From Candidatus Omnitrophota bacterium (GTDB lineage Bacteria; Omnitrophota; Gorgyraeia; Zapsychrales; Zapsychraceae), in NCBI GenBank assembly GCA_020429915.1, contig JAGQKV010000031.1, positions 2,656 to 66,655 on the forward strand: 64,000 bases of DNA, in the 5' to 3' direction. Below are positions 1 through 64,000 of this stretch, piece by piece. The first letter of the stretch is position 1. Every line of letters starts with the position of its first letter. The notes beneath the pieces are model-generated. The model was not told where the DNA came from. It ran no database searches and saw nothing but the letters and a program-made list of their open reading frames with translations. The translations under genes were made by a program, and so were the position numbers.

Positions 1-652
<652 letters not shown>

Positions 653-656
<4 letters not shown>

Positions 657-1543
657 TAAACGACCAGATTGAGGAGTTTCTGAATTACCTGGCCGTCGAA
701 CGCGGCCTGGCGCAGAATACTCTGCTCGCCTACCGACGGGATTTGCTCAAATACGCGGCCTTTCTTAAGGAGTGCCGGGTCAATGACGCGGCGCAGGCCT
801 CGCGCAAGATGGTTACCGACTTCATGTACGCCCAGAAAGAAAAGAATTTGTCGACGAATTCGATTTGTCGGGCGCTGGCAGCGATAAAGACCTTTCATCG
901 CTTTCTGGTCAGGGAACGAATGGCCGACGAGGATCCCACGAACCTTGTTGAGACGCCTAAACTCTGGAAACGCGTTCCGGAGGTTTTGTCGGCCCATGAA
1001 ATCGAGGCGATTATTGAGGCGGCGCAGGGCCGGCATTGGCAGGCTGTCCGGGACCATGCCATCCTGGAGCTTTTTTATGCAAGTGGCATGCGGGTTTCGG
1101 AGTTGTCCGATCTGCGTATGGAAAATATTGATTTGGAAGTGGGCTATGTGCGCTGTCTGGGCAAGGGGAGCAAGGAGCGGATTATCCCAATCGGCCGGCG
1201 CGCGAAACAGGCGGTTTCCCGCTATTGCCAGAAGGTCCGGGTCAAGCTGGCCAAAGGACAGGAGCCGGAGCATTTATTCTTAAGCCGGTTGGGACGGCGT
1301 ATCAGCCGCCAAAGCATCTGGAAAATTATCAAATTATACGCCCGAAAGGCGAATGTCAAAAAAGAAATAAAGCCGCACACCCTGCGGCATACCTTCGCCA
1401 CACATTTGTTAGAGAATGGCGCCGATCTGCGCAGCGTGCAGGAGATGCTCGGGCATGCCGATATCTCCACGACACAGATTTACACGCATGTGGATCGCGA
1501 GCGATTAAAGGCGGTTCATAAGGAGTTTCATCCGCGGGGATAG
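653..1543 (+). CDS. xerD: tyrosine site-specific recombinase, XerD/XerC family (chromosome dimer resolution)
   Basis: The 296-aa length and the motifs ...LELFYASGMRVSEL..., ...CLGKGSKERIIPIG... and HTLRHTFATHLLENGADLRSVQEMLGHADISTTQIYTHV with catalytic R..HxxR..Y match XerD. It overlaps the upstream gene by 4 nt. Confidence 0.65.
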
Positions 1544-2812
1544 ATGATGAAGGTCTCACTAAAGAGCCTCGATAAAAAGTTCATTCCGGTCCTGGTTGGG
1601 GCCGGTCAATTTGCCGAACAGTCGGGACGACGTATTTATCTGGTCGGCGGTGCGGTGCGCGATATCATGCTGGACCGGCCCACGACGGATATCGACCTCG
1701 TTATGGAGGGAGACGCGATTCCCTTCGCCAGAAAATTGTGCAAACATTTGCGCGGCCGGTTGACGGTCCATCTCAGTTTCGGAACGGCCACGTTGGAATT
1801 TGATCGCGACCGCCGCGTGGATTTAGTGGGGGCCCGGGCCGAAAGTTATAAAAGGCCCGGCGCCTTGCCGACGGTCCGCAAGGGCGACATGAACGCTGAC
1901 GCCTTGCGGCGGGATTTTACGATCAATGCGATGGCGATATCGCTTAATCCGTCAACGTTCGCCGAAGTGAGGGATTGTGCAGACGGCGTCGCGGACCTCA
2001 AGGCCGGTTTGGTCCGGGTTCTGCATGACGGCAGCTTTCGGGATGATCCGACGCGGATATTTCGTGCCGCACGCTACGAGCAGCGTTATGGATTCCGTAT
2101 TGAGCGGCATACACTAGGGCTGCTAAAGGAGGCGTTGGAGGAACAAGTCTTCGATACCATATCGATGCAACGCTATATTAACGAAATCGACAAGATTTTT
2201 GCGGAGGCGGATCCGGTTCCGGCCCTGCGCCGGCTGCATCGCTGGAAGGTCTTCGGTCGCCTGCATCCCGATTTGCGGATCCGTTTCGGAGTGCTTGAAC
2301 ATTTTCACAAGTATGCCAACAATCCGGCGTTTCCCGGGGATTGGGGGCGCATCGATAGCGGGACGGTTTACTGGATGGCCTTCCTGGCGGGGAGTTCGCA
2401 GGCGACGCGGATCGAGCTTCTGCGCAGAGTGCCGTTTGCCAAGGCCCGCCGGGAGCATATTGCGCAGTTGGGAGAGTTAAATCGGCTGGGTCAATATTTA
2501 AAGACCAAGCGTTTGCGTCCCTCCGTGCTTCACGCAAGACTTGGCGGATTCAGCGAGGAGGCGCTGTTCTATTTGTTCGAAACAAATCGGAAATTAAACG
2601 CTTGGGTGAACATACGCACCTATATCGAAAATCGGGATACAACGTTATGGATCTCAGGCGACGATCTGAAGAATCTGGGTGTCCGTTCGGGCCGTCATAT
2701 CGGAGAAGTGTTGCGCGGGGTTTTAAACCGGAAACTGGATAACCAGCTGAAAACAAAGGCTGAGGAATTGGTTGCGGCAAGATCAATCATCGAGGAACAA
2801 CAAGGGGAGTAG
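1544..2812 (+). CDS. cca: CCA-adding tRNA nucleotidyltransferase / poly(A) polymerase family protein
   Basis: The head domain carries the PolyA_pol signature YLVGGAVRDIMLDRPTTDIDLV. The protein is 422 aa. Confidence 0.7.
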   Translation: MMKVSLKSLDKKFIPVLVGAGQFAEQSGRRIYLVGGAVRDIMLDRPTTDIDLVMEGDAIPFARKLCKHLRGRLTVHLSFGTATLEFDRDRRVDLVGARAESYKRPGALPTVRKGDMNADALRRDFTINAMAISLNPSTFAEVRDCADGVADLKAGLVRVLHDGSFRDDPTRIFRAARYEQRYGFRIERHTLGLLKEALEEQVFDTISMQRYINEIDKIFAEADPVPALRRLHRWKVFGRLHPDLRIRFGVLEHFHKYANNPAFPGDWGRIDSGTVYWMAFLAGSSQATRIELLRRVPFAKARREHIAQLGELNRLGQYLKTKRLRPSVLHARLGGFSEEALFYLFETNRKLNAWVNIRTYIENRDTTLWISGDDLKNLGVRSGRHIGEVLRGVLNRKLDNQLKTKAEELVAARSIIEEQQGE

Positions 2813-2817
2813 CGGAT

Positions 2818-3168
2818 ATGAGTCGCATGGATAAAGTAAATAATCAAATGAAACGGGTCATCAGTCAGATACTGCAACAGGAGTTCGGGGATCCGCGCAT
2901 GGCTTTTGTAACGATAACTCATGTGGATACCAGCCCGGACTTAAAGAATGCCAAGGTATTCTTTACGGTGCTGGGGGATGAACAGGCGGTGAAGGGGGCT
3001 CTGCGCAGTTTGAACAAGGCGCGCGGAATGATCCGGCACGCCGTCAGTCAACGGATGGTGATCCGGCACACCCCGGAATTGAACTTCATTCATGATCAAT
3101 CGATCAACTACAGTGTTGAAATTGAAGAGCGCTTAAAGGAAATCTATGATGAGCAAAAAGAAAATTAG
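2818..3168 (+). CDS. rbfA: ribosome-binding factor A
   Basis: The 116-aa product MSRMDKVNNQMKRVISQILQQEFGDPRMAFVTITHVDTSPDLKNAKVFFTV is typical RbfA. It sits in the rbfA-nrnA-truB-ribF arrangement. Confidence 0.85.
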   Translation: MSRMDKVNNQMKRVISQILQQEFGDPRMAFVTITHVDTSPDLKNAKVFFTVLGDEQAVKGALRSLNKARGMIRHAVSQRMVIRHTPELNFIHDQSINYSVEIEERLKEIYDEQKEN

Positions 3169-4108
3169 CAAAATCATTCAAGAATCCGGCACATTTCTGC
3201 TTTCGACTCACGTGAATCCGGATCCGGATGCGCTGTGTTCGGAGCTCGCCCTCGCCGAATATCTCCGGTCGCTGGGAAAAAAAGTGCGCATCATTAATGA
3301 AACCGAACTGCTCGATCGATTCCGGTTTTTTCCGGGGGCGGGGCGGATCCAGCATGCGGCGGAACTCAAAAGTGTGAAGTATGATGCGGCCATCATTCTG
3401 GACTGCGGTGACCTGGGGCGCATCGGAGAGGTGCGGCGGCTTTTAAAGGATGAAAAGCCGCTGATCAATATCGATCACCACATTACGAATGATAATTTTG
3501 GTTCGGTGAACCTCGTGGACGTCGAGGCATCATCTACGGCCGAGATGCTATTCGAGCTGCTTGTGTACTGGAAGGCCGCATTGACCAAAAGCATCGCCAC
3601 CAATCTTTACTGCGGAATAATGACCGACACCGGTTCGTTTCGCTATGAAAACACTTCTCCGCGGACGCACCTGGCGGTGGCCAAGCTGATGGAATTCCAT
3701 ATCGACATTAGTGCTCTTTACGCGCGTATCTATGAACGGATCCCGTTGAAGGATGTCACGGTATTTACGCGGATCATCAACCGTTTTGAAACGTACCGGC
3801 AAGGGCAACTGGTGTGCGTGGAGCTTCGCAAGAATGTCATGTCGGGCCTGTCGGAAGATTTCGATTTGCGTGACGCTCTGTTCAAGTTTTTGCGTTCCAT
3901 CGCGGGGGTGGAGGTGATCGTCATTCTGACGGAATTTACCCGCTCGGTAACCCGTGTTAATTTCCGCTCTTCGTCACGTGTCAATGTGGCTAAGATCGCC
4001 GGCGCGTTCGGCGGCGGCGGTCACAAGCGGGCCAGCGGATGTGTGGTAGAAAAGGGTATGAAAGAAACCAAAACCATGATCCTCAAAGAGATAGAGAGTC
4101 AACTATGA
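3146..4108 (+). CDS. nrnA: DHH/DHHA1 family phosphoesterase (NrnA-like oligoribonuclease/pAp phosphatase)
   Basis: It has the DHH motif (IDHHITND) and a DHHA1 GGGGH motif near the C-terminus. It lies conserved between rbfA and truB. Confidence 0.7.
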   Translation: MMSKKKISKIIQESGTFLLSTHVNPDPDALCSELALAEYLRSLGKKVRIINETELLDRFRFFPGAGRIQHAAELKSVKYDAAIILDCGDLGRIGEVRRLLKDEKPLINIDHHITNDNFGSVNLVDVEASSTAEMLFELLVYWKAALTKSIATNLYCGIMTDTGSFRYENTSPRTHLAVAKLMEFHIDISALYARIYERIPLKDVTVFTRIINRFETYRQGQLVCVELRKNVMSGLSEDFDLRDALFKFLRSIAGVEVIVILTEFTRSVTRVNFRSSSRVNVAKIAGAFGGGGHKRASGCVVEKGMKETKTMILKEIESQL

Positions 4109-4770
4109 CCGAAGGTATCCTCGTGATCGACAAGCCCGACGGCGTGACCTCCCATGATGTCGTCGCCCGGGTGCGGAAGCGGTTCAAGATGAAAAAGGTC
4201 GGCCATGCCGGAACGCTCGATCCGCTGGCCACAGGCGTCCTGGTGGTTTTGCTCGGCAAGGCGACGAAACTGTCCAACAAATTCACGGCCTTTGACAAGG
4301 CCTACCGGGCCACGATGGTGCTGGGAACGAAGACCACAACGGCGGACAAGCAGGGGGAGGTTATCGAGCAACGCCCCTATGATGCCATTACGCCGCAGCA
4401 GCTCGCGGAAGTGGTCGGTCGGTTCCGGGGCGAGATTCAACAGGTGCCGCCGATGTACTCTGCGGTTAAACACAAGGGGCGGAAACTTTATGAGCTTGCC
4501 CGCAAGGGAATCGAGGTGGAGCGCGAACCGCGAAGCGTAACCATCCATAAATTGCTCGTCGGCGAAATTAATCTGCCAGAGGTTAAATTTTACGTGGAGT
4601 GCTCAAAGGGGACGTACATTCGGCAGCTGGCCGCGGATATCGGGGATGCCCTTGGTTGCGGGGCCTGTATTTCTCAGATTCAACGGACCAAGGTCGGGCG
4701 TTTCGCCCTTGAGGATGCCGTCACACTTGAGGACATGAATGAAGACTGTATACGGCATTGGTCAAACTGA
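4105..4770 (+). CDS. truB: tRNA pseudouridine(55) synthase TruB
   Basis: The sequence ILVIDKPDGVTSHDVVARVRKRFKMKKVGHAGTLDPLATGVLVVLLGKATKL contains the catalytic Asp motif HAGTLDP. I chose the ATG at 4105, which overlaps the nrnA stop by 4 nt, over the ORF-track start at 4039. Confidence 0.9.
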   Translation: MTEGILVIDKPDGVTSHDVVARVRKRFKMKKVGHAGTLDPLATGVLVVLLGKATKLSNKFTAFDKAYRATMVLGTKTTTADKQGEVIEQRPYDAITPQQLAEVVGRFRGEIQQVPPMYSAVKHKGRKLYELARKGIEVEREPRSVTIHKLLVGEINLPEVKFYVECSKGTYIRQLAADIGDALGCGACISQIQRTKVGRFALEDAVTLEDMNEDCIRHWSN

Positions 4771-5668
4771 CAAGAAGTATCGGCAGGCCGTGATGGCTAT
4801 CGGGGTCTTTGACGGGGTCCACATCGGTCACCAGAAACTGATCGCCATGACCGTCGCCAAGGCCCGCCGACGAGGCGGGGAGGCGATTGTCATGACCTTT
4901 GCTCCCCATCCGGTGAAAGTGCTAAAGCCGGATTGCTACATGCCGTATATCGTGTCGCTCGAACACCGTTTGCAGCTTATCGCCGGTCTCGGTGTGGATG
5001 TCTGCGTTGTGGTTCATTTTACCCGCCGCTTTGCGGGGTTGAGTGCCGAGAAGTTTGTGCGCCGTTATATCATCGACCGGATCGGTCCCGAGGAGATAGT
5101 CGTCGGGGAGGAATTCTGTTTCGGAAGTGACCGCGGCGGAAGCGTCACCATGCTGAAGGAGGTGGGGGCGACGCATGGTTTCCAGGTGTCTCCGGTCCGG
5201 CCGGTGGCCGATAATCAGGAAAAAATCGGCAGCACCGCCATCCGAAAGCTGATCGCGGCCGGTGAATTGAAACTTGCCCAGAAGTATCTCGGGCGGGACG
5301 TCTCCCTGATGGGAACTGTTATTCGCGGCGACGGCCGGGGGCGTACCTTGGGGTATCCTACAGCCAATATATCTTTAAATGATGAAGTATTGCCTCCGCT
5401 GGGGGTATATGCCGCGCGGATTGTCATCAGGGGGCGGCGGTATGATGCGATGATCAATATCGGGCACCGTCCGTCCTTCAAAAAGGAATCCTCTCCCATC
5501 AGCTTGGAAGTCCATATCTTCCGGTTCCGCCGCGCGATTTACGGAGAAGTCGTCCTGGTGGAGTTTGTCCGCCGTATCCGCAACGAAAAAATGTTTCTTT
5601 CCAAGATCGACCTGATTAAGCAGCTGCGTGAAGACGCGGTCCTGGCCCAGAAAATCCTCTCCCGGTAA
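4739..5668 (+). CDS. ribF: bifunctional riboflavin kinase / FMN adenylyltransferase
   Basis: The FAD-synthetase motif AIGVFDGVHIGHQKLI and the C-terminal riboflavin-kinase region (PTANISL...GVY...NIGHRPSF) are present. An alternative start at 4793 would remove the 32-nt overlap with truB. Confidence 0.88.
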   Translation: MKTVYGIGQTDKKYRQAVMAIGVFDGVHIGHQKLIAMTVAKARRRGGEAIVMTFAPHPVKVLKPDCYMPYIVSLEHRLQLIAGLGVDVCVVVHFTRRFAGLSAEKFVRRYIIDRIGPEEIVVGEEFCFGSDRGGSVTMLKEVGATHGFQVSPVRPVADNQEKIGSTAIRKLIAAGELKLAQKYLGRDVSLMGTVIRGDGRGRTLGYPTANISLNDEVLPPLGVYAARIVIRGRRYDAMINIGHRPSFKKESSPISLEVHIFRFRRAIYGEVVLVEFVRRIRNEKMFLSKIDLIKQLREDAVLAQKILSR

Positions 5669-5683
5669 CACGCTATTCTTTCC

Positions 5684-5708
5684 AAAATGCCTAATTATTA
5701 GGCATTTT
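5684..5708 (+). terminator. perfect 12-bp-arm palindrome AAAATGCCTAAT-T-ATTAGGCATTTT downstream of the ribF stop
   Basis: The hairpin lies 16 nt after the ribF stop codon. It is a likely intrinsic terminator, or an operator, isolating the dcw promoter. Confidence 0.45.
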
Positions 5709-5801
5709 GAGCCACTTAACACCATATATAGTGCAAGCTCCACCTCCCGGCACAAATTGTTGTATTTTATCGGTTTACAGCAAAAATCAGCCATTTTTCA
5801 A

Positions 5802-5830
5802 TTGACAGGGGGGTGCAATGTGGTTAAAAT
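5802..5830 (+). promoter_or_regulatory. sigma70-type promoter of the dcw/mra operon: TTGACA-17 nt-TAAAAT
   Basis: The -35 TTGACA is at 5802-5807, followed by a 17-nt spacer and the -10 TAAAAT at 5825-5830. It lies 50 nt upstream of mraZ, which is the canonical Pmra position. Confidence 0.6.
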
Positions 5831-5840
5831 GGAGTCCATA

Positions 5841-5865
5841 GTGGATTGATGTGGAGCGAAGTGGA
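5841..5865 (+). promoter_or_regulatory. MraZ-box operator: three GTGGA direct repeats at exact 10-bp periodicity
   Basis: GTGGA occurs at 5841, 5851 and 5861 (GTGGAttgatGTGGAgcgaaGTGGA), between the -10 and the mraZ start. This matches the known MraZ autoregulatory DNA-repeat architecture. Confidence 0.6.
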
Positions 5866-5879
5866 TTTGACAATTTCCT

Positions 5880-6317
5880 ATGTTTTACGGCGAGTACATC
5901 CATAATCTTGACACCAAGGGGCGGCTGATTATGCCCGCCCGTTTTCGAGACACCTGCCGCGAATACGGAGTTGAGCGGTTTTTCCTCACGCGGGGGATGG
6001 ATCACTGCATTTTTATGTTCTCTGAAGACGAATGGCGCTCCCAGGAGCAGAAGTTCAAAAATATGTCGTTCACCCGCAAAGAAGCGCGCAGCTTCAACCG
6101 GATGTTTTTCGCCGGCGCGGTGGACGTTGTCCCTGATAAACAGGGGCGTTTCATCATACCGGCCTACCTGAAGGAATATGCGAGCATCGAACGCGAGACC
6201 GTACTCATCGGCGTCTCCAACCGTATCGAGATTTGGGATAGCAAGACTTGGCGGGAATATTACGCCGAATCGAACAAATCGTTCGAAGAGATTTCTGAAA
6301 ATATGTTGGATCTGTAG
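5880..6317 (+). CDS. mraZ: transcriptional regulator MraZ
   Basis: The product MFYGEYIHNLDTKGRLIMPARFRD... has two MraZ/SpoVT-AbrB repeats and is 145 aa. It is the first gene of the dcw cluster. Confidence 0.9.
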   Translation: MFYGEYIHNLDTKGRLIMPARFRDTCREYGVERFFLTRGMDHCIFMFSEDEWRSQEQKFKNMSFTRKEARSFNRMFFAGAVDVVPDKQGRFIIPAYLKEYASIERETVLIGVSNRIEIWDSKTWREYYAESNKSFEEISENMLDL

Positions 6318-6366
6318 CTCTGGTTGACAATTTAAAACCTCAACCCCCACCACGAGGGAGCTAGCC

Positions 6367-6630
6367 ATGGAGCCGTTCGATGCCAATGCCGTTGTTTTCC
6401 ACCATCTTATAGACCTGCCCAACAGCGACTGTGTCTTTTGTTCAACCGTGGAGACCTCGACCGGTCATTCGCGATTGTTTCTTATTTTTCGTGAGCGACA
6501 GCGGATATATCTTCGCAACGGAATCAGAGATACTTGGGACGAGCTCCGGGATGCCGCGCAATACGCGTGTATCAGGGAGCGTTTTAACCAGGCGATCGAG
6601 GAGAAAAATGTCCCCTGCTTTTCAGCGTAA
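6367..6630 (+). CDS. hypothetical small protein (87 aa) inserted between mraZ and rsmH
   Basis: The ORF has a GAGGGA RBS 6 nt upstream and fills an otherwise unexplained 334-bp gap in a tightly packed operon. I recognise no homology. Confidence 0.25.
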   Translation: MEPFDANAVVFHHLIDLPNSDCVFCSTVETSTGHSRLFLIFRERQRIYLRNGIRDTWDELRDAAQYACIRERFNQAIEEKNVPCFSA

Positions 6631-6651
6631 GAGCGAGGGGGAGAACAGGCA

Positions 6652-7593
6652 ATGATAAAACCGGTCATGACGAGCGACAATACCGATATTCCCGATCCGG
6701 ACGCACCTGCGCATCAGTCGGTGCTGATGAACGAAGTCCTGCAATATATGGACCCGCAACCCGAAGAAGTTTTTGTTGACGGTACATTGGGAATGGGAGG
6801 GCATGCGCAGGCGATTCTTCACCGACTCGGTCCCAAGGGCCTGTTGATCGGTCTGGACCGTGATCTGCATTCTCTGGAGCAGGCCCAGAAAAATTTGGAG
6901 GAATTTACGCACCAGTGCCGTCTGATTCACCAGGATTTCCGTGATATCGACCAGGCGTTGGCGGATTTGAATATCGACGCGGTCGACGGTATTTTGCTCG
7001 ATTTGGGGATATCCAGCTATCAGCTCGATAATCCGGAGCGCGGCTTCAGCTTGCGCAACAGCGGACCGCTGGACATGCGGATGGATCAGAACGGCGCGAT
7101 TTCCGCTTATGACTTGGTGAATTCATTGACGGAGCGGGAGATCGCGGCCATTCTCAAGGATTTCGGCGAAGAACGGTGGGCCGGAAGGATCGCGCGACAG
7201 ATTGTGTCGGAGCGTTCAAAGCAGCCGATTGAATACACCGACGACCTGACGCGGATCATACTCAAGGCGGTTCCCGGTAAGGGCAAACCTCCCCGCATTC
7301 ACCCCGCTACACGCACATTTCAGGCCCTGCGGATCGCGGTCAACCGCGAACTGGAAACGCTGGAGACCGTGATCGACAAATCGATCACGCTCTTGAAACC
7401 CGGCGGGCGCATGGGGATCATATCCTTTCATTCTCTGGAAGACCGGATTGTGAAAAATAAATTTAAGCTTTTTGAAAAGGCCAACTTGGCCCGGTGCCTG
7501 GTTAAGAAGCCGGTCCGTCCCAGTGAAGCGGAGACGGAAGACAACCCACGGGCGCGCAGCGCCCGGTTTCGCATTATCAAGAGAGTCATATGA
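6652..7593 (+). CDS. rsmH: 16S rRNA (cytosine1402-N4)-methyltransferase RsmH (MraW)
   Basis: The SAM-binding motif ...HQSVLMNEVLQYM...VFVDGTLGMGGHAQAIL... is present. Its position after mraZ fits. Confidence 0.9.
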   Translation: MIKPVMTSDNTDIPDPDAPAHQSVLMNEVLQYMDPQPEEVFVDGTLGMGGHAQAILHRLGPKGLLIGLDRDLHSLEQAQKNLEEFTHQCRLIHQDFRDIDQALADLNIDAVDGILLDLGISSYQLDNPERGFSLRNSGPLDMRMDQNGAISAYDLVNSLTEREIAAILKDFGEERWAGRIARQIVSERSKQPIEYTDDLTRIILKAVPGKGKPPRIHPATRTFQALRIAVNRELETLETVIDKSITLLKPGGRMGIISFHSLEDRIVKNKFKLFEKANLARCLVKKPVRPSEAETEDNPRARSARFRIIKRVI

Positions 7594-7970
7594 GATTGTC
7601 CACATTTTTGAAAACCATTGGAGCGGTGACTGTTTTGGCGCTCTCATATGTCCACATGCAAATGCAAATCTTTGATTTGGCTTATCTGGGCAAGGATCAG
7701 GAACGGACCATTACCCGCCTGGACCAACAAAAGCAGTTTTTGACCTACAGTATCCTGAGCATCAAGTCGGCTCATAACTTGGGGCACGAAATGCTGAGAG
7801 AAGACAGCGGCTTGCAGTTTGCCAATCCCGACAGCATCGTCCTCATTTCCTCCAGAGAACCGAACGATGACCTGCAACCCGGTAAAACGCAGCTTTCCGC
7901 CGTTAAAAAGAATCCATTCTCAACGATCTTTTCTTTTGCCACCCGCGCCGAAGCTCGAAATTTTGAATGA
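7590..7970 (+). CDS. ftsL: cell division protein FtsL-like (single TM plus coiled coil)
   Basis: The 126-aa product has an N-terminal TM helix (TIGAVTVLALSYV) and then a coiled-coil-like segment. It lies between rsmH and ftsI and overlaps the rsmH stop. Confidence 0.55.
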   Translation: MRLSTFLKTIGAVTVLALSYVHMQMQIFDLAYLGKDQERTITRLDQQKQFLTYSILSIKSAHNLGHEMLREDSGLQFANPDSIVLISSREPNDDLQPGKTQLSAVKKNPFSTIFSFATRAEARNFE

Positions 7971-8002
7971 TCGGGCCTGGGTGATCGTGTAATATAGAAG
8001 CC

Positions 8003-9706
8003 GTGCAGATAAGACGCCATGACCTAAGATTCGTCTCGGTATTCCTGTTTCTTATCGCTTGCTTCGGCGTCTTTGTCGTCAAGCTGATACTCATTCAGGT
8101 ATTCAACTCCGAGCATCTCGCCCAACTGGCCCGCAAACAGCACAATCAAGCGATCGAGTTGGAGCCGGTCCGGGGGACTATTTTCGACCGGAATCTCAGA
8201 CCGCTGGCCCTGAATATCGCGGTGCACTCGCTGTATGCCAATCCACGCATTATGTCGCCCGAAGACAAGCAACGAGCGCTGGAGATCCTTCCCGGGCTCA
8301 TCGGCGTCGAGCCGGAGATGCTGCGGGAACGGCTTGGCCGCGACAAATTCTTTGTCTGGATTCAGCGCAAGCTTCCGGTGGATCTCACCGAGGCCGTGCG
8401 GGCCAAGAAGCTGCGCGGGTTGTCGTTTATCGATGAGAGCAAGCGATTCTATCCCAACGGATCGTTGGCTGCGCATGTGATCGGATTTGCCGACATCGAC
8501 AACAAGGGCCTGGAAGGGGTGGAGCTGGTCTACGACCGCTACCTGAAGGGCAAGGCGGGCCAAGGGATCTTTCTGCGCGACGCTAAACAACGTAACTTGT
8601 TGCTGTCGAAGAACTTCATATCACCCCAGGACGGTATGCATGTGGTCCTGACGATCGACGAGACGATTCAGTATATCGCCGAACGTGCACTGGATGAGGC
8701 CTTTGTGAAAAACAAGGCCAAATCGGCGACAATCATCGTCGCCGATCCCCGGTCCGGCGAGATTCTCGCCCTGGCCAACCGGCCGACATATGACCTGGAG
8801 CATGTCGCTCAGAGCAGCGTGGAAAGCCGGACCAACCGGGCCGTCAGCTATGTCTATGAGCCGGGATCCGTCTTCAAAGTGGTCACGGCCTCGGCAGCGC
8901 TGGAAGAGAAGATGTTTGTTGAAACGGACGAGATATTTTGTGAAAATGGAAAGTACCGCGTGGCCAACCATACACTTCGGGACCACCATCCCCACGGGAC
9001 GCTCACGTTTCGTGAGGTGTTCGAAAAGTCCAGTAATATCGGTGTCTGCAAGATCGCCCAGCAGTTGGGTCCGGAAATAGTCTATAACTACGGCCGGAGG
9101 TTCCGCTTCGGCATGCCGACTCAAATTGAATTGAAGGGTGAGGTCGACGGCTGGCTGAAGGACCCTTCACAATGGTCCAAGACCACGATCTCGGCGATTC
9201 CCATGGGTCACGAGGTGACCGTGACCCCGCTGCAATTATTGGGCGCATTATCGGCCATTGCGAACGACGGCTATTACATGCGCCTGCATATCGTTAAGCA
9301 CATACGGGATAAGTATAATCAGGTGATCAAATCGACACGGCCGGAGATATTGGACCGGGTGATCAGTGAGCAGACCGCTCATCGCGTACGTGACATCATG
9401 GTCGGCGTCGTTGAAAACGGCACGGCCAAGCGCGCGCAAATTGAAGGAGTGAAAGTGGCGGGAAAAACAGGTACGGCGCAGAAGGTCATCGACGGCCAAT
9501 ATTCTCATAGTCAGTTTTATGCCTCATTCATGGCGTTTGCTCCCGCAGATGATCCAAAGCTGGCCTGCGTCGTGGTCTTTGACGAACCCCGGCCGAGCTA
9601 TTTCGGTGGAACCGTGGCTGCGCCCGTCGCCAAGGAAGTGCTCGAAAACAGTCTGAAATATCTGAATTCTACGGAAGTCGCGCAAGCGGAAGGATCGGTG
9701 CATTGA
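8003..9706 (+). CDS. ftsI: peptidoglycan D,D-transpeptidase FtsI (penicillin-binding protein, class B)
   Basis: There is an N-terminal TM and a PBP dimerisation domain. The transpeptidase motifs SVFK (active-site Ser), SSN and KTGT are present. The protein is 567 aa. Confidence 0.85.
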   Translation: MQIRRHDLRFVSVFLFLIACFGVFVVKLILIQVFNSEHLAQLARKQHNQAIELEPVRGTIFDRNLRPLALNIAVHSLYANPRIMSPEDKQRALEILPGLIGVEPEMLRERLGRDKFFVWIQRKLPVDLTEAVRAKKLRGLSFIDESKRFYPNGSLAAHVIGFADIDNKGLEGVELVYDRYLKGKAGQGIFLRDAKQRNLLLSKNFISPQDGMHVVLTIDETIQYIAERALDEAFVKNKAKSATIIVADPRSGEILALANRPTYDLEHVAQSSVESRTNRAVSYVYEPGSVFKVVTASAALEEKMFVETDEIFCENGKYRVANHTLRDHHPHGTLTFREVFEKSSNIGVCKIAQQLGPEIVYNYGRRFRFGMPTQIELKGEVDGWLKDPSQWSKTTISAIPMGHEVTVTPLQLLGALSAIANDGYYMRLHIVKHIRDKYNQVIKSTRPEILDRVISEQTAHRVRDIMVGVVENGTAKRAQIEGVKVAGKTGTAQKVIDGQYSHSQFYASFMAFAPADDPKLACVVVFDEPRPSYFGGTVAAPVAKEVLENSLKYLNSTEVAQAEGSVH

Positions 9707-11157
9707 AGCTCAAGGATCTCATCGACGGGATATATGCCGGTCCCTTGGCCCTGCATTATCATGATCTGGAAGTCGCGGGAATCAGCAGCGATTCACGCAA
9801 GGTCGATCCCAACGAGATCTTTGTCGCCTTGCGCGGTGAGCAGTTCGACGGTCGTCAGTTTATCCCCTCAGCGATCGCCCATGGGGCCCGGATCATTGTG
9901 ACGGACGACGCCCCGGCAGGGGTGCCGGGAGAAGATGCGTGCGTGCTGAACGTGGCGGATACGAATTCGTTCCTGCGCCAGATCGCGGAAAGGTTTTACG
10001 GCAATCCCTCGCGCCGCGTCAATGTTGTCGGCATAACCGGCACCAACGGAAAAACCACCATCTCCTATCTTGTTGAATCCATTCTCCATCGCGCCCAGGA
10101 AGAATGCGGCGTCGTGGGCACCGTCAATTACCGGGTCGGGCGCCAAGTTTATCCGGCCGTCAATACGACTCCCGGCTTCCTGGAAAATCAGCGCCTGCTG
10201 TATGAATTGGCCGAACAAAACATCCGCTACTGTGTTATGGAAGTTTCGTCACACGCCCTGGTGCAGAGCCGGGTCGACAACATTCAATTCAAAGCCGCTG
10301 TTTTTACCAACCTCACGCAGGATCATCTGGACTACCACGGGACCATGGAAAATTACTTTGCCGCAAAGTCACGACTATTTGAACTGGTCAGGGAAGACGG
10401 AGTCTGTTGTGTCAATGTGGACAACGACTACGGACGGCGTTTGTATCAGCAGTTGAGCCAGCATGTGATGACCTTCGGACTGAATCCGCGCGCGGAGATT
10501 CACGCGACCGACATCCGGTATTCGGTCAGAGGGACCGAGTTCCTCCTGGTGACACCGCATGGGGAGGTGCGGATCGTCACGCCGCTTTTGGGAGAATTCA
10601 ATGTGTCCAATATCCTGGCGGCGGTATGTGTCGGTTTTCATGAAGGGATTTGTCTCGAAGCGATCCATCAAGGCATCGAGGATTTGCAATGCGTGCCGGG
10701 ACGTCTGGAAAGTGTGGAATCCGACCGCGACTATGAGATCCTGATTGATTATGCCCACACGCCGGATGCCTTGAGGAATGTCTTGGCCGCCCTGCGCCGG
10801 GTCAGTCCGCGGCGGATCATACTCGTGTTCGGTTGCGGCGGTGATCGAGATCGCGGAAAGCGGCCGCTGATGGGGCGGATTGCCGCCGCGGGAGCCGACA
10901 AGATCATCGTCACCTCCGACAATCCCCGGACGGAAGACCCCGCACAAATCATAGCGGAGGTCGAATCCGGCATGAAAGGCGGTGACTATGAAGTGGTGGT
11001 CGACCGCGAACAGGCCATTGCCCGTGGTCTGAATATTGCCGGGGAAGGGGATATCGTTTTGATTGCCGGTAAGGGGCATGAGGATTATCAGGTGCTTGGT
11101 GATCGGCGCATCGATTTCAACGAGCGGTCCGTGGTGCGAAAGGTTTTGCGATGTTAA
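9703..11157 (+). CDS. murE: UDP-N-acetylmuramoyl-L-alanyl-D-glutamate--2,6-diaminopimelate ligase
   Basis: It has the Mur ligase P-loop GITGTNGKTT and a DNPR-type motif (TSDNPRTEDP) consistent with meso-DAP-adding MurE. Confidence 0.88.
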   Translation: MKLKDLIDGIYAGPLALHYHDLEVAGISSDSRKVDPNEIFVALRGEQFDGRQFIPSAIAHGARIIVTDDAPAGVPGEDACVLNVADTNSFLRQIAERFYGNPSRRVNVVGITGTNGKTTISYLVESILHRAQEECGVVGTVNYRVGRQVYPAVNTTPGFLENQRLLYELAEQNIRYCVMEVSSHALVQSRVDNIQFKAAVFTNLTQDHLDYHGTMENYFAAKSRLFELVREDGVCCVNVDNDYGRRLYQQLSQHVMTFGLNPRAEIHATDIRYSVRGTEFLLVTPHGEVRIVTPLLGEFNVSNILAAVCVGFHEGICLEAIHQGIEDLQCVPGRLESVESDRDYEILIDYAHTPDALRNVLAALRRVSPRRIILVFGCGGDRDRGKRPLMGRIAAAGADKIIVTSDNPRTEDPAQIIAEVESGMKGGDYEVVVDREQAIARGLNIAGEGDIVLIAGKGHEDYQVLGDRRIDFNERSVVRKVLRC

Positions 11158-12515
11158 ACCTGGCGGATATTCGCCGGGTGTGCCGCGGCCGTATCATGAG
11201 CGGAGAGGCGCGCGGCACCGTGGATTCGGTATCCATAGATTCACGCACGGTACAGCCCGGCGGACTCTTCGTCGCTATAAAGGGCGATAGGTTCGACGGG
11301 CATCGCTACATTGCGCAGGCGGCCGCCAAAGGAGCGCGTGCGGTCATTGTGTCGCGGCGAGTTGCCGCAAAGGGAATGACCGTGATCCAAGTCAGCGACA
11401 CGGTCCGCGCATTGGGACGGATAGCCTGCCTGCATCGACAGCACTTTTCCGGACCGGTCATCGCGATCACCGGGAGCGCCGGAAAAACCAGTTGCCGTCG
11501 AGTGATCGCGGCCGTACTGGGGGCTTCCCATCGGGTCCTCCAGAGTGCCCGGTCGGAAAATAACTGGATCGGCGTGCCGTTGACGCTTTTGAAGTTGCGT
11601 CCCGAACATGATATCGCCGTTGTGGAAGCCGGGACAAATCAAACCGGCGATATGGCGTGGCTGGCCTCGATTATTCAACCGGACGTCACGGTCTTTACCA
11701 ATATCGGTGATTCCCATTTGGCCGGTCTGAAGGACCGCGGGGGAGTTTACCGGGAGAAAATCCATTTGGCGCAGGGACGGCCCGGTCCGGCAGCTGTCCT
11801 GTTTAATGCGGATGACGAGTATCTCGCGCGGATTCCGCAGGAAGGATGGGCGACGGCTTTAAAAGGTTTTTCGGTCGACTCGCCATCCGATTGCCGCGCC
11901 CGGGACGTTCGTGTCACGGCCGCCGGCGGGGTCCGCTTCCGGGTCGGGGGGAGCGACTATCATATGCGGCTGCCCGGCCGGCAGCATGTGTATAATGCGC
12001 TGGCCGCGATCCTGTGCGCCCGCCGCTTCCGTGTCCCGCCGGTAAACGTGCGTACGGCCCTGGCCCGGATAACCCCGGCGGACAACCGCGGAAACCTGGT
12101 CAAGACCCGCGGGGGTGTCTGGATTTTGGACGACACCTATAACGCCAATCCGCTGTCGTTTCAACGAGCGCTTGAGTTTTTGGCGGAACTTCCGGGGGCG
12201 CGTCGCCGCATTGTGGTGTGCGGGGACATGCTTGAGCTGGGGGCGATGTCAAGACGGTTACATCAGGATCTGGGTCGGTGCATGGCACAGGCCGGTGTTG
12301 CGGTGTTGTTGGGATTTGGCGCTCAATCCCGTTACGTCGTCGACGCTTACCGCCAGGCCGCGCCGGCGGGTATCGCGACGGGTTACGGATCACTGTCGGC
12401 CTTGCACCGGGGCCTCGGACGGATCGTTCGTCGCGGTGACGTGGTCCTGGTCAAGGGATCACGTTCGATGCGCATGGAAAAAACAGTGGAATATTTGAAA
12501 GGAAAGTTGAGTTAG
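11151..12515 (+). CDS. murF: UDP-N-acetylmuramoyl-tripeptide--D-alanyl-D-alanine ligase
   Basis: The Mur ligase family P-loop AITGSAGKTS is present. Its position after murE fits. Confidence 0.85.
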   Translation: MLNLADIRRVCRGRIMSGEARGTVDSVSIDSRTVQPGGLFVAIKGDRFDGHRYIAQAAAKGARAVIVSRRVAAKGMTVIQVSDTVRALGRIACLHRQHFSGPVIAITGSAGKTSCRRVIAAVLGASHRVLQSARSENNWIGVPLTLLKLRPEHDIAVVEAGTNQTGDMAWLASIIQPDVTVFTNIGDSHLAGLKDRGGVYREKIHLAQGRPGPAAVLFNADDEYLARIPQEGWATALKGFSVDSPSDCRARDVRVTAAGGVRFRVGGSDYHMRLPGRQHVYNALAAILCARRFRVPPVNVRTALARITPADNRGNLVKTRGGVWILDDTYNANPLSFQRALEFLAELPGARRRIVVCGDMLELGAMSRRLHQDLGRCMAQAGVAVLLGFGAQSRYVVDAYRQAAPAGIATGYGSLSALHRGLGRIVRRGDVVLVKGSRSMRMEKTVEYLKGKLS

Positions 12516-12524
12516 GCTACCGAT

Positions 12525-13610
12525 ATGTTTTATTTTTTGTCGCAATTCCGGGAGGCCCATTTCGGGTTCAATATCTTCCGTTACATCACATTCCGTACGG
12601 GCATGGCGGCGTTTACCACTTTTGTGCTGTGCGTCACCGTCGGGCCGTTGATCATCCGTAAATTGCGGAAGATGAAGGTCGGAGAAGTGGCCAAGCGGGA
12701 CGATTGCCCGGATTTGGATCAGTTTCAGAATGCCAAAGAGGGGACGCCGACGATGGGAGGGCTGTTTGTGGTCGGCAGCATCGTGATTTCGGTCCTGCTG
12801 TGGGGAGATTTGGGGAATCATTTTGTCCTGCTAACCCTTTTCACCTGCGTGTACCTCGCTGTCTTGGGTTGGGTGGATGACTACTATAAACTGAAAGGCA
12901 TCGGCCGGCGCGGACTGACCAAGCGGACTAAACTGCTCTGGGAGATTTTGTTGGGTTGTTTTATCGGTTCCTATGTCTATTTCAATCCGACGACATCGAC
13001 GCAGTTGGATATGCCATTTTTAAAGGACGCGATCATAAGTTTGGGATGGCTGTACATTCCCTTTGTGGCCATGATCGTCATCGGAACCTCCAATGCCGTC
13101 AATTTAACGGACGGTCTTGACGGTCTGGCCATCGGATGTGTCTTGGTAGTCAGCATCACCCTGGCGATCCTCAGTTATATCACCGGGCATATCAAGTTCA
13201 GTTCCTATTTATTCATCCCCTTTATCGCGGATGCGGGCGAGCTGACGGTGGTGTGTTCCGCCATCGTCGGTGCGAGTCTCGGGTTTCTGTGGTTCAATTG
13301 TCATCCGGCAAGCGTCTTTATGGGGGATACCGGTTCGTTGTCGCTTGGTGGGACGCTTGGGGTTTTGGCGGTCCTGATTAAAAAGGAGCTGCTGTTGGTC
13401 ATCATCGGGGGGGTCTTTGTGATCGAAGCGGTTTCGGTGATTATGCAAATTATTTCATTCCGGGTGTGGGGAAAACGGATATTTAAGATGTCGCCGTTTC
13501 ATCATCATTTGCAGCTCTCCGGTTGGCCGGAGTCGAAAATCATCATCCGGTTCTGGATCCTGGCCGTGATTATGGCGCTGCTGGCGTTAACAACATTGAA
13601 GATTCGTTAG
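12525..13610 (+). CDS. mraY: phospho-N-acetylmuramoyl-pentapeptide transferase
   Basis: It is polytopic and carries the motifs NAVNLTDGLDGLA and HHH (SPFHHHLQL). Confidence 0.92.
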   Translation: MFYFLSQFREAHFGFNIFRYITFRTGMAAFTTFVLCVTVGPLIIRKLRKMKVGEVAKRDDCPDLDQFQNAKEGTPTMGGLFVVGSIVISVLLWGDLGNHFVLLTLFTCVYLAVLGWVDDYYKLKGIGRRGLTKRTKLLWEILLGCFIGSYVYFNPTTSTQLDMPFLKDAIISLGWLYIPFVAMIVIGTSNAVNLTDGLDGLAIGCVLVVSITLAILSYITGHIKFSSYLFIPFIADAGELTVVCSAIVGASLGFLWFNCHPASVFMGDTGSLSLGGTLGVLAVLIKKELLLVIIGGVFVIEAVSVIMQIISFRVWGKRIFKMSPFHHHLQLSGWPESKIIIRFWILAVIMALLALTTLKIR

Positions 13611-14915
13611 ATGCTGGATTTGACTGATAAAACAGTGACGGTTGTCGGTGCCGGGCGTTCCGGGCTGGCCTTGGTCCGATTGGTGCGCCGGATTAAGGGA
13701 GAGCCGCGTTTAACGGACAGGCGCCCTGCCGAAGATATCCCGGACCATGATCTGAGTGCTTTGCATGAGCAAGGGATCGTCACAGAGTTTGGCGGGCACA
13801 CCCGGGATTTTCTGGACGGATCCCATATGCTGGTCCTCAGTCCGGGTGTCCCGTTCACATCGGAGATCGTCCAATGGGCCCGCGAGATGTCCGTGCCTGT
13901 GATGGGAGAGATTGAATTTGCCTATCAGTTTTGTCAGGCGCCGGTCATTGCCGTGACCGGCAGCAACGGCAAAACAACGGTGGTCAATCTGATTACCCGT
14001 GTACTTCAGGAAGCCGGCATATCCGCCCGTCTCTGCGGCAATGTCGGGTATCCCTTTTCGGATTATTGCCGTGACGGTCAGGATTATGGTTACTACGTCC
14101 TGGAACTCAGCTCGTTTCAGCTGGAGTCGCTGCTTTCGCCGGGTGATCCGTTAGTGCGTTCACAGGCGGCGCGCGGTTTTCGACCGAAGATCGGAGTCAT
14201 CCTGAATTTCAGCGAGAACCATCTGGACCGTCACGCCGATCTTGATGAGTATTTTGCCGCGAAATGGCGCTTGTTTCAGAATCAGCGGGAAGAGGATTAC
14301 GCGGTCCTGAACGAAGGCTGCGCCCGCAGCCGGGAGCGGGCCGGTGAGCTGAAGGCGCGCACTCGTTTTTTCAGCGCCGGCCAGGACGATCCGGAACGGG
14401 CCGGCAATCCCAATCATGCGGTTGTGCGGCTGATCGCCAGTATTCTGAATATCCATCCCGGGGTCATCGACAGTGTCCTGGAGGCGTTTGAAGGGGTGGA
14501 ACACCGCATGGAGTTGGTCCGTTCTTTGCACGGGGTCACGTACATTAACGATTCCAAGTCAACCACTGCCGAATCCGGACGCTGGGCGCTCAGTCAGTTG
14601 CCGGGGCCGGTGATCATGATTTGCGGCGGACGGGACAAAAATATCGAATTCAGTCCGTTGCGGGAACTTGTGCGGCTGCGGGTCAAGTCGATGTATGTTA
14701 TCGGTGAGGCAAGTGATAAATTGCGGGACACGTTCGCGCAAGTGGTGCCGGTTTCCGTCTGTCCCGATTTGCGGCAGGCCGTTAATCGCGCCCGGGATGA
14801 GGCGGCTGCCGGGGACAGTGTGCTGTTAAGTCCGATGTGCGCCAGCTTCGACATGTTTGCCAACTTTGAGCAACGGGGCGCCATCTACAAACAGATCGTT
14901 ATGGAGTTGAGCTGA
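13611..14915 (+). CDS. murD: UDP-N-acetylmuramoylalanine--D-glutamate ligase
   Basis: There is an N-terminal Rossmann fold (VVGAGRSG) and the Mur ligase P-loop GSNGKTT. Confidence 0.88.
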   Translation: MLDLTDKTVTVVGAGRSGLALVRLVRRIKGEPRLTDRRPAEDIPDHDLSALHEQGIVTEFGGHTRDFLDGSHMLVLSPGVPFTSEIVQWAREMSVPVMGEIEFAYQFCQAPVIAVTGSNGKTTVVNLITRVLQEAGISARLCGNVGYPFSDYCRDGQDYGYYVLELSSFQLESLLSPGDPLVRSQAARGFRPKIGVILNFSENHLDRHADLDEYFAAKWRLFQNQREEDYAVLNEGCARSRERAGELKARTRFFSAGQDDPERAGNPNHAVVRLIASILNIHPGVIDSVLEAFEGVEHRMELVRSLHGVTYINDSKSTTAESGRWALSQLPGPVIMICGGRDKNIEFSPLRELVRLRVKSMYVIGEASDKLRDTFAQVVPVSVCPDLRQAVNRARDEAAAGDSVLLSPMCASFDMFANFEQRGAIYKQIVMELS

Positions 14916-14916
14916 G

Positions 14917-16014
14917 ATGACAGATATGCGGCCGTTACGAATTTCCATTGCCATGATCGTCGCGTTGTTGCTGTGTCTGGGCCTGATCATGATATATTCC
15001 TCCAGCGGGGTTTATGCCTCGGAAAACTTGGGTGACCGGACCTATTTCTTGAAGAGACAGCTGATTTTCCTGGGCATCGGGTCTGTCTTTTCTTTTCTCA
15101 TTATGTCTATTGATTACCGGATCTTGCAGCAATACTCCAAGTGGCTGTTGATCGGGGCCTTTGTCATGCTGCTGCTGGTGCTGATTCCGGGCATCGGAAC
15201 CTCGAGTTTCGGTGCGCGCCGTTGGTTCAAGCTCGGTCCGATCAGTTTTCAGCCTTCCGAGTTTACCAAATTGGCCATCATGATTTATGCCGCCGACTTT
15301 CTGGCCCGAAAACAGGGAAAAATAACCAATTTTCTCGAGGGATTTTTACCGTTATTGATTATAATGGGGAGTGTATGTTTGCTGATTATTAAGCAGCCCG
15401 ACCTGGGCAGCTCGGTGCTGATTGCGAGCATCATCCTTACCCTGCTGTACGTGGCCGGGACGCGGTTGATTTATATCGGCGGCCTGGTACTGTCTGCGGT
15501 GCCGTTGCTGGTTTATCTGGTCATCAGTGAACCGTACCGGATGCGGCGGATCATCGCCTTTCTTGATCCCTGGCAGGACAGCCAGGGGGCGGGATTCCAG
15601 CTGTCCCAGTCCCAGATCGCTTTGGGCTCCGGGGGGATCTTCGGAGTCGGGCTTGGCCAAAGCATGCAGAAGTTGTTTTATCTGCCCGCGGCCCATACGG
15701 ATTTTATCCTGTCGATAATCGGTGAGGAGCTTGGCCTCATCGGAACGCTCATGACCGTGTTGCTGTTTGCGGCGTTTATCTGGCAGGGCGCCCGGATTAT
15801 CAAGCGGACTTCTAATCCGTTCGGATATTATCTGGCGACCGGGATTGTGGCGCTGATCGGCATGCAGGCCGTGGTGAATATCGGTGTGAGCATCGGGGCA
15901 TTTCCGACCAAGGGACTCCCGTTGCCGTTTATCAGCTACGGTGGTTCCGCGCTGGTGTTCAATATGCTGAGTGTGGGCCTGTTGTTGAATATATCCCGAA
16001 TCGAAGATATATGA
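14917..16014 (+). CDS. ftsW: peptidoglycan glycosyltransferase FtsW (SEDS family)
   Basis: It is a 10-TM FtsW/RodA/SpoVE family protein, placed in the dcw cluster between murD and murG. Confidence 0.88.
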   Translation: MTDMRPLRISIAMIVALLLCLGLIMIYSSSGVYASENLGDRTYFLKRQLIFLGIGSVFSFLIMSIDYRILQQYSKWLLIGAFVMLLLVLIPGIGTSSFGARRWFKLGPISFQPSEFTKLAIMIYAADFLARKQGKITNFLEGFLPLLIIMGSVCLLIIKQPDLGSSVLIASIILTLLYVAGTRLIYIGGLVLSAVPLLVYLVISEPYRMRRIIAFLDPWQDSQGAGFQLSQSQIALGSGGIFGVGLGQSMQKLFYLPAAHTDFILSIIGEELGLIGTLMTVLLFAAFIWQGARIIKRTSNPFGYYLATGIVALIGMQAVVNIGVSIGAFPTKGLPLPFISYGGSALVFNMLSVGLLLNISRIEDI

Positions 16015-17084
16015 GAGTTATGTTGGCGGCCGGCGGTACGGCGGGGCATCTGGGGCCGGCTGTGGAAGTCGCCCGTTGGTTGCGGCGTGAAGGGCACACT
16101 GTCACGTTTGTCGGCGTATTGGGAGACAACGCAGAGCGGCTGCGGGATGAAGGATTTGAGGCGCGGGAGTTGGCTGCGCGCGGACTGCAGGGGGAAGGTG
16201 TCCGGCATGATCTGTCCGCAGTTCTTTCGCTAATTAAAGCGGCTTGGCAGGCACGGGTGATTATTAAATCGGTCCGGCCTCAGGTCATCGCGGGTTTCGG
16301 CGGATACGCCGCGTTTCCGGTCGTCGGCGCTGCCATTATGTGCGGCGTGCCCGCGGTCATTCATGAACAGAATGTGGTCCCCGGGCGGGCCAACCGGTTG
16401 CTCGGCCGGTTTGTCCGCAAGATTGCGGTGAGTTTCCGCGAGTCACGCGCGCATTGGTCCGCCGGCAAGATTGTCGTCACCGGTTGCCCGGTCAGTCCGG
16501 GAACGCCGGAACACGGGCGGGATGACTTTTATCGGAAGGTAAACTTCTCGTCCGAACGCAAAACGGTCCTGGTTTTCGGCGGCAGCCAGGGCAGCCAGCG
16601 GATTAACAACCTTTTTCCGGCTTGTGTCGGGCCGTTGACGGCCAGGTTTCCGGTCCAGATTTTGCATGTCAGCGGCCGCGGAAGATTGGCGGAGCTGGAG
16701 GCGGCCTATGCGAACGTTCAGGCCCCGTACCGGCTCTTTGAGTACTACCGGCCGATGGCTACTTTATATGCGTCGGCAGACGTCATTGTGTGCCGGGCCG
16801 GAGCGGCCACCGTCAATGAGCTGGTGGTATTCGGAAAGCCTGCCTGCTTGGTGCCTTACCCGCACGCTGGCGGCCACCAGGAATTTAACGCGCGGGTGCT
16901 GGTTGAAGCCGGCGTGGCTCAGATGATCAAGGACGAGGAGTTGACCCCCGAGAATTTATCGGGCCGGATCGGTGTACTCCTGGATGATCCGCCGCAGCAG
17001 AAAAATTTTACGCGTTTGCAGGACGAAATGAACGTCAATAATGCCACCGACACATTGGCCAAGGAAATCTTAAACACCGCATGA
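16011..17084 (+). CDS. murG: UDP-N-acetylglucosamine--N-acetylmuramyl-(pentapeptide) pyrophosphoryl-undecaprenol N-acetylglucosamine transferase
   Basis: It has the GT28 N-terminal motif (AGGTAGH) and the C-terminal donor-binding domain. Confidence 0.88.
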   Translation: MRVMLAAGGTAGHLGPAVEVARWLRREGHTVTFVGVLGDNAERLRDEGFEARELAARGLQGEGVRHDLSAVLSLIKAAWQARVIIKSVRPQVIAGFGGYAAFPVVGAAIMCGVPAVIHEQNVVPGRANRLLGRFVRKIAVSFRESRAHWSAGKIVVTGCPVSPGTPEHGRDDFYRKVNFSSERKTVLVFGGSQGSQRINNLFPACVGPLTARFPVQILHVSGRGRLAELEAAYANVQAPYRLFEYYRPMATLYASADVIVCRAGAATVNELVVFGKPACLVPYPHAGGHQEFNARVLVEAGVAQMIKDEELTPENLSGRIGVLLDDPPQQKNFTRLQDEMNVNNATDTLAKEILNTA

Positions 17085-17872
17085 CGCGATTACTCACAGC
17101 TTTGCTTACCGGTTTCCTGATTTCAGCGGTCACGGTCCAGCCCGCATTTGCCAAAGAGTACGAATGGCAGGAGGAGCGCGGTCGGCACACGATTGTGCTC
17201 TACCGTTCGGCTCCCCGTGATTTTGTGCAAAGCGTTGAAGAATCGGCCGAAGATTATTATTCCCGTATTACCCGCACCTTTGGATTTCCCCGGCGCGGTG
17301 TCTGGTCGTATGATGAACGGGTCAAGATCTATATTTATGACAACGAGGATGAATATGTGACCGTCGGCCAACAAAAGCGCTGGTCCCACGGCGTGGCCTC
17401 TCCCTATGAAAAGATTATCCGGACCTATCCGTCGGCCTCGGGTTTTTTCGACACGACGCTGCCTCACGAACTGGCCCATATCGTCTTTCGTGAATATGTA
17501 GGATACCGCACATTTATTCCGACATGGTTTGAGGAAGGGGTGGCCATGTATGCGGAACGCGCCAAGCGCTTCGGTGCCCACAACGCGGTCCGGGAGGCCC
17601 GGCGGCGCGGACAGTTTCGCACCCTCCAAGAGCTGACATTAACCGGGATGCGGGGGATCAACGGGCGGCAGGAGGCGGCGTTGTTCTACATGCATGCCGC
17701 CAGTATCGTGAAATTCATGATCGATGAGCACGGCAAGCAAAAATTCGTACGCTTCTGTCGCAAATTAAAAGAAGGTAAACCATTTGATTGGGCCTTGGAT
17801 GAGTCCTATCCCAGATTCAAGAATACCGACCGTCTCAATGAGGCATGGGTCAAATTTCTCGACAATGACTAA
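17081..17872 (+). CDS. secreted zincin-like protein (HExxH; peptidase-MA-like fold) inserted in the dcw cluster
   Basis: There is a signal peptide (AVTVQPAFA-KE). The motif LPHELAHIVFREY....WFEEGVAMYAE fits HExxH plus a downstream Glu, as in peptidase_MA-type domains. It overlaps murG and murC at both ends. Confidence 0.5.
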   Translation: MTRLLTALLTGFLISAVTVQPAFAKEYEWQEERGRHTIVLYRSAPRDFVQSVEESAEDYYSRITRTFGFPRRGVWSYDERVKIYIYDNEDEYVTVGQQKRWSHGVASPYEKIIRTYPSASGFFDTTLPHELAHIVFREYVGYRTFIPTWFEEGVAMYAERAKRFGAHNAVREARRRGQFRTLQELTLTGMRGINGRQEAALFYMHAASIVKFMIDEHGKQKFVRFCRKLKEGKPFDWALDESYPRFKNTDRLNEAWVKFLDND

Positions 17873-19259
17873 ACATTATCACTTAATCGGAATCGGCGGG
17901 ATCGGGATGAGCACCATCGCATCGTTGTTATTAGCCAAAGGGCAGCGCGTGAGCGGTTCGGATGTGAGGGAGAATGCCTCGGTCAGCAGGCTGATCGCTC
18001 AGGGCGCTTCAATCACCGTCGGCCACAATTCGGAAAATATCGGAGATGCCGATATCGTGGTGTATTCTTCGGCGATCACCGACGCCAACTGCGAACTTGC
18101 CGCCGCCCATCGCCGGGGTATCCCCGTCCTGCGGCGTGCGCAGGTCCTGGCGCAACTCATGGGGGAGCACACCGGCATCACGGTGGCCGGCGCCCACGGC
18201 AAGACGACCACAACTTCGATGATCGGCCAAATGATGAGCGCCGCCGGGCTGGAACCCACCACGGCCATCGGCGGGATCGTTATGGGCAGCGGCTTAAACG
18301 CCGCGCTCGGGAAAGGCAAGTACTTTGTGGCTGAGGTCGACGAAAGTGACGGATCGTTTCTGTATTTCTCTCCGGATTATTCCATCATCAGTAACATCGA
18401 TCTGGAGCACCTGGATTACTACCAGAACTGGAAGCATATCGCGGACACTTACCAGGAATTCTTTCAACGGACATCGGCGGGTGGAGTGATCATCGCCTAC
18501 GGCGATGATCACCGTTTGTGCGATCTTATTCGGCAAAGCGGCCGGGAGTTCAAAACCTTCGGATTTTCATCCGATGATGATGTGTTTGCGACCAATATCC
18601 GGATGCAGGAATTTCATACCTCCTTCGATTGCGTGATCCGGGGAGAAGTGGCCGGTCAGGTGGAAATTCCCATTCCCGGCCGGCACAATATCGCCAACGC
18701 CCTGGCATGTCTTTGCCTCGGGAGTCAGCTCGGCATCGATTTCAATGTCATGGCCGAAAGCCTGTCCGGGTTCGGCGGCGTCCAGCGCCGTTTCGAAACC
18801 TTGGGTATCGTCGAGGACATTATGGTCGTCGACGACTACGCGCATCATCCCACCGAAATCTTGGCGACTTTGCAGACGGCGCATGAACAGCACGTCGGGC
18901 GTGTTATCGGGATATTTCAACCGCACCGCTATTCCCGCTTGAAGGCATTGTGGAAGGAGTTTGTCGAAAGCCTTAAGGACGTGGATTATCTGATTGTTAC
19001 CGATGTGTATGCGGCGAGTGAGAACGTGATTCCGGGAGTGGAGAGCGCGGCGTTCGTCAATGATTTGAAGAAAATTAGCGATCATCCGGTCATCTACATC
19101 AAGCAGGAAAAGATCGTCAACCATCTGTTCAAAACCGCCATGCCCGGCGATTTGGTCATCACCCTGGGCGCGGGCGATGTCAATCAGGTGGGCTACGAAT
19201 TCGTACGGAAAAAGAAAATGAAACTGGAGAAGCAAATGGAGAAGATCAGTGAGTCATAA
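17865..19259 (+). CDS. murC: UDP-N-acetylmuramate--L-alanine ligase
   Basis: The sequence MTKHYHLIGIGGIGMSTIA... plus the P-loop GAHGKTTTTS is present. I chose the start at 17865 rather than the ORF-track 17784. Confidence 0.9.
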   Translation: MTKHYHLIGIGGIGMSTIASLLLAKGQRVSGSDVRENASVSRLIAQGASITVGHNSENIGDADIVVYSSAITDANCELAAAHRRGIPVLRRAQVLAQLMGEHTGITVAGAHGKTTTTSMIGQMMSAAGLEPTTAIGGIVMGSGLNAALGKGKYFVAEVDESDGSFLYFSPDYSIISNIDLEHLDYYQNWKHIADTYQEFFQRTSAGGVIIAYGDDHRLCDLIRQSGREFKTFGFSSDDDVFATNIRMQEFHTSFDCVIRGEVAGQVEIPIPGRHNIANALACLCLGSQLGIDFNVMAESLSGFGGVQRRFETLGIVEDIMVVDDYAHHPTEILATLQTAHEQHVGRVIGIFQPHRYSRLKALWKEFVESLKDVDYLIVTDVYAASENVIPGVESAAFVNDLKKISDHPVIYIKQEKIVNHLFKTAMPGDLVITLGAGDVNQVGYEFVRKKKMKLEKQMEKISES

Positions 19260-20226
19260 CAAATATAAATTCGGTAGGGTCGGCGTGCTCATGGGGGGAT
19301 GCTCCTCGGAGCGGGAAATCTCCCTGCAATCGGGGCAGGCGGTGTATGACGCCCTGCACGGCATGGGGCTGGATGTCCAGGCCATCGATCTGCGGGATGA
19401 TCAGCCGGACCGCGTACACGATCTGTTGTTGGAAAAAAAGGTAGAAGGCGTGTTCATTGCCCTGCACGGGAGATTCGGTGAGGACGGCCAAATTCAAAAA
19501 CTGTGCGAGCAGCTGGGGTTGCCGTATACCGGCTCCGACGCCGTGGCCAGCCGTCGCGCCTACAACAAGATTATCACTCAGAGCACCTTGTTGGCGCATA
19601 ATGTTATGGTGCCTGATTTTGTGACGATGGAAAGTCAGGACCCGGACCGCATTCCGGCGACGGTGGCGAGTCTCGGGAGCTATCCCTTTGTCGTCAAGCC
19701 GGCCTGCGAAGGTTCGAGTATCGGCGTCACCGTCGTCCGGGACGAGACCGAATTGCGGCGGGCCGTAGAGGAGGCCTGGGGGTACGGGCCCTATGTGCTC
19801 ATCGAGCGCTTTGTGCCCGGCAGAGAGCTGACCGTCGGGATCCTCGGTGATGTCCCGCTGGATGCGGTGGAGGTGGTGACGCAGCGCGCATTTTACGACT
19901 TCACCGCCAAGTACCAGGAGGGTCAGACCGAGTATAAGGTACCGGCGGACCTGCCGCTCGAAATCAGACATGTCCTGCAGGAGACGGCGTTTAAAGTTCA
20001 TACGGTGATGGGCTGCCGCGACATATCGCGGGTGGATTTTCGTCTCGATCAGGACTTGAAACCCTTCGTATTGGAAATCAATACGATCCCCGGTTTCACA
20101 CCGTACAGTCTCCTGCCTAAAGCCGCCGCGCACGCGCAGATATCATTCGATAAACTTTGTCTAACATTACTAAATCTTGCTTATGCCCAGAAAAAAGAAA
20201 AAAAACTTATTACCGCTGATCATTAA
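19249..20226 (+). CDS. ddl: D-alanine--D-alanine ligase
   Basis: It has the ATP-grasp fold, with GVLMGGCSSEREISLQSG at the N-terminus and EINTIPG at the C-terminus. Confidence 0.9.
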   Translation: MSHNKYKFGRVGVLMGGCSSEREISLQSGQAVYDALHGMGLDVQAIDLRDDQPDRVHDLLLEKKVEGVFIALHGRFGEDGQIQKLCEQLGLPYTGSDAVASRRAYNKIITQSTLLAHNVMVPDFVTMESQDPDRIPATVASLGSYPFVVKPACEGSSIGVTVVRDETELRRAVEEAWGYGPYVLIERFVPGRELTVGILGDVPLDAVEVVTQRAFYDFTAKYQEGQTEYKVPADLPLEIRHVLQETAFKVHTVMGCRDISRVDFRLDQDLKPFVLEINTIPGFTPYSLLPKAAAHAQISFDKLCLTLLNLAYAQKKEKKLITADH

Positions 20227-20947
20227 ATCATTACTGATTCTGCTTATCATCGCAGCGGCCGGAGGAATCGGGCTATTGTGTTATGTCGAGGGCGGGGAAT
20301 TGATCCGGACTTCACGCCGCTTCACGGTGAAGAAAATCGTTATCGATCCCACCCTGCGATTCATTCAGCATCGCGACCTGCAGGTGATTCAGGGGCAGAG
20401 CATATTCGACGTGGATTTGCAGGATATGGAAAGCCGTTTGATGCTGAAGTATCCGGAAATCTCCGAACTGCGGGTGGAGCGGAAATTTCCGGATGAAATT
20501 CATCTGGTGGCCAAGAAGCGGATGCAGCTGGCCCAGGTGCCGTTCCGGCAGAGTTTTCTGGTAGTGGATGACGAAGGGGTGGTGCTGGCCAAAAAGGAAA
20601 AACGCGACAAGGAGTTGCCCGCCATTGAAGGATTTAAGATTCCGCGGGGGCCGGTGGAACTCGGGTCCCGGATCCGTCACCAGCGGCTGCGCACGGCGCT
20701 CGAAATCATCACCTCCTTTAACGAAAACGCGGCGCTGTCTTCCTACCGAATCGATAACCTCGATATCGACCAGTCGTCCAAAATCATGGTCTATCTCGAC
20801 CGGGATATCAAGGCCATCCTCGACGATCAGCGCGTCGATCGCAAAATTAATGTCCTGGGTTTTGTTTTGACCCAGGGCAACCTCGATCTGCGGGAAGTCA
20901 ATTACATCGACCTCAGATTCAAAGACCCTATTATCGGAAAGAAGTAA
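20177..20947 (+). CDS. ftsQ: cell division protein FtsQ (POTRA domain)
   Basis: There is an N-terminal TM (LLPLIIKSLLILLIIAAAGGIGLL) and then a POTRA/FtsQ fold. It lies between ddl and ftsA. The start is uncertain because it overlaps ddl by about 50 nt. Confidence 0.7.
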   Translation: MLMPRKKKKNLLPLIIKSLLILLIIAAAGGIGLLCYVEGGELIRTSRRFTVKKIVIDPTLRFIQHRDLQVIQGQSIFDVDLQDMESRLMLKYPEISELRVERKFPDEIHLVAKKRMQLAQVPFRQSFLVVDDEGVVLAKKEKRDKELPAIEGFKIPRGPVELGSRIRHQRLRTALEIITSFNENAALSSYRIDNLDIDQSSKIMVYLDRDIKAILDDQRVDRKINVLGFVLTQGNLDLREVNYIDLRFKDPIIGKK

Positions 20948-22182
20948 TGCTGAACCGAGTCCTGAAAGACAAACTCTATTGCGGACTGGATATCGGGGCC
21001 AACAAGCTGAAGGTCGGCCTCGTGCAGTTAAAGGACGGAGAGCCGGAAATCCTCGGAGCGTATGAACACCCGGTCCATGGATTCAAAGATTCCTGTGTCC
21101 ACGATCTCAATGAGTTTTCCGAATGCATTCACCAGGTGATGACCGAGCTGGCCGCCAAGACGGGCGTCCATGTGAAGGACATTGAGGTCGGTCTCGATGG
21201 CAATCTGGTCAAGATTCGCAAGACCTCGGCCGCGATTCCGCTGGTGGACCGGGGGAACAAGGTGATTGCCGCAGGCGATGTGCGCAAGTTAAACAAGCAG
21301 GCGCGTCTGCTGGGCGTCAAGATGGAAGAAGAGGTCCTGCACGAGATGCCGCAGACCTATCTCATTGACGACATCAATGCGGCGGCCAATCCGGTGGGGT
21401 TGTACGGTCGCAAGCTGGCGGTGCAATCCCTGATGGTGGTGTCAGACGTCGACAAGGCCAAGAATATCATCAAATCCATCAACCATGCCGGTTATGAAGT
21501 CCGGCATATCTTCTTCGGCAGCTATGCCTGCTCGCATTTGCTGCTCACTCCCGACCAGCGGCGTAACGGATGCGTCCTCATTGACATAGGGGCCACCGTG
21601 ACCAGCATCCTCGTTTTTCATGAAGGGATCATCAAGTATGTGCACGCCATTCCGATCGGGGGGCAGCAACTCACCAAAGATATCGCGTTGCGCCTTAAAC
21701 TCAATTTCGAATTGGCCGAGGAAATCAAACGTTCCTATGCCACCGCTGTCTCCTCCCAGATCCAGGAAGAGGAGGTGTTGGTCAAGCGGGACAATGCGTA
21801 TATACCGATCAAGCACGGAGAAATATATCAGGCGATCTCGGACCGGCTTGACAGTTTGATCGGACAGATCGATGATTCCATCAGGGCGTCCAACCTGTAC
21901 GAGTATGTGGGTTCGGGGATCAGGATTACGGGCGGGGGAGCCTTATTGCCGGGACTGATCGAGCGGATTGAAGAGAAGACCAGGCTGGAAGTGTCACTCG
22001 CCCAGATTCAGCAGTTGACGCCGCGCAATGTTTCCAACGCGGCCGTATTTGCCACGGCGGTAAGTTGCGCGCACCGCGGCTGGCAGTTCCAGGACCAGGG
22101 ACAGATGACAGCGCAACAACATGTGGATTGGGGGCGTCGCCTGATCAACAAGGTGAAAGAGTTGTATTTTGAGTATTTCTAG
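20947..22182 (+). CDS. ftsA: cell division protein FtsA
   Basis: It has the actin-like ATPase fold (LDIGANKLKVGLV...). It is the last gene of the cluster, and no ftsZ follows. Confidence 0.9.
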   Translation: MLNRVLKDKLYCGLDIGANKLKVGLVQLKDGEPEILGAYEHPVHGFKDSCVHDLNEFSECIHQVMTELAAKTGVHVKDIEVGLDGNLVKIRKTSAAIPLVDRGNKVIAAGDVRKLNKQARLLGVKMEEEVLHEMPQTYLIDDINAAANPVGLYGRKLAVQSLMVVSDVDKAKNIIKSINHAGYEVRHIFFGSYACSHLLLTPDQRRNGCVLIDIGATVTSILVFHEGIIKYVHAIPIGGQQLTKDIALRLKLNFELAEEIKRSYATAVSSQIQEEEVLVKRDNAYIPIKHGEIYQAISDRLDSLIGQIDDSIRASNLYEYVGSGIRITGGGALLPGLIERIEEKTRLEVSLAQIQQLTPRNVSNAAVFATAVSCAHRGWQFQDQGQMTAQQHVDWGRRLINKVKELYFEYF

Positions 22183-22535
22183 TCTTTGCGGTATTGGGTG
22201 CTGCGCAGGCGGTTGATATTGTAGCTGACGTCTTTGATCAGGTTGGCCAGCCGCTGCAAGGCATTGAGGATATAGAGCATCCAGAAGGAATTAAGCAAGA
22301 GCAGCACGACCAGGATGCTGGAATTGACGTTCTGTGTGGTGAGGATGGCCTCCACAAAGGTCTTATCGGTTTGATGGAGGTTGATGTCGATGACGTTCAG
22401 CAGATTGCGGAACCAGAAGGCAAAGATGACCAGCAGCACCACCTGAAAGAAAGTGAAGTAGAAATGCCTCATCAGCCAGCGGGCGGCGAGGTGATCCCAG
22501 TATTTCAGCTTTTGCAGCAGGTCCTTAAATGGCAT
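22179..22535 (-). CDS. hypothetical small membrane protein, convergent to ftsA
   Basis: The 118-aa product has 2-3 hydrophobic helices (FYFTFFQVVLLVIFAFWF; ILVVLLLLNSFWMLYIL). It overlaps the ftsA stop by 4 nt on the opposite strand. I recognise no homology. Confidence 0.4.
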   Translation of the reverse strand: MPFKDLLQKLKYWDHLAARWLMRHFYFTFFQVVLLVIFAFWFRNLLNVIDINLHQTDKTFVEAILTTQNVNSSILVVLLLLNSFWMLYILNALQRLANLIKDVSYNINRLRSTQYRKD

Positions 22536-22648
22536 CGATTTATCCTTTTAAGGTATTGTAATGACATGCCTAATGAAAGCAATCATTTTTTTTGCTGGTT
22601 TCCCTGTCTTAATTTCTGTACAATGATCAATCGTTGCAAGGAGTATGA

Positions 22649-23017
22649 ATGGCGCACAAAATATTGGTAATCGATGACGAGCGGGTCAGTCTTTCCCTGG
22701 TAAAATTCGGGCTGGCCGCCAATCACTATGACGTCAGTACCGCGATGGACGGCGATGTCGGACTGGAAATGGTCAGGTCGGAAAATCCCGACCTTATCGT
22801 GCTGGACATCGGTATGCCGAAATTAAACGGTTACGAATTCATGCAGGAACTGAAAAATTTGGAAGGGCATGAGCACACGCCTGTTATCATTTTGACCGCC
22901 AACGAAACGATGGAAGATGTATTCAAACTTGAAGGCAGTCTGGAGTATTTTGTCAAGCCGGTCGACATCGCCAAGTTGGTGGCCCGGATCAAGGATTGCC
23001 TCGGCACCCCGGAGTAG
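22649..23017 (+). CDS. single-domain response regulator (CheY-like receiver)
   Basis: The sequence KILVIDDERVS...DLIVLDIGMPKLNGYEF....ILTA...KP has the phospho-acceptor Asp and K105-equivalent. An AAGGAG RBS is present. Confidence 0.8.
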   Translation: MAHKILVIDDERVSLSLVKFGLAANHYDVSTAMDGDVGLEMVRSENPDLIVLDIGMPKLNGYEFMQELKNLEGHEHTPVIILTANETMEDVFKLEGSLEYFVKPVDIAKLVARIKDCLGTPE

Positions 23018-23026
23018 GAGCCGCGC

Positions 23027-23305
23027 ATGACGTTTTTGTATACTTTCTTGGTGATCCTGACCTCCTGGCTGGTGCTCAGCCATACACGTTGGATATGGCT
23101 TATCAATCAGGCCCGCAAAAAGGGGATCTACCCGGAGAAAGGCAAGGCCACCATGTTCGACGTCCGCAGTTTGATCATCGAAGGGGAGTATGATCTGGCG
23201 ATCGAACTGTACCGCCGTCTGTTCAAGACATCCCGCCGCAATGCCCGCAAGGCTGTCGAAGACTTGGCCGACAGCATCAGCCAGAAAAATATCGAATACG
23301 AGTGA
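23027..23305 (+). CDS. hypothetical small protein (N-terminal TM)
   Basis: The 92-aa product sits directly after the response regulator and has one hydrophobic helix. Confidence 0.3.
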   Translation: MTFLYTFLVILTSWLVLSHTRWIWLINQARKKGIYPEKGKATMFDVRSLIIEGEYDLAIELYRRLFKTSRRNARKAVEDLADSISQKNIEYE

Positions 23306-23360
23306 ACCCGGCCTTCGAGGAAATTTTTTAGTTCTCGATCTAGCCGTCCGTCCGAACATC

Positions 23361-23654
23361 ATGGCTAAATGCCCGAACTGTCACAGTCATCTTTCGATCA
23401 AGCAGGTCCTGACCGGACCGTTGCGGTGTCAGGAGTGCGGCAAATTATTGAAGTTTCCCCGCCACGAGTATCGAAACGTAACCCGCCCGGGATTTTACAT
23501 CGCGGTGTTTATCCTCGCCAATTCCGTGACGGTGGCGGATGCCCGCATGCGGTTTGCCATTAACGGAGTTCTCCTCGTGTTGTGGTTTATCTTCTTTAAG
23601 CGGTTCATCCGCTACATTCATGAAACCATGCTCGAGTTATCGGAGGATCAATGA
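23361..23654 (+). CDS. zinc-ribbon membrane protein (CPNC...CQEC plus 2 TM)
   Basis: The product MAKCPNCHSHLSIKQVLTGPLRCQECGKLL has a Cys4 ribbon and then two hydrophobic helices. I placed the start at the internal ATG 23361. Confidence 0.4.
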   Translation: MAKCPNCHSHLSIKQVLTGPLRCQECGKLLKFPRHEYRNVTRPGFYIAVFILANSVTVADARMRFAINGVLLVLWFIFFKRFIRYIHETMLELSEDQ

Positions 23655-24793
23655 ATTCCTACGCCCGCGATTTTCATGATTTTGAGGACGTCATCTGGCT
23701 GAACGCCGCCAGCGAAGGCCCGTTGCCCAACGCGGCGAAAGAAGCCTTGGCAGAGGCCGTGGCCTGGAAAAGGGCCGTGCATCAATTGGATATTCCGAAG
23801 TTTATCCGGGTCCCGCGGGAGCTGCGGCAAAGTATCGGCAGTCTGATGAATGTGGACCCGGCTGACGTGATCTTGGGCAACAGTGCCAGTTACGGACTGC
23901 ACTTGCTGGCGGACGGATTGCCGTGGCAAAGCGGGGATGATGTCTTGTTGATGGAGAATGATTTTCCGACCGACATCCTGCCGTGGCTGGCGTTGGAAGA
24001 TCGGGGGGTTATGGTGCGTCAGGTGAAGCCTGCCGGTTGGGTGCTGACTGCCGATGAGATTGCGCAGAACATTGCGCCGCGCACGCGGGTCGTCTGCCTG
24101 TCCCATGTTCATACCTTCAGCGGTCATATGATCGATGCGCAGGCGGTAGCGGCGGTGTGCCGCCGACACGGGATCATATTTGTCTTGAATGTGGTGCAGT
24201 CGCTGGGAAACCGTCCGGTCGATGTCGCGGCGCTCGGCGCCGACGCGGTTGTGGCTGTCGGATACAAATGGTTGTGCGGGCCGTACGGGACAGGCTTTTG
24301 CTGGATAAGGCCCGAAGTGCGCCGTCGGCTCAGATTGAACAGAGCTTACTGGAGCGGATACCTGACGGCCGAGGAACTGGAGGTCGAGGGGCCGTTGACC
24401 CGCAAGCGCATCGACAACGCCCGGGGTCTGGACATCTTCGGCACCGCGAACTTTTTTAATTTTGTTCCCCTGCAGGCGGCCCTCCAGTATTGGCTTGCAA
24501 TTACCCCGAATGCTGTTCAGGAACACAACAGCGGGCTGGTGAACGCGCTGGTCGATGGTCTGGATCCAGCCAAGTACCGTCTCATTTCGCCTGTTGAGCC
24601 GGACCAAAGGACCAACCTGGTCGTGCTGTCGCTCGCGGACGCATCAGGAAATGCCGGACTTCACAAGGCATTGCAGGCAGAAAAGATTTACACCGCCTTG
24701 TGGAAAGGGCGGATCCGCCTCACTCCGCATGTTTATAACGACAAGGCCCAAATTTCCCGGGTTTTGACCTTCCTCAATGAGTACCCTCTTTAA
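23651..24793 (+). CDS. class V aminotransferase-fold PLP-dependent enzyme
   Basis: It shows AAT_V fold features (WLNAASEGPLPNAAKEAL...; a mid-protein Lys region). I could not see an NifS/SufS catalytic Cys loop. Confidence 0.7.
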   Translation: MNSYARDFHDFEDVIWLNAASEGPLPNAAKEALAEAVAWKRAVHQLDIPKFIRVPRELRQSIGSLMNVDPADVILGNSASYGLHLLADGLPWQSGDDVLLMENDFPTDILPWLALEDRGVMVRQVKPAGWVLTADEIAQNIAPRTRVVCLSHVHTFSGHMIDAQAVAAVCRRHGIIFVLNVVQSLGNRPVDVAALGADAVVAVGYKWLCGPYGTGFCWIRPEVRRRLRLNRAYWSGYLTAEELEVEGPLTRKRIDNARGLDIFGTANFFNFVPLQAALQYWLAITPNAVQEHNSGLVNALVDGLDPAKYRLISPVEPDQRTNLVVLSLADASGNAGLHKALQAEKIYTALWKGRIRLTPHVYNDKAQISRVLTFLNEYPL

Positions 24794-25098
24794 CGCTAGT
24801 TAGCCCAAACGGCGCATTTAAATGTCAAGAAATGTTATATAATGATACAGATGATTCATGTAGAATAATTTAGAACTATTCAAGTCATTGTGAGTCATCC
24901 GGAAATATGTCATACTTTCAGTATGATACCTGATCCGGCCGTTCAATTCTTGTCTCATTCCGCAGTGCATAGTGCGGGTGCGCGGGTGCGGCCGTCGAAT
25001 CTTCAAACGGGTCAGGTATCCGCATCGGGGGCGAAGGCAGGTCATTTTTCTGAGCCGGTTCCTTCCTGCTGTGCAAGAAGGAGTTCGGCGGGAAGGAG

Positions 25099-25383
25099 GT
25101 GAGGAGGATGAAAAAGGCAGTGACGCTGATGCTGGCGCTGGCCATGATGTTTATCACGGCAGGCCCGGCCATGGCCATGTACGGACCGGTTGAAAAACTG
25201 ACGTCCGGTGTGGTCAAGATCGTCAAATCACCCCTGATCATTTTCAGCCATACGAAGTCCGAGATGGACGACCATCTATCGACCCCGGTAGGATTCACCA
25301 AGGGGTTGGTGGAATCTCCCTTTTATATGCTGAAAGATATCGGTGGCGGTTTGGTAGACATTCTGACATTCCCGCTCGATTAA
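25099..25383 (+). CDS. small secreted protein (94 aa, signal peptide)
   Basis: The sequence MRRMKKAVTLMLALAMMFITAGPAMA-MY... has a signal peptide. An AT-rich promoter-like region lies upstream and an intrinsic terminator downstream. Confidence 0.45.
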   Translation: MRRMKKAVTLMLALAMMFITAGPAMAMYGPVEKLTSGVVKIVKSPLIIFSHTKSEMDDHLSTPVGFTKGLVESPFYMLKDIGGGLVDILTFPLD

Positions 25384-25402
25384 TCTTTCGGGACGCTCCT
25401 CA

Positions 25403-25432
25403 GGGCCGGTCACATGACCGGCCCTTTTTTTT
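25403..25432 (+). terminator. rho-independent terminator
   Basis: The stem GGGCCGGTCA..TGACCGGCCC is followed by TTTTTTTT. Confidence 0.65.
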
Positions 25433-25475
25433 GCCTGTCTTGACAAAAAGAGGCATTGTATTAGAATTTGGGATA

Positions 25476-26774
25476 ATGGAGTGGCAAAATTTCATCAGTC
25501 TGGGGGGTATGGTAGCCCTGATCTTCTTGGCGTACGCCTGTTCCCAAGACCGCCGCCACGTTAATTGGCATATCGTCGTTTGGTGTATCGGTTTCCAGTT
25601 GCTGATCGCCTGGTTCCTGTTCGTTGTCCCCTCAGGTGTCAGGCTTTTTCACCTGCTGAATGAAGGGGTGATTCTCCTGATCGAATCATCCAACGCAGGG
25701 GCGCGATTCCTGTTCGGGGCCTTGGCGGTTCCGCCAGGCGGCAGCGGTCCGGCCGGGGAAGAGTCCCTGGGATTTATCTTCGCGTTTCAAGTATTCCCGT
25801 CGATTGTTTTCTTCTCCAGTCTGATGTCCATACTCTATTTCTGGCGCGTCTTACCGTTCCTGATTAAACTGTTTTCGCGTTTGTTTACCAAATTGATGAA
25901 CGTCTCCGGAGCCGAGGCGTTGTGTGCAGCCAGTAACATTTTTGTCGGCATCGAATCGGTGACCACGGTTCGTCCCTATCTGCGGGAGATGACGCGCTCG
26001 GAGTTATGTGTCGTGCTGACGGCGGGTATGGCCACGGTCGCGTCGAACGTCCTGGCGGTGTATGTGCTGAGCCTGCGTGAAGTTTTTCCCAACATTGCCG
26101 GACACCTGATATCCGCCTCATTGCTCTCAGCGCCGGCCGCGGTGATGATGGCCAAATTGCTGTATCCCGAAGACGGGCAGCCGGTGACGCGCGGTATTGA
26201 CGTCGATCCGCACTACGATAAGGACGGCAGTTTTTTTGAGGCGGTAATCAACGGCGCGCAGGCCGGCGTTAAGTTGATCGTGGGGATCTGCGCGCTGCTG
26301 ATCGCTATCCTCGGCCTGGTCGCGTTGACCGATCAGCTGCTGGGGGTCGTGGGCCGGCAATTGTTGCCCGGCAGCTCATGGAGTCTCGCCGGGATCTGCG
26401 GAGTCGTTTTTTACCCGTTTACGGTCCTGATGGGCATCCCGCTTGACGACGCCGGCGTGTTGTCCAAGGTCATTGGGGCGCGGCTGATCGTAACCGAGTT
26501 GACAGCTTATCAGAATTTGGCTAGTGTAATCAAAGCAGGTTCCGTGGTTCACGAGCGTTCGGTCGTGATCACCACATACGCTTTGTGCGGATTTGCACAC
26601 GTGGCGTCTTTAGCGATTTTTATCGGCGGTGTTTCGGCGCTTGTCCCTGAGAAGACCCGGGATTTGTCCGCCGTTGCGGCCCGCTCGTTGCTTGCCGCGA
26701 CCCTGGCTTGCCTGATGACCGGATGTGTTGCCGGCCTGTTTTTCGTCGGCCGCGGTTCCGTGTTGTTCGGTTAG
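25476..26774 (+). CDS. concentrative nucleoside transporter (NupC/CNT family)
   Basis: It is polytopic, with the CNT N-terminal, gate and C-terminal domains (….VLTAGMATVASNVLAVYV...; ...GFAHVASLAIFIGG). The start is ambiguous (25431, 25476 or 25509). Confidence 0.72.
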   Translation: MEWQNFISLGGMVALIFLAYACSQDRRHVNWHIVVWCIGFQLLIAWFLFVVPSGVRLFHLLNEGVILLIESSNAGARFLFGALAVPPGGSGPAGEESLGFIFAFQVFPSIVFFSSLMSILYFWRVLPFLIKLFSRLFTKLMNVSGAEALCAASNIFVGIESVTTVRPYLREMTRSELCVVLTAGMATVASNVLAVYVLSLREVFPNIAGHLISASLLSAPAAVMMAKLLYPEDGQPVTRGIDVDPHYDKDGSFFEAVINGAQAGVKLIVGICALLIAILGLVALTDQLLGVVGRQLLPGSSWSLAGICGVVFYPFTVLMGIPLDDAGVLSKVIGARLIVTELTAYQNLASVIKAGSVVHERSVVITTYALCGFAHVASLAIFIGGVSALVPEKTRDLSAVAARSLLAATLACLMTGCVAGLFFVGRGSVLFG

Positions 26775-26847
26775 GAAGGTATCCCGCGGTTATTCCGTCG
26801 GGTGAATTTATAAGCAATCTTAATCAGAAAAAAGGAAAGACAGCATT

Positions 26848-27465
26848 ATGATGGAACGTGTAGCGGCGATCCTGGACTACTGGTTCGAAGGGATCACCGA
26901 AGAGACTCGATTAAGCGAGGATGTAGCGGTCAGGGAGCGTTGGTTCGCCAACAACGAGGCCGTGGACCAGGAAATCAAAACCAAATTCGGATCGGACTTG
27001 ACCAAGGCGCGAAAAGGTAAATATTCGTCATGGATGGATACCTCCGTGGGATCTTTGGCACTGATCATCCTCCTTGATCAGTTTTCCCGCAATATCTTTC
27101 GCAATTCCGCGAAAGCCTTTCACACCGATCTGCAGGCGCTGGAATATTCCCTGCTGGCCGTCAAAAACGGTTTCGATGAGGAGCTCAGTCTGATCCAGCG
27201 GCAGTTTCTGTACATGCCTATGATGCATTCGGAAAATCTGCTCATCCAGAAGAAATCATTGGACTATTACAAAGGGCTGGCCGAAGCGGCCGAGACTCTG
27301 GAGCCGCATAATGTGGACTATTTTCTCACGGTGTACGATTTCGCCAAGCGTCATCACGATATTATTGAGAGATTTGAACGCTTTCCCCACCGTAATGAAG
27401 TGTTGAACCGTCGTTCGACTTCGACGGAATTGGAATTCCTAAAGTCTCCTGCGGCATCGTTTTAG
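26848..27465 (+). CDS. DUF924 family protein
   Basis: The motifs ILLDQFSRNIFRNSAKAF and ERFERFPHRNEVLNRRST match the characteristic DUF924 motifs. Confidence 0.7.
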   Translation: MMERVAAILDYWFEGITEETRLSEDVAVRERWFANNEAVDQEIKTKFGSDLTKARKGKYSSWMDTSVGSLALIILLDQFSRNIFRNSAKAFHTDLQALEYSLLAVKNGFDEELSLIQRQFLYMPMMHSENLLIQKKSLDYYKGLAEAAETLEPHNVDYFLTVYDFAKRHHDIIERFERFPHRNEVLNRRSTSTELEFLKSPAASF

Positions 27466-27591
27466 AACGTCATTTCCGGTGTGTTCTGCATTCCCGGTGA
27501 ATTGTAAGGGAAAGGTTGAGGAAAATCGGAAAATGAGGTAAAATTAGGTCTAAATTTTTAGACCGGAAATACTTACAGATCGGGGAAGAAG

Positions 27592-29169
27592 ATGGGGGAT
27601 AAAACATTTTTAATCTTGCTGATCGTGTTCGTCGTCATCGGCGTCTTCACCTATGATCAGTACATCACGGAAAAAACCGGGGAAAGCCCGATATCGAAGG
27701 TTCTGGACTATGGGGGTCTCGCCCAGGAAGGCAGTGTCGATACCCCGGGCCGCACATCGGTATCCAAATATGCCACCTTTCAGGAAAGCGCTGAATACAA
27801 TCTCGCCCGGCTTTCCAAAAAACTGCAGGAAATTCAGGAGCAACGTGACAAGCTGGTGCATAACCGCAACGTACTTCTGACCCAACTCATCGAATTAAAG
27901 GATAAGACACTTCAGGAAGCCGAACTCTACGCAGAGGAAATCCGTCAGGAACGGGAAGAGTTCATGGCCTACAACCGGGACCTGCAAGAGCTCGGGCAGT
28001 TGATGATGGAAACCTATAACATCAACAACCTCCGTTTACGTCAGCAGAATATGGATAAGATCAAGGCGAAGATTGCTGCCCTTAACGGAGGCCGGGATTG
28101 GGGCGTCTCCACAGCGGACATCAATGAGTTGCTCGACTACGTCAATTCGACCGTAATCCAAAAAAATCTTGTCTCGCTGAGCGGTTGTGAGACCACCGAG
28201 CAGTGTCTCGAGGCCAATGTGCAGCGGGCCAAACTCTTCCTGAACGAAGTGCTTATCGATTTCCAGCAGGAAATCGAGCCGCGCTTTGTCAACGCCGTCA
28301 AGATTAAGCAGAAGGCCCGGCGCGCGTATAACAACCAGATGATCAACAGTGACACGGATGAAACTTATGTGGTCGAACAGGATGAATACCGCAAGGGACA
28401 GTACCGGGAGCTGGTACAGAAGATGATCAAGATTACCGCCCGGGACCTCAACGATTTGATTCAACTTTACTCGGAGCTGGAGATTGAGCAAAAACGCGTG
28501 CTCAACAGCCTCAAGCTCAGCAGCGAACGGCTTGTCGAACAGCACAAAAAAGAGCGGCAGCAGATGGAAGCTCTGATCGAAAGGATCGACAAGCAAAAGC
28601 TGGCCGACTTTGATTCTTTCTTCCGTATTGTGGAGAAAAACAAGGCCCTGGAAGATCAGTACATCCAGGAGATTCTTGAATTGGACAAGCAGCTGCTGCA
28701 GGTGACCCGTCACCGGCTCTTTGAGAGCAAGCTGTTCCTTAAGAATATCGGTGCGTTGATTGAGGTCAACATCAAACGATTGGTGGAAGACCGCAATTAT
28801 GCCGCCCAGCTGAATCAAAATTATCTGGGTTACCGGCAACGGCTCGAGGAACGCCGCAGGACCGTCGGTATCAAGGACATTTACGAGGGCCAGCAGCCGG
28901 ACACATTTGAAAATTATCTGAAAGTGACGCAAAAGTCCCAAGCCAAGAGCAAGACCGAGACATCCCAGTCAACGACGACCCAGACCATTCGTCAACCGCA
29001 GGATATTCGCCAACCGCAGGCCATCAACCCGACGGACAACCAGCCGAGGAATATCGGAACGGAGCAAAAAGTGATCCGCCCGGACCTGGAGCGGCAGAAA
29101 ATCCTTCAGGAAAATACCCTGAAAGATTTCGACCGCGCCCGGGATAAGGCCCGCGACAGCGGATTCTGA
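27592..29169 (+). CDS. membrane-anchored long coiled-coil protein
   Basis: There is an N-terminal TM (FLILLIVFVVIGVF) and about 450 aa of Q/E/K/L-rich heptad-like sequence. The C-terminus has QPQDIRQPQ repeats. It is the first gene of a tightly spaced five-gene block. Confidence 0.5.
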   Translation: MGDKTFLILLIVFVVIGVFTYDQYITEKTGESPISKVLDYGGLAQEGSVDTPGRTSVSKYATFQESAEYNLARLSKKLQEIQEQRDKLVHNRNVLLTQLIELKDKTLQEAELYAEEIRQEREEFMAYNRDLQELGQLMMETYNINNLRLRQQNMDKIKAKIAALNGGRDWGVSTADINELLDYVNSTVIQKNLVSLSGCETTEQCLEANVQRAKLFLNEVLIDFQQEIEPRFVNAVKIKQKARRAYNNQMINSDTDETYVVEQDEYRKGQYRELVQKMIKITARDLNDLIQLYSELEIEQKRVLNSLKLSSERLVEQHKKERQQMEALIERIDKQKLADFDSFFRIVEKNKALEDQYIQEILELDKQLLQVTRHRLFESKLFLKNIGALIEVNIKRLVEDRNYAAQLNQNYLGYRQRLEERRRTVGIKDIYEGQQPDTFENYLKVTQKSQAKSKTETSQSTTTQTIRQPQDIRQPQAINPTDNQPRNIGTEQKVIRPDLERQKILQENTLKDFDRARDKARDSGF

Positions 29170-29176
29170 CGCCTTC

Positions 29177-30247
29177 ATGATCGCCCTGGTAAAGAAGCTT
29201 TGTTATTTGATAATCGCCGTCCTTGTATGTGCGGCCGTTTTTACGGTTTTGCTGTTGATCGGTCTCAACACGACGCGGTTTTATGAAAAAGTCGTCCCGC
29301 TGGCGGTCGGCTTTTTTTTCGACGGGATAGACGTCAAGGGCGTTTCCGTTCAAACGGCGAAGTTCCGCTATCCGCCCCGAATCGAACTGGGAGGCGTGGC
29401 GCTGGCGTACCGTGAGCGCGGAACGCCGCATCATGTTATTCTCGACCGCGTAGAGGTATCACGCATATTCGATTTTTTCCGGGGAGAACACCCGTTGGTC
29501 GGACAGATCCTGATGCGCGCTTACGAGGATCATGATGCCGACTTTCAGAATATGATTGTGGATTTGACCCTGACCCGAACTGACTCCGGCAGGTACAAAG
29601 TGGACGGCTCCGGGATTGCAGGAAAAATGACAGCCGGCGGCTACCTTTTAGAGGGTATTCATTTTGATATTCGCGGAGGCGATCCGGTATTCGAATTGCG
29701 TATCAAAGAGGCGAATTTCTACGGCGGGAAGCTTAAGGCTGATATTCAGTTTGAAGTAGCCGGCCGTCAACCTTACACGGGGACCATCGTGCTGTTGAAT
29801 ATTCCCACGGCCAACCTGAATCAAGTTTACCGCGATTTGGAGCGGGATGTCCAGGGGGTCGTATCGGGGGATATGTATGTCGTGGGCGACGCCCACTCGA
29901 TGCAAAATCTGGAGGTTAATTTGACGACCCGGCAGGATATGAATATCCGTTCCGGCCTGGTGGGTTGGCTTGTAGTTAACAGCCAGTTGGAAGACTCCCT
30001 GTTCCGGATGATGAAGGAGGAAGTCCGGCGTTACCCGATGATGCAGTATTACGCCGTTGATATGGCCCTGCAAAGCGAGGGCCAGCACCACATTCGAATC
30101 AAGATGAACATGAAAACACGAAAACACACCTTCGTCGTTAATCCCACCATCGATATCCAGTCCGACGGCGATCTGATGACCACTGTCCGTCAGTTGGACT
30201 TTGGACTCAAGCATGGATCATTGGAGAATTTTTATGTCCGGAATTAA
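29177..30247 (+). CDS. membrane-anchored hypothetical protein (possible YdbH/AsmA-like)
   Basis: There is an N-terminal TM anchor. It lies immediately upstream of YnbE- and YdbL-like genes, as in the E. coli ydbH-ynbE-ydbL operon, but it is much shorter than YdbH. Confidence 0.35.
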   Translation: MIALVKKLCYLIIAVLVCAAVFTVLLLIGLNTTRFYEKVVPLAVGFFFDGIDVKGVSVQTAKFRYPPRIELGGVALAYRERGTPHHVILDRVEVSRIFDFFRGEHPLVGQILMRAYEDHDADFQNMIVDLTLTRTDSGRYKVDGSGIAGKMTAGGYLLEGIHFDIRGGDPVFELRIKEANFYGGKLKADIQFEVAGRQPYTGTIVLLNIPTANLNQVYRDLERDVQGVVSGDMYVVGDAHSMQNLEVNLTTRQDMNIRSGLVGWLVVNSQLEDSLFRMMKEEVRRYPMMQYYAVDMALQSEGQHHIRIKMNMKTRKHTFVVNPTIDIQSDGDLMTTVRQLDFGLKHGSLENFYVRN

Positions 30248-30440
30248 TCTGTGGATGTCGCTTGGGCTTATTCTCGGCGCGCTGGCCGGCGGCTGCACGG
30301 TCAAGGCCGTGGGCGATCCGGAACGTCCGATAACCATCAACGCCAATATTAAAATCGATATCCAGGGGCTTGAAAACACGGCCATGAATATTGAGGATTA
30401 TGTCAGCGGAGACAGGCCGGCCGTATCTTCAAAAATGTAG
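30234..30440 (+). CDS. YnbE-family small lipoprotein
   Basis: It has the lipobox LAGGC and a ...PITINANIKIDIQG... core resembling YnbE (EPITINMNVKIEHE). The start could be 30234 or 30255. Confidence 0.55.
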   Translation: MSGINLWMSLGLILGALAGGCTVKAVGDPERPITINANIKIDIQGLENTAMNIEDYVSGDRPAVSSKM

Positions 30441-30456
30441 ACTCAAGGAGATTGCG

Positions 30457-30864
30457 ATGCGTATCACCTTTATTGCCATGACAGCAGTCCTTACCGTGCT
30501 GACGGGTTATGCGCCCGCCGCGCAAGCCAAGGATTATAACATCAAACAGATGACCGCTGAGGTATCGCGGGCCCTGGAAAACCGCCGGCAGCGGTTCGAC
30601 CGTTTGGCCGAACTGAAGTCCAGCGGCGTCATTGGAGAGAACAACAAGGGTTATATTTCCGTGTTGAAGCACGATCCGCAAACCGCGGAAATGGTCAAAG
30701 ACGAAAACAAGGACCGTAAGGTAATCTATCAAACGATAGCCGAACAAAACGGGTTGGCCGACGCTTTGCCGGTGATCGAAGAGGTCTTCGCCCGGGTTCA
30801 GCGTGATAAAGCCGGCCCGGGGGAAAGTGTACAAAAGCCCGACGGAAACTGGATCAAGAAATAA
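30457..30864 (+). CDS. YdbL-like periplasmic protein (DUF1318)
   Basis: It has a signal peptide and the motif ...VKDENKDRKVIYQTIAEQNG... typical of DUF1318/YdbL. There is an AAGGAG RBS. Confidence 0.55.
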   Translation: MRITFIAMTAVLTVLTGYAPAAQAKDYNIKQMTAEVSRALENRRQRFDRLAELKSSGVIGENNKGYISVLKHDPQTAEMVKDENKDRKVIYQTIAEQNGLADALPVIEEVFARVQRDKAGPGESVQKPDGNWIKK

Positions 30865-30879
30865 GAGGCGGGAGCTTCC

Positions 30880-31395
30880 ATGAAATTCAAACCCGAGATC
30901 ATTTATATTCAAAGGCTTCTCAAGGAGACCAAGATCAAAGAGATTATGACCGTGCCTGTCATTAAGATTAACGACAATGACACGGTCAGCCGTGCGCAGG
31001 AATTGTTCGTGGAGCATGGCATTTATTACTTGCCCGTCGTGAACCGGCTCAATGAACTCGTCGGAGTAGTAACGCACAAATACCTGTATAAAACCGTGGC
31101 GCCGCGTAAGAACATGGGGAACGAGATGGCGGGGTATTCGCCGGACGTTGTTTATGACGGGGATTCCTTTTACGAGCGTGATAAGCTCGATCAGTTCAAA
31201 CTCACCAGGATCATGAATCCCAATCCCGTCACCTTGCGGCCGGACGACAGCGTGGCGGAAGCCGTCCTGACCATGACCCGCAAAAACACCGGCTGTATTC
31301 CCATCATCAAGGCGAACCGCAAGATTTGCGGGATCCTCACTCACAAAGACATCGTGGATCTGGCCACGCTGATCCTACTCGAAGAGGTCCAATGA
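30880..31395 (+). CDS. CBS-pair domain protein
   Basis: It has two CBS motifs (IMTVPVIKINDNDTV...; IMNPNPVTLRPDDSV...). Confidence 0.7.
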   Translation: MKFKPEIIYIQRLLKETKIKEIMTVPVIKINDNDTVSRAQELFVEHGIYYLPVVNRLNELVGVVTHKYLYKTVAPRKNMGNEMAGYSPDVVYDGDSFYERDKLDQFKLTRIMNPNPVTLRPDDSVAEAVLTMTRKNTGCIPIIKANRKICGILTHKDIVDLATLILLEEVQ

Positions 31396-32717
31396 CACAA
31401 ACGTTTGAAGACAAGCAGAATATCGAATTCAATGACAAGTTCGCGTTTTGCTATGACCTGCTCGAAAACGACAATTGTAATCTCTTTATAACGGGGAAGG
31501 CCGGCACGGGAAAGTCGACTCTTCTTGAGTATTTTCGCGACCATACCACCAAAAAGGTCGTCTTCCTGGCGCCGACCGGCGTGGCTGCCGTCAACATCAA
31601 GGGCCAGACGATTCATTCTTTTTTCTGTTTCCGGCCGGATACGACACCGGAAAATATCTTCTCGATTCGCCTCCACCGATCGCAGCGCCGTCTCTATGAG
31701 AGCCTTGATGCGGTGGTTATCGATGAGGTATCGATGGTCCGCGCGGATTTGCTCGACTGCATCGATACCTTCCTGAGATTGTACGGCAAGAAAAAAGATC
31801 AGCCGTTCGGGGGCGTGCAGATGATTTTCTTCGGTGATCTCTATCAATTGCCGCCGGTAGTGACCCAACGGGAGCAAAGTCTTTTCCGGGATGTCTATTC
31901 CAGTCCGTTCTTCTTCGACGCGAAATCTTACAAGCATCTGAATTTACGCCTGGTGGAGCTCGAGAAGATTTACCGCCAGTCCGATCAGGAATTTATCAAT
32001 CTGCTGGGCGGTCTGCGCAATCGTACATTTTCCCGCTGGGATATGGTAGAGCTTAACCGCCGGGTTAATCCGGAATTCAAAATTCCCCGGGGGGAATACT
32101 ACATCTCGCTGACCACCACCAATGCCATCGCCGACCGGGTTAATCAGGAGCAACTGGCCAATCTCGACGGAGACGTGTGCGAGCGTGAGGGAGATTTGAT
32201 CGGAGAGTTCAAAGAAAAGGACCTGCCCACGCGGCTGACACTGAAATTGAAGGAAGGCGCGCAGGTGATGATGCTCAACAACGATCCGCAGGGTCGCTGG
32301 GTCAACGGGACTATCGGTAAGATCACTTTTCTGGATGAGGAAGGCTTCGGTGAAGGGAGTGTGGAGGTCAAGATCCAGGGCGGTAATATCGTTGAGGTTA
32401 AGCCGGTCACCTGGGAGATGTTCCGCTTCTTCTTCAACGAAGATACCCAGGGGATCGAATCGGAGGTGGTGGGCTCGTTTTCCCAGCTGCCGCTCAAGCT
32501 AGCCTGGGCGGTAACGATTCACAAGAGCCAGGGTAAGACCTTCGATAAGGTGATCATCGATATCGGCAACGGCACCTTTTCTCACGGCCAAATATACGTG
32601 GCAATGAGTCGTTGCACCACCTTTGAGGGCATCGTATTGCGCAAGCCGATTTATGACCATCACGTCCTGCTCGATCCGCGCGTGGTGGAGTATATGTCAG
32701 CCAATCAGTGCAGTTAG
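31392..32717 (+). CDS. Pif1/RecD-like SF1B ATP-dependent DNA helicase
   Basis: It has a Walker A (GKAGTGKST), DEVSMV (Walker B), and QLPPV and HKSQG motifs typical of the Pif1 family. I chose the start at 31392, overlapping the CBS gene stop. Confidence 0.7.
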   Translation: MTQTFEDKQNIEFNDKFAFCYDLLENDNCNLFITGKAGTGKSTLLEYFRDHTTKKVVFLAPTGVAAVNIKGQTIHSFFCFRPDTTPENIFSIRLHRSQRRLYESLDAVVIDEVSMVRADLLDCIDTFLRLYGKKKDQPFGGVQMIFFGDLYQLPPVVTQREQSLFRDVYSSPFFFDAKSYKHLNLRLVELEKIYRQSDQEFINLLGGLRNRTFSRWDMVELNRRVNPEFKIPRGEYYISLTTTNAIADRVNQEQLANLDGDVCEREGDLIGEFKEKDLPTRLTLKLKEGAQVMMLNNDPQGRWVNGTIGKITFLDEEGFGEGSVEVKIQGGNIVEVKPVTWEMFRFFFNEDTQGIESEVVGSFSQLPLKLAWAVTIHKSQGKTFDKVIIDIGNGTFSHGQIYVAMSRCTTFEGIVLRKPIYDHHVLLDPRVVEYMSANQCS

Positions 32718-32727
32718 GGAATAGGAA

Positions 32728-33300
32728 ATGCAGAGAGTTATCGCCGCGGCTGTTTTGATCGTCCTGATGGCATTGGCTTTTTCCCGAATCGTCCAACATC
32801 AATCGGAAGGTTCCGGGCAAGCCTTACTGAAAGAGAGGGGGGAGGTCAATGTGTATGACGTTGAGCGGGAGCAAACCGTTGTCGCTTACCGTTCAGGCTT
32901 TGCCCCGGAGGTCATGAAAGATAAACTGACTGATTTGGAGTATCATGTCGCCTTCGAGGCCGGGACCGAACGGCCGTTTACCAGTCCGCTCAACAAAAAT
33001 AAGCGGTCGGGTGTTTATAAATCCATCGTCAGCGGCAATGACCTGTTTCACTCCGATCACAAATTTGATTCCGGAACAGGCTGGCCGAGTTTTTACCGTC
33101 CGGTGAATGAAAGCAACATCGAACTGCGTGAAGACAACAGTCTGTTTATGAAGCGTGTCGAGGTGGTGGACGCGGTCAGCGGAGCCCATTTGGGGCATGT
33201 TTTTAAGGACGGGCCGCCGCCGACGGGGCTGCGTTATTGTATCAACGGAGCCGCGCTGAAGTTCGTCGAAGGCGTTCCCTTCAAGGAGCCCCCGCAGTAG
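32728..33300 (+). CDS. msrB: peptide-methionine (R)-S-oxide reductase MsrB with N-terminal signal/TM (exported)
   Basis: It has the SelR domain (GWPSF...RYCINGAAL) with the catalytic Cys. An N-terminal hydrophobic segment (VIAAAVLIVLMALAF) is present. Confidence 0.8.
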   Translation: MQRVIAAAVLIVLMALAFSRIVQHQSEGSGQALLKERGEVNVYDVEREQTVVAYRSGFAPEVMKDKLTDLEYHVAFEAGTERPFTSPLNKNKRSGVYKSIVSGNDLFHSDHKFDSGTGWPSFYRPVNESNIELREDNSLFMKRVEVVDAVSGAHLGHVFKDGPPPTGLRYCINGAALKFVEGVPFKEPPQ

Positions 33301-33325
33301 ATTAACCCATTAGAGGGAGGATGCT

Positions 33326-33883
33326 ATGATTCCGGTTTTGATCGTCATTGCCGTGCTGGCCTTGATTTACTTCATGATGTATAACGGCCTGGTCGGCAAG
33401 AAGAATCAGGTGGAAAATGCCTTTTCCGGTATGGACGTTATGCTCAAGAAGCGTTACGACCTTATCCCCAATCTGGTCGCCGCGGTGAAGCAGTACATGC
33501 AGCATGAGGCGAATACCCTGACCGAGGTGACGGAACTGCGTTCCAAGGCTATGTCCGGAAATTTGTCGAATGACGAGAAGGTCTCCATCGACAACAAGAT
33601 TTCCAAAGCGATAGGCGGCATCATGGTCGCCGTGGAAAATTACCCGGACCTGAAGGCATCCGATAATTTCATGAATTTGCAGCGGTCGTTGAACGAAATC
33701 GAAGAGCAAATCTCGGCCTCCCGGCGGAGCTACAATGCCTCGGTGCTCGATTACAACAACGCCGTGGAGATGATCCCCACCAGCATTGTGGCGTCCATGA
33801 TGGGATATCGCCGTAAAGAAATGTTCGAGATCCCGGACGACCAACGCAGTAACCCGAACGTGGGTGATTTGTTCAGTAAATAG
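33326..33883 (+). CDS. lemA: LemA family protein
   Basis: There is an N-terminal TM and the LemA signature (...NQVENAFSGMDVMLKKRYDLIPNLV....SYNASVLDYNN). Confidence 0.82.
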   Translation: MIPVLIVIAVLALIYFMMYNGLVGKKNQVENAFSGMDVMLKKRYDLIPNLVAAVKQYMQHEANTLTEVTELRSKAMSGNLSNDEKVSIDNKISKAIGGIMVAVENYPDLKASDNFMNLQRSLNEIEEQISASRRSYNASVLDYNNAVEMIPTSIVASMMGYRRKEMFEIPDDQRSNPNVGDLFSK

Positions 33884-33900
33884 CAGCAACTCACTGGCCG

Positions 33901-34851
33901 ATGAAGACTTTAAACGAACTCAGAGAATACTACAACTCCGAGTTGATGCCGGACCTGAAGAAGCTGGAAGGAGTCCGGCTGGCCAATGTCAGGAAAATGG
34001 TCGTCATGATCGGGCCGACATTAGCCGTCGGCGGTCTACTGGCGTTGGTACTGCATGAAATGGAGGACCTCCCCTCTTTTGTCCTGGTGCTGACCGCGGT
34101 TGTGGCGGCCATTATGTACGCGGCGATCGTGCGCGGTTATGTTTCGGACTTTAAGCGGGCGATTATCGAGAAGATCGTCCGCTTTATCGATGAGGGGCTG
34201 GCTTACAATCCCACTGGCTATATCGCGCCGGGCCTCTATAAGGATAGCCGCCTTTTCACCCGCCGGTATGATGTCTATAAAGGCGACGATCATGTTCAGG
34301 GGAAGGTCGGAGCCACCGCCATAGAGTTTTCCGAGTTACATACCCAGTACATTACCCGTGACAGCAAGGGGCGGACACAGCATCATACGATTTTCAAAGG
34401 CTTGTTTTTCGTCGGTGATTTTAATAAGCATTTCAAAGGGCGCACCTTTGTGCTGCCGGACCGCAGCGAGAAACTGTTCGGCAGTCTGAGCAAGGTCTTT
34501 CAGTCTATGAGTATGAGCCGGCCCGAATTGGTTAAGCTGGAGGATCCCGAGTTTGAAAAGTTGTTCGTGGTGTACAGCGACGATCAAATTGAAGCGCGCT
34601 ATATTTTATCCCCGAGTCTGATGCGACGCATAACGGAGTTTAAAAAGAAAGCCGGGCGTACGGTCTCGCTGTCCTTCCTGAACGCCAATGTTTATATTGC
34701 GATTCCCTACTTTAAGAATTTGTTTGAGCCGCGTATTTTTCAAACACTGCTGGACTTCAAGCCCATCCAGGAGTATTTCGAGGATCTGCAACTGGCCGTC
34801 GGGATTGTCGAAGATTTGAATCTAAATACCCGAATTTGGACGAAGGAATAG
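33901..34851 (+). CDS. membrane protein, likely DUF3137-type LemA partner
   Basis: It has two N-terminal TM helices and a soluble domain. Adjacency downstream of lemA is a recurrent pairing. I assign it from memory of the family, not from a motif check. Confidence 0.35.
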   Translation: MKTLNELREYYNSELMPDLKKLEGVRLANVRKMVVMIGPTLAVGGLLALVLHEMEDLPSFVLVLTAVVAAIMYAAIVRGYVSDFKRAIIEKIVRFIDEGLAYNPTGYIAPGLYKDSRLFTRRYDVYKGDDHVQGKVGATAIEFSELHTQYITRDSKGRTQHHTIFKGLFFVGDFNKHFKGRTFVLPDRSEKLFGSLSKVFQSMSMSRPELVKLEDPEFEKLFVVYSDDQIEARYILSPSLMRRITEFKKKAGRTVSLSFLNANVYIAIPYFKNLFEPRIFQTLLDFKPIQEYFEDLQLAVGIVEDLNLNTRIWTKE

Positions 34852-34854
34852 TCC

Positions 34855-35361
34855 ATGGGCCGGATCGAAGTTATCGTCGGAGATATTACCGGGCTGTCCG
34901 TCGATGCCATCGTCAATGCCGCCAATACATCGCTGTTGGGCGGGGGCGGGGTGGACGGCGCAATTCACCGGGCGGCCGGGCCGCGACTGCTTGAAGAATG
35001 CCGCCGACTCGGCGGTTGCGCGGTCGGAGATGCCAAAATTACCGGCGGATATGATCTGCCCAGCAGACATGTGATTCACACGGTCGGGCCGGTCTGGCAC
35101 GGGGGACGGCAGCGTGAGCCGGAGCTGCTGGCGAATTGTTATGCCCGCAGCCTTGCGTTGTGTGCGGAACACGGTCTGGTTTCCGTGGCCTTTCCGTGCA
35201 TCAGTACCGGTGTGTATCGGTATCCCAAGGAAGAGGCCGCCCGCATCGCCATTACCGCCGTCGTTGAACATATATCCCGTCAGAAAGTTCCCGGAAAGGT
35301 GATATTTTGCTGTTTTTCCGACACCGACGGACAACTTTACCGCCAACTCCTGGAAAGGTAG
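34855..35361 (+). CDS. macro domain protein (O-acetyl-ADP-ribose deacetylase, YmdB-like)
   Basis: The sequences [34 protein letters not shown] and ...[13 protein letters not shown] are classic macro-domain motifs. Confidence 0.82.
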
Positions 35362-35365
35362 GTCT

Positions 35366-36844
35366 ATGCCCGAAGACATCTACACCGTATCCGAAATCAA
35401 TACATACATCAAGGGTGTTATCAATGCCGCTTTTCCGCAGCCGTTGTGGATTTGCGGAGAGATTCAGGGATACGACCGCAACAAGGGCAAGAGCCATGTG
35501 TTTTTTGAACTGGTCGAAAAAGACAAGCGATCCGATTCGGTCCTGGCCAAGATCGGTTTGGTGATCTTCTCCAACCGGCGGAGTTATATCGATCAGATCC
35601 TGCGCAAAAGCGAAAACGGTTTTGAGCTGAAAGACGATATCGAGGTCAAGTTTCAGTGCCGTATGGATTTTTATCCGCCGCACGGAGCGATGCGGCTGAT
35701 TGTCGAGACCATTGATGCGACATATACACTCGGCAAACTCGCCCAGCAGCGGCAAAAGATCATCGCGGATTTACGTGAACGGGGATTACTGGATAAGAAT
35801 AAGCAGCTGGCCATTCCCACGGTGCCGCTTAATATCGGTCTGATTACCTCCGATGATTCCGCGGCGTATAATGATTTTATCTCGGAGTTGGCGCGCAGCG
35901 GCTACGGGTTTCGGGTGTATTTGAAGAATTCCAGTATGCAGGGACAACGCACCGAAGGCGACGTGACCCGGGCCATCGCGGCACTGGAGGAGATTCGGGA
36001 GCTGGACGTGATCGTCATTACCCGGGGCGGCGGCTCCATCGCGGATTTGTCCGACTTCGACAATAAACTTATTGCTGAAAAGATCGCTGCCTGCCGGCTG
36101 CCGGTCCTCAGCGGGATCGGGCACGAGATCAATACCACCATTACGGATATGGCAGCGCACACTTTTGCCAAAACGCCCACCGCTATCGCCCAATATCTCG
36201 TTCTGTTGGTGAAGGACTATCTCGGTGAACTCGACACCCGGATGGAGTATATTCTCGGCGAGTCGCAAAAGTTCGTCAGGGAGGAGCGGAGCCGACTAAA
36301 GGACTTGTCGGTTGGACTGCAGCAGGCGACCGGCCATTTTCTTAAGGACTACAACCGTCGGCTCGACGAGTACAGTCACATACTTCGCAAGGCTCCGTTG
36401 ATTTTGCTTAAGGACAGCGTGCGCCGCTTGAAGGACCTGTCCGTTGGGCTGCAACAGTCCACCAATCATTTTCTGAAGAATTACAATCAACGCTTGATCG
36501 AATGCTCTCACAGCCTGACGAAGGCGCCCGGCCGCTTGCTGCGTGACGCGCGTCGACAAATCGGTGATCAGCGGGAACGGCTGATGCGGGTCGCTACCCG
36601 GCGGGTCGATCAGGAGAAGACACGCCTGGGACATTTTACCAAAATTGTGGAGGTGTATCATCCGATCAATACTATGAAACGCGGTTTCAGCATTACCCGC
36701 GACAGCCAGGGGCGTGTCCTGCGTTCAGTAGACGCCGTGAAGGAAGGCGATCAAATCGTCACGCAAGTCGTCGGGGGCGAGTGGGGGAGTCAAGTCAAAA
36801 CCATCAAGAGGGAGAACAGCCGTGACGGAGAACAAGTACAGTAA
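35366..36844 (+). CDS. xseA: exodeoxyribonuclease VII large subunit
   Basis: There is an N-terminal OB fold (VSEINTYIKGVI...LWICGEI) and a catalytic region (IVITRGGGS). It is unusually long (492 aa) because of an in-frame ~42-aa tandem duplication in the C-terminal helical region. Confidence 0.85.
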   Translation: MPEDIYTVSEINTYIKGVINAAFPQPLWICGEIQGYDRNKGKSHVFFELVEKDKRSDSVLAKIGLVIFSNRRSYIDQILRKSENGFELKDDIEVKFQCRMDFYPPHGAMRLIVETIDATYTLGKLAQQRQKIIADLRERGLLDKNKQLAIPTVPLNIGLITSDDSAAYNDFISELARSGYGFRVYLKNSSMQGQRTEGDVTRAIAALEEIRELDVIVITRGGGSIADLSDFDNKLIAEKIAACRLPVLSGIGHEINTTITDMAAHTFAKTPTAIAQYLVLLVKDYLGELDTRMEYILGESQKFVREERSRLKDLSVGLQQATGHFLKDYNRRLDEYSHILRKAPLILLKDSVRRLKDLSVGLQQSTNHFLKNYNQRLIECSHSLTKAPGRLLRDARRQIGDQRERLMRVATRRVDQEKTRLGHFTKIVEVYHPINTMKRGFSITRDSQGRVLRSVDAVKEGDQIVTQVVGGEWGSQVKTIKRENSRDGEQVQ

Positions 36845-37031
36845 GTCTATCGCTAAATTGGAAGAGATTATCAATAAGATCGACAATCAGAAAATCGATG
36901 TCGACGAACTCTCCAGCCAGGTGAAAGAGGCCGCCACTCTGATCAAGGAGTGCAAATCCAAGATTGACAAGGCCGAGCTGGAGGTCAAGAAGGTCGTTGA
37001 GAATTTCAAGGAAGAAGACTCTTCAAAATGA
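36822..37031 (+). CDS. xseB: exodeoxyribonuclease VII small subunit
   Basis: It is a 69-aa helical protein (FEEALEKLEEIV-like: SIAKLEEIINKIDNQKIDVDEL). It overlaps the xseA stop. Confidence 0.78.
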   Translation: MTENKYSKSIAKLEEIINKIDNQKIDVDELSSQVKEAATLIKECKSKIDKAELEVKKVVENFKEEDSSK

Positions 37032-37267
37032 ACGGTCTGACGTCGTCATGGGTGCTGGTGGGCATATTCTTGTGGGGGATGCCCACCGGTTTCGTGCTGA
37101 GTTTCTTGTTGGCCAGTGTCTCTTGGGACGGGGGATTGCACATCAGCGGATGGCAAGCGGAAACGTTTGGCCGGAATTGTCTGGTGTTATTGCCGCTGTT
37201 CGCCGCCGGCGGGGTCGGATTGGGTCTAACCATGGGGAGGATGTGTGAACGGGCCCGACGCCAATAG
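37028..37267 (+). CDS. hypothetical small membrane protein (2 TM)
   Basis: The 79-aa product has two hydrophobic helices and is translationally coupled (ATGA) to xseB. It overlaps the next gene by 23 nt. Confidence 0.25.
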   Translation: MNGLTSSWVLVGIFLWGMPTGFVLSFLLASVSWDGGLHISGWQAETFGRNCLVLLPLFAAGGVGLGLTMGRMCERARRQ

Positions 37268-38516
37268 CGACAACCGGCTGGATAAACTTCTGAAGACGCT
37301 GGGTCCCGGACTCATCTTTGCCGGCACCAGCATCGGGGTGTCGCACATCGTCCAGTCCACGCGCGCGGGCGCTGTCTATGGATTTGGACTGATCCTGGCC
37401 GTTATCCTTGCCAATCTCTTCAAGTATCCGTTCTTTGAATACGGGCCGCGTTACACCGTCGCCACCGGCGAGCATCTGTTGCACGGATATCGCCGTGTCG
37501 GCCGCTGGGCCTTCTACCTGTTTTGCGGTCTGTCGCTGTGTACGATGTTCCCCATTCAGGCGGCCGTCACTTTGGTGACCACGGGATTGCTGGCCAATTT
37601 GTTGAGCTGGCCGTTTCCGCCGGTAGTCCTGAGCGCGGTGCTGCTGACGGTGTGCTGTGTCATTTTACTGGCCGGGCGTTATCCGCTTCTCGACAAGTTG
37701 ATGAAGATCATGATCCTTTTCTTGGGCGTCTCGACAATCACGGCATTTGCGGCCGCGTTGATGCGCGGTCCCGCGGGGGTTCAGGGGGCGGGACAGGTTT
37801 TTTCTTTCGGGGATGAAAGGGACGTCGCTTTCCTGGTTGCGCTTGTCGGGTGGATGCCGACGACTCTGGAGATTTCCGTCTGGCATTCCTTTTGGTGCGC
37901 TGAGAGGATCAAACAAACCGGTCACCGTCCGTCGCTGCGGCACGCGCTGTTCGATTTTCATTTGGGCTATTGGGGGACCATGATCATGGCCCTGTTCTTT
38001 TTGGGGTTGGGGGCGCTGGTCATGTATGCTACCGGAAAGGAATTTTCCGGTTCCGCAGTTACTTTTACCGGCCAGGTCATCGAGTTATACACGGAGGCAT
38101 TGGGCCCGTGGAGCAAGTGGGTTATCGGCGTGGCCGCGGCCACGACGATGTTCAGCACCACTATCTGTTGTCTGGACGCCTTCCCGCGGGTCATCCGGGA
38201 GGTCTGCGTGATGGTGAATCCCGCGCTGGAGGATCGTAAGGAGAAAATCTACCTGGGTGCGATCCTGATAGTGGCGGCTGTCTCCACCGTGATTATCGGA
38301 TGTTTCGTGGGCCGCATGAAGGCCCTGATCGATTTTGCGACCACGTTGGCTTTTTTAGCCACGCCGGTCTTTGCCTACATTAATCTGCGGACCGTTACCG
38401 CGGGGAATGTACCCGTCGCGGCGCAGCCCAACCGGATCGAGATCGCCTTCAGCTGGTTCTGCCTGGCGGTCCTCACCGGGTTCGCACTGCTTTTCGTTTA
38501 CTCACGGTTTTTCTAA
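37245..38516 (+). CDS. NRAMP-like divalent metal cation transporter family protein (GTG start)
   Basis: It has about 11 TM segments and an N-terminal GPGLIFAGTSIGVSHIVQSTRAGAVYGF that resembles the Nramp GPG..DPGN...Q.GA motif region. I am not certain of the assignment. Confidence 0.5.
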   Translation: MNGPDANSDNRLDKLLKTLGPGLIFAGTSIGVSHIVQSTRAGAVYGFGLILAVILANLFKYPFFEYGPRYTVATGEHLLHGYRRVGRWAFYLFCGLSLCTMFPIQAAVTLVTTGLLANLLSWPFPPVVLSAVLLTVCCVILLAGRYPLLDKLMKIMILFLGVSTITAFAAALMRGPAGVQGAGQVFSFGDERDVAFLVALVGWMPTTLEISVWHSFWCAERIKQTGHRPSLRHALFDFHLGYWGTMIMALFFLGLGALVMYATGKEFSGSAVTFTGQVIELYTEALGPWSKWVIGVAAATTMFSTTICCLDAFPRVIREVCVMVNPALEDRKEKIYLGAILIVAAVSTVIIGCFVGRMKALIDFATTLAFLATPVFAYINLRTVTAGNVPVAAQPNRIEIAFSWFCLAVLTGFALLFVYSRFF

Positions 38517-38531
38517 CAACAAGGGGATGGA

Positions 38532-39980
38532 TTGAACTTCCGGGCAACACAAGCCGTCAAGGTGATGCACGCCGGCGCCTTGGTCGTCGCCGCGCTCGTC
38601 ATACTTGCGGTCAATGTCATCCGGTTTGCCGGCCTGGAACAAAGCCCTCCCGGATTCCATGTCGATGAGCTCTCCGGCGCAGTCACCGTCCAATGCCTTG
38701 AAACCGAGGGTGTCGATGCCACGGGCAAGCCGTACCCGCTTTTTGCCAATTTGAATTACGGCTCGCCAAAACCGCCGACCTATTTGTATCCCGCCATACT
38801 CTGGACACGTCTGTTCGGGCACTCGATCGGCAGTTACCGGGCCTTCTCGGCATTTATCACGGTGATGGCCATCGGGATGCTGTTTGCGCTGGCCCGCCGG
38901 ATGTTCGGTTGGGAAGCGGCGGTTTGGGCGGCACTCACGGCCAGTCTGTCGCCGACGGTCTTTCAGATTTCACGAGTCGCCCTCGAACCGGGACTCGCGC
39001 CGTTTTTTGTCATGGCCGGTATATTTTGCTTGCTCGGGCGCCGGCCCTACGTCGGCGCGGTGTTAGGCGGCTTGATGTTCGCGCTGGCCATGTATTCCTA
39101 TCCGCCCGCCCGATTGTTTGTCCCGCTTTTCCTGATGTTGTTTGTCGTCACCCGTTGGCTGCGCGGGTCGCGCCGGCTGGGACCGGTCTTTGCCCTCGGT
39201 GCCGCCCTGGTCATAGTGAATATTCCGCTGGTACTGGGAACATTGTCGGGGGAATACATGGGGCGGTTCAATAAAATCGGCATTTTCTCGGAAGAATTTC
39301 TGGCCGAGCAGGGAAAGGCCCGTCGTCTAAAAGATATCGCCGGGATTTTTGTCCAGAATTACGCACAACACCTCCGACCGGATTTCTTGTTTATCAACGG
39401 CGACGAGAATTTCGTATATTCCACCGGCCGCTTCGGGCTGCTGGGATGGCTTGACATGTTGGCGCTGGCCCTGGGGATTGTCCTTGTCATTTTCGAGGTG
39501 TGCCGGTCGACGCGCGGGGCAAGCCGGCTGAAGTTATCCGATATTACGGTGAGTGTTGAGTTGATCGGAGGTATCCTGTTAGCGATCGTGCCGGCGGCAT
39601 TGACGTGGCAGGATATCCCGCACTCACTGCGCATGCTGCTTTATTGGCCGTTCCTGGCTTTGCTAAGCGGATGGGTCCTGTCAACGCTTTGCCGCCGGGC
39701 GCCTTTTGTGGCGCCGGTGATCCTCGCGGTCGCGGTCGGATTCGGGACGGTTTATCTGCGTCACTATTTCAAAGTTTACCCTGAACGTGCGTACTATATG
39801 TTCAGCACGTTCACCAAGGATGAGGCCCTGTCCGCCCGTACACAGGAAGACTGGATGAAGTTCATGTATCGCTACCGGCGACAGGATTATCATACACGCT
39901 ATTACATGATGAATTTTCTTAAGGGGCAGACCTGCGCATCGTCGCAGCGCGCGTGGCAAGAAGTCCATAAAATTCCTTAA
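38532..39980 (+). CDS. GT-C fold glycosyltransferase (family 39/83; ArnT / PMT-like)
   Basis: It is polytopic, with a DE motif in the first periplasmic loop (HVDELS) and a hydrophobic core typical of ArnT/PMT/undecaprenyl-phosphate-sugar-dependent transferases. Confidence 0.68.
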   Translation: MNFRATQAVKVMHAGALVVAALVILAVNVIRFAGLEQSPPGFHVDELSGAVTVQCLETEGVDATGKPYPLFANLNYGSPKPPTYLYPAILWTRLFGHSIGSYRAFSAFITVMAIGMLFALARRMFGWEAAVWAALTASLSPTVFQISRVALEPGLAPFFVMAGIFCLLGRRPYVGAVLGGLMFALAMYSYPPARLFVPLFLMLFVVTRWLRGSRRLGPVFALGAALVIVNIPLVLGTLSGEYMGRFNKIGIFSEEFLAEQGKARRLKDIAGIFVQNYAQHLRPDFLFINGDENFVYSTGRFGLLGWLDMLALALGIVLVIFEVCRSTRGASRLKLSDITVSVELIGGILLAIVPAALTWQDIPHSLRMLLYWPFLALLSGWVLSTLCRRAPFVAPVILAVAVGFGTVYLRHYFKVYPERAYYMFSTFTKDEALSARTQEDWMKFMYRYRRQDYHTRYYMMNFLKGQTCASSQRAWQEVHKIP

Positions 39981-40011
39981 ATTTCACATCGAAATCTCTA
40001 TAATAAGTCGT

Positions 40012-41577
40012 ATGCTCAACCCGCCCGTGCCTGATATCTCGATTATAATCCCCGCCAAAGATGAGGAGCGGCGTCTGCCGACATTCTTGCTGGATGTGAT
40101 CAGTTTCTGTCAGGCATCTGCACAGCAATACGAAATAATTGTGGTCGATGACGGCAGCCGTGACGGAACATCGGCTGTGGTGGAAAAGTTTCAAGCCAAG
40201 TTTGCCCGCCTGCATCTGATCGTCTTGAAAAAAAACAGAGGGAAAGGGTATGCCGTCAAACAGGGCGTCCTGCGGGCCCGCGGGAATATCGTCCTGTTTA
40301 TGGATGCAGACGGGTCCACGCCGCCGAGCATGATCGAAGAGTATACACCGCTGTTGTCGGGGGGGAACGATATCGTGATCGGTTCGCGGGTGGTCGCCGA
40401 TGAGAAGCATCGCGTGCAGGCGCGCGGTTACCGTAAACTTGTCGGGCAGGTGTTTAATTATTTTGTCCACCGGTTCTTGATGCCCGATATCATGGACACG
40501 CAGTGCGGGTTCAAAATGTTTCGCCGTGAGGTGGTCCGGCCGCTGTTCGGACGCCTGAATATCAAAGGCTTCGGGTTTGATTTGGAACTGCTTTATTTGG
40601 CCCGGCTGTTGGGCTACCGCGTGGCCGAGGTTCCGGTGGATTGGCGGCATGTGGACGCGTCCAAAACAAATTTGATCAGCGATTCCTGGCGGATGTTGAT
40701 GAATATCTTTCAAATCCGCAACTGGCATGCCTACAGCGGGGCCGTCATGGCACGGCACATGAGCACCGCGGAGATCGACGCCATGCATAGCGCCGAGGAG
40801 GATCACTGGTGGTTTCAGGCGAAGCGGAATCTGGTGCGGCAGTTGGTCGGGCCGCTTGGCGGAACCCGGCCGCGGTTACTGGATGCCGGATGCGGCACCG
40901 GACTGAACCTCCGGCAGTGGGATGCCTCCGCGGAATGTTTCGGCTGCGATGCCATGTTTCCTGCTCTGCAACACACGCGGGGCGCGGGGGGCGGCTGTCT
41001 GGCTCAGTGCGATCTGGAACGATTGTGCTATCGGGACGGGACTTTTGATGTTATCACCGCGCTCGACGTGATTGAGCATGTTCCGGATCCGGAACGGGTG
41101 GTGGGGGAAATCAGTCGGGTCCTGAAGGCCGGCGGGCGAGTGATTATTACGGTGCCGGCATTCAAATTCCTATGGAGCCCGCATGACGAGGCCTTGAGTC
41201 ACTTCCGCCGGTACCATCGCCGTGAGCTACGCGGATTACTTGAAGACGCGGGATTGCCGGTCGTTCGGATGGGATACCATTACTGTGCGGTTTTCTTACT
41301 CGTCGCACCGTTGAGAGTTTTCAAGCGTCTTTTTAGCGGACAGGAGCGCCCCCGTTCCGATACAGCCGTGCCGCCGCCACCGTGGGTGAACCGCCTTTTG
41401 GCCAGATGGCAAGGCTGGGAACTCGCCTTATCGCGTTATCTGTCCTTACCATTCGGGACGACGCTTTACGCTATCGTGGAAGGGCGTCCGTCTGTATCCA
41501 ATATCAGCTATCGGTTCCAGCGGCCGGAGGAGTCCGCTGTCTCGCCGGACGGCCTGCTTCAACCCACGGAATCATGA
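40012..41577 (+). CDS. bifunctional GT2 polyprenyl-phosphate glycosyltransferase (ArnC/DPM1-like) fused to a class I SAM-dependent methyltransferase
   Basis: The N-terminal GT-A has ISIIIPAKDEE...VVDDGSRDGT...MDADGS (DxD). The C-terminal half has LLDAGCGTGLN (SAM motif I) and ...VLKAGGRVIITVP. The 521-aa frame is continuous. Confidence 0.75.
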   Translation: MLNPPVPDISIIIPAKDEERRLPTFLLDVISFCQASAQQYEIIVVDDGSRDGTSAVVEKFQAKFARLHLIVLKKNRGKGYAVKQGVLRARGNIVLFMDADGSTPPSMIEEYTPLLSGGNDIVIGSRVVADEKHRVQARGYRKLVGQVFNYFVHRFLMPDIMDTQCGFKMFRREVVRPLFGRLNIKGFGFDLELLYLARLLGYRVAEVPVDWRHVDASKTNLISDSWRMLMNIFQIRNWHAYSGAVMARHMSTAEIDAMHSAEEDHWWFQAKRNLVRQLVGPLGGTRPRLLDAGCGTGLNLRQWDASAECFGCDAMFPALQHTRGAGGGCLAQCDLERLCYRDGTFDVITALDVIEHVPDPERVVGEISRVLKAGGRVIITVPAFKFLWSPHDEALSHFRRYHRRELRGLLEDAGLPVVRMGYHYCAVFLLVAPLRVFKRLFSGQERPRSDTAVPPPPWVNRLLARWQGWELALSRYLSLPFGTTLYAIVEGRPSVSNISYRFQRPEESAVSPDGLLQPTES

Positions 41578-42440
41578 ACGTGAGGCCTCGGCTTTTTACC
41601 GTCGGTTGCATGTGTTTGCTGGGGATTTCCCTCGCGGGATGCGCGAACCGGGAAAAAGGACCGGATTGGCAACTGCGTCAAGCACGACACGACCTGCAGA
41701 CGCGAGACTATCAGCAAGCCATGGTTCACGTCACCAGGGCCCTCAACCTGCGGCCCGGTTACGGGCCGGCCTATTTGGTGCGCGCCCGGGTGCACGAAGC
41801 CCAGGGATTTTTGGCCATGGCCCTCGACGATTATGCCCGGGCCTTGGATTCACCGGAGGATCGGGCGGAGGCCCTGCGCCGAAGCGGCGATTTGTTTCGA
41901 CGGCTTGGCCGCTATGCCCAGGCCATTTCCTCTTACGAACAGTTAATTCGCGATGACCCTGACGACGTTGAGGGTTATCTAGGACGGGCCGGAGTATTGA
42001 TCAAACAGAAGCGTTACGAGCCGGCCCGGGAGGATCTGCGCCGCGCCGAAGGGATACGCCCCGATGATAGCCGGATCGCTGCGGCCTTGGGACAGCTTTT
42101 TGAAGCCCAAGGCAAATTTTCGCGAGCGTTGCGTGAATACGAACGGGCGGTTTCCCTAGATAAACAAAACGTGGATACGCGAATTTTGTTGGGTACTTTG
42201 CATGCCCGTGAAAACCGGATCGAAGAGGGATTGGCGGCATACGGGACGGTTCTGCAAATGGACCCCGGGAGGGGCGATGTGTACTACAAGCGCTCTTTTT
42301 TACACCTGGCCGCCGGTAACTATGGCAAGGCGCTGGATGATACGGTGCGAGCGCGTTTTTTAGGGGAGGAGGTGGATGCCGCGTATGTATCCCGCCTGAA
42401 ACAACAGGTGCAAGAGCGGGCCGCGGATGCCGGGCCGTAA
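41574..42440 (+). CDS. TPR-repeat lipoprotein
   Basis: The lipobox is LAGC (MNVRPRLFTVGCMCLLGISLAGCAN). There are at least 6 TPR-like 34-aa repeats. I placed the start at 41574, overlapping the GT2-MT stop. Confidence 0.6.
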   Translation: MNVRPRLFTVGCMCLLGISLAGCANREKGPDWQLRQARHDLQTRDYQQAMVHVTRALNLRPGYGPAYLVRARVHEAQGFLAMALDDYARALDSPEDRAEALRRSGDLFRRLGRYAQAISSYEQLIRDDPDDVEGYLGRAGVLIKQKRYEPAREDLRRAEGIRPDDSRIAAALGQLFEAQGKFSRALREYERAVSLDKQNVDTRILLGTLHARENRIEEGLAAYGTVLQMDPGRGDVYYKRSFLHLAAGNYGKALDDTVRARFLGEEVDAAYVSRLKQQVQERAADAGP

Positions 42441-42545
42441 AATAGTTGTTGCCATCTGCCGCGGCCGTGATATATTCTAAAATCTCCTTTCCGTTACATT
42501 TCATCAATTTTCCCGTGTCGTCCCGCGTTTACGTGCCGACATTTT

Positions 42546-42619
42546 GCGCCTGTAGCTCAGTTGGATAGAGCACCAGTCTTCGGAACTGGGTGTCAGGGGT
42601 TCGAATCCTCTCAGGCGCG
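42546..42619 (+). tRNA. tRNA-Arg (anticodon TCG)
   Basis: I folded it manually. The acceptor is GCGCCTG/CAGGCGC, the D-arm GCTC-AGTTGGATA-GAGC, the anticodon arm CCAGT-CTTCGGA-ACTGG (anticodon UCG) and the T-arm AGGGG-TTCGAAT-CCTCT, with discriminator G. Confidence 0.85.
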
Positions 42620-42738
42620 TTTTACTTTTCCCCGCGACTCTCGTCGTACATGAAATGTCTTTACAATGAGAAAAGTTTTTTATAAGATACACCCGAATTA
42701 ATTCACCGGAACATATCCGTCTCAATTTCAAATTCGAC

Positions 42739-43839
42739 ATGACGTCCAACGCTCCTCTGAAACGCACGGCCCTTTATCAGGATCACATCGTCCATCACGC
42801 AAAAATGGTGCCGTTCGGCGGATGGGATATGCCTTTGCAGTACAGCGGCATTCTTGATGAGCATGCGCATACGCGCGCTGCGGTAACGATCTTTGACATT
42901 TCCCATATGGGCGAATTTATTATTCACGGCGATCCCGTGAAAAGCGGCTTAGACAGAATTGTGACGCAGACCCTCACGGATCTTCCCGTGAAGTCTTGCC
43001 GGTACGGTGCCATGCTGAATGAAGACGGCGGGGTGTTGGACGACCTCATCGTGTTTCGCATGCAAGAAGACAAATGGTTCCTGGTGGTCAATGCGGCGAC
43101 CACCGCCAAGGATGCCGACCATATCCGCACCCACTTGCGCTCCGCGGAAGACTTTGAAGATGTCTCGGCACAGATCGGCAAGGTGGACATTCAGGGGCCG
43201 CACTCGCGCGATGTGATGCAACAATTTGTCGGAGATATCGGCCGGTTGGATTATTATACGTTTGATTTTTTCCCGCTTTTGGGTGAGAATGTCCTCATCA
43301 GCCGGACCGGCTATACCGGTGAACTCGGCTATGAGATTTTTTATCCCTGGGATAAAACCACTTATCTGTGGAATGCTCTTCTGGAGGCAAGGGAAGTCAA
43401 GCCCGCCGGGCTCGGTGCGCGCGACCTGTTGCGGTTGGAAGTGGGATACAGCCTGTACGGCCACGAATTATCTGAAGACGTCTCCGCGTTGGAATGCGGT
43501 TTGTCGCGCTTCATCGACTTTGAAAAAGAATTTATCGGTAAAGACTCCCTGATGAAGAAGCAAGAGCATCCGCTGTCCGGACACATTATCGGACTGGTCT
43601 CGACTTCGAGGCGTTCACCTCGCGCCGGTCACCGGATTTACACCGCCGCCGGCAAAGTCGTTGGGACCGTGACGAGCGGCGCGTATTCTCCGCAATTGAA
43701 AAAAGGGATCGGTCTGGCCCGTGTCGAGGGCGTGGAATTGCATAAAGATGATTTGATCAGATTCGGCAGTGAGAAACAACAGGAGGAAGCTGCCGTTTCC
43801 AGCAAAATTTTTTACCGTAATGGATCTGTAAAAAGTTAA
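42739..43839 (+). CDS. gcvT: glycine cleavage system aminomethyltransferase T
   Basis: The N-terminus LKRTALYQDH...FGGWDMPLQYSGILDEHAHTRAAVTIFDISHMG is canonical GcvT. Confidence 0.9.
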   Translation: MTSNAPLKRTALYQDHIVHHAKMVPFGGWDMPLQYSGILDEHAHTRAAVTIFDISHMGEFIIHGDPVKSGLDRIVTQTLTDLPVKSCRYGAMLNEDGGVLDDLIVFRMQEDKWFLVVNAATTAKDADHIRTHLRSAEDFEDVSAQIGKVDIQGPHSRDVMQQFVGDIGRLDYYTFDFFPLLGENVLISRTGYTGELGYEIFYPWDKTTYLWNALLEAREVKPAGLGARDLLRLEVGYSLYGHELSEDVSALECGLSRFIDFEKEFIGKDSLMKKQEHPLSGHIIGLVSTSRRSPRAGHRIYTAAGKVVGTVTSGAYSPQLKKGIGLARVEGVELHKDDLIRFGSEKQQEEAAVSSKIFYRNGSVKS

Positions 43840-43849
43840 GAAGGAGAAA

Positions 43850-44239
43850 GTGATGGAAATAGAAGATCATCTGTTGTACACCAAGGAGCATGAATGGGTC
43901 AACATTGACGGCGACGAGGCCACCGTTGGGATATCCGACTACGCCCAGGAGTCGCTCGGCGACATTACCTTTGTGGAGTTACCCGCCGCCGGGGACGACG
44001 TTGAGCAGTTCGGAGAGCTGGCGTCGGTGGAATCGGTCAAGGCCGCCAGTGATATTTTCTCGCCGATGTCCGGACAAATTTTGGAAGTCAATGAGGACCT
44101 CAATGACGACCCCGGGATCATCAATAAGTCTCCTTACGAAAAAGGGTGGATCGTCAGGCTAAGCCTGAGTGATATTGAAGAGAAGAACAATCTGATGACG
44201 GCCGAGGAATACGAGCGGTTCCTGGAGAGCACCGGTTAG
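43850..44239 (+). CDS. gcvH: glycine cleavage system H protein (lipoyl carrier)
   Basis: It has the motif ...YTKEHEWV....GISDYAQESLGDITFVELP and the lipoyl-Lys motif ESVKAAS. Confidence 0.9.
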   Translation: MMEIEDHLLYTKEHEWVNIDGDEATVGISDYAQESLGDITFVELPAAGDDVEQFGELASVESVKAASDIFSPMSGQILEVNEDLNDDPGIINKSPYEKGWIVRLSLSDIEEKNNLMTAEEYERFLESTG

Positions 44240-44240
44240 T

Positions 44241-45608
44241 ATGATCCCTTACATTGCCAACACGGAACAAGAAGTCGAGAAAATGTTGGCCCGTATCGGT
44301 GTCGCTTCCATCGATGATCTCTTTGCGGATATTCGGAACCGCCATCGCCCGAAGTCGTTCCGGTTTCCGGCGGGATTGAGCGAGTTTGAAGTGATCTCGA
44401 CGCTCAGGGCGGCGGCCTCACGCAACAAATCCGGTCTTATCTCCTTCCTGGGGGGCGGTTATTACGACCACTACGTCCCGGCCGCGGTCAACGCGGTGAT
44501 TTCACGCGGTGAATTTTACACGGCATATACTCCTTATCAGCCGGAGGTGGCTCAGGGGACCCTTCAGGCGCTATACGAATTCCAAAGTTCGATCTGTGCC
44601 CTGACCGGTATGGAAGCGGCCAATGCGTCTTTGTATGACGGCGGCACCGCTCTGTACGAAGCCGCCATGATGGCGGTCCGTATCAACGGTCGCAGCAAGA
44701 TCGTGATGGACGGCGGGGTCAGTCCGATTTACCGCAAGATTCTACGCACCTATACCACAAACCTGAATTACGAATTCGCCGAAACCCCGGTGACGCACGG
44801 TCATAGTGACCGTGACGAGATCATCCGGCAGTTGGACAAGGACACCGCGGCGATTATTTTACAAAATCCGAATTTCTTCGGCGCTATGGACGACCATGCC
44901 GACATTGTCACGCGGGCCCATGAGCTGGGAGTGCTCGTCATTGAAAGCGTGTATCCGATCGCCTTGGGGCTGATGAAGACGCCCGGCGAGATGGGGGCCG
45001 ATATCGTAACCGGGGAAGGCCAGAGCCTCGGCCTTCCTTTAAATTTCGGCGGCCCGTATCTGGGATTTATGGCGACCAGAAAGAAATATATCCGAAAAAT
45101 GCCCGGCCGGATTGTCGGCGAAACCGTGGATGAAAACGGCAAGCGGTGTTTTGTGAATACGCTTCAGGCTCGCGAGCAGCATATCCGCCGGGAAAAAGCC
45201 ACTTCGAATATATGCACCAATGTCTCTTTGTGCGCGTTGCGGGCATTGGTGTTTATGAGTTTGATGGGCAAGCAAGGATTTAAGGAGCTGTCCACGCTCA
45301 ATTTTGAAAAGGCGGAATACACGCGGCAGCGTCTGGAAAGTATCGACGGTGTCGAGGTCAAGCGCTCGGCACCGACTTTTAACGAATTTACGATACTGCT
45401 GCCGTTGGCAGCGGATTGTGTGGTCGAGCGCATGATTGACAAAGGATTTGCCGCCGGTTTTCCCCTCGGCCGCTACTATCCCGGCATGGAAGATTATATG
45501 ATCGTCGCGGTAACGGAAAAACGAACACGGCGGGAAATCGACGCGTATGTTACGGCGTTGGAGACCACTCTCAATGAATTATCCAAGGAGACGGCTGCGT
45601 GCAGTTGA
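44241..45608 (+). CDS. gcvPA: glycine dehydrogenase (decarboxylating) subunit 1
   Basis: It is the N-terminal half of the P-protein (...YTPYQPEVAQGTLQALYEFQS...). Confidence 0.9.
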   Translation: MIPYIANTEQEVEKMLARIGVASIDDLFADIRNRHRPKSFRFPAGLSEFEVISTLRAAASRNKSGLISFLGGGYYDHYVPAAVNAVISRGEFYTAYTPYQPEVAQGTLQALYEFQSSICALTGMEAANASLYDGGTALYEAAMMAVRINGRSKIVMDGGVSPIYRKILRTYTTNLNYEFAETPVTHGHSDRDEIIRQLDKDTAAIILQNPNFFGAMDDHADIVTRAHELGVLVIESVYPIALGLMKTPGEMGADIVTGEGQSLGLPLNFGGPYLGFMATRKKYIRKMPGRIVGETVDENGKRCFVNTLQAREQHIRREKATSNICTNVSLCALRALVFMSLMGKQGFKELSTLNFEKAEYTRQRLESIDGVEVKRSAPTFNEFTILLPLAADCVVERMIDKGFAAGFPLGRYYPGMEDYMIVAVTEKRTRREIDAYVTALETTLNELSKETAACS

Positions 45609-47056
45609 TATTTGAAAAAAGCGTTCCCGGACAGCGAGGATTTCTGAATTCACGCTCCGATGTGGATGTGGCGGTTGCATTCCCGGCTGAGTTGGCGCGT
45701 GCCGAAGATTGTCCGTTGCCGGAGCTTTCCGAGCTCGAGGTGGTCAGACACTATACCAATCTTTCCAAATACAATTTCTCCATCGATACGCACTTTTATC
45801 CGCTCGGTTCCTGTACGATGAAGTACAATCCAAAGTTTTGTGAGGAAATCGCGCAATTGCCCGAATTTACTCAACTGCATCCTTTGCTTCCGCAGCTGCG
45901 ACACGGTGATCAATTCGTTCAGGGCGCCCTCGAAGTGCTTTATGAGCTTGAGAAATGGATGTGTGAAATGACCGGTATGGACGCAATTACGATGCAACCG
46001 TTGGCAGGGGCGCACGGAGAATTGACCGGCGTGATGATGATGGCCGCGTACCACAAAGCGCGCGGGAACGACAAAAGATATATCATCGTGCCGGACTCCG
46101 CCCACGGAACAAATCCGGCCACCGCCCGGATTGCCGGATATGAGACCATCGCCATTCCGTCCGATGCCAACGGAGTTATGGATCTTGAAAAGTTAAAGGA
46201 GTGCATTACGGATGAAGTCGCCGGGTTGATGCTGACTTGTCCCAACACTCACGGCTTGTTTAACTCCGACATCGATAAAATCGCCGAGATGATTCATGCG
46301 GTGGACGGCATCATGTATTACGACGGCGCCAATCTCAATGCGATCCTTGGCCGCTGCCGGCCGGGCGACATCGGCTTTGACGTCATGCATATCAATACGC
46401 ACAAAACATTTACCACGCCGCACGGCGGTGGCGGGCCGGGTGCTGGGCCTGTCGGTGTTACGGAGAAATTAACGCCGTACCTGCCGGTCTCCCGCGTGAT
46501 TCAGAAGGAAGACGGGGCCTACGCCTTAAAATACGATTATCCGGACACCATCGGTTATATCGCTTCTTTTTACGGCAACTTCGGAATTCTGCTACGCGCC
46601 TATGCGTACATCCTGTTGCTTGGAGAAGAGGGGTTGCGAGCGGTCAGTGATCACGCCGTTCTCAACGCTAACTATATTAAGGAATGTCTCAAGGGTATTT
46701 ATCATCTGCCGTTTGACCGGAGATGCATGCATGAGGTTGTCTTTTCCGCGAAGAATCAGGCCGAACGTGGGATGCATGCCCTGGATATCGCCAAGTTTCT
46801 GATTGATCAAGGCTTTCATCCGCCGACGGTTTACTTTCCGCTGACCGTTAAAGAGTCAATCATGATCGAGCCGACGGAAACCGAGTCCAAGGCCACGATC
46901 GATGCATTTATTGAGGCGATGATGGCAGCCGATCAACTGAGCCGGTCCGCACCGGAACAGGCCCATCAGTTTCCCGCCACCACTCCGGTGACCCGTCCCG
47001 ATGAGGTTAAGGCGGCCCGTGATTTGAATACCAGCTATTTTCAGAAAACTGCCTGA
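45599..47056 (+). CDS. gcvPB: glycine dehydrogenase (decarboxylating) subunit 2
   Basis: It is the PLP-binding C-terminal half (…NTHKTFTTPHGGGGPGAGP…). Confidence 0.9.
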   Translation: MQLIFEKSVPGQRGFLNSRSDVDVAVAFPAELARAEDCPLPELSELEVVRHYTNLSKYNFSIDTHFYPLGSCTMKYNPKFCEEIAQLPEFTQLHPLLPQLRHGDQFVQGALEVLYELEKWMCEMTGMDAITMQPLAGAHGELTGVMMMAAYHKARGNDKRYIIVPDSAHGTNPATARIAGYETIAIPSDANGVMDLEKLKECITDEVAGLMLTCPNTHGLFNSDIDKIAEMIHAVDGIMYYDGANLNAILGRCRPGDIGFDVMHINTHKTFTTPHGGGGPGAGPVGVTEKLTPYLPVSRVIQKEDGAYALKYDYPDTIGYIASFYGNFGILLRAYAYILLLGEEGLRAVSDHAVLNANYIKECLKGIYHLPFDRRCMHEVVFSAKNQAERGMHALDIAKFLIDQGFHPPTVYFPLTVKESIMIEPTETESKATIDAFIEAMMAADQLSRSAPEQAHQFPATTPVTRPDEVKAARDLNTSYFQKTA

Positions 47057-47059
47057 CCG

Positions 47060-47782
47060 ATGACGGTATTGCGCGAAATTTCCTTTCCGGACCCTGCGGA
47101 CAATATATTGTTCGATCAAGTCCTGCTTGAGGTCGCGGAGGCGGGGGAATCCGGCGAGACATTGCGTTTTTGGGAGTCGCCCGTGCCATTTATCGTCTTG
47201 GGCCGTATCGGCCGTCCCGCCGACGAACTGAACGTCGCCGCGGTCATGCAGCAGGGTATTTCAGTCCTGCGCCGGTGTTCCGGCGGAGGGACGGTCGTGC
47301 AAGGGCCGGGATGTCTGAATTTTGCTTTGGTCCTATCAAAAGACGCACAGCCGGAAATCGCGGATCTCCAGCGGTCCTACGGTTATATCCTGTCCAAGGT
47401 GACGGCGGCCCTGTCGGAATGCGGGGTGGAGGCTGATTATTGGCCGATCTCGGATATCGCGTTAAACGGAAGCCGCCGAAAAATCTCCGGCAATGCTCAG
47501 AAACGGGGCCGGCGGTTTATTTTGCATCACGGGACTTTGTTATATAATGCTGACCTGAATCTGATTGAACGATATCTGGCTACGCCGCCGAGTATGCCCG
47601 ATTACCGGCAGGCCCGGCCCCACCTGGAATTTGTCGCGAATGCCGGAATCGAGCCCCGACGTTTTATCGACGGCTTGACGCGGCAATTCGGCGCCGGCCC
47701 GGTGCAGTCGGAGGTGTCGGCGACCGAACAGGCGCGTCTGCTGGAGTTGCGCAGCGCCGTTCAGGTCCATGTGGGGCTTTGA
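47060..47782 (+). CDS. lipoate--protein ligase / octanoyltransferase family protein (BPL_LplA_LipB catalytic domain)
   Basis: It has ...VLRRCSGGGTVVQGPG...NALVL... and a Lys-containing ...GNAQKR... motif. It is co-located with gcvH, its substrate. Confidence 0.68.
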   Translation: MTVLREISFPDPADNILFDQVLLEVAEAGESGETLRFWESPVPFIVLGRIGRPADELNVAAVMQQGISVLRRCSGGGTVVQGPGCLNFALVLSKDAQPEIADLQRSYGYILSKVTAALSECGVEADYWPISDIALNGSRRKISGNAQKRGRRFILHHGTLLYNADLNLIERYLATPPSMPDYRQARPHLEFVANAGIEPRRFIDGLTRQFGAGPVQSEVSATEQARLLELRSAVQVHVGL

Positions 47783-47875
47783 ACCGGATACAAATTGCTT
47801 CCAATGATTGACACGTGTTGGGGGCGTTCTATAATGAAAGAGATTTTCCTGCCGGACTTACGAGAGGAGATAACG

Positions 47876-48328
47876 ATGATGTCGAGAAATAGCTCAGGAA
47901 TGTTACTGCTGGTTTTCATGCTGGTGACGGCGTCTGTCGCCGAGGCGCAAATGATTAATTATCACCGACGGAATCAACGTCAGTCGCCGAAACAAGCCGC
48001 CAAGTCCGATCCGCAACCAATCCGGAAGGTCAAGACGGAGGATCGCGCCATTAATTACTATCGAAGCGACTACGCAACGGAGCCGGCCGGCCAAGAAGCG
48101 TCCGCTCAACCCCGCGTGACGAACAGGGTGGAACGGCTTTATGATTTGAATCGTGACGGCTTCCTGCAACCCGATGAAGTCGCCGACTTCTATCGGGATG
48201 TCGTTTCCTCCGTCCAGAATCGGGGGAGTTTCCGGGTCAGCTCCGATCTGCTCCGGGACTTTGATTCTGATCAGGACGGACGGATCAGCCGTTACGAAGT
48301 GGGCGAGATCGCCAATCGATTAAACTAG
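47876..48328 (+). CDS. secreted EF-hand calcium-binding protein
   Basis: It has a signal peptide (MMSRNSSGMLLLVFMLVTASVAEA). There are two canonical EF-hand loops, DLNRDGFLQPDE and DSDQDGRISRYE. Confidence 0.5.
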   Translation: MMSRNSSGMLLLVFMLVTASVAEAQMINYHRRNQRQSPKQAAKSDPQPIRKVKTEDRAINYYRSDYATEPAGQEASAQPRVTNRVERLYDLNRDGFLQPDEVADFYRDVVSSVQNRGSFRVSSDLLRDFDSDQDGRISRYEVGEIANRLN

Positions 48329-48367
48329 TTTCACTATAACTAACCGGTCACGCCGTTTTCCCGCCGC

Positions 48368-49702
48368 GTGACCTTCCACTTTATGACCCTTCATTCACCG
48401 ACATTCCGTCGTTCCGGAAAGGCGTTTCTTTTGCTTATGACGGGATTGACTCTCACCTCTCTGTGCGGGCGCACCGTGGTGCCGGTCCGGGCTCAATCTC
48501 AGTTGGGAGGAACCGGGGCATCCGACGCGAAGAGTAGCGAAACCTATCAGGAGTATCTGGCATTCTTCCGGGAAGTTTTCGATATCATGCGGGAGAATTA
48601 TTACAAGGATATCGATGAGGAAGACTACGACCGGTTTTTGCAAACTTTTGACCAGAAGATATTCGCCCAGCTTAAGGGGGAGGGGAAGTCGAATGACTTT
48701 GTTCGCTGGCGCAGCGCCGCATTTCTGGTCGACTTTCTGAAAGAAGACGACGATATTTTTTCCGCTTTTTATCCGCCGAAACCGGCCAAGGAGTACGAAG
48801 AAACTGCGCTGGGTAAGCGTATCGACCTTGGCCTGGAGGGAGAGCTGCTGCCGGTCGGTTTCCGGCTGACTTTCGTTGAGCCGCGCTCGAATGCCTACCA
48901 GCTGGGAATGCGGGAAAACGACTTGCTAGTCATGATCGATCAGGCAGAAGTGAGCGGTCTCAGCGAGGAGGAAGTGCGTGATCGCTTGCGGCCACTGGAA
49001 GATACGGTCGTGTCGCTGGTGTATTTGGACGGTCAAACCCGGGAGTCCAGGGGAGTCGATGTGGTTTCCGAAGAGTACTTCAAACAGGCGGTGTTCGACG
49101 TTCCCATTCCTGTGCCGGGGATTTATTGCCTGAAAATTGAGCGGTTTAACCGAAAAACTTTTGAGGATGTCTTTCGGTTTCTCACTTTTTATCGTCAACA
49201 TGGGCCGATCAAGGGGTTGATTATCGATTTGCGTGGAAATCCCGGTGGTCCGCCGTTGGCGGCCCGTGAAATCTCATCATTTTTCCTGCCGGCAGGAGAG
49301 GAATTTGCCTATTTTCAGAGGAACAACAAACCGAAGGCCGAATTGGATGTCCCCGAACTGCCCCAGGAACATCATTACGACGGCCCGCTGGCGATCCTTA
49401 TCGACGAGGGCAGCGGCAGTGCCTCGGAGCTTTTTTCAGGAGTTATGCAACAGCGCCGGCGCGCCGTTTTGCTAGGTGAAAACTCCGCCGGGCAGGTGTT
49501 TCTCAAAAGTATGTTTCCGCTGGAAGATGAATCTATGCTATTATTAGTTACCGCACGCGGCCACTATCCTGACGGCCAAGTCTTCAGCTTTCAAGGTTTA
49601 ACTCCGGACCGGCACGTGGCCAGCATGAATCAGGATGACATCCTCAAGTACGCGGCGACATACATTCTCTACGTGAACCAGAAAGACAACGCATCCCTAT
49701 GA
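48368..49702 (+). CDS. S41 family peptidase (C-terminal processing / tail-specific protease-like)
   Basis: It has a signal peptide and a PDZ-like middle. The catalytic region is IDLRGNPGGPPLAAREISSFF (Ser), with ...DEGSGSASE.... Confidence 0.72.
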   Translation: MTFHFMTLHSPTFRRSGKAFLLLMTGLTLTSLCGRTVVPVRAQSQLGGTGASDAKSSETYQEYLAFFREVFDIMRENYYKDIDEEDYDRFLQTFDQKIFAQLKGEGKSNDFVRWRSAAFLVDFLKEDDDIFSAFYPPKPAKEYEETALGKRIDLGLEGELLPVGFRLTFVEPRSNAYQLGMRENDLLVMIDQAEVSGLSEEEVRDRLRPLEDTVVSLVYLDGQTRESRGVDVVSEEYFKQAVFDVPIPVPGIYCLKIERFNRKTFEDVFRFLTFYRQHGPIKGLIIDLRGNPGGPPLAAREISSFFLPAGEEFAYFQRNNKPKAELDVPELPQEHHYDGPLAILIDEGSGSASELFSGVMQQRRRAVLLGENSAGQVFLKSMFPLEDESMLLLVTARGHYPDGQVFSFQGLTPDRHVASMNQDDILKYAATYILYVNQKDNASL

Positions 49703-50457
49703 AAAAGGCACCCGGCCTCAAGACGCTTCAGTCCGAAAAGGGCGCAGTAAATCAAGCGCGACTCCTGATCGTCGTGCCTGCCTATAATGAGGAAGGGAGT
49801 ATCCGCGCGGTGGTGTCCGATATCATTTTGTCTCCTTGGAATTTGGATGTGTTGGTTGTGAACGACGGATCGACGGACCAAACTTTTGAACAGGCGAGGG
49901 CCGCAGGAGTTAATGTGATTTCGCTACCGTTTAATCTGGGTATCGGCGGGGCGGTCCAAACCGGTTTTCAATTTGCCCTGCGTCAGGGTTACGATTTGGT
50001 GGTCCAAATGGACGGCGACGGCCAGCACGATGTCGATTTTCTCGGTACTCTGGTTAATCCCATATTGAACAATGAAGTGGATATGACGATAGGAAGCCGT
50101 TTTATCCCGCCGTATCTCGGCTATCAATCTTCGTTCGTGAGGAGGATCGGCATTAATTTCTTTGCCCGATTGTTAAGTGCTTTAACCGGATCCCCGGTGA
50201 CGGATCCGACCAGTGGATTCCGGGCCTATAACCGGAAAATGATCAATATTTTCGCCCGGTATTATCCGCACGATTTTCCGGAGCCGGAAGCTATCGTCGT
50301 GGCCGGGAGATACGGCGCGCGCATTCGTGAAGTCCCGGTGACCATGCGGGAGCGGCAAGCCGGTTCGAGTTCGATCCGTTATTTTAAAACGTTGTACTAC
50401 ATGCTCAAAGTGACACTCGCCATTTTACTGGGCCGGTTTAAGACCAAGAGGGGATAG
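49699..50457 (+). CDS. GT2 glycosyltransferase (polyprenyl-phosphate sugar synthase, GtrB/DPM1-like)
   Basis: The motifs LLIVVPAYNEEGSI...VVNDGSTDQT...QMDGDGQHD (DxD) are present. Confidence 0.75.
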   Translation: MKKAPGLKTLQSEKGAVNQARLLIVVPAYNEEGSIRAVVSDIILSPWNLDVLVVNDGSTDQTFEQARAAGVNVISLPFNLGIGGAVQTGFQFALRQGYDLVVQMDGDGQHDVDFLGTLVNPILNNEVDMTIGSRFIPPYLGYQSSFVRRIGINFFARLLSALTGSPVTDPTSGFRAYNRKMINIFARYYPHDFPEPEAIVVAGRYGARIREVPVTMRERQAGSSSIRYFKTLYYMLKVTLAILLGRFKTKRG

Positions 50458-50463
50458 CGCGAC

Positions 50464-50847
50464 ATGATCATCAAATTTATAACGGTGAGCGCAGGTTTGA
50501 TGATGGTTGTTTTTGTGCTCGAGTTGATCCGCAAAGAGCGTTTGACTTTTAAATACGCGTTTGCGTGGCTGGGTGTCGGTGCCTTGCTGGTTTTCTTTGC
50601 CGTTTTCGACGGGCTGTTGTATCAACTGGCATATGCTTTGGGATTTCAATTGCCCAGCAATTTTATATTCTTCAGTCTCTCCGGAGTTTTTGTGGTGTTG
50701 AGTTTCCTAATGACGGTTTTTTTGTGCCAGCAAAATGAGCGTAACGATTCCATGGCACAAAAAATCGGAATTCTTGAATTTGAGATCCGCCAACTGAAAG
50801 AAGAGCTTGAGCTAAAGGAAAGAGCGCATGAAAACCAAAAATCTTGA
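50464..50847 (+). CDS. DUF2304-like small membrane protein
   Basis: It has 3 TM helices and a C-terminal coiled coil (EFEIRQLKEELELKE). It lies downstream of a GtrB-like GT2, which is a recurrent pairing. Confidence 0.45.
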   Translation: MIIKFITVSAGLMMVVFVLELIRKERLTFKYAFAWLGVGALLVFFAVFDGLLYQLAYALGFQLPSNFIFFSLSGVFVVLSFLMTVFLCQQNERNDSMAQKIGILEFEIRQLKEELELKERAHENQKS

Positions 50848-51499
50848 ATTGCCCGGGGCTCAGGATTGGAACCATTACTGGGAACGGGGGCAAACCCAGC
50901 GCTTCACCCGTGTCAGCTGGTCCAAGCGGAGGATCATTCGGATGCTGCAGCCGTACTTGAAGACCGGGTGCCATGCGCTCGATGCCGGTTGCGGAAGCGG
51001 ATTCTTTTCACAATTCTTTTGCGAAAGCGGAATGCGCGCCACAGCCCTCGACTACTCGCGGTCTGCTCTTGAAATTGCCGGGTCCAAGACCCGGGGCCGT
51101 GCCAAACTGGTCCAGGCGAATTTGGTGGAAGATGACCTGTCTGTTAAGTTAACGGACCGTTATCACCTCGTTTTTACCGACGGACTTTTGGAGCACTTTG
51201 TTCCCGCCGACCAGGACCGTATTATCCGCAATTTAATGAGTATCCTCGTCGACGATGGCGTGATTGTCACCTTCGTTCCCAACCGCTGGTCGCCGTGGGA
51301 GCTCATCCGACCGCTTTATATGCCGGGCATAAAAGAAGACCCCTTCCGTTTGGGGGAGCTGGTCGACCTGCATGAGCGGAATCATCTTAAGGTCCTCGCC
51401 CGCGGCGGGGTCAATACGGTTCCTTTTGCTTTTTCCCCCGACGGACTCTTCGGTTCGGTTTTCGGGATGTTATTGTTTACCATTGCCAAATTACGATGA
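50828..51499 (+). CDS. class I SAM-dependent methyltransferase
   Basis: Motif I (ALDAGCGSGFFS) is present, as is motif post-I (…ALDYSRSALE). Confidence 0.7.
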   Translation: MKTKNLELPGAQDWNHYWERGQTQRFTRVSWSKRRIIRMLQPYLKTGCHALDAGCGSGFFSQFFCESGMRATALDYSRSALEIAGSKTRGRAKLVQANLVEDDLSVKLTDRYHLVFTDGLLEHFVPADQDRIIRNLMSILVDDGVIVTFVPNRWSPWELIRPLYMPGIKEDPFRLGELVDLHERNHLKVLARGGVNTVPFAFSPDGLFGSVFGMLLFTIAKLR

Positions 51500-52479
51500 C
51501 ACAACCATCCGTTGCGGTCGTCATTCCCGCTTTTAACGCTGAGCAGACCTTGCCTTTCTGTTTGCAGGCGGTAACATCTCAGAACATCCCCCCTCAGGAA
51601 ATTATCGTTGTGGACGACGGATCCTCAGACCGGACTTCGGCCGTGGCCGGTTCTTTTCCCGAAGTGCGCTGTGTGCGACAGGATAATGCCGGGCCGGCAG
51701 CCGCCCGCAACCGCGGTCAGCGCGAGACCGGGGCGGATATCGTTTTGTTCACGGATTCTGATTGTGTTCCGGCTCCCGATTGGGTGGCTGCGGCAGCGGC
51801 CGGGTTTGTGAGGGAAGATATCGGGGCTGTGGCCGGAAGCTACGATATCATCAATCCCGGGTCGCGGCTGGCTCGCTGCATTCACGCGGAGATTTTGTAC
51901 CGGCATCTGCGCTTGCTGCCGGAATATCCCCGGGCTTTCGGGAGTTTTAACGTGGCCATTCGGCGGGATGTCTATGTCGGGGTGGGTGGTTTTGACGAGT
52001 CGTATCCGGCGGCCTCCGGAGAGGATAATGACCTGAGCTACCGGATCCGGCGGGCCGGGTATAAGATCCGCTTCGATCCCCGTTCGCGGGTCGGCCATCA
52101 CCACCCGGAACGGGTCGTGCGTTATCTGCGGGAGCAGTTCCGGCACGGTTTCTGGCGGGTTAAAATGTACCGCGCACATCCGCATATGGCCGGGGGGGAC
52201 GATTATACTTTCTGGAAGGATATTGCGGAGGTGGGGTTGGCGGGATTGACAGGATTGGCGTTGCTGATTTTACCGTTCGGTCTGCCGGCTGTGTGCGTGG
52301 TCGTCTTGGGTGGAGCCCTCATGCTGCTGCAAGCAGGTTTCTGTTTCCGGATCTGTCCTAACATGTTTGACGGAATTTTTTACTCGCTGGTATTGTTTTT
52401 GCGTGCATTCGCGCGTGCCATAGGTTTCTCGTCGGGGATGTTGTCGTCATTCGGCCGCCGAAAAACAAAAAAAAGCTAA
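51496..52479 (+). CDS. GT2 glycosyltransferase with C-terminal membrane helices
   Basis: It has VVIPAFNAEQTL...VVDDGSSDRT...FTDSDCV (DxD) and two C-terminal TM segments. Confidence 0.72.
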   Translation: MTQPSVAVVIPAFNAEQTLPFCLQAVTSQNIPPQEIIVVDDGSSDRTSAVAGSFPEVRCVRQDNAGPAAARNRGQRETGADIVLFTDSDCVPAPDWVAAAAAGFVREDIGAVAGSYDIINPGSRLARCIHAEILYRHLRLLPEYPRAFGSFNVAIRRDVYVGVGGFDESYPAASGEDNDLSYRIRRAGYKIRFDPRSRVGHHHPERVVRYLREQFRHGFWRVKMYRAHPHMAGGDDYTFWKDIAEVGLAGLTGLALLILPFGLPAVCVVVLGGALMLLQAGFCFRICPNMFDGIFYSLVLFLRAFARAIGFSSGMLSSFGRRKTKKS

Positions 52480-52614
52480 AATTGGCTTGTGCCGATAGGG
52501 GCATATGCTAATATAAGGACGTGTTCAAGACCCTAGTCAGATTTTTCGAACCATATTTCGCTATAATTGGAAGGTCATATCTTTCAACAAGATCGATGTC
52601 GTGTCCAAACCGGG

Positions 52615-52633
52615 CCGGGGGACGCCCGGTTTT
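52615..52633 (+). terminator. possible intrinsic terminator (CCGGG-ggacg-CCCGG-TTTT)
   Basis: A short GC hairpin is followed by a T run, about 135 nt downstream of the GT2 stop. The stem is short. Confidence 0.3.
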
Positions 52634-52995
52634 GGCCGGGACAATGAGCCAGACCCATCTTCATCACGCCGCAACTCAGTCCATCCACTTGGGTTCACTT
52701 CATTCCGCCGCGTCTTTCGGATCTTGTTGGTGTTATCCGATGCTATTGAATTTCCTCCATTTTTTTCTTGCAGAATTAGTCAGACGGGCCGATTCCGTTT
52801 TGGACATATTGGCTAAAACTGTTTGCCGTGTTACGTCCACTGAATGTGAAATCCGTGTTTTTCCGGTAACCTGTGGCCGGGAAAATAGCGTTTTCTCGAC
52901 GAGAAAATTGTTCGCGTAGTGATTTTAAATTTATTAAGAAAAAAAAAGAATTTCATCTTGTATTTAGAGATACGTAACTATAAGATTATAACTAT

Positions 52996-53616
52996 ATGAT
53001 TTTGAAGAAGAAAGAAACTGCTGAGCAAAAGCTCCTTAAAATGATCGAGGCGTCTTCCGGAGATGCCGGCGCGGCGTCCCGTGCACAACGCAAAACGTCT
53101 CGCCAGCAAGATGCTTTGTCTCTGCTGAAGACGTTCAACAGTCTGTTGCTGATTTTGATTGTCGGGGTGGCCGTCCTTGTCGGTCTCGAGATCAAAAAGG
53201 GCATGGACATCATGGGAGCGGGCATAGATATCCAGGCGGAACGGGGGATGACAGACTCGATGGACGGTGACAAAGTGCATACGGTCCAAAAATTACCGTT
53301 TTATCTGGCCGGTGTAAACCGTCGCAACATTTTCCGGCCCTATGACGAACAGATCTTTGCCGACGTCAGCCCTGTTCAGGAGCTAATGACCATTACCCGC
53401 AAGACCGAAAATCTTCGTTTGGTAGGGATTTCCTGGATGGATCGCGTCGAAAGCGCCTCGGCGATGATTGAAGATACCGAAAAGCAGGTCACCTACTTCC
53501 TGCAAAAAGGTGAAAAAATCGGCAATATCGAAGTCAAGACTATCTACGCCGACAGCGTGGAACTTGCTCTTGAAAACGAGGAGATGATACTGAGATATGA
53601 CAAACCACAACTGTAA
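52996..53616 (+). CDS. bitopic membrane protein upstream of secretin (possible PilP/GspC-like accessory)
   Basis: The 206-aa product has a cytoplasmic N-terminus, one TM (LLLILIVGVAVLVGL) and a periplasmic domain. It overlaps the secretin start by 20 nt. The AT-rich upstream has TATAAGATTATAACTATATG. Confidence 0.35.
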   Translation: MILKKKETAEQKLLKMIEASSGDAGAASRAQRKTSRQQDALSLLKTFNSLLLILIVGVAVLVGLEIKKGMDIMGAGIDIQAERGMTDSMDGDKVHTVQKLPFYLAGVNRRNIFRPYDEQIFADVSPVQELMTITRKTENLRLVGISWMDRVESASAMIEDTEKQVTYFLQKGEKIGNIEVKTIYADSVELALENEEMILRYDKPQL

Positions 53617-55198
53617 AAAGACTGTACGACGGCGAGCATTTCTCCCGCTCTTGGGCGCCCTCGCGTTGGTTGCCGGTAATTCCACGTTCGCGGCGGCGCA
53701 GGCCCCGCGTCCGATCCAGGTAAAAAACTACGAAGAAGAGATACTTAAACGTATGCAGCGGACGATCACCCTGGATGTCCGGGATATGAACATCGTCGAC
53801 GTCATCAAGTTCCTGGCCCTGAAAGGGGATTTCAATGTGGTCATTTCCCCAACCGTCGAGGGAAGATCGACAGTCTTGTTGAACAGCGTGACCATTAAGG
53901 ATGCGCTTGATATCGTTATTATTTCCAATAACTTAGCGTATAAGATTCAGGGTGAGATTGTTCAGATCATGACTTCTGCCGAGTATGAATCGATGTTCGG
54001 TAAACGTTTTGGCGATCAGACGGTCGTGGCCATTGAGCGCCTGAATTATGCCAAGCCCAGTTACGCTCTGGCCGCGCTGGACAGCATTAAGAGCAACGTT
54101 GGGCGCATTATTATAGATGAAGACACCGGGTCGGTGGTTATGATCGACACCCCCGAATCCATCGCTAAAATGCGTCAGGCCATCCAGGAGATCGAAAAGC
54201 CTTTGGAAACATATATTTACACGCTCCAGTATGCCAGCGCGGACGTGGTGGCCAATAAGTTGCGCGCGCGCATTGATGCCAAGGCTGTCGGTTCGATCAC
54301 GCCCGATGAACGCTCGAACAAGCTCATCGTCCGGGCTTTTCCCGAACGCCGCCGCGAAATCGAAATGATCGTGAAGAAGCTCGACTCTCCCACAAAGGAG
54401 GTGCTAGTCGACGCACGTATTCTCCAAGTCGTTCTCAATCCGGAGTATGACGTGGGCATTGATTGGAACAAGGATTTTCGCAAGAGCGGTGACGATGAAT
54501 TGCGAAAGCTCCAATTTAACAACATTTATCTCAATGCCGACAATTTGTCCAATAGTGACAACCTGGCCAATACATTCGGTCAGGTTGCCTTCGGGGATAT
54601 CAATGTTGATTCATTTGAGCTGACTTTGCGCGCCTTGCGCCAAGTCAGCGAAACCAAGATCTTGTCCAATCCCAAAATCCTGGTGACCAATAATGAAGAA
54701 GCCAAGATTCACATCGGCGATACGGTTCCGTACATCATATCCACCACTTCGGGAACAGGAGACAATGCGATTACAAGCGAAGATGTCCGGTTTATTGATG
54801 TCGGTCTCAAACTCAACGTGACGCCGATCATCAATGACGAAGGCTTTGTGACCATGCGCCTGCGTCCGGAGATCTCCACTATTGTCGGTGTCGTCGAGTC
54901 ACAGGGCGGCGGCATCCCGCAGGTGAATAAGACCGAAGTGGAAACGACGGTCATGGTGCACGACGGGCACAGTATTGTCTTGGGCGGACTTAAAAAAGAT
55001 GACCGGGTCCACTCCAAGAAGGGCTTTCCGGCACTAATGGATGTTCCGGTCATGGGGGCTCTCTTTGGCCGGACATCCGATGAGTATGCTCAAACCGAGA
55101 TCGTTATATTTCTGACACCGCACGTTGTTAAAGGCCACGAAGATTACGCGCAGATGAATGGCAACATCAAACCTTTTAAATCGTATAGTAACGAATAA
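53597..55198 (+). CDS. outer-membrane secretin (T2SS GspD / T4P PilQ family)
   Basis: It has a signal peptide and an N0-like domain (NIVDVIKFLALKGDFNVVISPTVEGRSTVLLNSVTIKDALDIVIISNNLAY). The C-terminal secretin domain carries ...KILSNPKILVTNNEEAKIHIGDTVPY... and ...SIVLGGLKKD....IVIFLTPHVV. Confidence 0.8.
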   Translation: MTNHNCKKTVRRRAFLPLLGALALVAGNSTFAAAQAPRPIQVKNYEEEILKRMQRTITLDVRDMNIVDVIKFLALKGDFNVVISPTVEGRSTVLLNSVTIKDALDIVIISNNLAYKIQGEIVQIMTSAEYESMFGKRFGDQTVVAIERLNYAKPSYALAALDSIKSNVGRIIIDEDTGSVVMIDTPESIAKMRQAIQEIEKPLETYIYTLQYASADVVANKLRARIDAKAVGSITPDERSNKLIVRAFPERRREIEMIVKKLDSPTKEVLVDARILQVVLNPEYDVGIDWNKDFRKSGDDELRKLQFNNIYLNADNLSNSDNLANTFGQVAFGDINVDSFELTLRALRQVSETKILSNPKILVTNNEEAKIHIGDTVPYIISTTSGTGDNAITSEDVRFIDVGLKLNVTPIINDEGFVTMRLRPEISTIVGVVESQGGGIPQVNKTEVETTVMVHDGHSIVLGGLKKDDRVHSKKGFPALMDVPVMGALFGRTSDEYAQTEIVIFLTPHVVKGHEDYAQMNGNIKPFKSYSNE

Positions 55199-55206
55199 CA
55201 AACTTT

Positions 55207-55734
55207 ATGACAAAGGGCTTACATATGCGCCAAAGAGGACTTGAGATGAAAAGCAGCCACCATCCGACGATAATTGTGTGTCTTATGTGCAGCCTCATAC
55301 TCGGCTTGGTTGGAACCGCCGGAGCGCAACTCGAAGGCAAAGAGATTCGCAACCGCGAACACCAGACGCTCGATCTTTTGTCCAATATCGATACCTACAA
55401 TATCAACGATGAACGTCTGCGCATGGATGCGGCGAAGGCGCACTACAATATGGGCAACATATACTTTCAGAAGGGGTACTACGAGATCGCCGCGCGCGAG
55501 TACTATCAGGCGGTTACCCTGATGCCCAACGACCCCGACACGCATTTCAATCTCGCTTTTGTCAGTAGTGAGTATCTAAGGGATTTCAAGACGGCGCTAA
55601 AGCACTACAAAATGTACCTTTATCTGAACCCGGACGCTAAGGATCGCGCCTTCGTGAACGAAAAGATTATGCACGCCCAGTTGGAAATCCGGGGAACTCT
55701 GGACTCCATTCTGGAAAAAGATATCAATAAGTAA
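55207..55734 (+). CDS. TPR-repeat protein with signal peptide (pilotin/PilF-like?)
   Basis: It has an N-terminal hydrophobic segment and then TPRs (AHYNMGNIYFQKGYYEIAAREYYQAVTLMPNDPDTHFNLAFV...). It lies immediately downstream of the secretin. Confidence 0.55.
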   Translation: MTKGLHMRQRGLEMKSSHHPTIIVCLMCSLILGLVGTAGAQLEGKEIRNREHQTLDLLSNIDTYNINDERLRMDAAKAHYNMGNIYFQKGYYEIAAREYYQAVTLMPNDPDTHFNLAFVSSEYLRDFKTALKHYKMYLYLNPDAKDRAFVNEKIMHAQLEIRGTLDSILEKDINK

Positions 55735-55895
55735 CTTGAGTGAGTTGTCGTTTGTGTCATTGGCGCATTCACCATCGGTTGGCAAATTAACGCAATAACT
55801 TTGAGTGATCTACAGTAAATCGGATGATTTACCGCCTGAAAACTGTGTGATTCATCAGCCCATATGTTGTATCCCGGTCGGACCGGGCACAACGG

Positions 55896-57512
55896 GTGGT
55901 ATCATTCGGTAGGTCCTACAGTCACATGCGAAATTTATTTTTAGTCAATCTTCAGATCCCCTCAATATTATTTATATTATTGTTTTGCGGATCCGACGCC
56001 CTCGCCAGCAATCTCTCCGTGTCCAATGTCGCCATCGCCTCCCGTAATCCGTCAACCAAAAAGCTGACCGCCACGTTCGATCTTACCTGGGAAAACGCCT
56101 GGAAAACCAAAATCAACCACGATGCTGTATGGGTCACGCTCCGTCTGCATAAGGCAGGAGCCAATCCCGTGGCCAAGAAATTGTGCCCGTTGTCGGCCTC
56201 TGGTCTGAACCCCGCGGGTACGGGAACCGGCACATCCCCCAATATCGAAGTTTATGTTCCCGCGGACAAAGCCGGGGCGTTCTTCCGTTTATCCGACTAC
56301 GGCATCCGGCCTGACGTCGTTTCCCAGGGCGTACAACTGGAGATCGATTACGAAGCCTGCGGATTCGCGGCGGATGACTCGGTCTATCTAAGTGTCTTGG
56401 GGCTTGAGATGGTCTACATCCCGAAGGGTGCTTTCTATGCCGGTGACTATGGGACAAGTACGGCGGTTTTGACCGAAGGCAGCGCGGATACCGATCCGTG
56501 GCACCTTACATCAGCCGGGCCTTTGTCCGTTTCCAACCCGACCATGGACGGCTACCGGTATTCCGCCGTCGGCCACGCGGGCGAGGATGCCTCCGGCAGC
56601 GCCTTCTCGGTACCGGCCGCATTTCCCAATGGTTATAAGGCGTTTTACGTGATGAAATATGAGTTGACTGAGGGACAGTGGGTTGAATTTCTGAATTCAC
56701 TGCCATCCGCGGCGGCGCGTGCTCATCATGATTTGACCGATAATAATCACAAAAACAGCGACGCGGTACGTGCCAGAAACACTGTCAGTTGTTCCGGGTC
56801 TCCGGTAACCTGCTCGACACAACGGCCCTACCGGGCGGCAGGTTATTTGTCGTGGATGGATCTGGCGGCTTTTCTGGACTGGGCGGCCCTGCGCCCCATG
56901 ACTGAACTGGAATATGAAAAGGCCTCCCGCGGACCGGTCGTTCCGGAAGAGGGCGAATTTCCCTGGGGAGACCAAACGATAACCGCCGCAAACACCGTGA
57001 CGACAGGCGACGAAGGCGGGGCCGAACGCGTCCTGACAACGGGCGCTAACGCCCACTTCGGTAGCGCCGTAATCAGCGGCGGTGATTCCGTGTACGGTGC
57101 TGAATACGCATACGGCCCCTTGCGCCAGGGGATTTTCGCCGGTTCCGAATCCACCCGTGTTAGCGCGGGCGCCTCCTATTACGGTGTCATGGAGCTTTCC
57201 GGAAATGTATGGGAACGGACCGTGACCATCGGCAATGCCAGCGGTCGTAATTTTGCCGGTACACACGGTGACGGGATGCTTTCCACGGCAAGCGGTTTCG
57301 AGGGATACGCGAATCAATCCGATTGGCCGGGAATTAATCCTACGCCGGCCCGCGGAGTGGACGGCGCCGACGGATCGGGGTACCGGGGCGGAAGTTTTGC
57401 CGCGTCCCAGGGGACGCTGCGCGTATCCGACCGTTCCAGGGCCGCGGAGACCAACACCGCCGCATCTTCCGACAGCGGCGGCAGAGGAGTAAGGACTGAT
57501 GATGCCAATTGA
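55896..57512 (+). CDS. secreted FGE-sulfatase (SUMF1/GldJ/GldK-type) domain protein, paralog A
   Basis: It has a signal peptide. Strong FGE-family motifs are present: YVMKYELTEGQWVEFLN, ...GYLSWMDLAAFLDWAALRPMTELEYEKASRG (WxDAxAYxxW...PTEAEWE pattern), GNVWER and YRGGSF. A novel ~170-aa N-terminal domain precedes them. Confidence 0.7.
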   Translation: MVSFGRSYSHMRNLFLVNLQIPSILFILLFCGSDALASNLSVSNVAIASRNPSTKKLTATFDLTWENAWKTKINHDAVWVTLRLHKAGANPVAKKLCPLSASGLNPAGTGTGTSPNIEVYVPADKAGAFFRLSDYGIRPDVVSQGVQLEIDYEACGFAADDSVYLSVLGLEMVYIPKGAFYAGDYGTSTAVLTEGSADTDPWHLTSAGPLSVSNPTMDGYRYSAVGHAGEDASGSAFSVPAAFPNGYKAFYVMKYELTEGQWVEFLNSLPSAAARAHHDLTDNNHKNSDAVRARNTVSCSGSPVTCSTQRPYRAAGYLSWMDLAAFLDWAALRPMTELEYEKASRGPVVPEEGEFPWGDQTITAANTVTTGDEGGAERVLTTGANAHFGSAVISGGDSVYGAEYAYGPLRQGIFAGSESTRVSAGASYYGVMELSGNVWERTVTIGNASGRNFAGTHGDGMLSTASGFEGYANQSDWPGINPTPARGVDGADGSGYRGGSFAASQGTLRVSDRSRAAETNTAASSDSGGRGVRTDDAN

Positions 57513-59151
57513 TATGAGACCTGCCTTGCGATTCGTTCTGGGAACAATGACATCTTTAGCCCTCATTTTTCCGGGAACCGCGCTGGCCAATCACCTGCAA
57601 ATCGATAACTATGAGGTGACGGCGATCGACGAGGCCAGCAACATGATGACCTTTACCGGAGATTTCATGTGGGAAAACAGCTGGCGGAATGTCAACAGCA
57701 ACGACGCGGTCTGGGTCTTCGTCAAATATTCCCTCGACGGCGGAGCGACCTGGAACCACGCCAGCATGACATCCAGCGGACTCAATCCCATCGGCTTCGC
57801 CGCTCCGGCGGGCTTCCAGATCGTGGTTCCCAATGACGAGCGCGGATTTTTTCTGGAACCGACGAGCTTCAGCAGCGGTGATGTAAATGTCCAGGGGGTC
57901 AGATTTTCCTGGGATTATGCCCAGGACGGTCTTAGCGATGAACAGGCTATGGCGGCCAATACGATCACCAAGGTTTTCGGTATCGAAATGGTCAAGATTC
58001 CCGAAGGCGCCTTTTACGCGGGCGACGGAAACAGTTCCTCAGCGCATCGCTTTAAGCAAGGTTTGGGTGACAACGATCCGTGGTATATCGAAAGTTCCGC
58101 GGCAATCAATGTCGCCAACGCAGGTAGTGACGGATATTACTACCAAAGCGCCGGAGCCAGCGGAGAGAGTGCCACCGGATCCTCATTCCTGATACCCACG
58201 TCATTTCCCAAGGGTTACAGCGCTTATTATGTGATGAAGTATGAGTTGACTGAAGGGCAATGGGTCAGCTTTTTTAATACTTTAAGTTACGCGCAAAAGA
58301 TGAACCGCGATATTACGGCCGCCAGCCGTGGCGGCAAAAATGCCGATACGATCGTTAACCGCAACACGGTGAGTTGGGATTCCGGCAATCCGCGGGCACA
58401 GGCTAGTACGTCCCGGCCAGACCGCCCGGTGACCTACATCTCGTGGCCGGATTTACTGGCCTACGCCGACTGGGCGGGATTGCGGCCCGTTACCGAACTT
58501 GAGTACGAAAAAGCGGCGCGCGGCGTCGATGTCTTGCCAACAGCTGATGAATACGCCTGGGGCAAGTCGACGTACAACGACGCTCAGGCCGGTGAAATCT
58601 ATCCGAACGCCGACGAGACCGGTCAGGAGCAGATTTTCGACGGTGCGGCCAATCTTAACCGTAACGCGCTCAGCTGGTCATCGGGAGACGGACGGCCCGG
58701 CGGCCCGGCGGACGGACAGAAGGGGCCGCTGCGGGTCGGTATTTTTGCCGAGGACTCCACCAACCGGGTGACGAGCGGCGCCGGATTCTACGGCACCATG
58801 GAGTTGTCCGGCAACCTGGCCGAAATGGTGGTATCGGTCGGCCGTACGGAAGGGCGCAATTTTTTGGGTTCGCATGGCGACGGTATTCTCTCCAGCGCCA
58901 CCGGATATGCCGGTAACGCGACCAACATTGACTGGCCGGGGATTGATCCGGTCGATCCGAACCGCGGCGTGACGTCCACGGTCGGTTCGGGGACCCGCGG
59001 CGGGGACTTTCAATCCGCGGATGTCAGACTGTTCCAGATTTCCACCCGGACTAACGCTACGCGCGACCCGGATAGTGAGGGGTACTACCAGCGTTTCGAT
59101 CCGGCGTTCGGGGTATTCCAGGGGGGCCGTCTGGCTCGCACGGCTCCTTAG
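57499..59151 (+). CDS. secreted FGE-sulfatase-domain protein, paralog B (tandem duplicate of A)
   Basis: It is collinear with A, sharing the YVMKYELTEGQWVSFFN, ...YISWPDLLAYADWAGLRPVTELEYEKAARG, MELSGN and TRGGDF motifs and the same N-terminal domain (…WENSW…NHDAVWV…). It overlaps A by 14 nt. Confidence 0.7.
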   Translation: MMPIDMRPALRFVLGTMTSLALIFPGTALANHLQIDNYEVTAIDEASNMMTFTGDFMWENSWRNVNSNDAVWVFVKYSLDGGATWNHASMTSSGLNPIGFAAPAGFQIVVPNDERGFFLEPTSFSSGDVNVQGVRFSWDYAQDGLSDEQAMAANTITKVFGIEMVKIPEGAFYAGDGNSSSAHRFKQGLGDNDPWYIESSAAINVANAGSDGYYYQSAGASGESATGSSFLIPTSFPKGYSAYYVMKYELTEGQWVSFFNTLSYAQKMNRDITAASRGGKNADTIVNRNTVSWDSGNPRAQASTSRPDRPVTYISWPDLLAYADWAGLRPVTELEYEKAARGVDVLPTADEYAWGKSTYNDAQAGEIYPNADETGQEQIFDGAANLNRNALSWSSGDGRPGGPADGQKGPLRVGIFAEDSTNRVTSGAGFYGTMELSGNLAEMVVSVGRTEGRNFLGSHGDGILSSATGYAGNATNIDWPGIDPVDPNRGVTSTVGSGTRGGDFQSADVRLFQISTRTNATRDPDSEGYYQRFDPAFGVFQGGRLARTAP

Positions 59152-59263
59152 GGTTTCGACATTGCCCGGTACTTATGGTGGGCAAAATTTCATCCTTCCG
59201 GTACGGGGAGCTGAAACAAGTCGAACCATTTGGTTCAGATAACGGTTGGCACTTTCAGGTTTT

Positions 59264-62200
59264 ATGAGAAAATCCACAAAATCAGGCTGGTATCTCCATT
59301 TGCACAGGGCCGTGACGTGTGTCGTCGCGGTTCTGTTTATATTTGCGCAAATTCCGACGGTATCGTATGCGCAATTTACAGGTGGTCCCTTTAGCGGGGA
59401 CGAAGAATCATCCCTTGGTGATGATATCTATACGGGCGGGCCCAATTCGGGCCTTTCGAGTGGCACTTCCCCCAGCGCCGAGTCTTTGTCACACGGCGCT
59501 CCCACCAAACTGGTCTTCACACAATACCCTTCCGCAACAAAGCACAGCGTGGAATTTCGCCGCCAACCGATAATCGAAATCCGCGATGCCAATGACAACC
59601 TTGTCACAACCGACAACTCCACTCAAGTTACGTTGGATATCTTTAACAACCCCGGGGCCGGTGAGTTGCGTGGGACCACGACGCTTACCGCATCCGGTGG
59701 AAAGGTCGAGTTTACCGGCTTGTCCGTTACCACCGCGGGGGAGATGTATTCACTCATTGCCACGGCTCCCGGCCTGACATCGGCCATCTCGGATCCCTTT
59801 GATATCTTTCCGGGTACCGGTGTCAGGCTGGCAGCCGTATGGGATGATTCGGCAAATTCAGGAGACGGGGCCTTCACGATTTATGCATGGATTGAGTCCG
59901 ATGGTAACCGTATGCCTTTGGATGACGGGACCAATGCTATCTGTCGCGCGGCTACGTTGTACAACTCTTCCGGTGCAGGCGAACCAGGGGCTGGTGGAGA
60001 AACACCCGGTGGACGGTTGACGTTCGGGGAAAACCTCGCCCACGATGACACGCTACCGAACAATGCCAGAGACTGGTGTCAATCCGAAGAGTGGACGCCT
60101 TCCGACTTTCTCGATTCGTACTACATCAATGTTTCCGTACGGGACGAAGTGCCTACAGACTATTCCACATACGTAGCCCTACCGACCATTAAACCTTCAT
60201 TATCTGACATAGCTGAGAATTTTAACTGGGACCGCATCGAGGCCATTTTCGATGCGACCGACGACATCAATTGGGAAGACATCAGCGCCATCAAGGCCTC
60301 TACCGATACCATCAATTGGACGGATATCGAGACCCTGCGTTCCGACGTTACCTCTATAAAGGGTGTCACCGATTCGATGACGGCGGCCGGAATCAACTGG
60401 GATGATGTGGGAGTCATGAGTTCGGCCGATATCAATTGGGACGATATCATGCGCTTGACGGTGGCCGGTATCAACTGGACCGACTTCGATGTCTTGAGCG
60501 ACGCGGGCATCAACTGGGCGGATATTGCCGTCCTCAGTCTGGAGGGGATTAACTGGTCCGATCTTGAAGTGATGAGCGAGGCCGGCGTGAACTGGGAAAG
60601 TCTGAACGAACTGACCACCGCCGGCGTCAACTGGTTTGACATCGCCGTGATGAGCGGGGCCGGTGTCAATTGGGCGGATATCGACATCCTGAGTGACGCC
60701 AACATCAACTGGGCCGATCTGCAGTATATGTCCACGGCCTCCGTGAACTGGGATGACATTGCCAAGATGAGCGGGGTCGGGATCAATTGGGACGAGCACA
60801 TCAACTGGGATTCGCTCGCGCAATTAACCAACGCCGGCGTCAACTGGGATGACCTTGTCGAACTTTCCGAGGCCGGGGTGAATTGGGACGACATCGGAGT
60901 GATGTCCACGGCCGGCGTCAACTGGGCCGACATCGACGTGCTCAGCGACGCGGGAATCAATTGGGACGATATCGGCGCTCTGTCATTGGCAGGCATCAAC
61001 TGGGCCGATATCGATGTGTTGAGTGATGCCGGCGTGAACTGGTCCGATCTGACGGTCCTGACCATGGCCGGTATCAACTGGGCGGACATTGACGTATTAA
61101 GTGCGGCGGGGATCAATTGGGCCGACCTGGCCGCCATGTCGACCAGCGCCGTAAACTGGGATGATTTCCGGGTCCTGTCCGAGGCCGGTGTGAATTGGAG
61201 CGATCTGAACGCGTTGTCCACCGCCGGGATCAATTGGACCGACATCGGCGTTATGTCCGATGCGGGGATCAATTGGGCCAATATTCAGGCATTGAGCACG
61301 GCGGGCATCAACTGGGACGACATCAATGTCCTTAGCGACGCCGGCATCAACTGGAGCGATATCGGCGCGTTATCCGTTGCCGGAATTAATTGGCAGGATA
61401 TTGATGTCCTCAGCGACGCGGGTGTTAACTGGAATGATCTGCAGGCATTATCGACAGCGGGGATCAACTGGACGGACATCGATGTGATGAGCGAGGCCGG
61501 CGTCAACTGGTCGGGAATCCAGGCCCTCTCCGTTTCCGGTATCAACTGGACGGACATCGACGTGCTCAGCGAGGCGGGTATCAACTGGAGCGACATCGGC
61601 GCGTTGTCCACCGCCGGCGTGAACTGGCTCGATATCGATGTGCTCAGTGATGCGGGTGTGAACTGGTCCGATCTGCAGGCGTTATCGACAGCAGGCATTA
61701 ACTGGGATGACCTCAACGTACTGTCCGGGACCAACATTAACTGGAGTAATATTGCCGAGCTCTCCGCCGCCGGCGTGAACTGGACGGATATCGACGTGCT
61801 CAGCGGGGCAGGGGTGAATTGGGCGGATATTCAGCAATTATCGACGGCGGGCATCAATTGGTCGGATATTGACGTGCTCAGCGGGGCCGGAGTGAACTGG
61901 TCCGGCATTCAGGACTTGTCGACAGCCGGCATCAACTGGACCGATCTGGATGTTCTCAGCGAAGCGGGGGTCAACTGGTCGGGAATCCAGGCGCTCTCCG
62001 TTTCAGGGATCAACTGGACAGACATCGACGTGCTTAGCGACGCCGGTATCAACTGGGACGATCTGCAGGCGCTCAGTGTGGCAGGCATCAATTGGGCGGA
62101 CATCGACGTCATGTCCGACGCCGGAATCAACTGGGCGGATATCAATGTCCTGAGCGACGCCGGAGTGAACTGGTCGGGAATCCAGGACTTGTCCGTGGCC

Positions 62201-64000
62201 GGCATCAACTGGGATGACATCGATGTGCTCAGCGACGCCGGAGTCAACTGGAACGGTATTCAAGCCTTATCGACCGCGGGTATCAATTGGTCGGATGTCG
62301 ATGTGCTCAGCAGCGCCGGCATCAACTGGTCCGATCTGCAGGCTCTGACGACTACCGGTATCAACTGGTCCGATGTCGATATCCTCAGCGACGCGGGCAT
62401 CAATTGGTCAGATATCGAAGCCTTCTCTAAGGCAGGTATCAACTGGGCGGATATCGATGTCCTGAGCGATGCCGGTATCAACTGGTCCGACATCCAGGCC
62501 ATGACGGTTGCGGGTATCAACTGGTTCGACATCGATGTCCTCAGTGACGCCGGTATCAACTGGGCGGATCTGTCGGCGATGTCGACGTCTTCAATCAATT
62601 GGGATGACATTAATGTCCTGACCTCGGCGGGTGTGAACTGGACCGATCTCTCGGTGTTATCCAAGGCCGGTATCAACTGGGATGATTTCTCCGTTATGTT
62701 CGCGGCCAGTATCAATTGGGATGATATCAGCTCGTTGACCCGCTCCGGTGTCAACTGGTCGGATATTGATGTCATGAGTGACGCGGGTATCAATTGGGCG
62801 AATATCGGCGAGCTGTCTTTGGCCGGTGTCAACTGGGACGACCTGCAGTCGTTGTCGGATGCCGGAATTAATTGGACCGATATCAACGCCTTAAGCACCG
62901 CGGGTATCAATTGGACGGACATTGATGTCCTCAGCGACGCGGGCGTTAACTGGGCGGATATTGCCGTATTGTCCGCGGCGGGCGTGAATTGGGAAGACAT
63001 CGACGTACTCAGCGACGCCGGCATCAATTGGGCGGACCTGGAGGCATTGACGACCGCCGGAATCAACTGGACCGATATCGATGTGCTCAGTACAACGGGT
63101 ATCAACTGGTCGGGTATTCAGGCTTTGTCGGTGGCGGGCATCAACTGGACGGATATCGACGTCTTGAGCGAAGCGGGCATCAACTGGGCGGACATCGGCA
63201 GTTTGTCGGTGGCGGGCATCAACTGGGCAGATATTTATGTGCTGAGTGATGCCGGAGTGAATTGGGCGGATATCACCGTGATGTCGGCAACCGGGATCAA
63301 TTGGGATGATATCCAGGTCCTGTCGGATGCCGGAGTGAATTGGGCGGATATCAATGCCCTGTCGACCAGCGGAATCAACTGGACGGATATCGATGTTCTC
63401 AGTGAAGCAGGCGTGAATTGGGCGGATATCGCGGCGCTGTCGCTGAGCGGTATCAACTGGAATGATCTCGACGTGCTGAGTGATGCCGGAATCAATTGGT
63501 CCGGTATCCAGGCTTTGTCCGTCGCCGGAATCAACTGGGACGACATCGATGTGCTGAGCGATGCAGGCATCAACTGGGATGATGTCAACGCGATGAGCGT
63601 GGCCGGGATCAACTGGGATGACATCGGTGTTTTGAGTGAGGCGGGAGTCAATTGGTCGGATATCGCGGCGCTTAGCGTGGCCGGCATCAATTGGGATGAT
63701 ATCGACGCGCTCAGTACCGCCGGCATCAACTGGGCGGACATTGGCAGCATGTCCACGGCCGGGATCAACTGGACGGATATCGATGTGCTCAGCGGGGCCG
63801 GAATTAACTGGACCGATATTCAGGCCTTGTCCGTCGCGGGCATTAACTGGTCGGATATCGACGTACTCAGTGACGCCAACATCAACTGGCTCGGCATTCA
63901 GTCGCTGTCGGTCGCGGGTATCAACTGGACGGATATCGACGTGCTCAGTGACGCGGGTATCAACTGGGCGGACATTCAAGCCTTGTCGGTGGCCGGAGTA
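59264..64000 (+). CDS. giant secreted tandem-repeat protein (at least 1578 aa, 3' end beyond the window): signal peptide, ~320-aa N-terminal region, then ~95 copies of a 13-aa repeat INWxDIxxLSxAG
   Basis: It starts at ATG 59264 (MRKSTKSGWYLHLHRAVTCVVAVLFIFAQIPTVSYAQ). I hand-translated frame 2 continuously to the window end and found no stop. The only track ORFs over 60.2-64.0 kb are the minus-strand ones rejected below, which fits an incomplete + ORF running off the end, assuming the track omits ORFs that lack an in-window stop. From about 60.22 kb the protein is a 39-nt periodic array. Confidence 0.75.
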   Translation, partial: MRKSTKSGWYLHLHRAVTCVVAVLFIFAQIPTVSYAQFTGGPFSGDEESSLGDDIYTGGPNSGLSSGTSPSAESLSHGAPTKLVFTQYPSATKHSVEFRRQPIIEIRDANDNLVTTDNSTQVTLDIFNNPGAGELRGTTTLTASGGKVEFTGLSVTTAGEMYSLIATAPGLTSAISDPFDIFPGTGVRLAAVWDDSANSGDGAFTIYAWIESDGNRMPLDDGTNAICRAATLYNSSGAGEPGAGGETPGGRLTFGENLAHDDTLPNNARDWCQSEEWTPSDFLDSYYINVSVRDEVPTDYSTYVALPTIKPSLSDIAENFNWDRIEAIFDATDDINWEDISAIKASTDTINWTDIETLRSDVTSIKGVTDSMTAAGINWDDVGVMSSADINWDDIMRLTVAGINWTDFDVLSDAGINWADIAVLSLEGINWSDLEVMSEAGVNWESLNELTTAGVNWFDIAVMSGAGVNWADIDILSDANINWADLQYMSTASVNWDDIAKMSGVGINWDEHINWDSLAQLTNAGVNWDDLVELSEAGVNWDDIGVMSTAGVNWADIDVLSDAGINWDDIGALSLAGINWADIDVLSDAGVNWSDLTVLTMAGINWADIDVLSAAGINWADLAAMSTSAVNWDDFRVLSEAGVNWSDLNALSTAGINWTDIGVMSDAGINWANIQALSTAGINWDDINVLSDAGINWSDIGALSVAGINWQDIDVLSDAGVNWNDLQALSTAGINWTDIDVMSEAGVNWSGIQALSVSGINWTDIDVLSEAGINWSDIGALSTAGVNWLDIDVLSDAGVNWSDLQALSTAGINWDDLNVLSGTNINWSNIAELSAAGVNWTDIDVLSGAGVNWADIQQLSTAGINWSDIDVLSGAGVNWSGIQDLSTAGINWTDLDVLSEAGVNWSGIQALSVSGINWTDIDVLSDAGINWDDLQALSVAGINWADIDVMSDAGINWADINVLSDAGVNWSGIQDLSVAGINWDDIDVLSDAGVNWNGIQALSTAGINWSDVDVLSSAGINWSDLQALTTTGINWSDVDILSDAGINWSDIEAFSKAGINWADIDVLSDAGINWSDIQAMTVAGINWFDIDVLSDAGINWADLSAMSTSSINWDDINVLTSAGVNWTDLSVLSKAGINWDDFSVMFAASINWDDISSLTRSGVNWSDIDVMSDAGINWANIGELSLAGVNWDDLQSLSDAGINWTDINALSTAGINWTDIDVLSDAGVNWADIAVLSAAGVNWEDIDVLSDAGINWADLEALTTAGINWTDIDVLSTTGINWSGIQALSVAGINWTDIDVLSEAGINWADIGSLSVAGINWADIYVLSDAGVNWADITVMSATGINWDDIQVLSDAGVNWADINALSTSGINWTDIDVLSEAGVNWADIAALSLSGINWNDLDVLSDAGINWSGIQALSVAGINWDDIDVLSDAGINWDDVNAMSVAGINWDDIGVLSEAGVNWSDIAALSVAGINWDDIDALSTAGINWADIGSMSTAGINWTDIDVLSGAGINWTDIQALSVAGINWSDIDVLSDANINWLGIQSLSVAGINWTDIDVLSDAGINWADIQALSVAGV
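60220..64000 (+). repeat. tandem array of 39-nt (13-codon) in-frame repeats, with alternating A/B subtypes giving a 78-nt super-period; about 95 units within the window
   Basis: Near-identical units such as atcaactggacggatatcgacgtgctcagcgacgcgggt recur throughout. Consensus A is (G)INW(T/A/S)DIDVLSDAG and consensus B is (G)(I/V)NWSDLQALS(T/V)AG. Confidence 0.9.

Follow-up and report, generated by a model that had tools for sequence, protein, structure and literature searches.

The uncultured, ultrasmall bacteria of the phylum Omnitrophota probably live as predators or parasites, and their contact with hosts is thought to depend on giant proteins and pilus-like systems. A 64,000-nucleotide stretch of DNA from a member of this phylum (the window) carries a secretin gene that a first-pass annotation had described as an orphan. 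The question is whether this secretin works alone or belongs to a machine whose remaining genes lie elsewhere.

The product of the gene is a member of the secretin superfamily PF00263. It had been proposed to be a GspD/PilQ-family secretin with an N0 domain, and Pfam, AlphaFold and Foldseek agreed that it is a genuine secretin. With Pfam, the Secretin domain was matched at 6.8e-49 (166 bits, cut-off 27.5) and Secretin_N was matched twice (4.8e-24, 84.8 bits), and the match to STN/N0 was weak. In the AlphaFold model (pLDDT 73) a signal helix is followed by N0 (residues 56-134), two ring domains (143-199 and 204-262) and the barrel (268-511); the S domain is absent and the chain ends about 20 residues past the barrel. 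Top Foldseek matches of this model were GspD, InvG and PilQ. A sequence search of the PDB gave GspD (5wln, 1.3e-40) and PilQ (6w6m, 1.4e-34) as the best matches, and the pIV structure 7ofh was matched at 2e-15. The highest-scoring NCBIfam model was PilQ (TIGR02515), with 250.3 bits and thus below its cut-off of 284.35; GspD (TIGR02517; 249.6 bits, cut-off 351.35) and MshL (TIGR02519; 178.5 bits, cut-off 250.2) also stayed below theirs, and the HofQ model, with 184 bits, was far under its own. No AMIN domain was found by Pfam or in the model, and no lipobox by signal peptide analysis. The span 53597-55734 that had been assigned to the secretin does contain it, but also takes in the gene of a TPR protein. 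Orthologues of the secretin with 57-90% identity were found in more than 120 protein clusters and at least 80 species.

The secretin had been reported to be flanked only by a 206-residue bitopic membrane protein and the TPR protein. Both are present, but the upstream protein is not anonymous: judged by its sequence it is probably a GspC-family adaptor, so that one partner known from T2SS and pilus machines would adjoin the secretin. It consists of a conserved cytoplasmic N-terminal motif (KETAEQKLLKxIE), one transmembrane helix and a C-terminal HR-type domain, and the 3' end of its gene overlaps the start of the secretin gene by 20 nt. The copy in the window scored 24.9 bits with PF11356 (T2SSC), for which the gathering threshold is 27. 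In the family as a whole 24 of the 40 aligned members match PF11356 (best 3.4e-13) and four match T2SSB, and a profile of the family found only GspC HR-domain structures in the PDB (7oio with E = 0.003, 3oss, 2lnv, and OutC 6hcg). The TPR gene begins 8 nt after the secretin gene and invariably follows directly after it in the related loci. Its assignment as a pilotin of the PilF/PilW/Tgl type was rejected, since the TPR matches were generic, weak and far under the cut-offs and the protein has neither a lipoprotein signal nor a lipobox. Signal peptide analysis detected no lipoprotein in the locus.

Features of the secretin locus, with positions counted from the first letter of the window.
Feature	Position	Strand	Evidence
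Non-coding spacer; position of a 300-aa AAA_22 (GspA/MshM-like) ATPase gene in about half of the orthologous loci	52480..52995	.	
Predicted GspC/MshK-like inner-membrane adaptor, 206 aa	52996..53616	+	PF11356; family profile against PDB
Secretin, 533 aa	53597..55198	+	Pfam, NCBIfam, PDB sequence search, AlphaFold, Foldseek, signal peptide analysis
Periplasmic TPR protein, 175 aa	55207..55734	+	TPR_11, 4.9e-12
FGE-sulfatase-fold protein 1 (FGE1), 538 aa, Sec-exported	55896..57512	+	PF03781, 1.3e-10
FGE-sulfatase-fold protein 2 (FGE2), 550 aa, Sec-exported	57499..59151	+	PF03781, 6.8e-16
Giant Sec-exported repeat protein, 5' part, at least 1578 aa	59264..64000, open at window end	+	ORF, repeats

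Three further genes follow on the same strand, and the secretin, the TPR protein, the two FGE-fold proteins and the giant protein all have signal peptides of the SPI type (signal peptidase I). The reading frames of FGE1 and FGE2 overlap by 14 nt. FGE1 carries the motif NNLxIxN at its mature N terminus and matched FGE enzymes in the PDB at weak scores. FGE2 contains no cysteine at all, the catalytic motif LCHESYC of 6s07 being aligned with QSAD--V, and it is therefore not a formylglycine-generating enzyme. An active enzyme of this type (FGE/SUMF1) was rejected for the locus because the catalytic cysteine pair is missing and the match is to the fold family (PF03781) alone. The last open reading frame opens with a signal peptide. 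About 100 conserved N-terminal residues come next, whose sequence resembles an Ig-type fold, and they lead into a run of at least 95 units of the sequence xAGINWxDIxxLS. The repeat period is 13 residues in 91 of 94 spacings, with periods of 39 and 78 nt in the DNA. Orthologues are about 4800 residues long (4867 in locus L001). A single-sequence AlphaFold model of the giant protein had a pLDDT of 38 and was unusable.

It had further been claimed that PilM/N/O, pilin and GspE/F genes are missing within about 10 kb on either side of the secretin. This holds: with Pfam and a prepilin motif scan no GspE/F, PilM/N/O or prepilin-type gene was found within 10 kb, nor among the other scanned genes of the window, all of which lie outside the cell-division (dcw) cluster at 8003-24793. 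On the downstream side, however, nearly all of this DNA is one giant open reading frame that leaves the window, so that any genes beyond it are out of view.

Comparison with other Omnitrophota showed that the locus is a recurring block. In 80 species, with secretin identities of 57-83% and a GC content of the locus of 34-57%, the gene order was an AAA ATPase (in about half), the GspC-like adaptor, the secretin, the TPR protein, two non-catalytic FGE-fold proteins (where present) and the giant 13-residue-repeat protein. Counted over the orthologous loci in which each gene could be tested, the adaptor was present in 75 of 76, the TPR gene in 76 of 76, a giant ORF with a Sec-exported product in 32 of 32, an FGE gene or pair in 44 of 55 and the AAA_22 ATPase in 39 of 71. 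The block has a fixed chromosomal position next to the gcv genes, which adjoin it in 61 of 62 loci; we refer to these glycine-cleavage-linked loci, to which the window belongs, as gcv-type. An OSCP-like delta subunit gene lies upstream in about 37 orthologous loci. In three more distant loci (L085, L086 and L088; 39-45% identity) the cassette and the giant protein are found together amid unrelated flanks. The giant protein of L085 has INW repeats as in the window, and that of L088 has kept the conserved N-terminal region and carries a different passenger. The earlier suggestion that the cargo of the secretin is encoded nearby gains support from this linkage to the giant protein, which is seen in all 32 loci and extends to the distant L085 and L088.

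In the lineage of the window, neither the AAA ATPase gene nor the OSCP-like gene is present. In relatives the ATPase matches TIGR03015 with 195 bits; the members of that family are described as homologues of GspA and of the MSHA ATPases. At the corresponding place the window has the non-coding spacer, in which neither homology to the ATPase gene of L001 nor a pseudogene remnant was found, and to which no Rfam family matched. An ORF at 52521-52919 was rejected as a gene, as it had no Pfam match and no conservation. A palindrome, TTTTCTCGACGAGAAAA, lies at 52891-52907 within the spacer, and apart from it and the proximal promoter region nothing is shared with locus L005.

A second clade of such cassettes was found within complete T2SS/MSHA-like operons. 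Four loci (L089, L090, L173 and L177) have the order GspE-GspF-GspG..J,K-PilM/N-PilO-MerR-AAA-C-secretin, and in L175 the AAA-C-secretin cassette is placed upstream. The GspE of these sister operons has an MshEN domain, and they encode a PilM/N fusion of about 480 residues and a PilO-like protein. The window-type AAA-C-secretin cassette and the distal end of the complete operon are homologues: between the two clades the AAA ATPases are 46-55% and the secretins 32-41% identical, and in neighbour-joining trees the clades are sisters for both proteins.

Within the DNA that we fetched for the gcv-type loci, the giant gene comes to its end in only two (L041 and L025, from different subclades), and in both it is followed by a protein X and then by an F1 alpha subunit. 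In a metagenomic locus, L093, a large surface ORF with an X-like C terminus is followed by the ATPase subunits epsilon, c, b/delta, alpha, gamma and beta, then by GspE-PilZ, two PilZ genes, GspF, pseudopilins, PilM/N and PilO, and finally by PGK. The alpha subunits of L093 and L041 match at 3.5e-155. The DNA of L093 that was read, short of the 10 kb upstream, contains no secretin. L093 was the sole useful result of a metagenome scan with a GspE alignment, whose overly generic patterns gave matches that were 40-52% identical and mostly from outside Omnitrophota; a PilO search gave five matches. The arrangement in L093 matches published loci of F-type ATPase and T4aP genes, which were found within 10 kb of each other on 57 of 66 contigs and in every Omnitrophota class (Seymour et al. 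2023, PMC10066038). Linking cassette and core takes two steps, the step from the giant gene to F1 alpha being seen in two loci and that from the F1 cluster to GspE...PilO in one locus and the literature. The F1 alpha and beta subunits also reach the NCBIfam cut-offs of ordinary ATP synthase subunits; the enzyme could be a standard ATP synthase with no tie to the locus other than proximity. A secretin-less T4P or T2SS core elsewhere had been named as the finding that would make this secretin simply a displaced one; such a core was seen in relatives (L093), but not in this genome, in which no core gene is visible because the window ends within the giant gene.

Based on these results, we think that the secretin is probably the outer-membrane pore of a type-IV-filament machine (T2SS/MSHA-like), encoded together with a GspC/MshK-like adaptor and a periplasmic TPR accessory protein, and that the pilus or secretion motor genes missing here are most likely to be found past the edge of the window. 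The label of an orphan is probably wrong, because the adaptor gene overlaps the start codon of the secretin, because a complete T2SS-like operon of Omnitrophota has a homologous cassette at its distal end, because an F1-type ATPase gene follows the giant gene in relatives, and because an equivalent ATPase cluster is fused elsewhere to a secretin-less GspE...PilO core. In the machine that we propose, the C-terminal HR domain of the adaptor would dock on N0 of the secretin, and its transmembrane helix and conserved cytoplasmic peptide would tie the pore to an inner-membrane platform. This platform would consist of a GspE-type ATPase, GspF, pseudopilins, the PilM/N fusion and PilO. Its genes most likely follow the giant gene and the F1-type ATPase cluster, in a downstream part of the same super-locus. 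Sec would export the giant 13-residue-repeat protein, perhaps along with the two non-catalytic FGE-fold proteins, to the periplasm; these are the probable cargo, fibre or periplasmic partners, passing or assembling at the pore.

The existence of two clean sister clades, for AAA ATPase and secretin alike, also fits a reading that we consider unlikely, in which the cassette is a second, paralogous GspC-GspD exit module without a core of its own, plugged into the platform of the other T2SS-like operon and acting as a specificity gate for the neighbouring giant protein. GspC and GspD set substrate specificity in the Out systems of Dickeya. The adaptors of both clades have the cytoplasmic N-terminal motif and the HR domain in common in the alignment, four of the five GspE-anchored operons have kept their own cassette, and half of the gcv-type loci do without the AAA ATPase, as though it came from elsewhere in the genome. 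However, the evidence from L041, L025 and L093 favours a separate, dedicated core beside the F1 cluster. In addition, when the WGS prefixes of the secretin and GspE matches were compared, no genome was found that holds both a gcv-type cassette and a core operon.

Less probable still is that the secretin serves as the outer-membrane port for a fibre made of a single polypeptide, the giant protein (about 4800 residues and about 350 repeats), and that this fibre is extruded or operated by a hybrid machine in which a type-IV-filament platform is joined by an F1-type rotary ATPase and a ring of non-catalytic FGE-fold proteins. The GldK/PorK rings of type IX secretion would be the analogue of such a ring, and the gliding machine of Mycoplasma mobile, with its giant surface proteins and F1-like motor, that of the hybrid. 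If true, this would be a new organelle for prey attachment or surface motility in ultrasmall predatory bacteria.

It is improbable that the gene is the displaced pilQ or gspD of the organism's sole T4P or T2SS, with the FGE-fold and giant neighbours being functionally unrelated to it. Other bacteria are known in which the secretin gene lies apart from the core genes, and one T2SS-like operon (L176) has no cassette within 10 kb. Yet L176 shares 73% GspE identity with L173 and L175, whose loci carry system-1 cassettes, and the linkage with the TPR and giant genes survives the full change of flanks and the drop in identity described above for the distant loci.

An autonomous secretin without a filament motor, whether as a gated channel that passes the giant protein or takes up DNA, or as a pIV-type phage pore, would agree with the absence of motor genes from the window and with the HofQ and pIV matches, but is very improbable, as the HofQ and other family scores are far under the cut-offs and an adaptor of the GspC type, with its cytoplasmic motif, implies that the pore is coupled to a machine in the inner membrane. 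A prophage or filamentous-phage pIV origin was rejected, given the fixed position by gcv, the housekeeping and envelope neighbours, the absence of phage genes, the synteny in 80 species and an IMG/VR scan that returned no relative.

The comparison brings out a compact block, found throughout the phylum, in which a single secretin clade goes with an adaptor, a TPR protein, a pair of FGE-fold proteins and one particular giant repeat protein; a further tie to the F-type ATPase/T4aP locus already in the literature is probable. The block is a concrete and testable candidate for the exit route of at least one giant protein. The arrangement also accounts for how automated scans may come to call the secretin isolated, as a 14-kb gene together with the edge of a window can hide the partners and make a gene look like an orphan. 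In our literature search we found no paper pairing Omnitrophota with a secretin in the sense of the present module. The block from adaptor and secretin to TPR, FGE-fold and repeat protein is not mentioned in PMC10066038 or in 10.1101/2023.11.21.568195, and the word secretin is absent from the main texts of both.

Among known systems, the outer-membrane sub-module of the Vibrio cholerae MSHA pilus consists of MshK-MshL-MshM-MshN. It resembles the block in having a small bitopic protein, a secretin, an AAA_22-type ATPase (in part of the loci here) and a TPR protein, and the related Omnitrophota operons add further similarity with their MshEN-domain GspE, a PilM/N fusion like MshI and a PilO-like protein like MshJ. 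In MSHA, however, the ATPase stands between the secretin and the TPR protein, whereas here it lies upstream of the adaptor or is absent, and the module stands away from the core genes, in the company of FGE-fold proteins and a giant repeat protein.

The T2SS with GspC-GspD and GspA/GspB (ExeA/ExeB) likewise has an HR-domain adaptor, the type predicted here, and an N0-bearing secretin, relatives of the window encode a GspA-like P-loop ATPase, and the putative substrates here are Sec-exported. The secretin differs from T2SS GspD (N0-N1-N2-N3 plus S domain) in having three N-domains instead of four and no S domain; compared with GspC and GspA, the adaptor is without PDZ and the ATPase of the relatives without a peptidoglycan-binding domain. 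With the T4aP the block shares an HR/PilP-like adaptor, a secretin and a TPR accessory protein, corresponding to PilP-PilQ and the TPR pilotins PilF/PilW/Tgl, but it has no AMIN domain, its adaptor and TPR protein are not lipoproteins, and pilMNO is not adjacent, pilMNOP being absent from the window.

Two published descriptions from Omnitrophota are also close. The F-type ATPase/T4aP loci of PMC10066038, as in L093, place an F1-type ATPase by T4aP/T2SS-like genes. T2SS-like loci by giant genes (West-Roberts et al. 2023, 10.1101/2023.11.21.568195) are alike in having giant secreted proteins beside secretion genes, with PilZ near; there gspD, gspE, gspF and rcpC lie together upstream of genes encoding more than 30,000 residues, whereas here the pore module alone stands ahead of a gene for about 4800.

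The gene at the centre of the locus encodes a secretin with an N0 domain, as the first-pass annotation had proposed, with Pfam, the AlphaFold model and Foldseek in agreement. The interval it had assigned to the gene, 53597-55734, starts correctly but at its end takes in the TPR gene as well. The AlphaFold model (60 orthologues in the alignment, pLDDT 73) has a signal helix, N0 at residues 56-134, two ring domains (143-199 and 204-262) and a barrel at 268-511; an S domain is absent from it. GspD, InvG, ExeD and PilQ structures were the top Foldseek matches. The NCBIfam scores were 250.3 for PilQ (cut-off 284), 249.6 for GspD (cut-off 351) and 178.5 for MshL (cut-off 250), with HofQ (184) and SctC (129) also lower than the first two. 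As the scores lie under the cut-offs, the secretin is intermediate between PilQ and GspD and belongs to neither curated family. A prophage pIV secretin was ruled out, since the synteny is chromosomal and a scan of IMG/VR gave no match.

Features of the secretin locus and its surroundings in the window
Feature	Position	Strand	Description
XerC/D-type tyrosine recombinase	653-1543		
dcw-like cluster	6652-24793		rsmH first, the sole gene scanned there; resembles cell-division (dcw) cluster
PIF1-family helicase	31326-32717		
tRNA-Arg(TCG)	42545-42620		
Block upstream of spacer	47795-52479	+	EF-hand secreted protein, S41 peptidase, GT2, DUF2304, methyltransferase, GT2
Spacer	52480-52995		516 nt; site of the AAA_22 ATPase gene in about half of orthologous loci; promoter-like site
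Terminator-like hairpin	52856-52887		in spacer
Perfect palindrome	52891-52907		in spacer; TTTTCTCGACGAGAAAA
Secretin	53597-55198	+	533 aa; Pfam Secretin 6.8e-49, Secretin_N twice, weak STN/N0 match
TPR protein	ends 55734	+	175 aa; directly after secretin
FGE1 and FGE2	55896-59151	+	tandem paralogues, PF03781, signal peptides
Giant ORF, 5' part	59243-64000, open at window end	+	13-residue repeats

The 206-aa bitopic protein upstream of the secretin, which had been left without an identity, is probably a GspC-family adaptor, as judged by family alignment and by Pfam and PDB profile matches. Its 40 aligned homologues share a single TM helix, a C-terminal domain and the conserved cytoplasmic motif KETAEQKLLKxIE; 24 of them matched PF11356 T2SSC (best 3.4e-13) and four matched T2SSB. 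Searching the PDB with the family profile returned only GspC HR-domain structures (7oio, 3oss, 2lnv and OutC 6hcg). In T2SS the HR domain binds the secretin N0, and 3oss is a structure of this complex. The adaptor of some relatives is preceded by an AAA_22 ATPase with TIGR03015 as best match (195 bits, cut-off 324), of a family related to the GspA and MSHA ATPases. This gene is missing both in the window and in an 83%-identical relative (L005), and no remnant of it was found in the window spacer, so its absence is typical of the lineage and not damage. The palindrome in the spacer also occurs in L005. The spacer, which had no Rfam match, could represent an operator or a small RNA.

Among the best 120 homologues of the secretin (61-100% identity), all those with a named source came from Candidatus Omnitrophota/Omnitrophica or from a vent metagenome without a taxon name. 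When one genome was scanned for each species, 80 orthologous loci with secretin identities of 57-83% were obtained. Presence of the neighbours was counted in an ORF and BLAST survey with only testable loci as denominator. The adaptor was found immediately 5' of the secretin in 75 of 76 loci and the TPR protein immediately 3' in all 76; a giant ORF was present in 32 of 32, one or two FGE-fold genes in 44 of 55, the 300-aa AAA_22 ATPase ahead of the adaptor in 39 of 71, and gcvP/lplA upstream in 61 of 62. The GC content of the loci ranges from 34 to 57%, and the block therefore spans much of the phylum. Synteny of the 47795-52479 block with the secretin cassette is also kept phylum-wide, and this block could serve the secretin locus, with cargo glycosylation as a putative role. 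Upstream of the cassette, between the S41 peptidase and GT2, L003 (5037-5411) and about 37 other loci carry a small gene for an OSCP-like protein (ATP synthase delta); it is missing from the window and L001. In one locus (L059:4987-9140) the window-type secretin is duplicated in tandem, the second copy following the TPR gene and sharing about 58% identity with the window protein.

Three distant cassettes (L085, L086 and L088; 39-45% secretin identity) have unrelated flanks and have kept their partners. In L085, AAA, adaptor, secretin, TPR and FGE are followed by a giant protein with INW repeats. In L088, AAA, adaptor, secretin and TPR are followed by a small ORF and by a large protein with the conserved N-terminal region of the giant protein and a different repeat passenger. 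L086 runs MerR, AAA, adaptor, secretin, TPR and ABC transporter, and further along a protein exceeding 3113 aa is encoded. Because the linkage outlasts a full change of context, it argues for a shared function. It is against this linkage that another reading has to be weighed, in which the organism could have no other secretin and this one would have been displaced among unrelated neighbours.

Signal peptidase I-type (SPI-type) signal peptides were predicted for the secretin, the TPR protein, FGE1, FGE2 and the giant protein, and signal peptide analysis identified no lipoproteins among these five. FGE1 and FGE2 have a common mature N-terminus (NNLxIxN...W(E/D)NSW). Formylglycine-generating activity was rejected, as FGE2 has zero cysteines and its catalytic motif position is substituted; a structural or binding role is more likely for the FGE-fold proteins. 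Their fold family is that of GldJ, GldK and PorK of type IX secretion; no sequence match to the GldJ/GldK/PorK models was found. At L025:12998-14827 the place of the FGE pair is taken by a tandem array of three paralogues (about 195 aa each) that have signal peptides and match nothing in Pfam. Downstream of 59243 a single open frame continues to the window end and beyond. The giant protein has a conserved mature N-terminus and a region of about 100 aa, which reads like an Ig-type fold, followed by at least 95 units of xAGINWxDIxxLS, spaced by 13 residues in 91 of 94 cases. The ORF has a tryptophan content of 6.4%, and the DNA repeats with periods of 39 and 78 nt at a nucleotide match of just 60-70%. 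Pfam matches to Ntox33 and ALTTAQ_rpt were dismissed as repeat artefacts, no single stretch being significant. The L001 orthologue is 4867 aa long.

A complete T2SS/MSHA-like operon was reached in L089 from a PilO gene beside a 41%-identical secretin (L087), and other copies were sampled independently via GspE matches. The order (TPR)-GspE(MshEN)-GspF-GspG-x-x-GspJ-GspK-PilM/N fusion-PilO-MerR-AAA_22-adaptor-secretin was found in L089, L090, L173 and L177; in L175 the cassette is upstream of GspE instead, and in L176 no cassette lies within 10 kb. The AAA ATPases and the secretins each fall into two clean clades. AAA identity is 62-73% within the operon-linked clade, 51-65% within the giant-linked clade and 46-55% between them; for the secretins the corresponding values are 47-57%, 36-83% and 32-41%. 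In a neighbour-joining tree the two secretin clades are sisters and are separate from the GspE-adjacent secretins of other metagenome contigs. As they are sister clades and both score between PilQ and GspD, the window cassette is homologous to the exit end of the T2SS/MSHA-like operon. A small MerR-family regulator always precedes AAA-adaptor-secretin in the complete operon (L089, L090, L173, L175 and L177) and also the stand-alone L086 cassette; it is absent before the cassettes linked to glycine-cleavage genes, the window's kind.

The scan took in every gene between 42739 and 59151 (gcvT, gcvH, gcvPA, gcvPB, lipoate ligase, EF-hand protein, S41 peptidase, GT2, DUF2304, methyltransferase, GT2, then the secretin locus), and the reported absence of pilin and ATPase genes held: these genes show no GspE/F, PilM/N/O or prepilin signature, and neither do the window's other scanned genes, which lie outside the dcw cluster at 8003-24793. 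In only two of the orthologous loci, L041 and L025, does the analysed DNA include the end of the giant gene (868 and 1332 aa, respectively); the two belong to different subclades. In both, the giant gene is followed by X, a 434-455-aa signal-peptide protein with no Pfam match, and then by an F1 ATPase alpha subunit (PF00006 at 1e-68). In the metagenome locus L093 the first gene in the order is a surface ORF, at least 1451 aa long, with an X-like C-terminus (1e-12 to 1e-25). Directly between this large protein and GspE-PilZ lies an F-type ATPase cluster (L093:4490-9597; epsilon, c, b/delta fusion, alpha, gamma, beta), the alpha subunit matching that of L041 at 3.5e-155. Alpha and beta reach the atpA/atpD cut-offs and gamma is far under its own; an a subunit was not recognisable in the cluster. 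Next come a GspE carrying PilZ at its C-terminus, a pair of PilZ proteins, GspF, pseudopilins, PilM/N fusion and PilO, and phosphoglycerate kinase closes the series; no secretin is present in the L093 DNA analysed. Seymour et al. (2023, PMC10066038) report F-type ATPase/T4aP loci in which the two lie no more than 10 kb apart in 57 of 66 contigs, and they find them in every class of Omnitrophota. Pieced together from several loci, the most economical reading of these gene orders would be one super-locus, [delta]-GT2-DUF2304-MTase-GT2-[AAA]-adaptor-secretin-TPR-[FGE x2]-giant-X, then the F1 cluster-GspE.PilZ-GspF-pseudopilins-PilM/N-PilO, and the core (GspE to PilO) of the window's system would lie beyond position 64000. 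The secretin had been called an orphan, which is correct in that the scanned window genes include no motor genes; with a GspC-like adaptor adjacent and a core expected past 64000, the puzzle largely dissolves.

In the mechanism that we propose, Sec would carry the pore subunits and the TPR, FGE-fold and giant proteins into the periplasm, and the secretin multimer would form in the outer membrane, where the TPR protein, with or without the GspA/MshM-like ATPase, may help. ExeA/B and MshM/N are thought to aid secretin assembly. The adaptor HR domain on N0 would couple the pore to the PilM/N-PilO-GspF-GspE platform, and a GspE-driven pseudopilus would push the giant repeat protein out or present it at the surface. 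Regulation of GspE by c-di-GMP is probable, because the protein has an MshEN domain throughout these loci and, in L093, a PilZ domain as well. Alternatively, the cassette might act as a second exit module and share the core of the operon-linked system, or the secretin could work without a motor.

The locus that we describe offers a candidate exit route, open to testing, for one giant protein of a phylum about which little is understood. Published work on Omnitrophota covers Tad and T4aP systems, F-type ATPase/T4aP loci, and loci of T2SS-like type beside giant genes, and in that work we found no mention of a secretin in this context. Compared with these systems, the following appear to be described here for the first time: the adaptor-secretin-TPR-FGE-repeat-protein block, the split of the secretins into two clades, and this particular 13-residue-repeat protein.

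Follow-up and report, generated by a model that had tools for sequence, protein, structure and literature searches.

Two paralogous genes, here called A and B, lie side by side on the forward strand of the window, by which we mean the whole stretch of 64,000 nucleotides analyzed. They are preceded by a secretin module and followed by the gene for a giant repeat protein; this position is the most informative fact about the pair and was left out of the initial annotation. The module, like A, B and the giant gene, is encoded on the forward strand and opens with a small GspC/PilP-like protein (52996–53616), likely the inner-membrane partner of the secretin. It matches Pfam T2SSC (PF11356) with E = 1.9e-5 and 24.9 bits, just under the 27-bit cut-off, and has a weak match to NCBIfam GspC_delta. 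Its gene overlaps by 20 nt the start of the gene for the secretin, an outer-membrane channel protein of 533 aa (53597–55198; Pfam Secretin 6.8e-49, Secretin_N 4.8e-24). In NCBIfam, the secretin scores 250 bits with PilQ, 250 bits with GspD and 178 bits with MshL, in each case below the subfamily cut-off. The next gene encodes a small TPR protein (55207–55734; Pfam TPR_11 4.9e-12, TPR_1, TPR_2) at the place otherwise taken by a pilotin, PilW or MshN, with weak matches to PilW, Tgl and PrsT. On the other side of A and B, the giant secreted protein begins at 59264, and its ORF leaves the window at 64000. The 5′ part within the window encodes a signal peptide and ~330 aa of N-terminal region, followed by 95 copies of a 13-aa repeat with the consensus A-G-[IV]-N-W-x-D-I-x-x-L-S-x. 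Neither the N-terminus nor the repeats have a Pfam or PDB relative.

Gene A was originally read as starting at GTG 55896, giving a protein of 538 aa. The true start is most likely ATG 55926 (55926–57512, 528 aa), because a database protein of 528 aa (P0121) is 100% identical and orthologues align from this position. Gene B (57499–59151, 550 aa) overlaps A by 14 nt, and a Shine–Dalgarno-like AGAGGAG is located within the 3′ end of A (57483–57489), 9 nt ahead of the ATG of B, which indicates translational coupling of B to A. The same 14-nt overlap is present in 15 related loci and a shorter one in 10 further loci. The two proteins can be aligned collinearly over 527 residues with 42% identity (BLASTP, E = 7e-124), in agreement with the earlier view that they are tandem duplicates. 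In a tree, A and B form separate clades that track one another. Moreover, Cys 87, Cys 145, Cys 289 and Cys 296 are invariant across the A clade, and these four residues have no counterpart in B. The duplication is old; it arose within Omnitrophota, and the copies now represent two orthologous lineages. Translational coupling, together with this divergence, suggests that A and B probably function as a hetero-oligomer. More than 2,900 homologues of B were detected, the best 120 of which are full length and 58–98% identical, and the mean column identity of the B family is 61%. Median identity is 60% for B, 55% for A, 63% for the secretin and 40% for the N-terminus of the giant protein.

Both A and B begin with predicted signal peptides (A, residues 1–27, nt 55926–56006; B, residues 1–30, nt 57499–57588), as was already proposed, and the prediction is of the type-I (signal peptidase I) kind. 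An AxA-type signal peptidase I site is found at the leader end in 259 of 273 family members, and anything resembling a lipobox in eight of the 273. The suspicion that the LFCGS sequence of A might represent a lipobox therefore did not hold, as its cysteine (Cys 21) is conserved in a mere 9% of A orthologues. On these grounds we rejected the possibility that A and B are lipoproteins. According to the leader analysis, neither protein has a membrane anchor.

The leader is followed in both proteins by a domain of ~130 aa (A, residues ~28–159, nt 56007–56402; B, residues ~31–161, nt 57589–57981). The observation that A and B share an unrecognized N-terminal domain proved correct, since no Pfam or NCBIfam family matches the first ~160 residues of either. 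Its motifs W-x-N-x-W and N-x-D-A-V-W-V are nearly invariant throughout the family, and AF2 models represent it as an all-β sandwich. The B model, built on 49 close homologues, has pLDDT of 85–94 in this domain and below 50 in the remaining part, and was used for the N-terminal domain alone; the full fold was taken from the A model. Foldseek searches with the N-terminal domain against PDB returned nothing at E ≤ 1e-3. The weak structural neighbors, all with E above 1e-3, are β-sandwiches of the adhesin, pilin and cohesin types, the best of them being the CLIPPER domain of a fibrillar adhesin (9ifr, E = 3.7e-3). At 50% identity, the domain family falls into about 2,000 clusters, and it co-occurs with the FGE fold in every architecture sampled; in some related proteins, the same module is fused to CBM9 or β-propeller repeats. 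The N-terminal domain of A and B defines a new β-sandwich domain family.

The rest of each protein (A, residues ~160–528, nt 56403–57509; B, residues ~162–550, nt 57982–59148) adopts an FGE-like fold. The Pfam FGE-sulfatase family (PF03781, curated cut-off 23.3) matches A with 1.3e-10 and 41.9 bits and B with 6.8e-16 and 59.1 bits. A search of PDB with the family profile identified FGE as the best sequence match (E = 7e-11). The AF2 model of A, computed from 148 diverse sequences, has pLDDT of 95 and pTM of 0.92, and when it was used as a Foldseek query, FGE, EgtB, CalU17 and OvsA ranked first, with E-values of 3.6e-9 to 4.5e-7 for FGE structures. The best matches in both sequence and fold are human SUMF1 and the T. 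curvata and S. coelicolor FGEs. A and B retain the FGE motifs MVxIP-G-F, YxxKYE-T, RLPTE-E-E, WG, GNVWE and RGGS. Compared with solved FGEs, they have ~100 additional residues in three insertions as well as the N-terminal domain. The initial annotation had described the domain as interrupted by long Gly/Ser/Thr-rich insertions; the extra segments are real, but they are modeled with pLDDT above 90 and so are not disordered linkers.

We also examined whether the catalytic residues are retained. The GN(V/L)xE sequence was initially taken for a replaced active site, but it is in fact the canonical sequence of a structural motif that FGE folds share: it can be aligned residue by residue with the GNVWEW of human SUMF2 and T. 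curvata FGE, and it is over 90% conserved across the family. The terminal motif is RGGSF in A and RGGDF in B, as described earlier. What is absent is the Cu(I)-binding pair of catalytic cysteines of FGE (GGS-x-x-C-x-x-x-x-C); in the alignment with T. curvata FGE, B has a Ser and a gap at these positions. Among 283 family members, only 8 have even a single Cys within 14 residues of RGGS and none has a pair, so the catalytic cysteines are missing both from the two proteins and family-wide. A Pfam scan of ~40 window ORFs revealed no sulfatase domain. A and B thus present neither the intact cysteines nor the nearby sulfatase genes that would have spoken for ordinary FGEs. The DinB domain with the three-His iron site typical of EgtB, OvoA and SenA is also absent, the N-terminal domain of A and B being all-β. 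Moreover, the NCBIfam EgtB and SenA models score 8–28 bits against cut-offs of 360–420 and cover only the RLPTE region. Taken together, the lack of the Cys pair, of a DinB domain and of a sulfatase among the ~40 ORFs scanned makes an enzymatic role of the FGE type very unlikely, and an FGE or EgtB activity was rejected. Judging by their sequences, A and B are most likely catalytically dead FGE-fold proteins, that is, pseudoenzymes. In this they resemble SUMF2 (pFGE), which likewise has the FGE fold without catalytic cysteines and pairs with another FGE-fold protein. However, SUMF2, which resides in the eukaryotic ER, has a single domain and acts as a regulator of an active FGE, whereas A and B are both inactive and belong to a bacterial envelope context.

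Next, we asked how typical the arrangement seen in the window is among Omnitrophota. We surveyed 78 species-level loci; the counts below refer to 64 loci for the secretin and 65 for the giant protein. The prevailing gene order is GspC-like protein, secretin, TPR protein, A, B and the giant 13-aa-repeat protein, headed in 32 related loci by an ExeA-like P-loop ATPase that is missing from the window. Of 64 loci, 61 encode a secretin upstream of the FGE-like genes, 58 have the GspC-like protein ahead of the secretin and 59 contain the TPR protein; the gene immediately after the FGE-like gene (or genes) encodes a homologue of the giant protein in 63 of 65 loci. In three loci (L066, L073 and L076), the FGE-like gene has no adjacent secretin, and L073 has no giant protein nearby either. 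In the main clade, synteny extends to unrelated genes, including housekeeping genes such as lplA and that of an S41 peptidase, the gene for an EF-hand protein and a GT2–DUF2304 cassette, which means that part of the conservation reflects general collinearity. Distant lineages (L057, L062–L064, L068, L069, L071, L074, L075, L077, L080 and L081) no longer have the housekeeping genes upstream, but the secretin, FGE-like and giant genes are still together. The genes of the module lie on the same strand, are closely spaced or overlapping, and have no convincing terminator between them; promoter and terminator scans performed no better than on shuffled sequence. Pilins or pseudopilins, a GspE/PilB ATPase and a GspF/PilC platform protein were not found among the ORFs scanned, which extend 56 kb upstream.

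The module upstream of A and B has the same composition as T2SS and MSHA modules (GspA/ExeA–GspB/C–GspD; MshL–MshM–MshN), with which it shares the small GspC-like protein, the secretin and the TPR protein and, in 32 related loci, the ExeA-like ATPase. Unlike these systems, it has no adjoining pilin, pseudopilin, GspE or GspF, whose genes may lie elsewhere in the genome, and its secretin falls under every subfamily cut-off. To our knowledge, a secretin followed by a pair of FGE-fold proteins and a giant repeat protein has not been described for loci of T2SS or type IV pili. In our literature searches, no relevant study linked Omnitrophota (Omnitrophica) to a secretin or to formylglycine, SUMF1 or a sulfatase, and none paired FGE-sulfatase with secretin. 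On the other hand, T2SS-like loci upstream of giant genes have been reported in Omnitrophota and proposed to serve in attachment or predation (West-Roberts et al., bioRxiv 10.1101/2023.11.21.568195). The likeness lies in the phylum and in a secretin-containing secretion locus that immediately precedes a very large gene. The published locus is reported to include gspD, gspE, gspF, rcpC and a PPIase, and that study nowhere mentions FGE, sulfatase or SUMF1 domains. The large proteins differ as well: those reported are longer than 30,000 aa, and the protein next to A and B is built of 13-aa repeats, its homologue in locus L002 having 4374 aa.

Could an FGE fold serve an export machine without catalysis? 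A solved precedent exists. PorK has the FGE fold without catalytic cysteines, and its insertions and groove build the ring of a secretion system, turning the fold into a docking hub (PDB 9OTS; PMC12421860). Like A and B, PorK, GldK and GldJ lack the two catalytic cysteines, are enlarged by insertions and are encoded beside genes of an outer-membrane export machine; in addition, GldJ and GldK form a pair of paralogues acting next to each other. The differences are nonetheless considerable. PorK, GldK and GldJ belong to type IX secretion and gliding in Bacteroidota, carry lipoprotein signals and work with Sov/SprA; A and B are from Omnitrophota, have type-I signal peptides, neighbor a secretin and possess the extra N-terminal β-sandwich. 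Alignments to FGE further suggest that their insertions are at positions other than those of PorK. No PorN/GldN, PorL/M or Sov/SprA was seen among the window ORFs scanned. The NCBIfam models of GldJ, GldK and PorK do not match A or B even at E ≤ 10, a PDB search with the family profile retrieves no PorK chain at E ≤ 10, and PorK is absent among the Foldseek hits of the A model at E ≤ 1e-3. Membership in the GldJ/GldK/PorK family, implied by the original comparison with GldJ and GldK, was rejected accordingly. The broader suggestion of a non-enzymatic, structural role is the best reading of the missing catalytic cysteines, the lack of a sulfatase among the ~40 window ORFs scanned and the PorK precedent.

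A and B most likely belong to an undescribed cell-envelope export or anchoring machine. Within such a machine, the role we favor, with confidence somewhat short of even, is that of a non-catalytic scaffold or adaptor at the secretin; this builds on analogy with PorK. Both proteins would be exported by the Sec pathway to the periplasm and would assemble at the secretin, where they may dock, guide or anchor the giant repeat fiber as it moves to the outer membrane or across it. In that case, protein–protein interfaces would be formed by the insertions and by what was once the substrate groove of the FGE fold, as in PorK. We infer the binding of A to B, their periplasmic residence and their contacts with the secretin or the giant protein. 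Several observations count against a scaffold. A and B are not lipoproteins and so do not have the outer-membrane tether of PorK, GldK and GldJ, three loci have no adjacent secretin, and collinearity in the main clade extends beyond the module. In addition, many invariant polar residues of A and B could mark an unrecognized active or ligand-binding site. More specifically, and more tentatively, we can picture an Omnitrophota-specific envelope machine in which a stand-alone secretin, helped by the GspC-like, TPR and sometimes ExeA-like proteins, extrudes or anchors a 13-aa-repeat fiber made of a single polypeptide of several thousand residues, and a hetero-oligomeric A/B ring or adaptor couples this fiber to the channel.

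The same data can be read in other ways. A and B might themselves be cargo, namely secreted lectin-like or adhesin subunits that leave through the secretin and bind prey or host glycans, or decorate or cap the giant fiber. In favor of this role, both proteins carry a Sec signal peptide and lack a membrane anchor, and the FGE fold counts among the variants of the C-type-lectin-like fold. The resemblance of the N-terminal domain to adhesin, pilin and cohesin sandwiches and the fusions of the module to CBM9 and β-propeller repeats point the same way, as does the supposed lifestyle of Omnitrophota as attached predators or parasites (PMC10066038). However, those structural matches all have E above 1e-3, and no carbohydrate-binding family was detected in A or B. 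Moreover, B is about as conserved as the secretin, which is unusual for a surface-exposed adhesin; conservation of A and B near the level of the secretin and above that of the giant N-terminus fits a machine component better. We regard the cargo role as rather unlikely. A role as enzymes with a non-canonical active site, one or both proteins modifying the giant protein (e.g. its invariant Asn-Trp or Asp) or another periplasmic substrate, seems improbable. The family is nearer to FGE, EgtB, CalU17 and OvsA than to PorK by both sequence and fold, it has invariant charged or aromatic residues beyond the canonical motifs (THGDG, DWPG, GDGR and R503), and it is very tightly linked to one highly repetitive, substrate-like protein. 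Yet we know of no FGE-family chemistry that does without either the Cu Cys-pair site or the DinB-type iron site, and both metal sites are absent here. Two diverged paralogues in a fixed order also suit a structural heteromer better.

The neighborhood itself might carry no functional meaning, A and B being periplasmic proteins of unrelated role whose adjacency stems from conserved gene order in small genomes. The wide synteny of the main clade and the three loci without a secretin would fit this, but the persistence of the secretin, FGE-like and giant genes in distant lineages that lack the upstream housekeeping genes, along with the tight single-strand arrangement, makes such an explanation distinctly improbable. 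It is hardly conceivable that A and B are ordinary sulfatase-maturing FGEs, as the Pfam match and automatic names such as 'SUMF1/EgtB/PvdO family nonheme iron enzyme' might imply, or targets of a diversity-generating retroelement with an FGE-type lectin fold. The former conflicts with the family-wide loss of the Cys pair and the absence of a sulfatase among the ORFs scanned. As for the latter, blastn found no template-repeat-like copy in the window, only the paralogous matches between A and B, and a DGR variable protein was rejected on this basis; the family is highly conserved rather than hypervariable, and TvpA-type structures are absent among Foldseek hits at E ≤ 1e-3.

If the Omnitrophota-specific machine outlined above exists, it would represent a convergent, independent reuse of the FGE fold as a secretion scaffold outside the type IX system and Bacteroidota. 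A and B would be the second case, after PorK/GldK/GldJ, of a sulfatase-maturation fold being turned to structural use within an export machine. Omnitrophota, a widespread group of uncultured nanobacteria, are thought to live as attached predators or parasites (PMC10066038), and the module of a secretin, a giant repeat protein and two putative pseudoenzymes, conserved through much of the sampled phylum, is a concrete candidate for their attachment machinery. Our analysis also corrects the database names 'nonheme iron enzyme' and 'formylglycine-generating enzyme', which are misleading for thousands of proteins.

Genes A and B lie in tandem on the + strand, the ORF of A running from 55896 (GTG) or 55926 (ATG) to 57512 and that of B (550 aa) from 57499 to 59151. 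The two ORFs overlap by 14 nt, and a Shine-Dalgarno-like AGAGGAG is located on the same strand within the 3′ end of A, 9 nt ahead of the B ATG. BLASTP aligned the proteins over 527 collinear residues at 42% identity (E = 7e-124), bearing out their initial annotation as overlapping collinear paralogs. That annotation had also assigned A 538 residues, the length from the GTG. However, P0121, a 528-aa database entry with 100% identity to A, begins at the ATG, so we took 55926 as the start. Both proteins match the FGE-sulfatase family (PF03781) above the curated Pfam threshold, A over residues 248–528 (numbering of the 538-aa GTG-start ORF as scanned) and B over residues 241–375.

More than 2,900 homologs of B were found; the top 120, all of full length, share 58–98% identity with it, and the named sources among them are almost all Candidatus Omnitrophica/Omnitrophota MAGs. 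The search with A gave the same picture. We also surveyed related loci using one genome per GTDB species, which gave 129 matches, and kept 78 loci. Almost all of these carry an Omnitrophota label; the other bin labels on a few were taken to be generic or mis-binned. Mean column identity among 49 B orthologs was 61%, indicating high conservation. Invariant residues include W59, D66, W69, E161 and R503, together with the motifs THGDG and DWPG.

An AlphaFold2 model of A computed from 148 diverse members of the family (mean pLDDT 95, pTM 0.92) consists of a signal-peptide helix, an all-β sandwich (residues ~31–165) and an α/β domain. For the latter, the top Foldseek matches among solved structures are bacterial FGEs (6xtq, E = 3.6e-9; 5nxl, 6muj and 2q17), followed by EgtB, CalU17 and OvsA. 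The same N-terminal sandwich was obtained independently in an earlier AlphaFold2 model of B (pLDDT 85–94). The original description of this domain as unrecognized holds: Pfam and NCBIfam scans of the first ~160 residues of A and B gave no match, and Foldseek found no significant relative of the sandwich among solved structures, the best being 9ifr, the CLIPPER domain of a fibrillar adhesin (E = 3.7e-3). At E ≤ 1e-3, a search of 1.84 billion representatives with a profile of the domain matched 2,085 clusters. Since nine of nine longer proteins sampled from this list also contain the FGE-sulfatase domain, the N-domain accompanies the FGE fold in every architecture sampled. The combined module is fused to a hydrazine-synthase-α middle domain and a cytochrome c domain in the database protein P0478, to CBM9 in P0369 and to β-propeller repeats in P0388 and P0412; some of the four carry the N-domain at an internal position or in repeated copies.

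Compared with human and Thermomonospora curvata FGE, motif spacing in the FGE part of A is enlarged by insertions at three points: MVxIP and YxxKYE are separated by about 45 additional residues, WG and GNVWE by about 30, and GNVWE and RGGS by about 20. The extra segments noted earlier as Gly/Ser/Thr-rich are therefore real, but all three are predicted at high confidence and, judging from the model, are structured elaborations rather than linkers.

True FGEs have two cysteines directly after RGGS (GGSFLCHESYC in T. curvata); the aligned positions in B are a serine and a gap. Across the family, a cysteine occurs within 14 residues of the RGGS motif in only 8 of 283 members, and the pair in none. 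Moreover, Pfam detected no sulfatase among roughly 40 window ORFs scanned, which include the dcw cell-wall/division cluster, glycine-cleavage genes, lplA, an S41 peptidase and glycosyltransferases. The initial proposal of a non-enzymatic role is thus supported by the absent cysteine pair. Its argument that GNVWE replaces the active site proved mistaken: the motif is canonical, with YGVMELSGNVWER of A aligning to YGLYNVAGNVWEW of T. curvata FGE and YGLYDLLGNVWEWT of SUMF2, and its Asn and Glu are more than 90% conserved across the family. The enzymes EgtB, OvoA and SenA require an N-terminal DinB iron domain. Identity with them was rejected, because the N-domain is a β-sandwich and the NCBIfam scores, those of the EgtB model included, are 8–28 bits against cut-offs of 360–420.

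An AxA-type site closes 259 of 273 family leaders, directly ahead of a nearly invariant mature N-terminus (N-N-L-x-I-x-N). Lipobox-like strings occur in only eight of the 273, and the cysteine of LFCGS in A, considered earlier as a possible lipobox, is kept in 9% of A orthologs. On these leader features, the family members are predicted Sec/SPase I substrates, not lipoproteins.

In a neighbor-joining tree of 146 proteins from the related loci, the main group splits into an A clade made up solely of first genes and a B clade made up solely of second genes, and the two clades branch in parallel. Two copies are present in 65 loci and a single copy in 10; pairs in some distant lineages may be independent duplications. 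Every A-clade protein keeps Cys 87, 145, 289 and 296 of A (about nt 56184, 56358, 56790 and 56811), and the B clade lacks all four. These residues probably pair into one disulfide within the N-domain and another within the FGE part, and their restriction to one clade is a sign of sub-functionalized paralogs. Fifteen loci share the 14-nt overlap, and a further 10 have shorter ones. Together, duplication, cysteines and overlap make the pattern expected for sub-functionalized subunits produced in fixed proportion.

Upstream of A and B the window encodes a GspC-like protein (Pfam T2SSC, 1.9e-5), a 533-aa secretin (Secretin, 6.8e-49) that scores close to but under the NCBIfam cut-offs for PilQ, GspD and MshL, and a small TPR protein found in the Pfam/NCBIfam scan. 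When window proteins were compared by tblastn with the 78 loci, gene order was the same in nearly all. Among the 64 loci with enough sequence, the secretin lies within 3.5 kb upstream in 61, and the TPR and GspC-like proteins were found in 59 and 58, respectively. In 32 loci an ExeA/GspA-like P-loop ATPase (NCBIfam TIGR03015-like, 188 bits) is encoded between a glycosyltransferase and the GspC-like gene, as at 4319–5221 of related locus L003; it is missing from the window, where a 517-nt gap at 52480–52995 gave no tblastn trace. Directly upstream of the secretin module, at 49699–52479, is a GT2, DUF2304, methyltransferase, GT2 cassette. It is syntenic in most main-clade loci, although only about a third of them have the methyltransferase, and it might glycosylate a lipid carrier or the exported proteins.

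Downstream of B, an ORF that starts at 59264 and leaves the window end at 64000 encodes a giant secreted protein. Behind its signal peptide come a ~330-aa N-terminal region, which related loci conserve, and then a 13-aa repeat (A-G-[IV]-N-W-x-D-I-x-x-L-S-x) present in 95 copies. The spacing is exactly 13 residues in 91 of 94 cases, and the DNA has periods of 39 and 78 nt. The giant protein has no relative in Pfam or PDB; its homolog in locus L002 is 4374 aa long. Although the repeat faintly resembles dockerin/EF-hand Ca-binding loops, its length falls short of such a loop. A homolog of the giant protein is encoded directly downstream in 63 of 65 loci. Two loci, L066 and L076, keep it with no secretin nearby, and L073 has neither; therefore, the giant protein is the tightest partner of A and B.

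Relative to the window proteins, median identity is 63% for the secretin, 60% for B, 56% for the TPR protein, 55% for A, 40% for the giant N-terminus and 34% for the GspC-like protein. By this measure, A and B evolve like core machine parts. In the solved PorKN ring, a cysteine-less FGE fold is able to act as a docking hub; PorK insertions form ring contacts, and the partner sits in what was once the substrate groove (PMC12421860). Because of the machine-like conservation and this precedent, we propose that A and B would assemble in the periplasm as a hetero-oligomeric scaffold or adaptor linking the secretin and the giant repeat fiber, a plausible mechanism to which we give slightly less than an even chance.

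Among rivals, most weight goes to A and B being secreted lectin or adhesin subunits; in its favor, the best, though not significant, structural match of the N-domain is from an adhesin, and against it, the conservation is machine-like. Second is the reading that they are enzymes acting on the giant protein through a non-canonical site; the missing cysteine pair counts against it. A coincidental neighborhood ranks third. Main-clade synteny extends over unrelated housekeeping genes, and collinearity alone is therefore weak evidence; in distant lineages the housekeeping flanks are gone, and secretin, FGE-like gene(s) and giant gene are still together. Last come an ordinary FGE, for which both the cysteine pair and a sulfatase among the scanned window ORFs are wanting, and a DGR target, which is excluded within the window.

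The PorK, GldK and GldJ proteins of Bacteroidota type IX secretion are the closest to A and B in working, but the likeness suggested initially stops short of family membership. A and B have no lipobox, the NCBIfam models of the PorK/GldK/GldJ family did not match them even at E ≤ 10, the A/B family profile did not find PorK in PDB, and Foldseek ranks true enzymes above PorK for the A model. In the literature searched, we found no published description of FGE-like proteins adjoining a secretin in Omnitrophota. T2SS-like loci with gspD/E/F, rcpC and a PPIase are described upstream of Omnitrophota giant genes in a preprint that does not mention FGE domains (bioRxiv 10.1101/2023.11.21.568195). We rate A and B as non-catalytic FGE-fold envelope proteins, new in their N-domain, partner channel and phylum.

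Elsewhere in the window, the dcw cluster at 8–22 kb comprises PBP, MurE, MurF, MraY, MurD, FtsW, MurG, MurC, Ddl, FtsQ and FtsA. The + strand holds nearly all of the long ORFs that the scans supported as genuine genes, and every 2-kb bin shows positive GC skew, consistent with co-directional genes on one replichore arm. Two consecutive + strand ORFs at 27592–30247 encode proteins of 525 and 356 aa with no Pfam match at E ≤ 1e-5.

Follow-up and report, generated by a model that had tools for sequence, protein, structure and literature searches.

The gene that starts at position 59264 of the window, the 64,000-nt stretch of DNA from a Candidatus Omnitrophota bacterium analyzed in this work, encodes a giant, putatively exported protein built largely of 13-residue repeats. 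Judged by profile searches, the repeat proteins are a rare and previously undescribed family, in which alignments delineate a variable N-terminal head, an array of variable unit number and a conserved C-terminal helical module. The best overall explanation, which takes the family, the locus and a helical unit together, is an exported, length-variable fibrillar adhesin or stalk, and we regard its chances as about even.

The bacteria of the phylum Omnitrophota occur widely, are ultra-small and have for the most part not been cultured; they are presumed to attach to other cells or to prey on them. Earlier work drew attention to a conserved pilus/ATPase 'symbiosis' locus in them and, separately, to giant genes whose function is obscure; the repeat protein is now placed within that locus, and its head, stalk and conserved end make it a concrete candidate for a contact structure. 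Domain databases gain a new repeat family from it, and structural biology an unusual target, with an invariant Asn-Trp pair in a 13-residue period.

The repeat gene and its integrity

The frame between 59264 and 64000 on the forward strand is translated through 1579 codons without a stop, so that the uninterrupted 39-nt coding array described in the initial annotation stands, and neither of the refuting signs named there, a stop codon or a frame break, appeared on re-translation. Ninety-six 'NW' units were counted in the window (about 95 or more had been claimed), and 91 of the 95 spacings between them measure 13 residues exactly. Deviations are restricted to the start of the array, where spacings of 15, 15 and 27 residues and a single 6-residue half unit (aa 506-511) are found. 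The first unit starts at aa 319 (nt 60218), in agreement with the non-repetitive N-terminus of ~320 aa noted before. The consensus of the repeat is G-[IV]-N-W-x-D-[IL]-x-x-[LM]-S-x-A, and from aa 512 (nt 60797) to the end of the window 82 units stand in perfect register. Asn3 and Trp4 are present in 82/82 of these units, Gly1 in 76/82 and Asp6 in 70/82, and in the C-terminal half of the unit Leu10 is kept in 69/82, Ser11 in 74/82 and Ala13 in 71/82.

Tandem Repeats Finder detected periods of 39 and 78 nt with a nucleotide match of just 60-70%. Units separated by even lags are more alike (65-67% nucleotide identity) than those separated by odd lags (59-61%), which upholds both the 13/26 periodicity and the existence of two flavours of the unit; their alternation is nevertheless not strict, since a few phase slips between A- and B-type units occur. 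The protein encoded by the array is strongly acidic (pI 4.05, K+R 0.4%), whereas other giant members of the family contain 7% D+E and 6% K+R. Because strong acidity is confined to this lineage, charge is not part of a family-wide mechanism. A dockerin/EF-hand calcium-binding reading was also rejected as a property of the family, as no such profile matched at E<=1 and acidity is not shared by the other giant members; on visual inspection the likeness of the unit is confined to positions 8-12 of the EF-hand loop and the exiting helix.

The lead-in to the array carries the motif I-K-A-x-T-D-T-I-N-W-x-D-I, and the orthologues have the same lead-in. The half unit that closes the first regular block has been found at the equivalent place in seven relatives (P0001, P0002, P0004, P0008, P0060, P0061 and P0065), and the first block is therefore positionally orthologous across species.

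Table 1 Features of the repeat gene and of the genes upstream of it (window coordinates)
Feature	Position	Strand	Details
GT2, DUF2304, methyltransferase, GT2 block	49699..52479	+	Ahead of the secretin gene in every locus seen
GspC-like protein	52996-53616	+	Pfam, NCBIfam
PilQ/GspD-type secretin	53597-55198	+	Pfam, NCBIfam
TPR protein resembling pilotins	55207-55734	+	Pfam, NCBIfam
Two FGE-sulfatase (SUMF1/EgtB/PvdO) domain genes	55896-57512, 57499-59151	+	Pfam; directly upstream of the repeat gene
Start codon and predicted Sec signal peptide	59264..59368	+	aa 1-35, MRKSTKSGWYLHLHRAVTCVVAVLFIFAQIPTVSYA followed by QF
Gly/Ser-rich low-complexity linker	59369..59500	+	aa 36-79
Ig-like β-sandwich domain (predicted)	59501..59818	+	aa about 80-185; all β in AF2, pLDDT 80-91
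Second β-rich domain (predicted)	59822..60172	+	aa about 187-303; strands in AF2, pLDDT 50-72
Lead-in to the array	60218..60388	+	Three longer degenerate units (15, 15, 27 aa)
First regular 13-residue block	60389..60796	+	Closes with a conserved 6-residue half unit (GINWDE|HINWDS)
Main array	60797..64000	+	82 units repeating every 39 nt without a slip of register; types A (..DIDVLSDA) and B (..[IL]QALS[TV]A) mostly alternate; continues past the window end

The N-terminus resembles, by eye, a Sec signal, as had been claimed: the predicted signal peptide has a basic n-region, a hydrophobic core and the sequence SYA|QF at the cleavage site, likewise judged by eye. An AGG precedes the ATG by 5 nt. 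The position of the signal peptide is conserved in 13 family members, in which it is followed by a conserved [YF][TS]GG motif, and AF2 places a helix at aa 8-28. The linker (aa 36-79) is unstructured in the AF2 model (pLDDT 29-35) and of variable length in the family alignment. In Foldseek searches the domain at about aa 80-185 matched, along some 120 residues and with an rmsd of about 3 Å, Ig-like domains of multidomain GH2/BbgIII glycosidases. Sequence matches that extend over some part of the query (~7%) carry invasin-D3/Big-type Pfam domains. The second β-rich domain is conserved in the family alignment (Y-I-x-S-W-L-E ... W-T-P ... S-Y) and has no match in Pfam.

The same sequence has been found, identical, on three ENA contigs (L001, L002 and L003), and the predicted continuation of the array past the window is borne out there. 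On the ENA scaffold the array comprises at least 319 units with no stop in any assembled stretch, and its reading frame shifts only across two gaps of 100 N; the three scaffold pieces are free of stops over 2752, 1166 and 565 consecutive codons. The array leads into a further called product of 4203 aa, which a 3.8-kb extension of the scaffold, by way of a spurious minus-strand ORF of the window, revealed without its end, and the gene calls together extend from record position 65022 to about 89610. The whole gene thus measures at least about 24.6 kb, or at least about 8,000 codons, of which the window contains the first 4.7 kb, and the total number of units on the scaffold gene is estimated at about 580. 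Of the protein encoded by this gene 4552 residues have been seen, its C-terminal end being deduced from orthologues and one gene call. A giant repeat protein with a predicted signal peptide is accordingly real and far larger than the window shows.

Faulty assembly, or a pseudogene in decay, might be argued to explain such an array. Two gaps of 100 N fall within it, many contigs break off in it, one orthologue (P0001) is interrupted by a frameshift, and the ENA annotation of one scaffold has only spurious minus-strand ORFs over the array. Against this, 8257 nt of the gene are identical in two assemblies from different samples, the three scaffold pieces are open throughout, an orthologue is called uninterrupted at 8087 aa on a contig of 1.34 Mb, and the same architecture is kept across species. 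The nucleotide sequence also bears the signature of a working gene: mismatches between units amount to 0.33, 0.24 and 0.55 at codon positions 1, 2 and 3, and codon identity at identical residues is 0.43 versus 0.40 expected from codon usage alone. Since synonymous sites are near-randomised and exact nucleotide repeats of >=30 nt are absent, the units are old and have been kept by selection at the protein level; purifying selection acts on the repeat array. The artefact or pseudogene explanation is largely refuted already and we consider it extremely improbable.

A rare repeat family with a conserved C-terminus

Profile checks showed that the 13-residue repeat matches no family in Pfam-A, NCBIfam or PDB, which confirms the initial impression that no described repeat family covers it. 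Nothing on the motif or on a 13-residue Trp repeat was found in the literature, and the repeat is not mentioned in West-Roberts et al. 2023, Seymour et al. 2023 or a 2026 complete-genome preprint. A 52-column profile of the repeat, run against 1.84 billion proteins, retrieved 417 cluster representatives, 40 of them at E<=1e-30; a word-indexed search for homologues, with the repeat profile as query, yielded fragments of 29-87 aa and nothing else. Of the six members or loci that have long arrays and an organism name, five belong to Omnitrophota, and the sixth (L008) is labelled Planctomycetales. The family has been overlooked because the array breaks short-read assemblies and misleads gene callers.

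Several database candidates were rejected. The Pfam ALTTAQ repeat (PF20080) attained a summed score of 60.6 bits, above the family cut-off, yet no single stretch passes: the best stretches match just 10-17 of the 38 profile positions, a 10-unit piece scored 26.6 versus the cut-off of 26.4, and the sum arises because many weak partial matches add up. The likeness consists in a short 'A-L-[ST]-T-A-[GQ]' stretch of the repeat that resembles part of the profile. Ntox33 (PF15533) reached 91 bits summed with no single passing stretch, DotG-IcmE (NF033900) 53 bits against a cut-off of 750, and all such summed matches (Thiolase_C_1, Dmc1, Ntox33, ALTTAQ_rpt, DotG) are artefacts of repeat accumulation.

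The N-terminal architecture could be aligned across 13 members. The heads differ between species, being Ig-like in the protein of the window and LamG or others in relatives. At the same locus the copy number of the array ranges among orthologues from 23 to about 600 units, so the length of the putative stalk varies ~25-fold among species. Complete genes encode 868, 900, 1292, 2809 and 8087 aa, while lengths of 1748 to 3461 aa are lower bounds from contigs that break inside the array.

The C-terminal helical module, known from full-length orthologues and not from the gene of the window, is alignable across 9 members and contains the motif ...K-L-[DE]-E-I-x-A-K-x-x-A-L-K-E...V-V-V-K-x-W-[FY]-E. 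Scanning of metagenomes with this module revealed 8 loci, all broken within the array or short of flank. The initial annotation had advised a search for a T9SS CTD, LPXTG, PEP-CTERM or β-barrel anchor at this end. No T9SS, LPXTG, PEP-CTERM, autotransporter or β-barrel anchor was detected in full-length orthologues (P0004 in Pfam; P0004, P0002 and P0008 in NCBIfam), and the proteins end instead with ...VVVK-x-W-[FY]-E. The profile of the module matched the DC-SIGNR neck (PDB 3jqh), a coiled-coil stalk of tandem 23-residue helical repeats, with an E-value of 1.2e-10 for the whole sequence and 7e-5 for the domain. Both have helical segments broken by G-x-[LS]-[PD], but the match is one of repeat versus repeat at low identity and concerns the C-terminal module of the orthologues, not the 13-mer array; it suggests a similar type of structure and not common descent.

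Conserved neighbours of the repeat gene

The repeat gene lies in a conserved cluster of genes that share one direction. In 4/4 loci with enough flank, among them L004, L005 and L006, genes for a GspC-like protein, a secretin and a TPR protein come before it. PilQ and GspD fit the secretin about equally well, both with scores below the equivalog cut-offs. The two FGE-sulfatase domain genes are a variable accessory of the locus, because L004 and the P0008 contig have them, L005 has three small proteins in their place and L006 has neither gene.

Downstream, the organization is known from the relatives. The repeat gene is directly followed by a gene, 2-132 nt away, for a conserved protein of 404-466 aa with a signal peptide and a C-terminal transmembrane helix, and further on by an F-type ATPase operon and then GspE/GspF/pseudopilin (T2SSE/F/G-type) genes. 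This set was seen in all loci reaching far enough (L004, L005, L010, L012, L014 and P0008); the ATPase genes are known from the loci of these relatives, those of this organism lying beyond the window. At least 124 clusters of uniform length make up the family of the downstream membrane protein, and 5/5 of its taxonomically named matches are from Omnitrophota. With this protein as query, a scan of species-representative genomes found no more than 3 loci, the derived patterns having been too narrow, and a lookup of its homologues gave other species only. In the ATPase cluster no subunit a was seen, and the α and β subunits of L004 score above the NCBIfam atpA/atpD cut-offs and below those of the Mycoplasma gliding subunits. 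F-type ATPase/T4aP loci of such type have been described across Omnitrophota and linked to host attachment (Seymour et al. 2023, PMC10066038). The Sec-like signal of the repeat protein and the linkage of its gene to secretin, GspC, GspE, GspF and pseudopilin genes make it a candidate substrate or component of a type II secretion/type IV pilus-like system.

Predicted fold and possible function

AF2 was run on 20 units and on aa 1-530. Both models, built on different alignments, contain in each unit a 9-residue helix (W4-x12) and a 4-residue loop, and the array is free of β-strands in both; confidence was low (pLDDT 40-57, pTM 0.26-0.34) and no tertiary packing was obtained. The unit carries the pattern of a capped helix, with hydrophobic I2 directly ahead of Asn3 as the N-cap, Asp6 of the capping box, a hydrophobic staple I2-I7 and a C-terminal Gly. 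Each 13-mer is thus, according to these models, most likely one short capped α-helix, and the A/B alternation would give a two-helix super-repeat of 26 residues resembling an α-solenoid. If AF2 is right, the likeness to TPR, PPR, TALE and HEAT proteins would lie in distinct A and B helices that form a two-helix super-repeat. The low-confidence repeat model matched in Foldseek (PDB) only designed helical repeats and TALE proteins, including BurrH, at TM<=0.36, matches that we regard as uninformative. The super-repeats of TPR, PPR, TALE and HEAT proteins differ in having 33-47 residues, and no sequence similarity to them exists.

These models speak against the β-solenoid originally proposed. An array of β-coils of ~26 residues with an Asn/Trp ladder, or a multi-chain β-fibre like the phage and adenovirus shafts, would leave the fibre function unchanged. 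β-solenoids have asparagine ladders, which the invariant Asn of each unit recalls, and apolar residues (5 positions per 13) recur every 2.6 residues and not every 3.6, a period that is neither clearly α nor β. A monomer without confident packing in AF2 also fits a multi-chain fold, and looser relatives, with 14-16-residue 'GINWxx[LI]' units, are found in tail-fibre-like proteins, one of which matches a tail-fibre PHROG at its C-terminus. On the other side stand the all-helix outcome of both AF2 runs, the complete helix-capping pattern from the N-cap to the C-terminal Gly, the presence of one Gly only and no Pro per unit, and the absence of the array from the viral contigs searched. We therefore think a β-fold improbable.

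The suggestion that the protein is an adhesin or a fibre fits both its architecture and its gene neighbourhood. The scheme that follows is inferred as regards fold, route of export, place at the surface, anchored end and adhesion: Sec would export the protein and the neighbouring secretin machinery would pass or assemble it. The array would form a thin rod or stalk, and the conserved C-terminal module might dock this rod to cell-envelope machinery. The variable Ig-like head would then be held away from the cell, an ultra-small bacterium that is probably host-attached, at a distance set by the repeat number. A rod hundreds of nanometres long is an atypical substrate of type II secretion, which counts against this explanation.

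Two other roles deserve consideration. The protein could be released as a type II-like substrate that forms a matrix, coat or sheath, with the C-terminal module acting as a secretion or recognition signal. Such a role would agree with the signal peptide, with the directly adjoining GspC-like, secretin and GspE/F/G-like genes, with the lack of a known anchor motif and with the extracellular 'coat' proposed for other giant Omnitrophota proteins (PMC10066038). The combination of variable head, variable stalk and conserved end is nevertheless the usual layout of anchored fibrillar adhesins, and docking to the membrane protein, whose gene is tightly linked downstream, is plausible; neither point is decisive, and we judge release rather unlikely. 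In Mycoplasma mobile gliding, F1-like ATPases drive giant leg proteins, and by analogy the repeat protein might be the 'leg' or tether of a motor formed by the neighbouring F-type ATPase together with the bitopic membrane protein. The three genes lie 2-132 nt apart and are co-oriented in every locus, the ATPase cluster has no visible subunit a, and Seymour et al. (2023, PMC10066038) class enzymes of this kind with the type 2/3 ATPases of Mycoplasma and propose surface motility. But the α and β subunits of L004 pass the atpA/atpD cut-offs and miss the gliding ones, adjacency of genes alone is no proof of mechanical coupling, and the ATPase genes, outside the window in this organism, were seen in relatives only. 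A motor role is thus very unlikely in our view.

The fibrillar adhesin or stalk, which we prefer, can be compared with known systems. Fibrillar adhesins built of Ig-like repeats or of the RTX type (e.g. LapA) comprise an adhesive head, a stalk of tandem repeats and an anchor. The repeat protein resembles them as a putatively exported giant with an Ig-like end, a stalk of variable copy number (23 to ~600 units) and a conserved module at the other end; it differs in the stalk unit, which has 13 residues and is probably α-helical, in place of a folded β-domain of 80-110 residues. Pfam gave no match to RTX-type nonapeptides (GGxGxDxUx), a type I secretion signal is absent and, unlike in RTX/type I adhesins, a Sec-like signal is present at the N-terminus.

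Other giant proteins have been described in the same phylum, namely Archaeovorins, with many transmembrane segments, a SecA-like helicase, HEAT and TPR, and 'Dockerin-type' giants with dockerin and thrombospondin-3 repeats (West-Roberts et al. 2023, bioRxiv 10.1101/2023.11.21.568195). They share with the repeat protein a very long gene, proximity to type II/IV-like secretion genes and a proposed role in attachment. The repeat protein differs from them as one homogeneous 13-mer array behind a signal peptide, and no domain of the Archaeovorin or Dockerin-type kind turned up among the 4552 residues that were seen or in the full-length orthologues.

A bolder reading, which we hold to be unlikely, takes the Asn-Trp 13-mer as a new fold class and the shortest known helical solenoid repeat, with a capped helix every 13 residues, and the rod, up to hundreds of nanometres in length, the membrane protein and the adjacent non-canonical F-type ATPase and pilus-like machinery as an unrecognised surface organelle. 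Were it true, ultra-small Omnitrophota would reach, hold or move on their hosts by means of this structure, with a reach set by the number of repeats.

Extent, register and reality of the repeat array

The repeat gene is read without a stop through 1579 codons of the window, and its product is built of the 13-residue unit G-[IV]-N-W-x-D-[IL]-x-x-[LM]-S-x-A (positions Gly1 to Ala13). Counted as 'NW' dipeptides, 96 units lie in the window and 91 of the 95 spacings between them are exactly 13 residues; the four irregular ones (15, 15, 27 and one 6-residue half unit) are all located at the array start. From aa 512 to the window end the register is perfect for 82 units, in which Asn3 and Trp4 are invariant; Gly1, Asp6, Leu10, Ser11 and Ala13 each occur in 84-93% (69-76/82). 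Periods of 39 and 78 nt were detected by Tandem Repeats Finder with nucleotide matches of only 60-70%, and DNA identity between units reached 65-67% at even lags versus 59-61% at odd lags. The alternation of A- and B-type units is real yet imperfect, with a few phase slips. The initial annotation had described an open frame with ~95+ units, a 13-residue register and A/B alternation; this description is accurate, since translation, unit spacing and A/B lag identities bear it out.

The gene begins at record position 65022 of a 128-kb scaffold, where 319 units can be followed as far as position 78680. The scaffold array contains two 100-N scaffolding gaps with apparent frame shifts across them; each piece between gaps is open, and the last piece has been called as a product of 4203 aa. 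From the start position, the open pieces and this call the gene is therefore about 24.6 kb long (roughly 8,200 codons, ~580 units), an estimate from gene calls with the 3' end lying beyond the sequence seen. Proteins encoded near the repeat gene are identical or near-identical to those of MAGs named Candidatus Omnitrophota.

The repeat-gene sequence is present in two ENA assemblies from different samples and is identical over all 8257 nt common to both. Differences between units amount to 0.33, 0.24 and 0.55 at codon positions 1, 2 and 3, i.e. are highest at third positions, the codon is shared at same-residue positions in 43% of cases vs 40% expected from codon usage alone, and exact nucleotide repeats of 30 nt or longer are absent from the array. 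It follows that the copies are old, maintained by selection on the protein, and products of neither assembly collapse nor recent slippage. Readings of the array as an artefact or a pseudogene are essentially excluded by the assembly agreement, the codon-position pattern and the diverged synonymous sites. The long, stop-free minus-strand ORFs crossing the array are by-products of its periodicity. In the ENA annotation of scaffold_21 only spurious minus-strand 'genes' (44-592 aa) have been called and the real + strand gene has been missed; in that of L002, a contig carrying the window's own sequence, a + strand product of 2819 aa has been called.

Family members and their conserved ends

No individual array stretch passes against Pfam-A or NCBIfam. 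Candidates such as Ntox33, ALTTAQ_rpt, DotG and others were rejected, their scores being sums over many partial matches that each lie below threshold; with a 10-unit piece one cut-off is only just reached, over 10 of 38 profile positions. A 52-column repeat profile found no match among PDB sequences, and the N-terminal 379 aa gave none in Pfam. Literature searched by motif yielded nothing, and the repeat is absent from the Omnitrophota papers searched, the giant proteins described there being of other kinds. The observation is borne out, and the repeat forms an undescribed family. Giant repetitive surface proteins as a general kind were known from Omnitrophota before; the mechanism proposed below is one that we infer.

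Against 1.84 billion cluster representatives the repeat profile matched 417 proteins at E<=0.001 (many of them fragments), 144 at E<=1e-10 and 40 at E<=1e-30. Five of the six organism-named long-array members or loci belong to Omnitrophota; the sixth (L008) is labelled Planctomycetales. Thirteen members align across the entire N-terminal region, from the signal peptide and a [YF][TS]GG motif through the Ig-like domain and a second β-rich domain to the lead-in I-K-A-x-T-D-T-I-N-W, and on through the first dozen units to a conserved half unit. Because the alignment continues through to this half unit, the first array block is positionally orthologous across species. Other heads occur in further members: LamG in protein P0002 and a 1300-aa region in P0001. 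Common to full-length members is a C-terminal module of 155-395 aa, which begins with zero to several [IL]-G-x-x-T-D-T-S-x-x-x-T-[LIV]-F-G segments, continues with helical sequence and ends with K-L-[DE]-E-I-x-A-K-x-x-A-L-K-E...V-V-V-K-x-W-[FY]-E and at most a few further residues. The match of its profile to the helical neck of DC-SIGNR is suggestive of a coiled-coil-like stalk. Full-length orthologues gave no hit to a sorting or anchor family.

Complete gene products have 868, 900, 1292, 2809 and 8087 aa. For other loci only minimum lengths are available (1748 to 3461 aa), because the contigs start within the array or the array outruns the retrieved flank. The register is just as strict in other giants (247/247 spacings of 13 at locus L017). 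The array of this organism contains 14.6% D+E, 0.4% K+R and no Cys or Pro (pI 4.05); this extreme acidity is a lineage trait, since the arrays of two other giant members are charge-balanced.

Contigs of most public assemblies begin or end within the array (L014, L015, L016, L018-L022); short-read assemblies are systematically broken by the repeat, and this has probably kept the family and its true lengths out of sight. The orthologue P0001 (2304 aa) stops at a frameshift, with 45 more units in another frame up to the contig end; either this gene has been annotated too short or a sequencing error is present in it. Locus L008, from a MAG labelled 'uncultured Planctomycetales', carries this array together with the C-terminal module and the downstream protein, so that either the bin is mislabelled or the family extends beyond Omnitrophota; near-identical higher-order blocks within its array suggest recent expansion there. 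Looser relatives (seen among P0119, P0128, P0139, P0088 and P0094) include tail-fibre-like proteins with 'GINW-x-x-[LI]' motifs at 14-16-residue spacing, one with a C-terminal tail-fibre PHROG match, and GLUG/M26-N-domain surface proteins in which 13-residue units occur in blocks of 7-9; these are likewise covered by no Pfam family.

Gene neighbourhood

Upstream genes in the window are all on the same strand as the repeat gene, and their order is the same in three other Omnitrophota contigs. Each FGE-sulfatase-domain protein has an N-terminal sequence of ~240 aa without domain assignment; these genes are present in some orthologous loci and are replaced by three small unknown proteins in another.

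In every locus extending downstream, a gene for a conserved 404-466-aa protein lies 2-132 nt 3' of the repeat gene. Besides a signal peptide and a C-terminal transmembrane helix, the protein has two β-rich segments with helical stretches between them; distant members share 37% identity. Its family comprises at least 124 clusters, all five taxonomically named matches being Omnitrophota, and no relative was found in Pfam, NCBIfam or PDB. It is a candidate docking partner of the repeat protein. An F-type ATPase gene set of unusual order (α, ε-like, c-like, 75-80-aa unknown, OSCP/δ-like, γ, β) follows, with T2SSE, T2SSF and pseudopilin genes beyond it; none of the sets beside the repeat gene shows a subunit a. 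F-type ATPase/type-4a-pilus loci of this kind have been reported in every Omnitrophota class and linked to attachment and movement on hosts (Seymour et al. 2023, PMC10066038). Published work has classed such ATPase loci as 'non-respiratory', although the L004 α and β subunits score above the NCBIfam cut-offs for ordinary atpA/atpD and below those for the Mycoplasma gliding enzymes.

Table. Location of the repeat gene, its neighbours and related features (L001 carries the window's own sequence; L004 onward are related loci)
Feature	Location	Strand	Remark
Two adjacent ORFs (525 and 356 aa)	window 27592-30247	+	no Pfam match at E<=1e-5
PMT_2-type glycosyltransferase and GT2-methyltransferase fusion	window 38532-41577		further upstream
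GT2, DUF2304, methyltransferase, GT2 block	window 49699-52479	+	next to secretin in all loci
GspC-like protein gene	upstream of repeat gene in window	+
Secretin gene	upstream of repeat gene in window	+	PilQ and GspD scores equal
TPR protein gene	upstream of repeat gene in window	+	weak PilW/Tgl similarity
Two tandem FGE-sulfatase (SUMF1/EgtB/PvdO) domain protein genes	window 55896-59151	+	between TPR and repeat genes
Repeat gene	window 59264-64000	+	runs past window end
Long ORFs opposite the array	window 60160-63979; L001 12125-21653	-	up to 373 aa in window
Conserved downstream protein	L004 12610-13917; L005 13888-15255
F-type ATPase gene set	L004 13933-19336; L010 10522-16106; L012 11325-16746
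Additional units after P0001	L006 16900-18654
Array, C-terminal module and downstream protein	L008 1-3749

Predicted fold and proposed role

AlphaFold2 was run on 20 units (alignment of 41 in-register or shifted rows) and on aa 1-530 with 13 orthologues. In both runs each unit is modelled as a 9-residue helix (Trp4 to position 12) that leads into a 4-residue A-G-I-N turn, and no tertiary packing is predicted for the array. The pLDDT was 51 for the 20 units; in the second run it was highest for the Ig-like domain (80-91), ahead of the second β domain (50-72) and the array (40-57). The Foldseek matches of the Ig-like domain were Ig-like modules from multidomain glycosidases; for the array model nothing meaningful was returned. 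By established capping rules, applied independently of AlphaFold, the unit consensus can be read as a complete helix-capping pattern: I2 would be the hydrophobic residue before the cap, Asn3 the N-cap, Asp6 at the third helical position would form the capping box, the hydrophobic staple would be completed by I7, and Gly1 of the following unit would serve as C-terminal cap. Against a helix stand the hydrophobic period of 2.6 residues, which is clearly neither α nor β, and the lack of predicted tertiary packing, and the array may instead adopt a β or multi-chain fold; an α-helical array with a two-helix 26-residue super-repeat is the reading we hold with moderate confidence.

The features combined here are the usual layout of a fibrillar surface protein: the protein has a cleavable signal, a globular head that varies between species, a stalk with ~25-fold differences in length and an end module better conserved than any other part except the repeat, and its gene is tightly linked to those for a secretin, a bitopic envelope protein and pilus or secretion components. 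We propose that the repeat protein is exported as a stalk or adhesin, that the neighbouring secretin machinery handles it and that its C-terminal module docks it. It might instead be released as a secretion substrate and form a coat, or serve as a mechanical part that is coupled to the ATPase. For an exported stalk, the number of units would set its reach. An N-W-[ST] sequon occurs in ~44% of units and Ser11 is conserved; these, together with nearby GT2/PMT_2-type glycosyltransferase genes, raise the possibility that the fibre is glycosylated.
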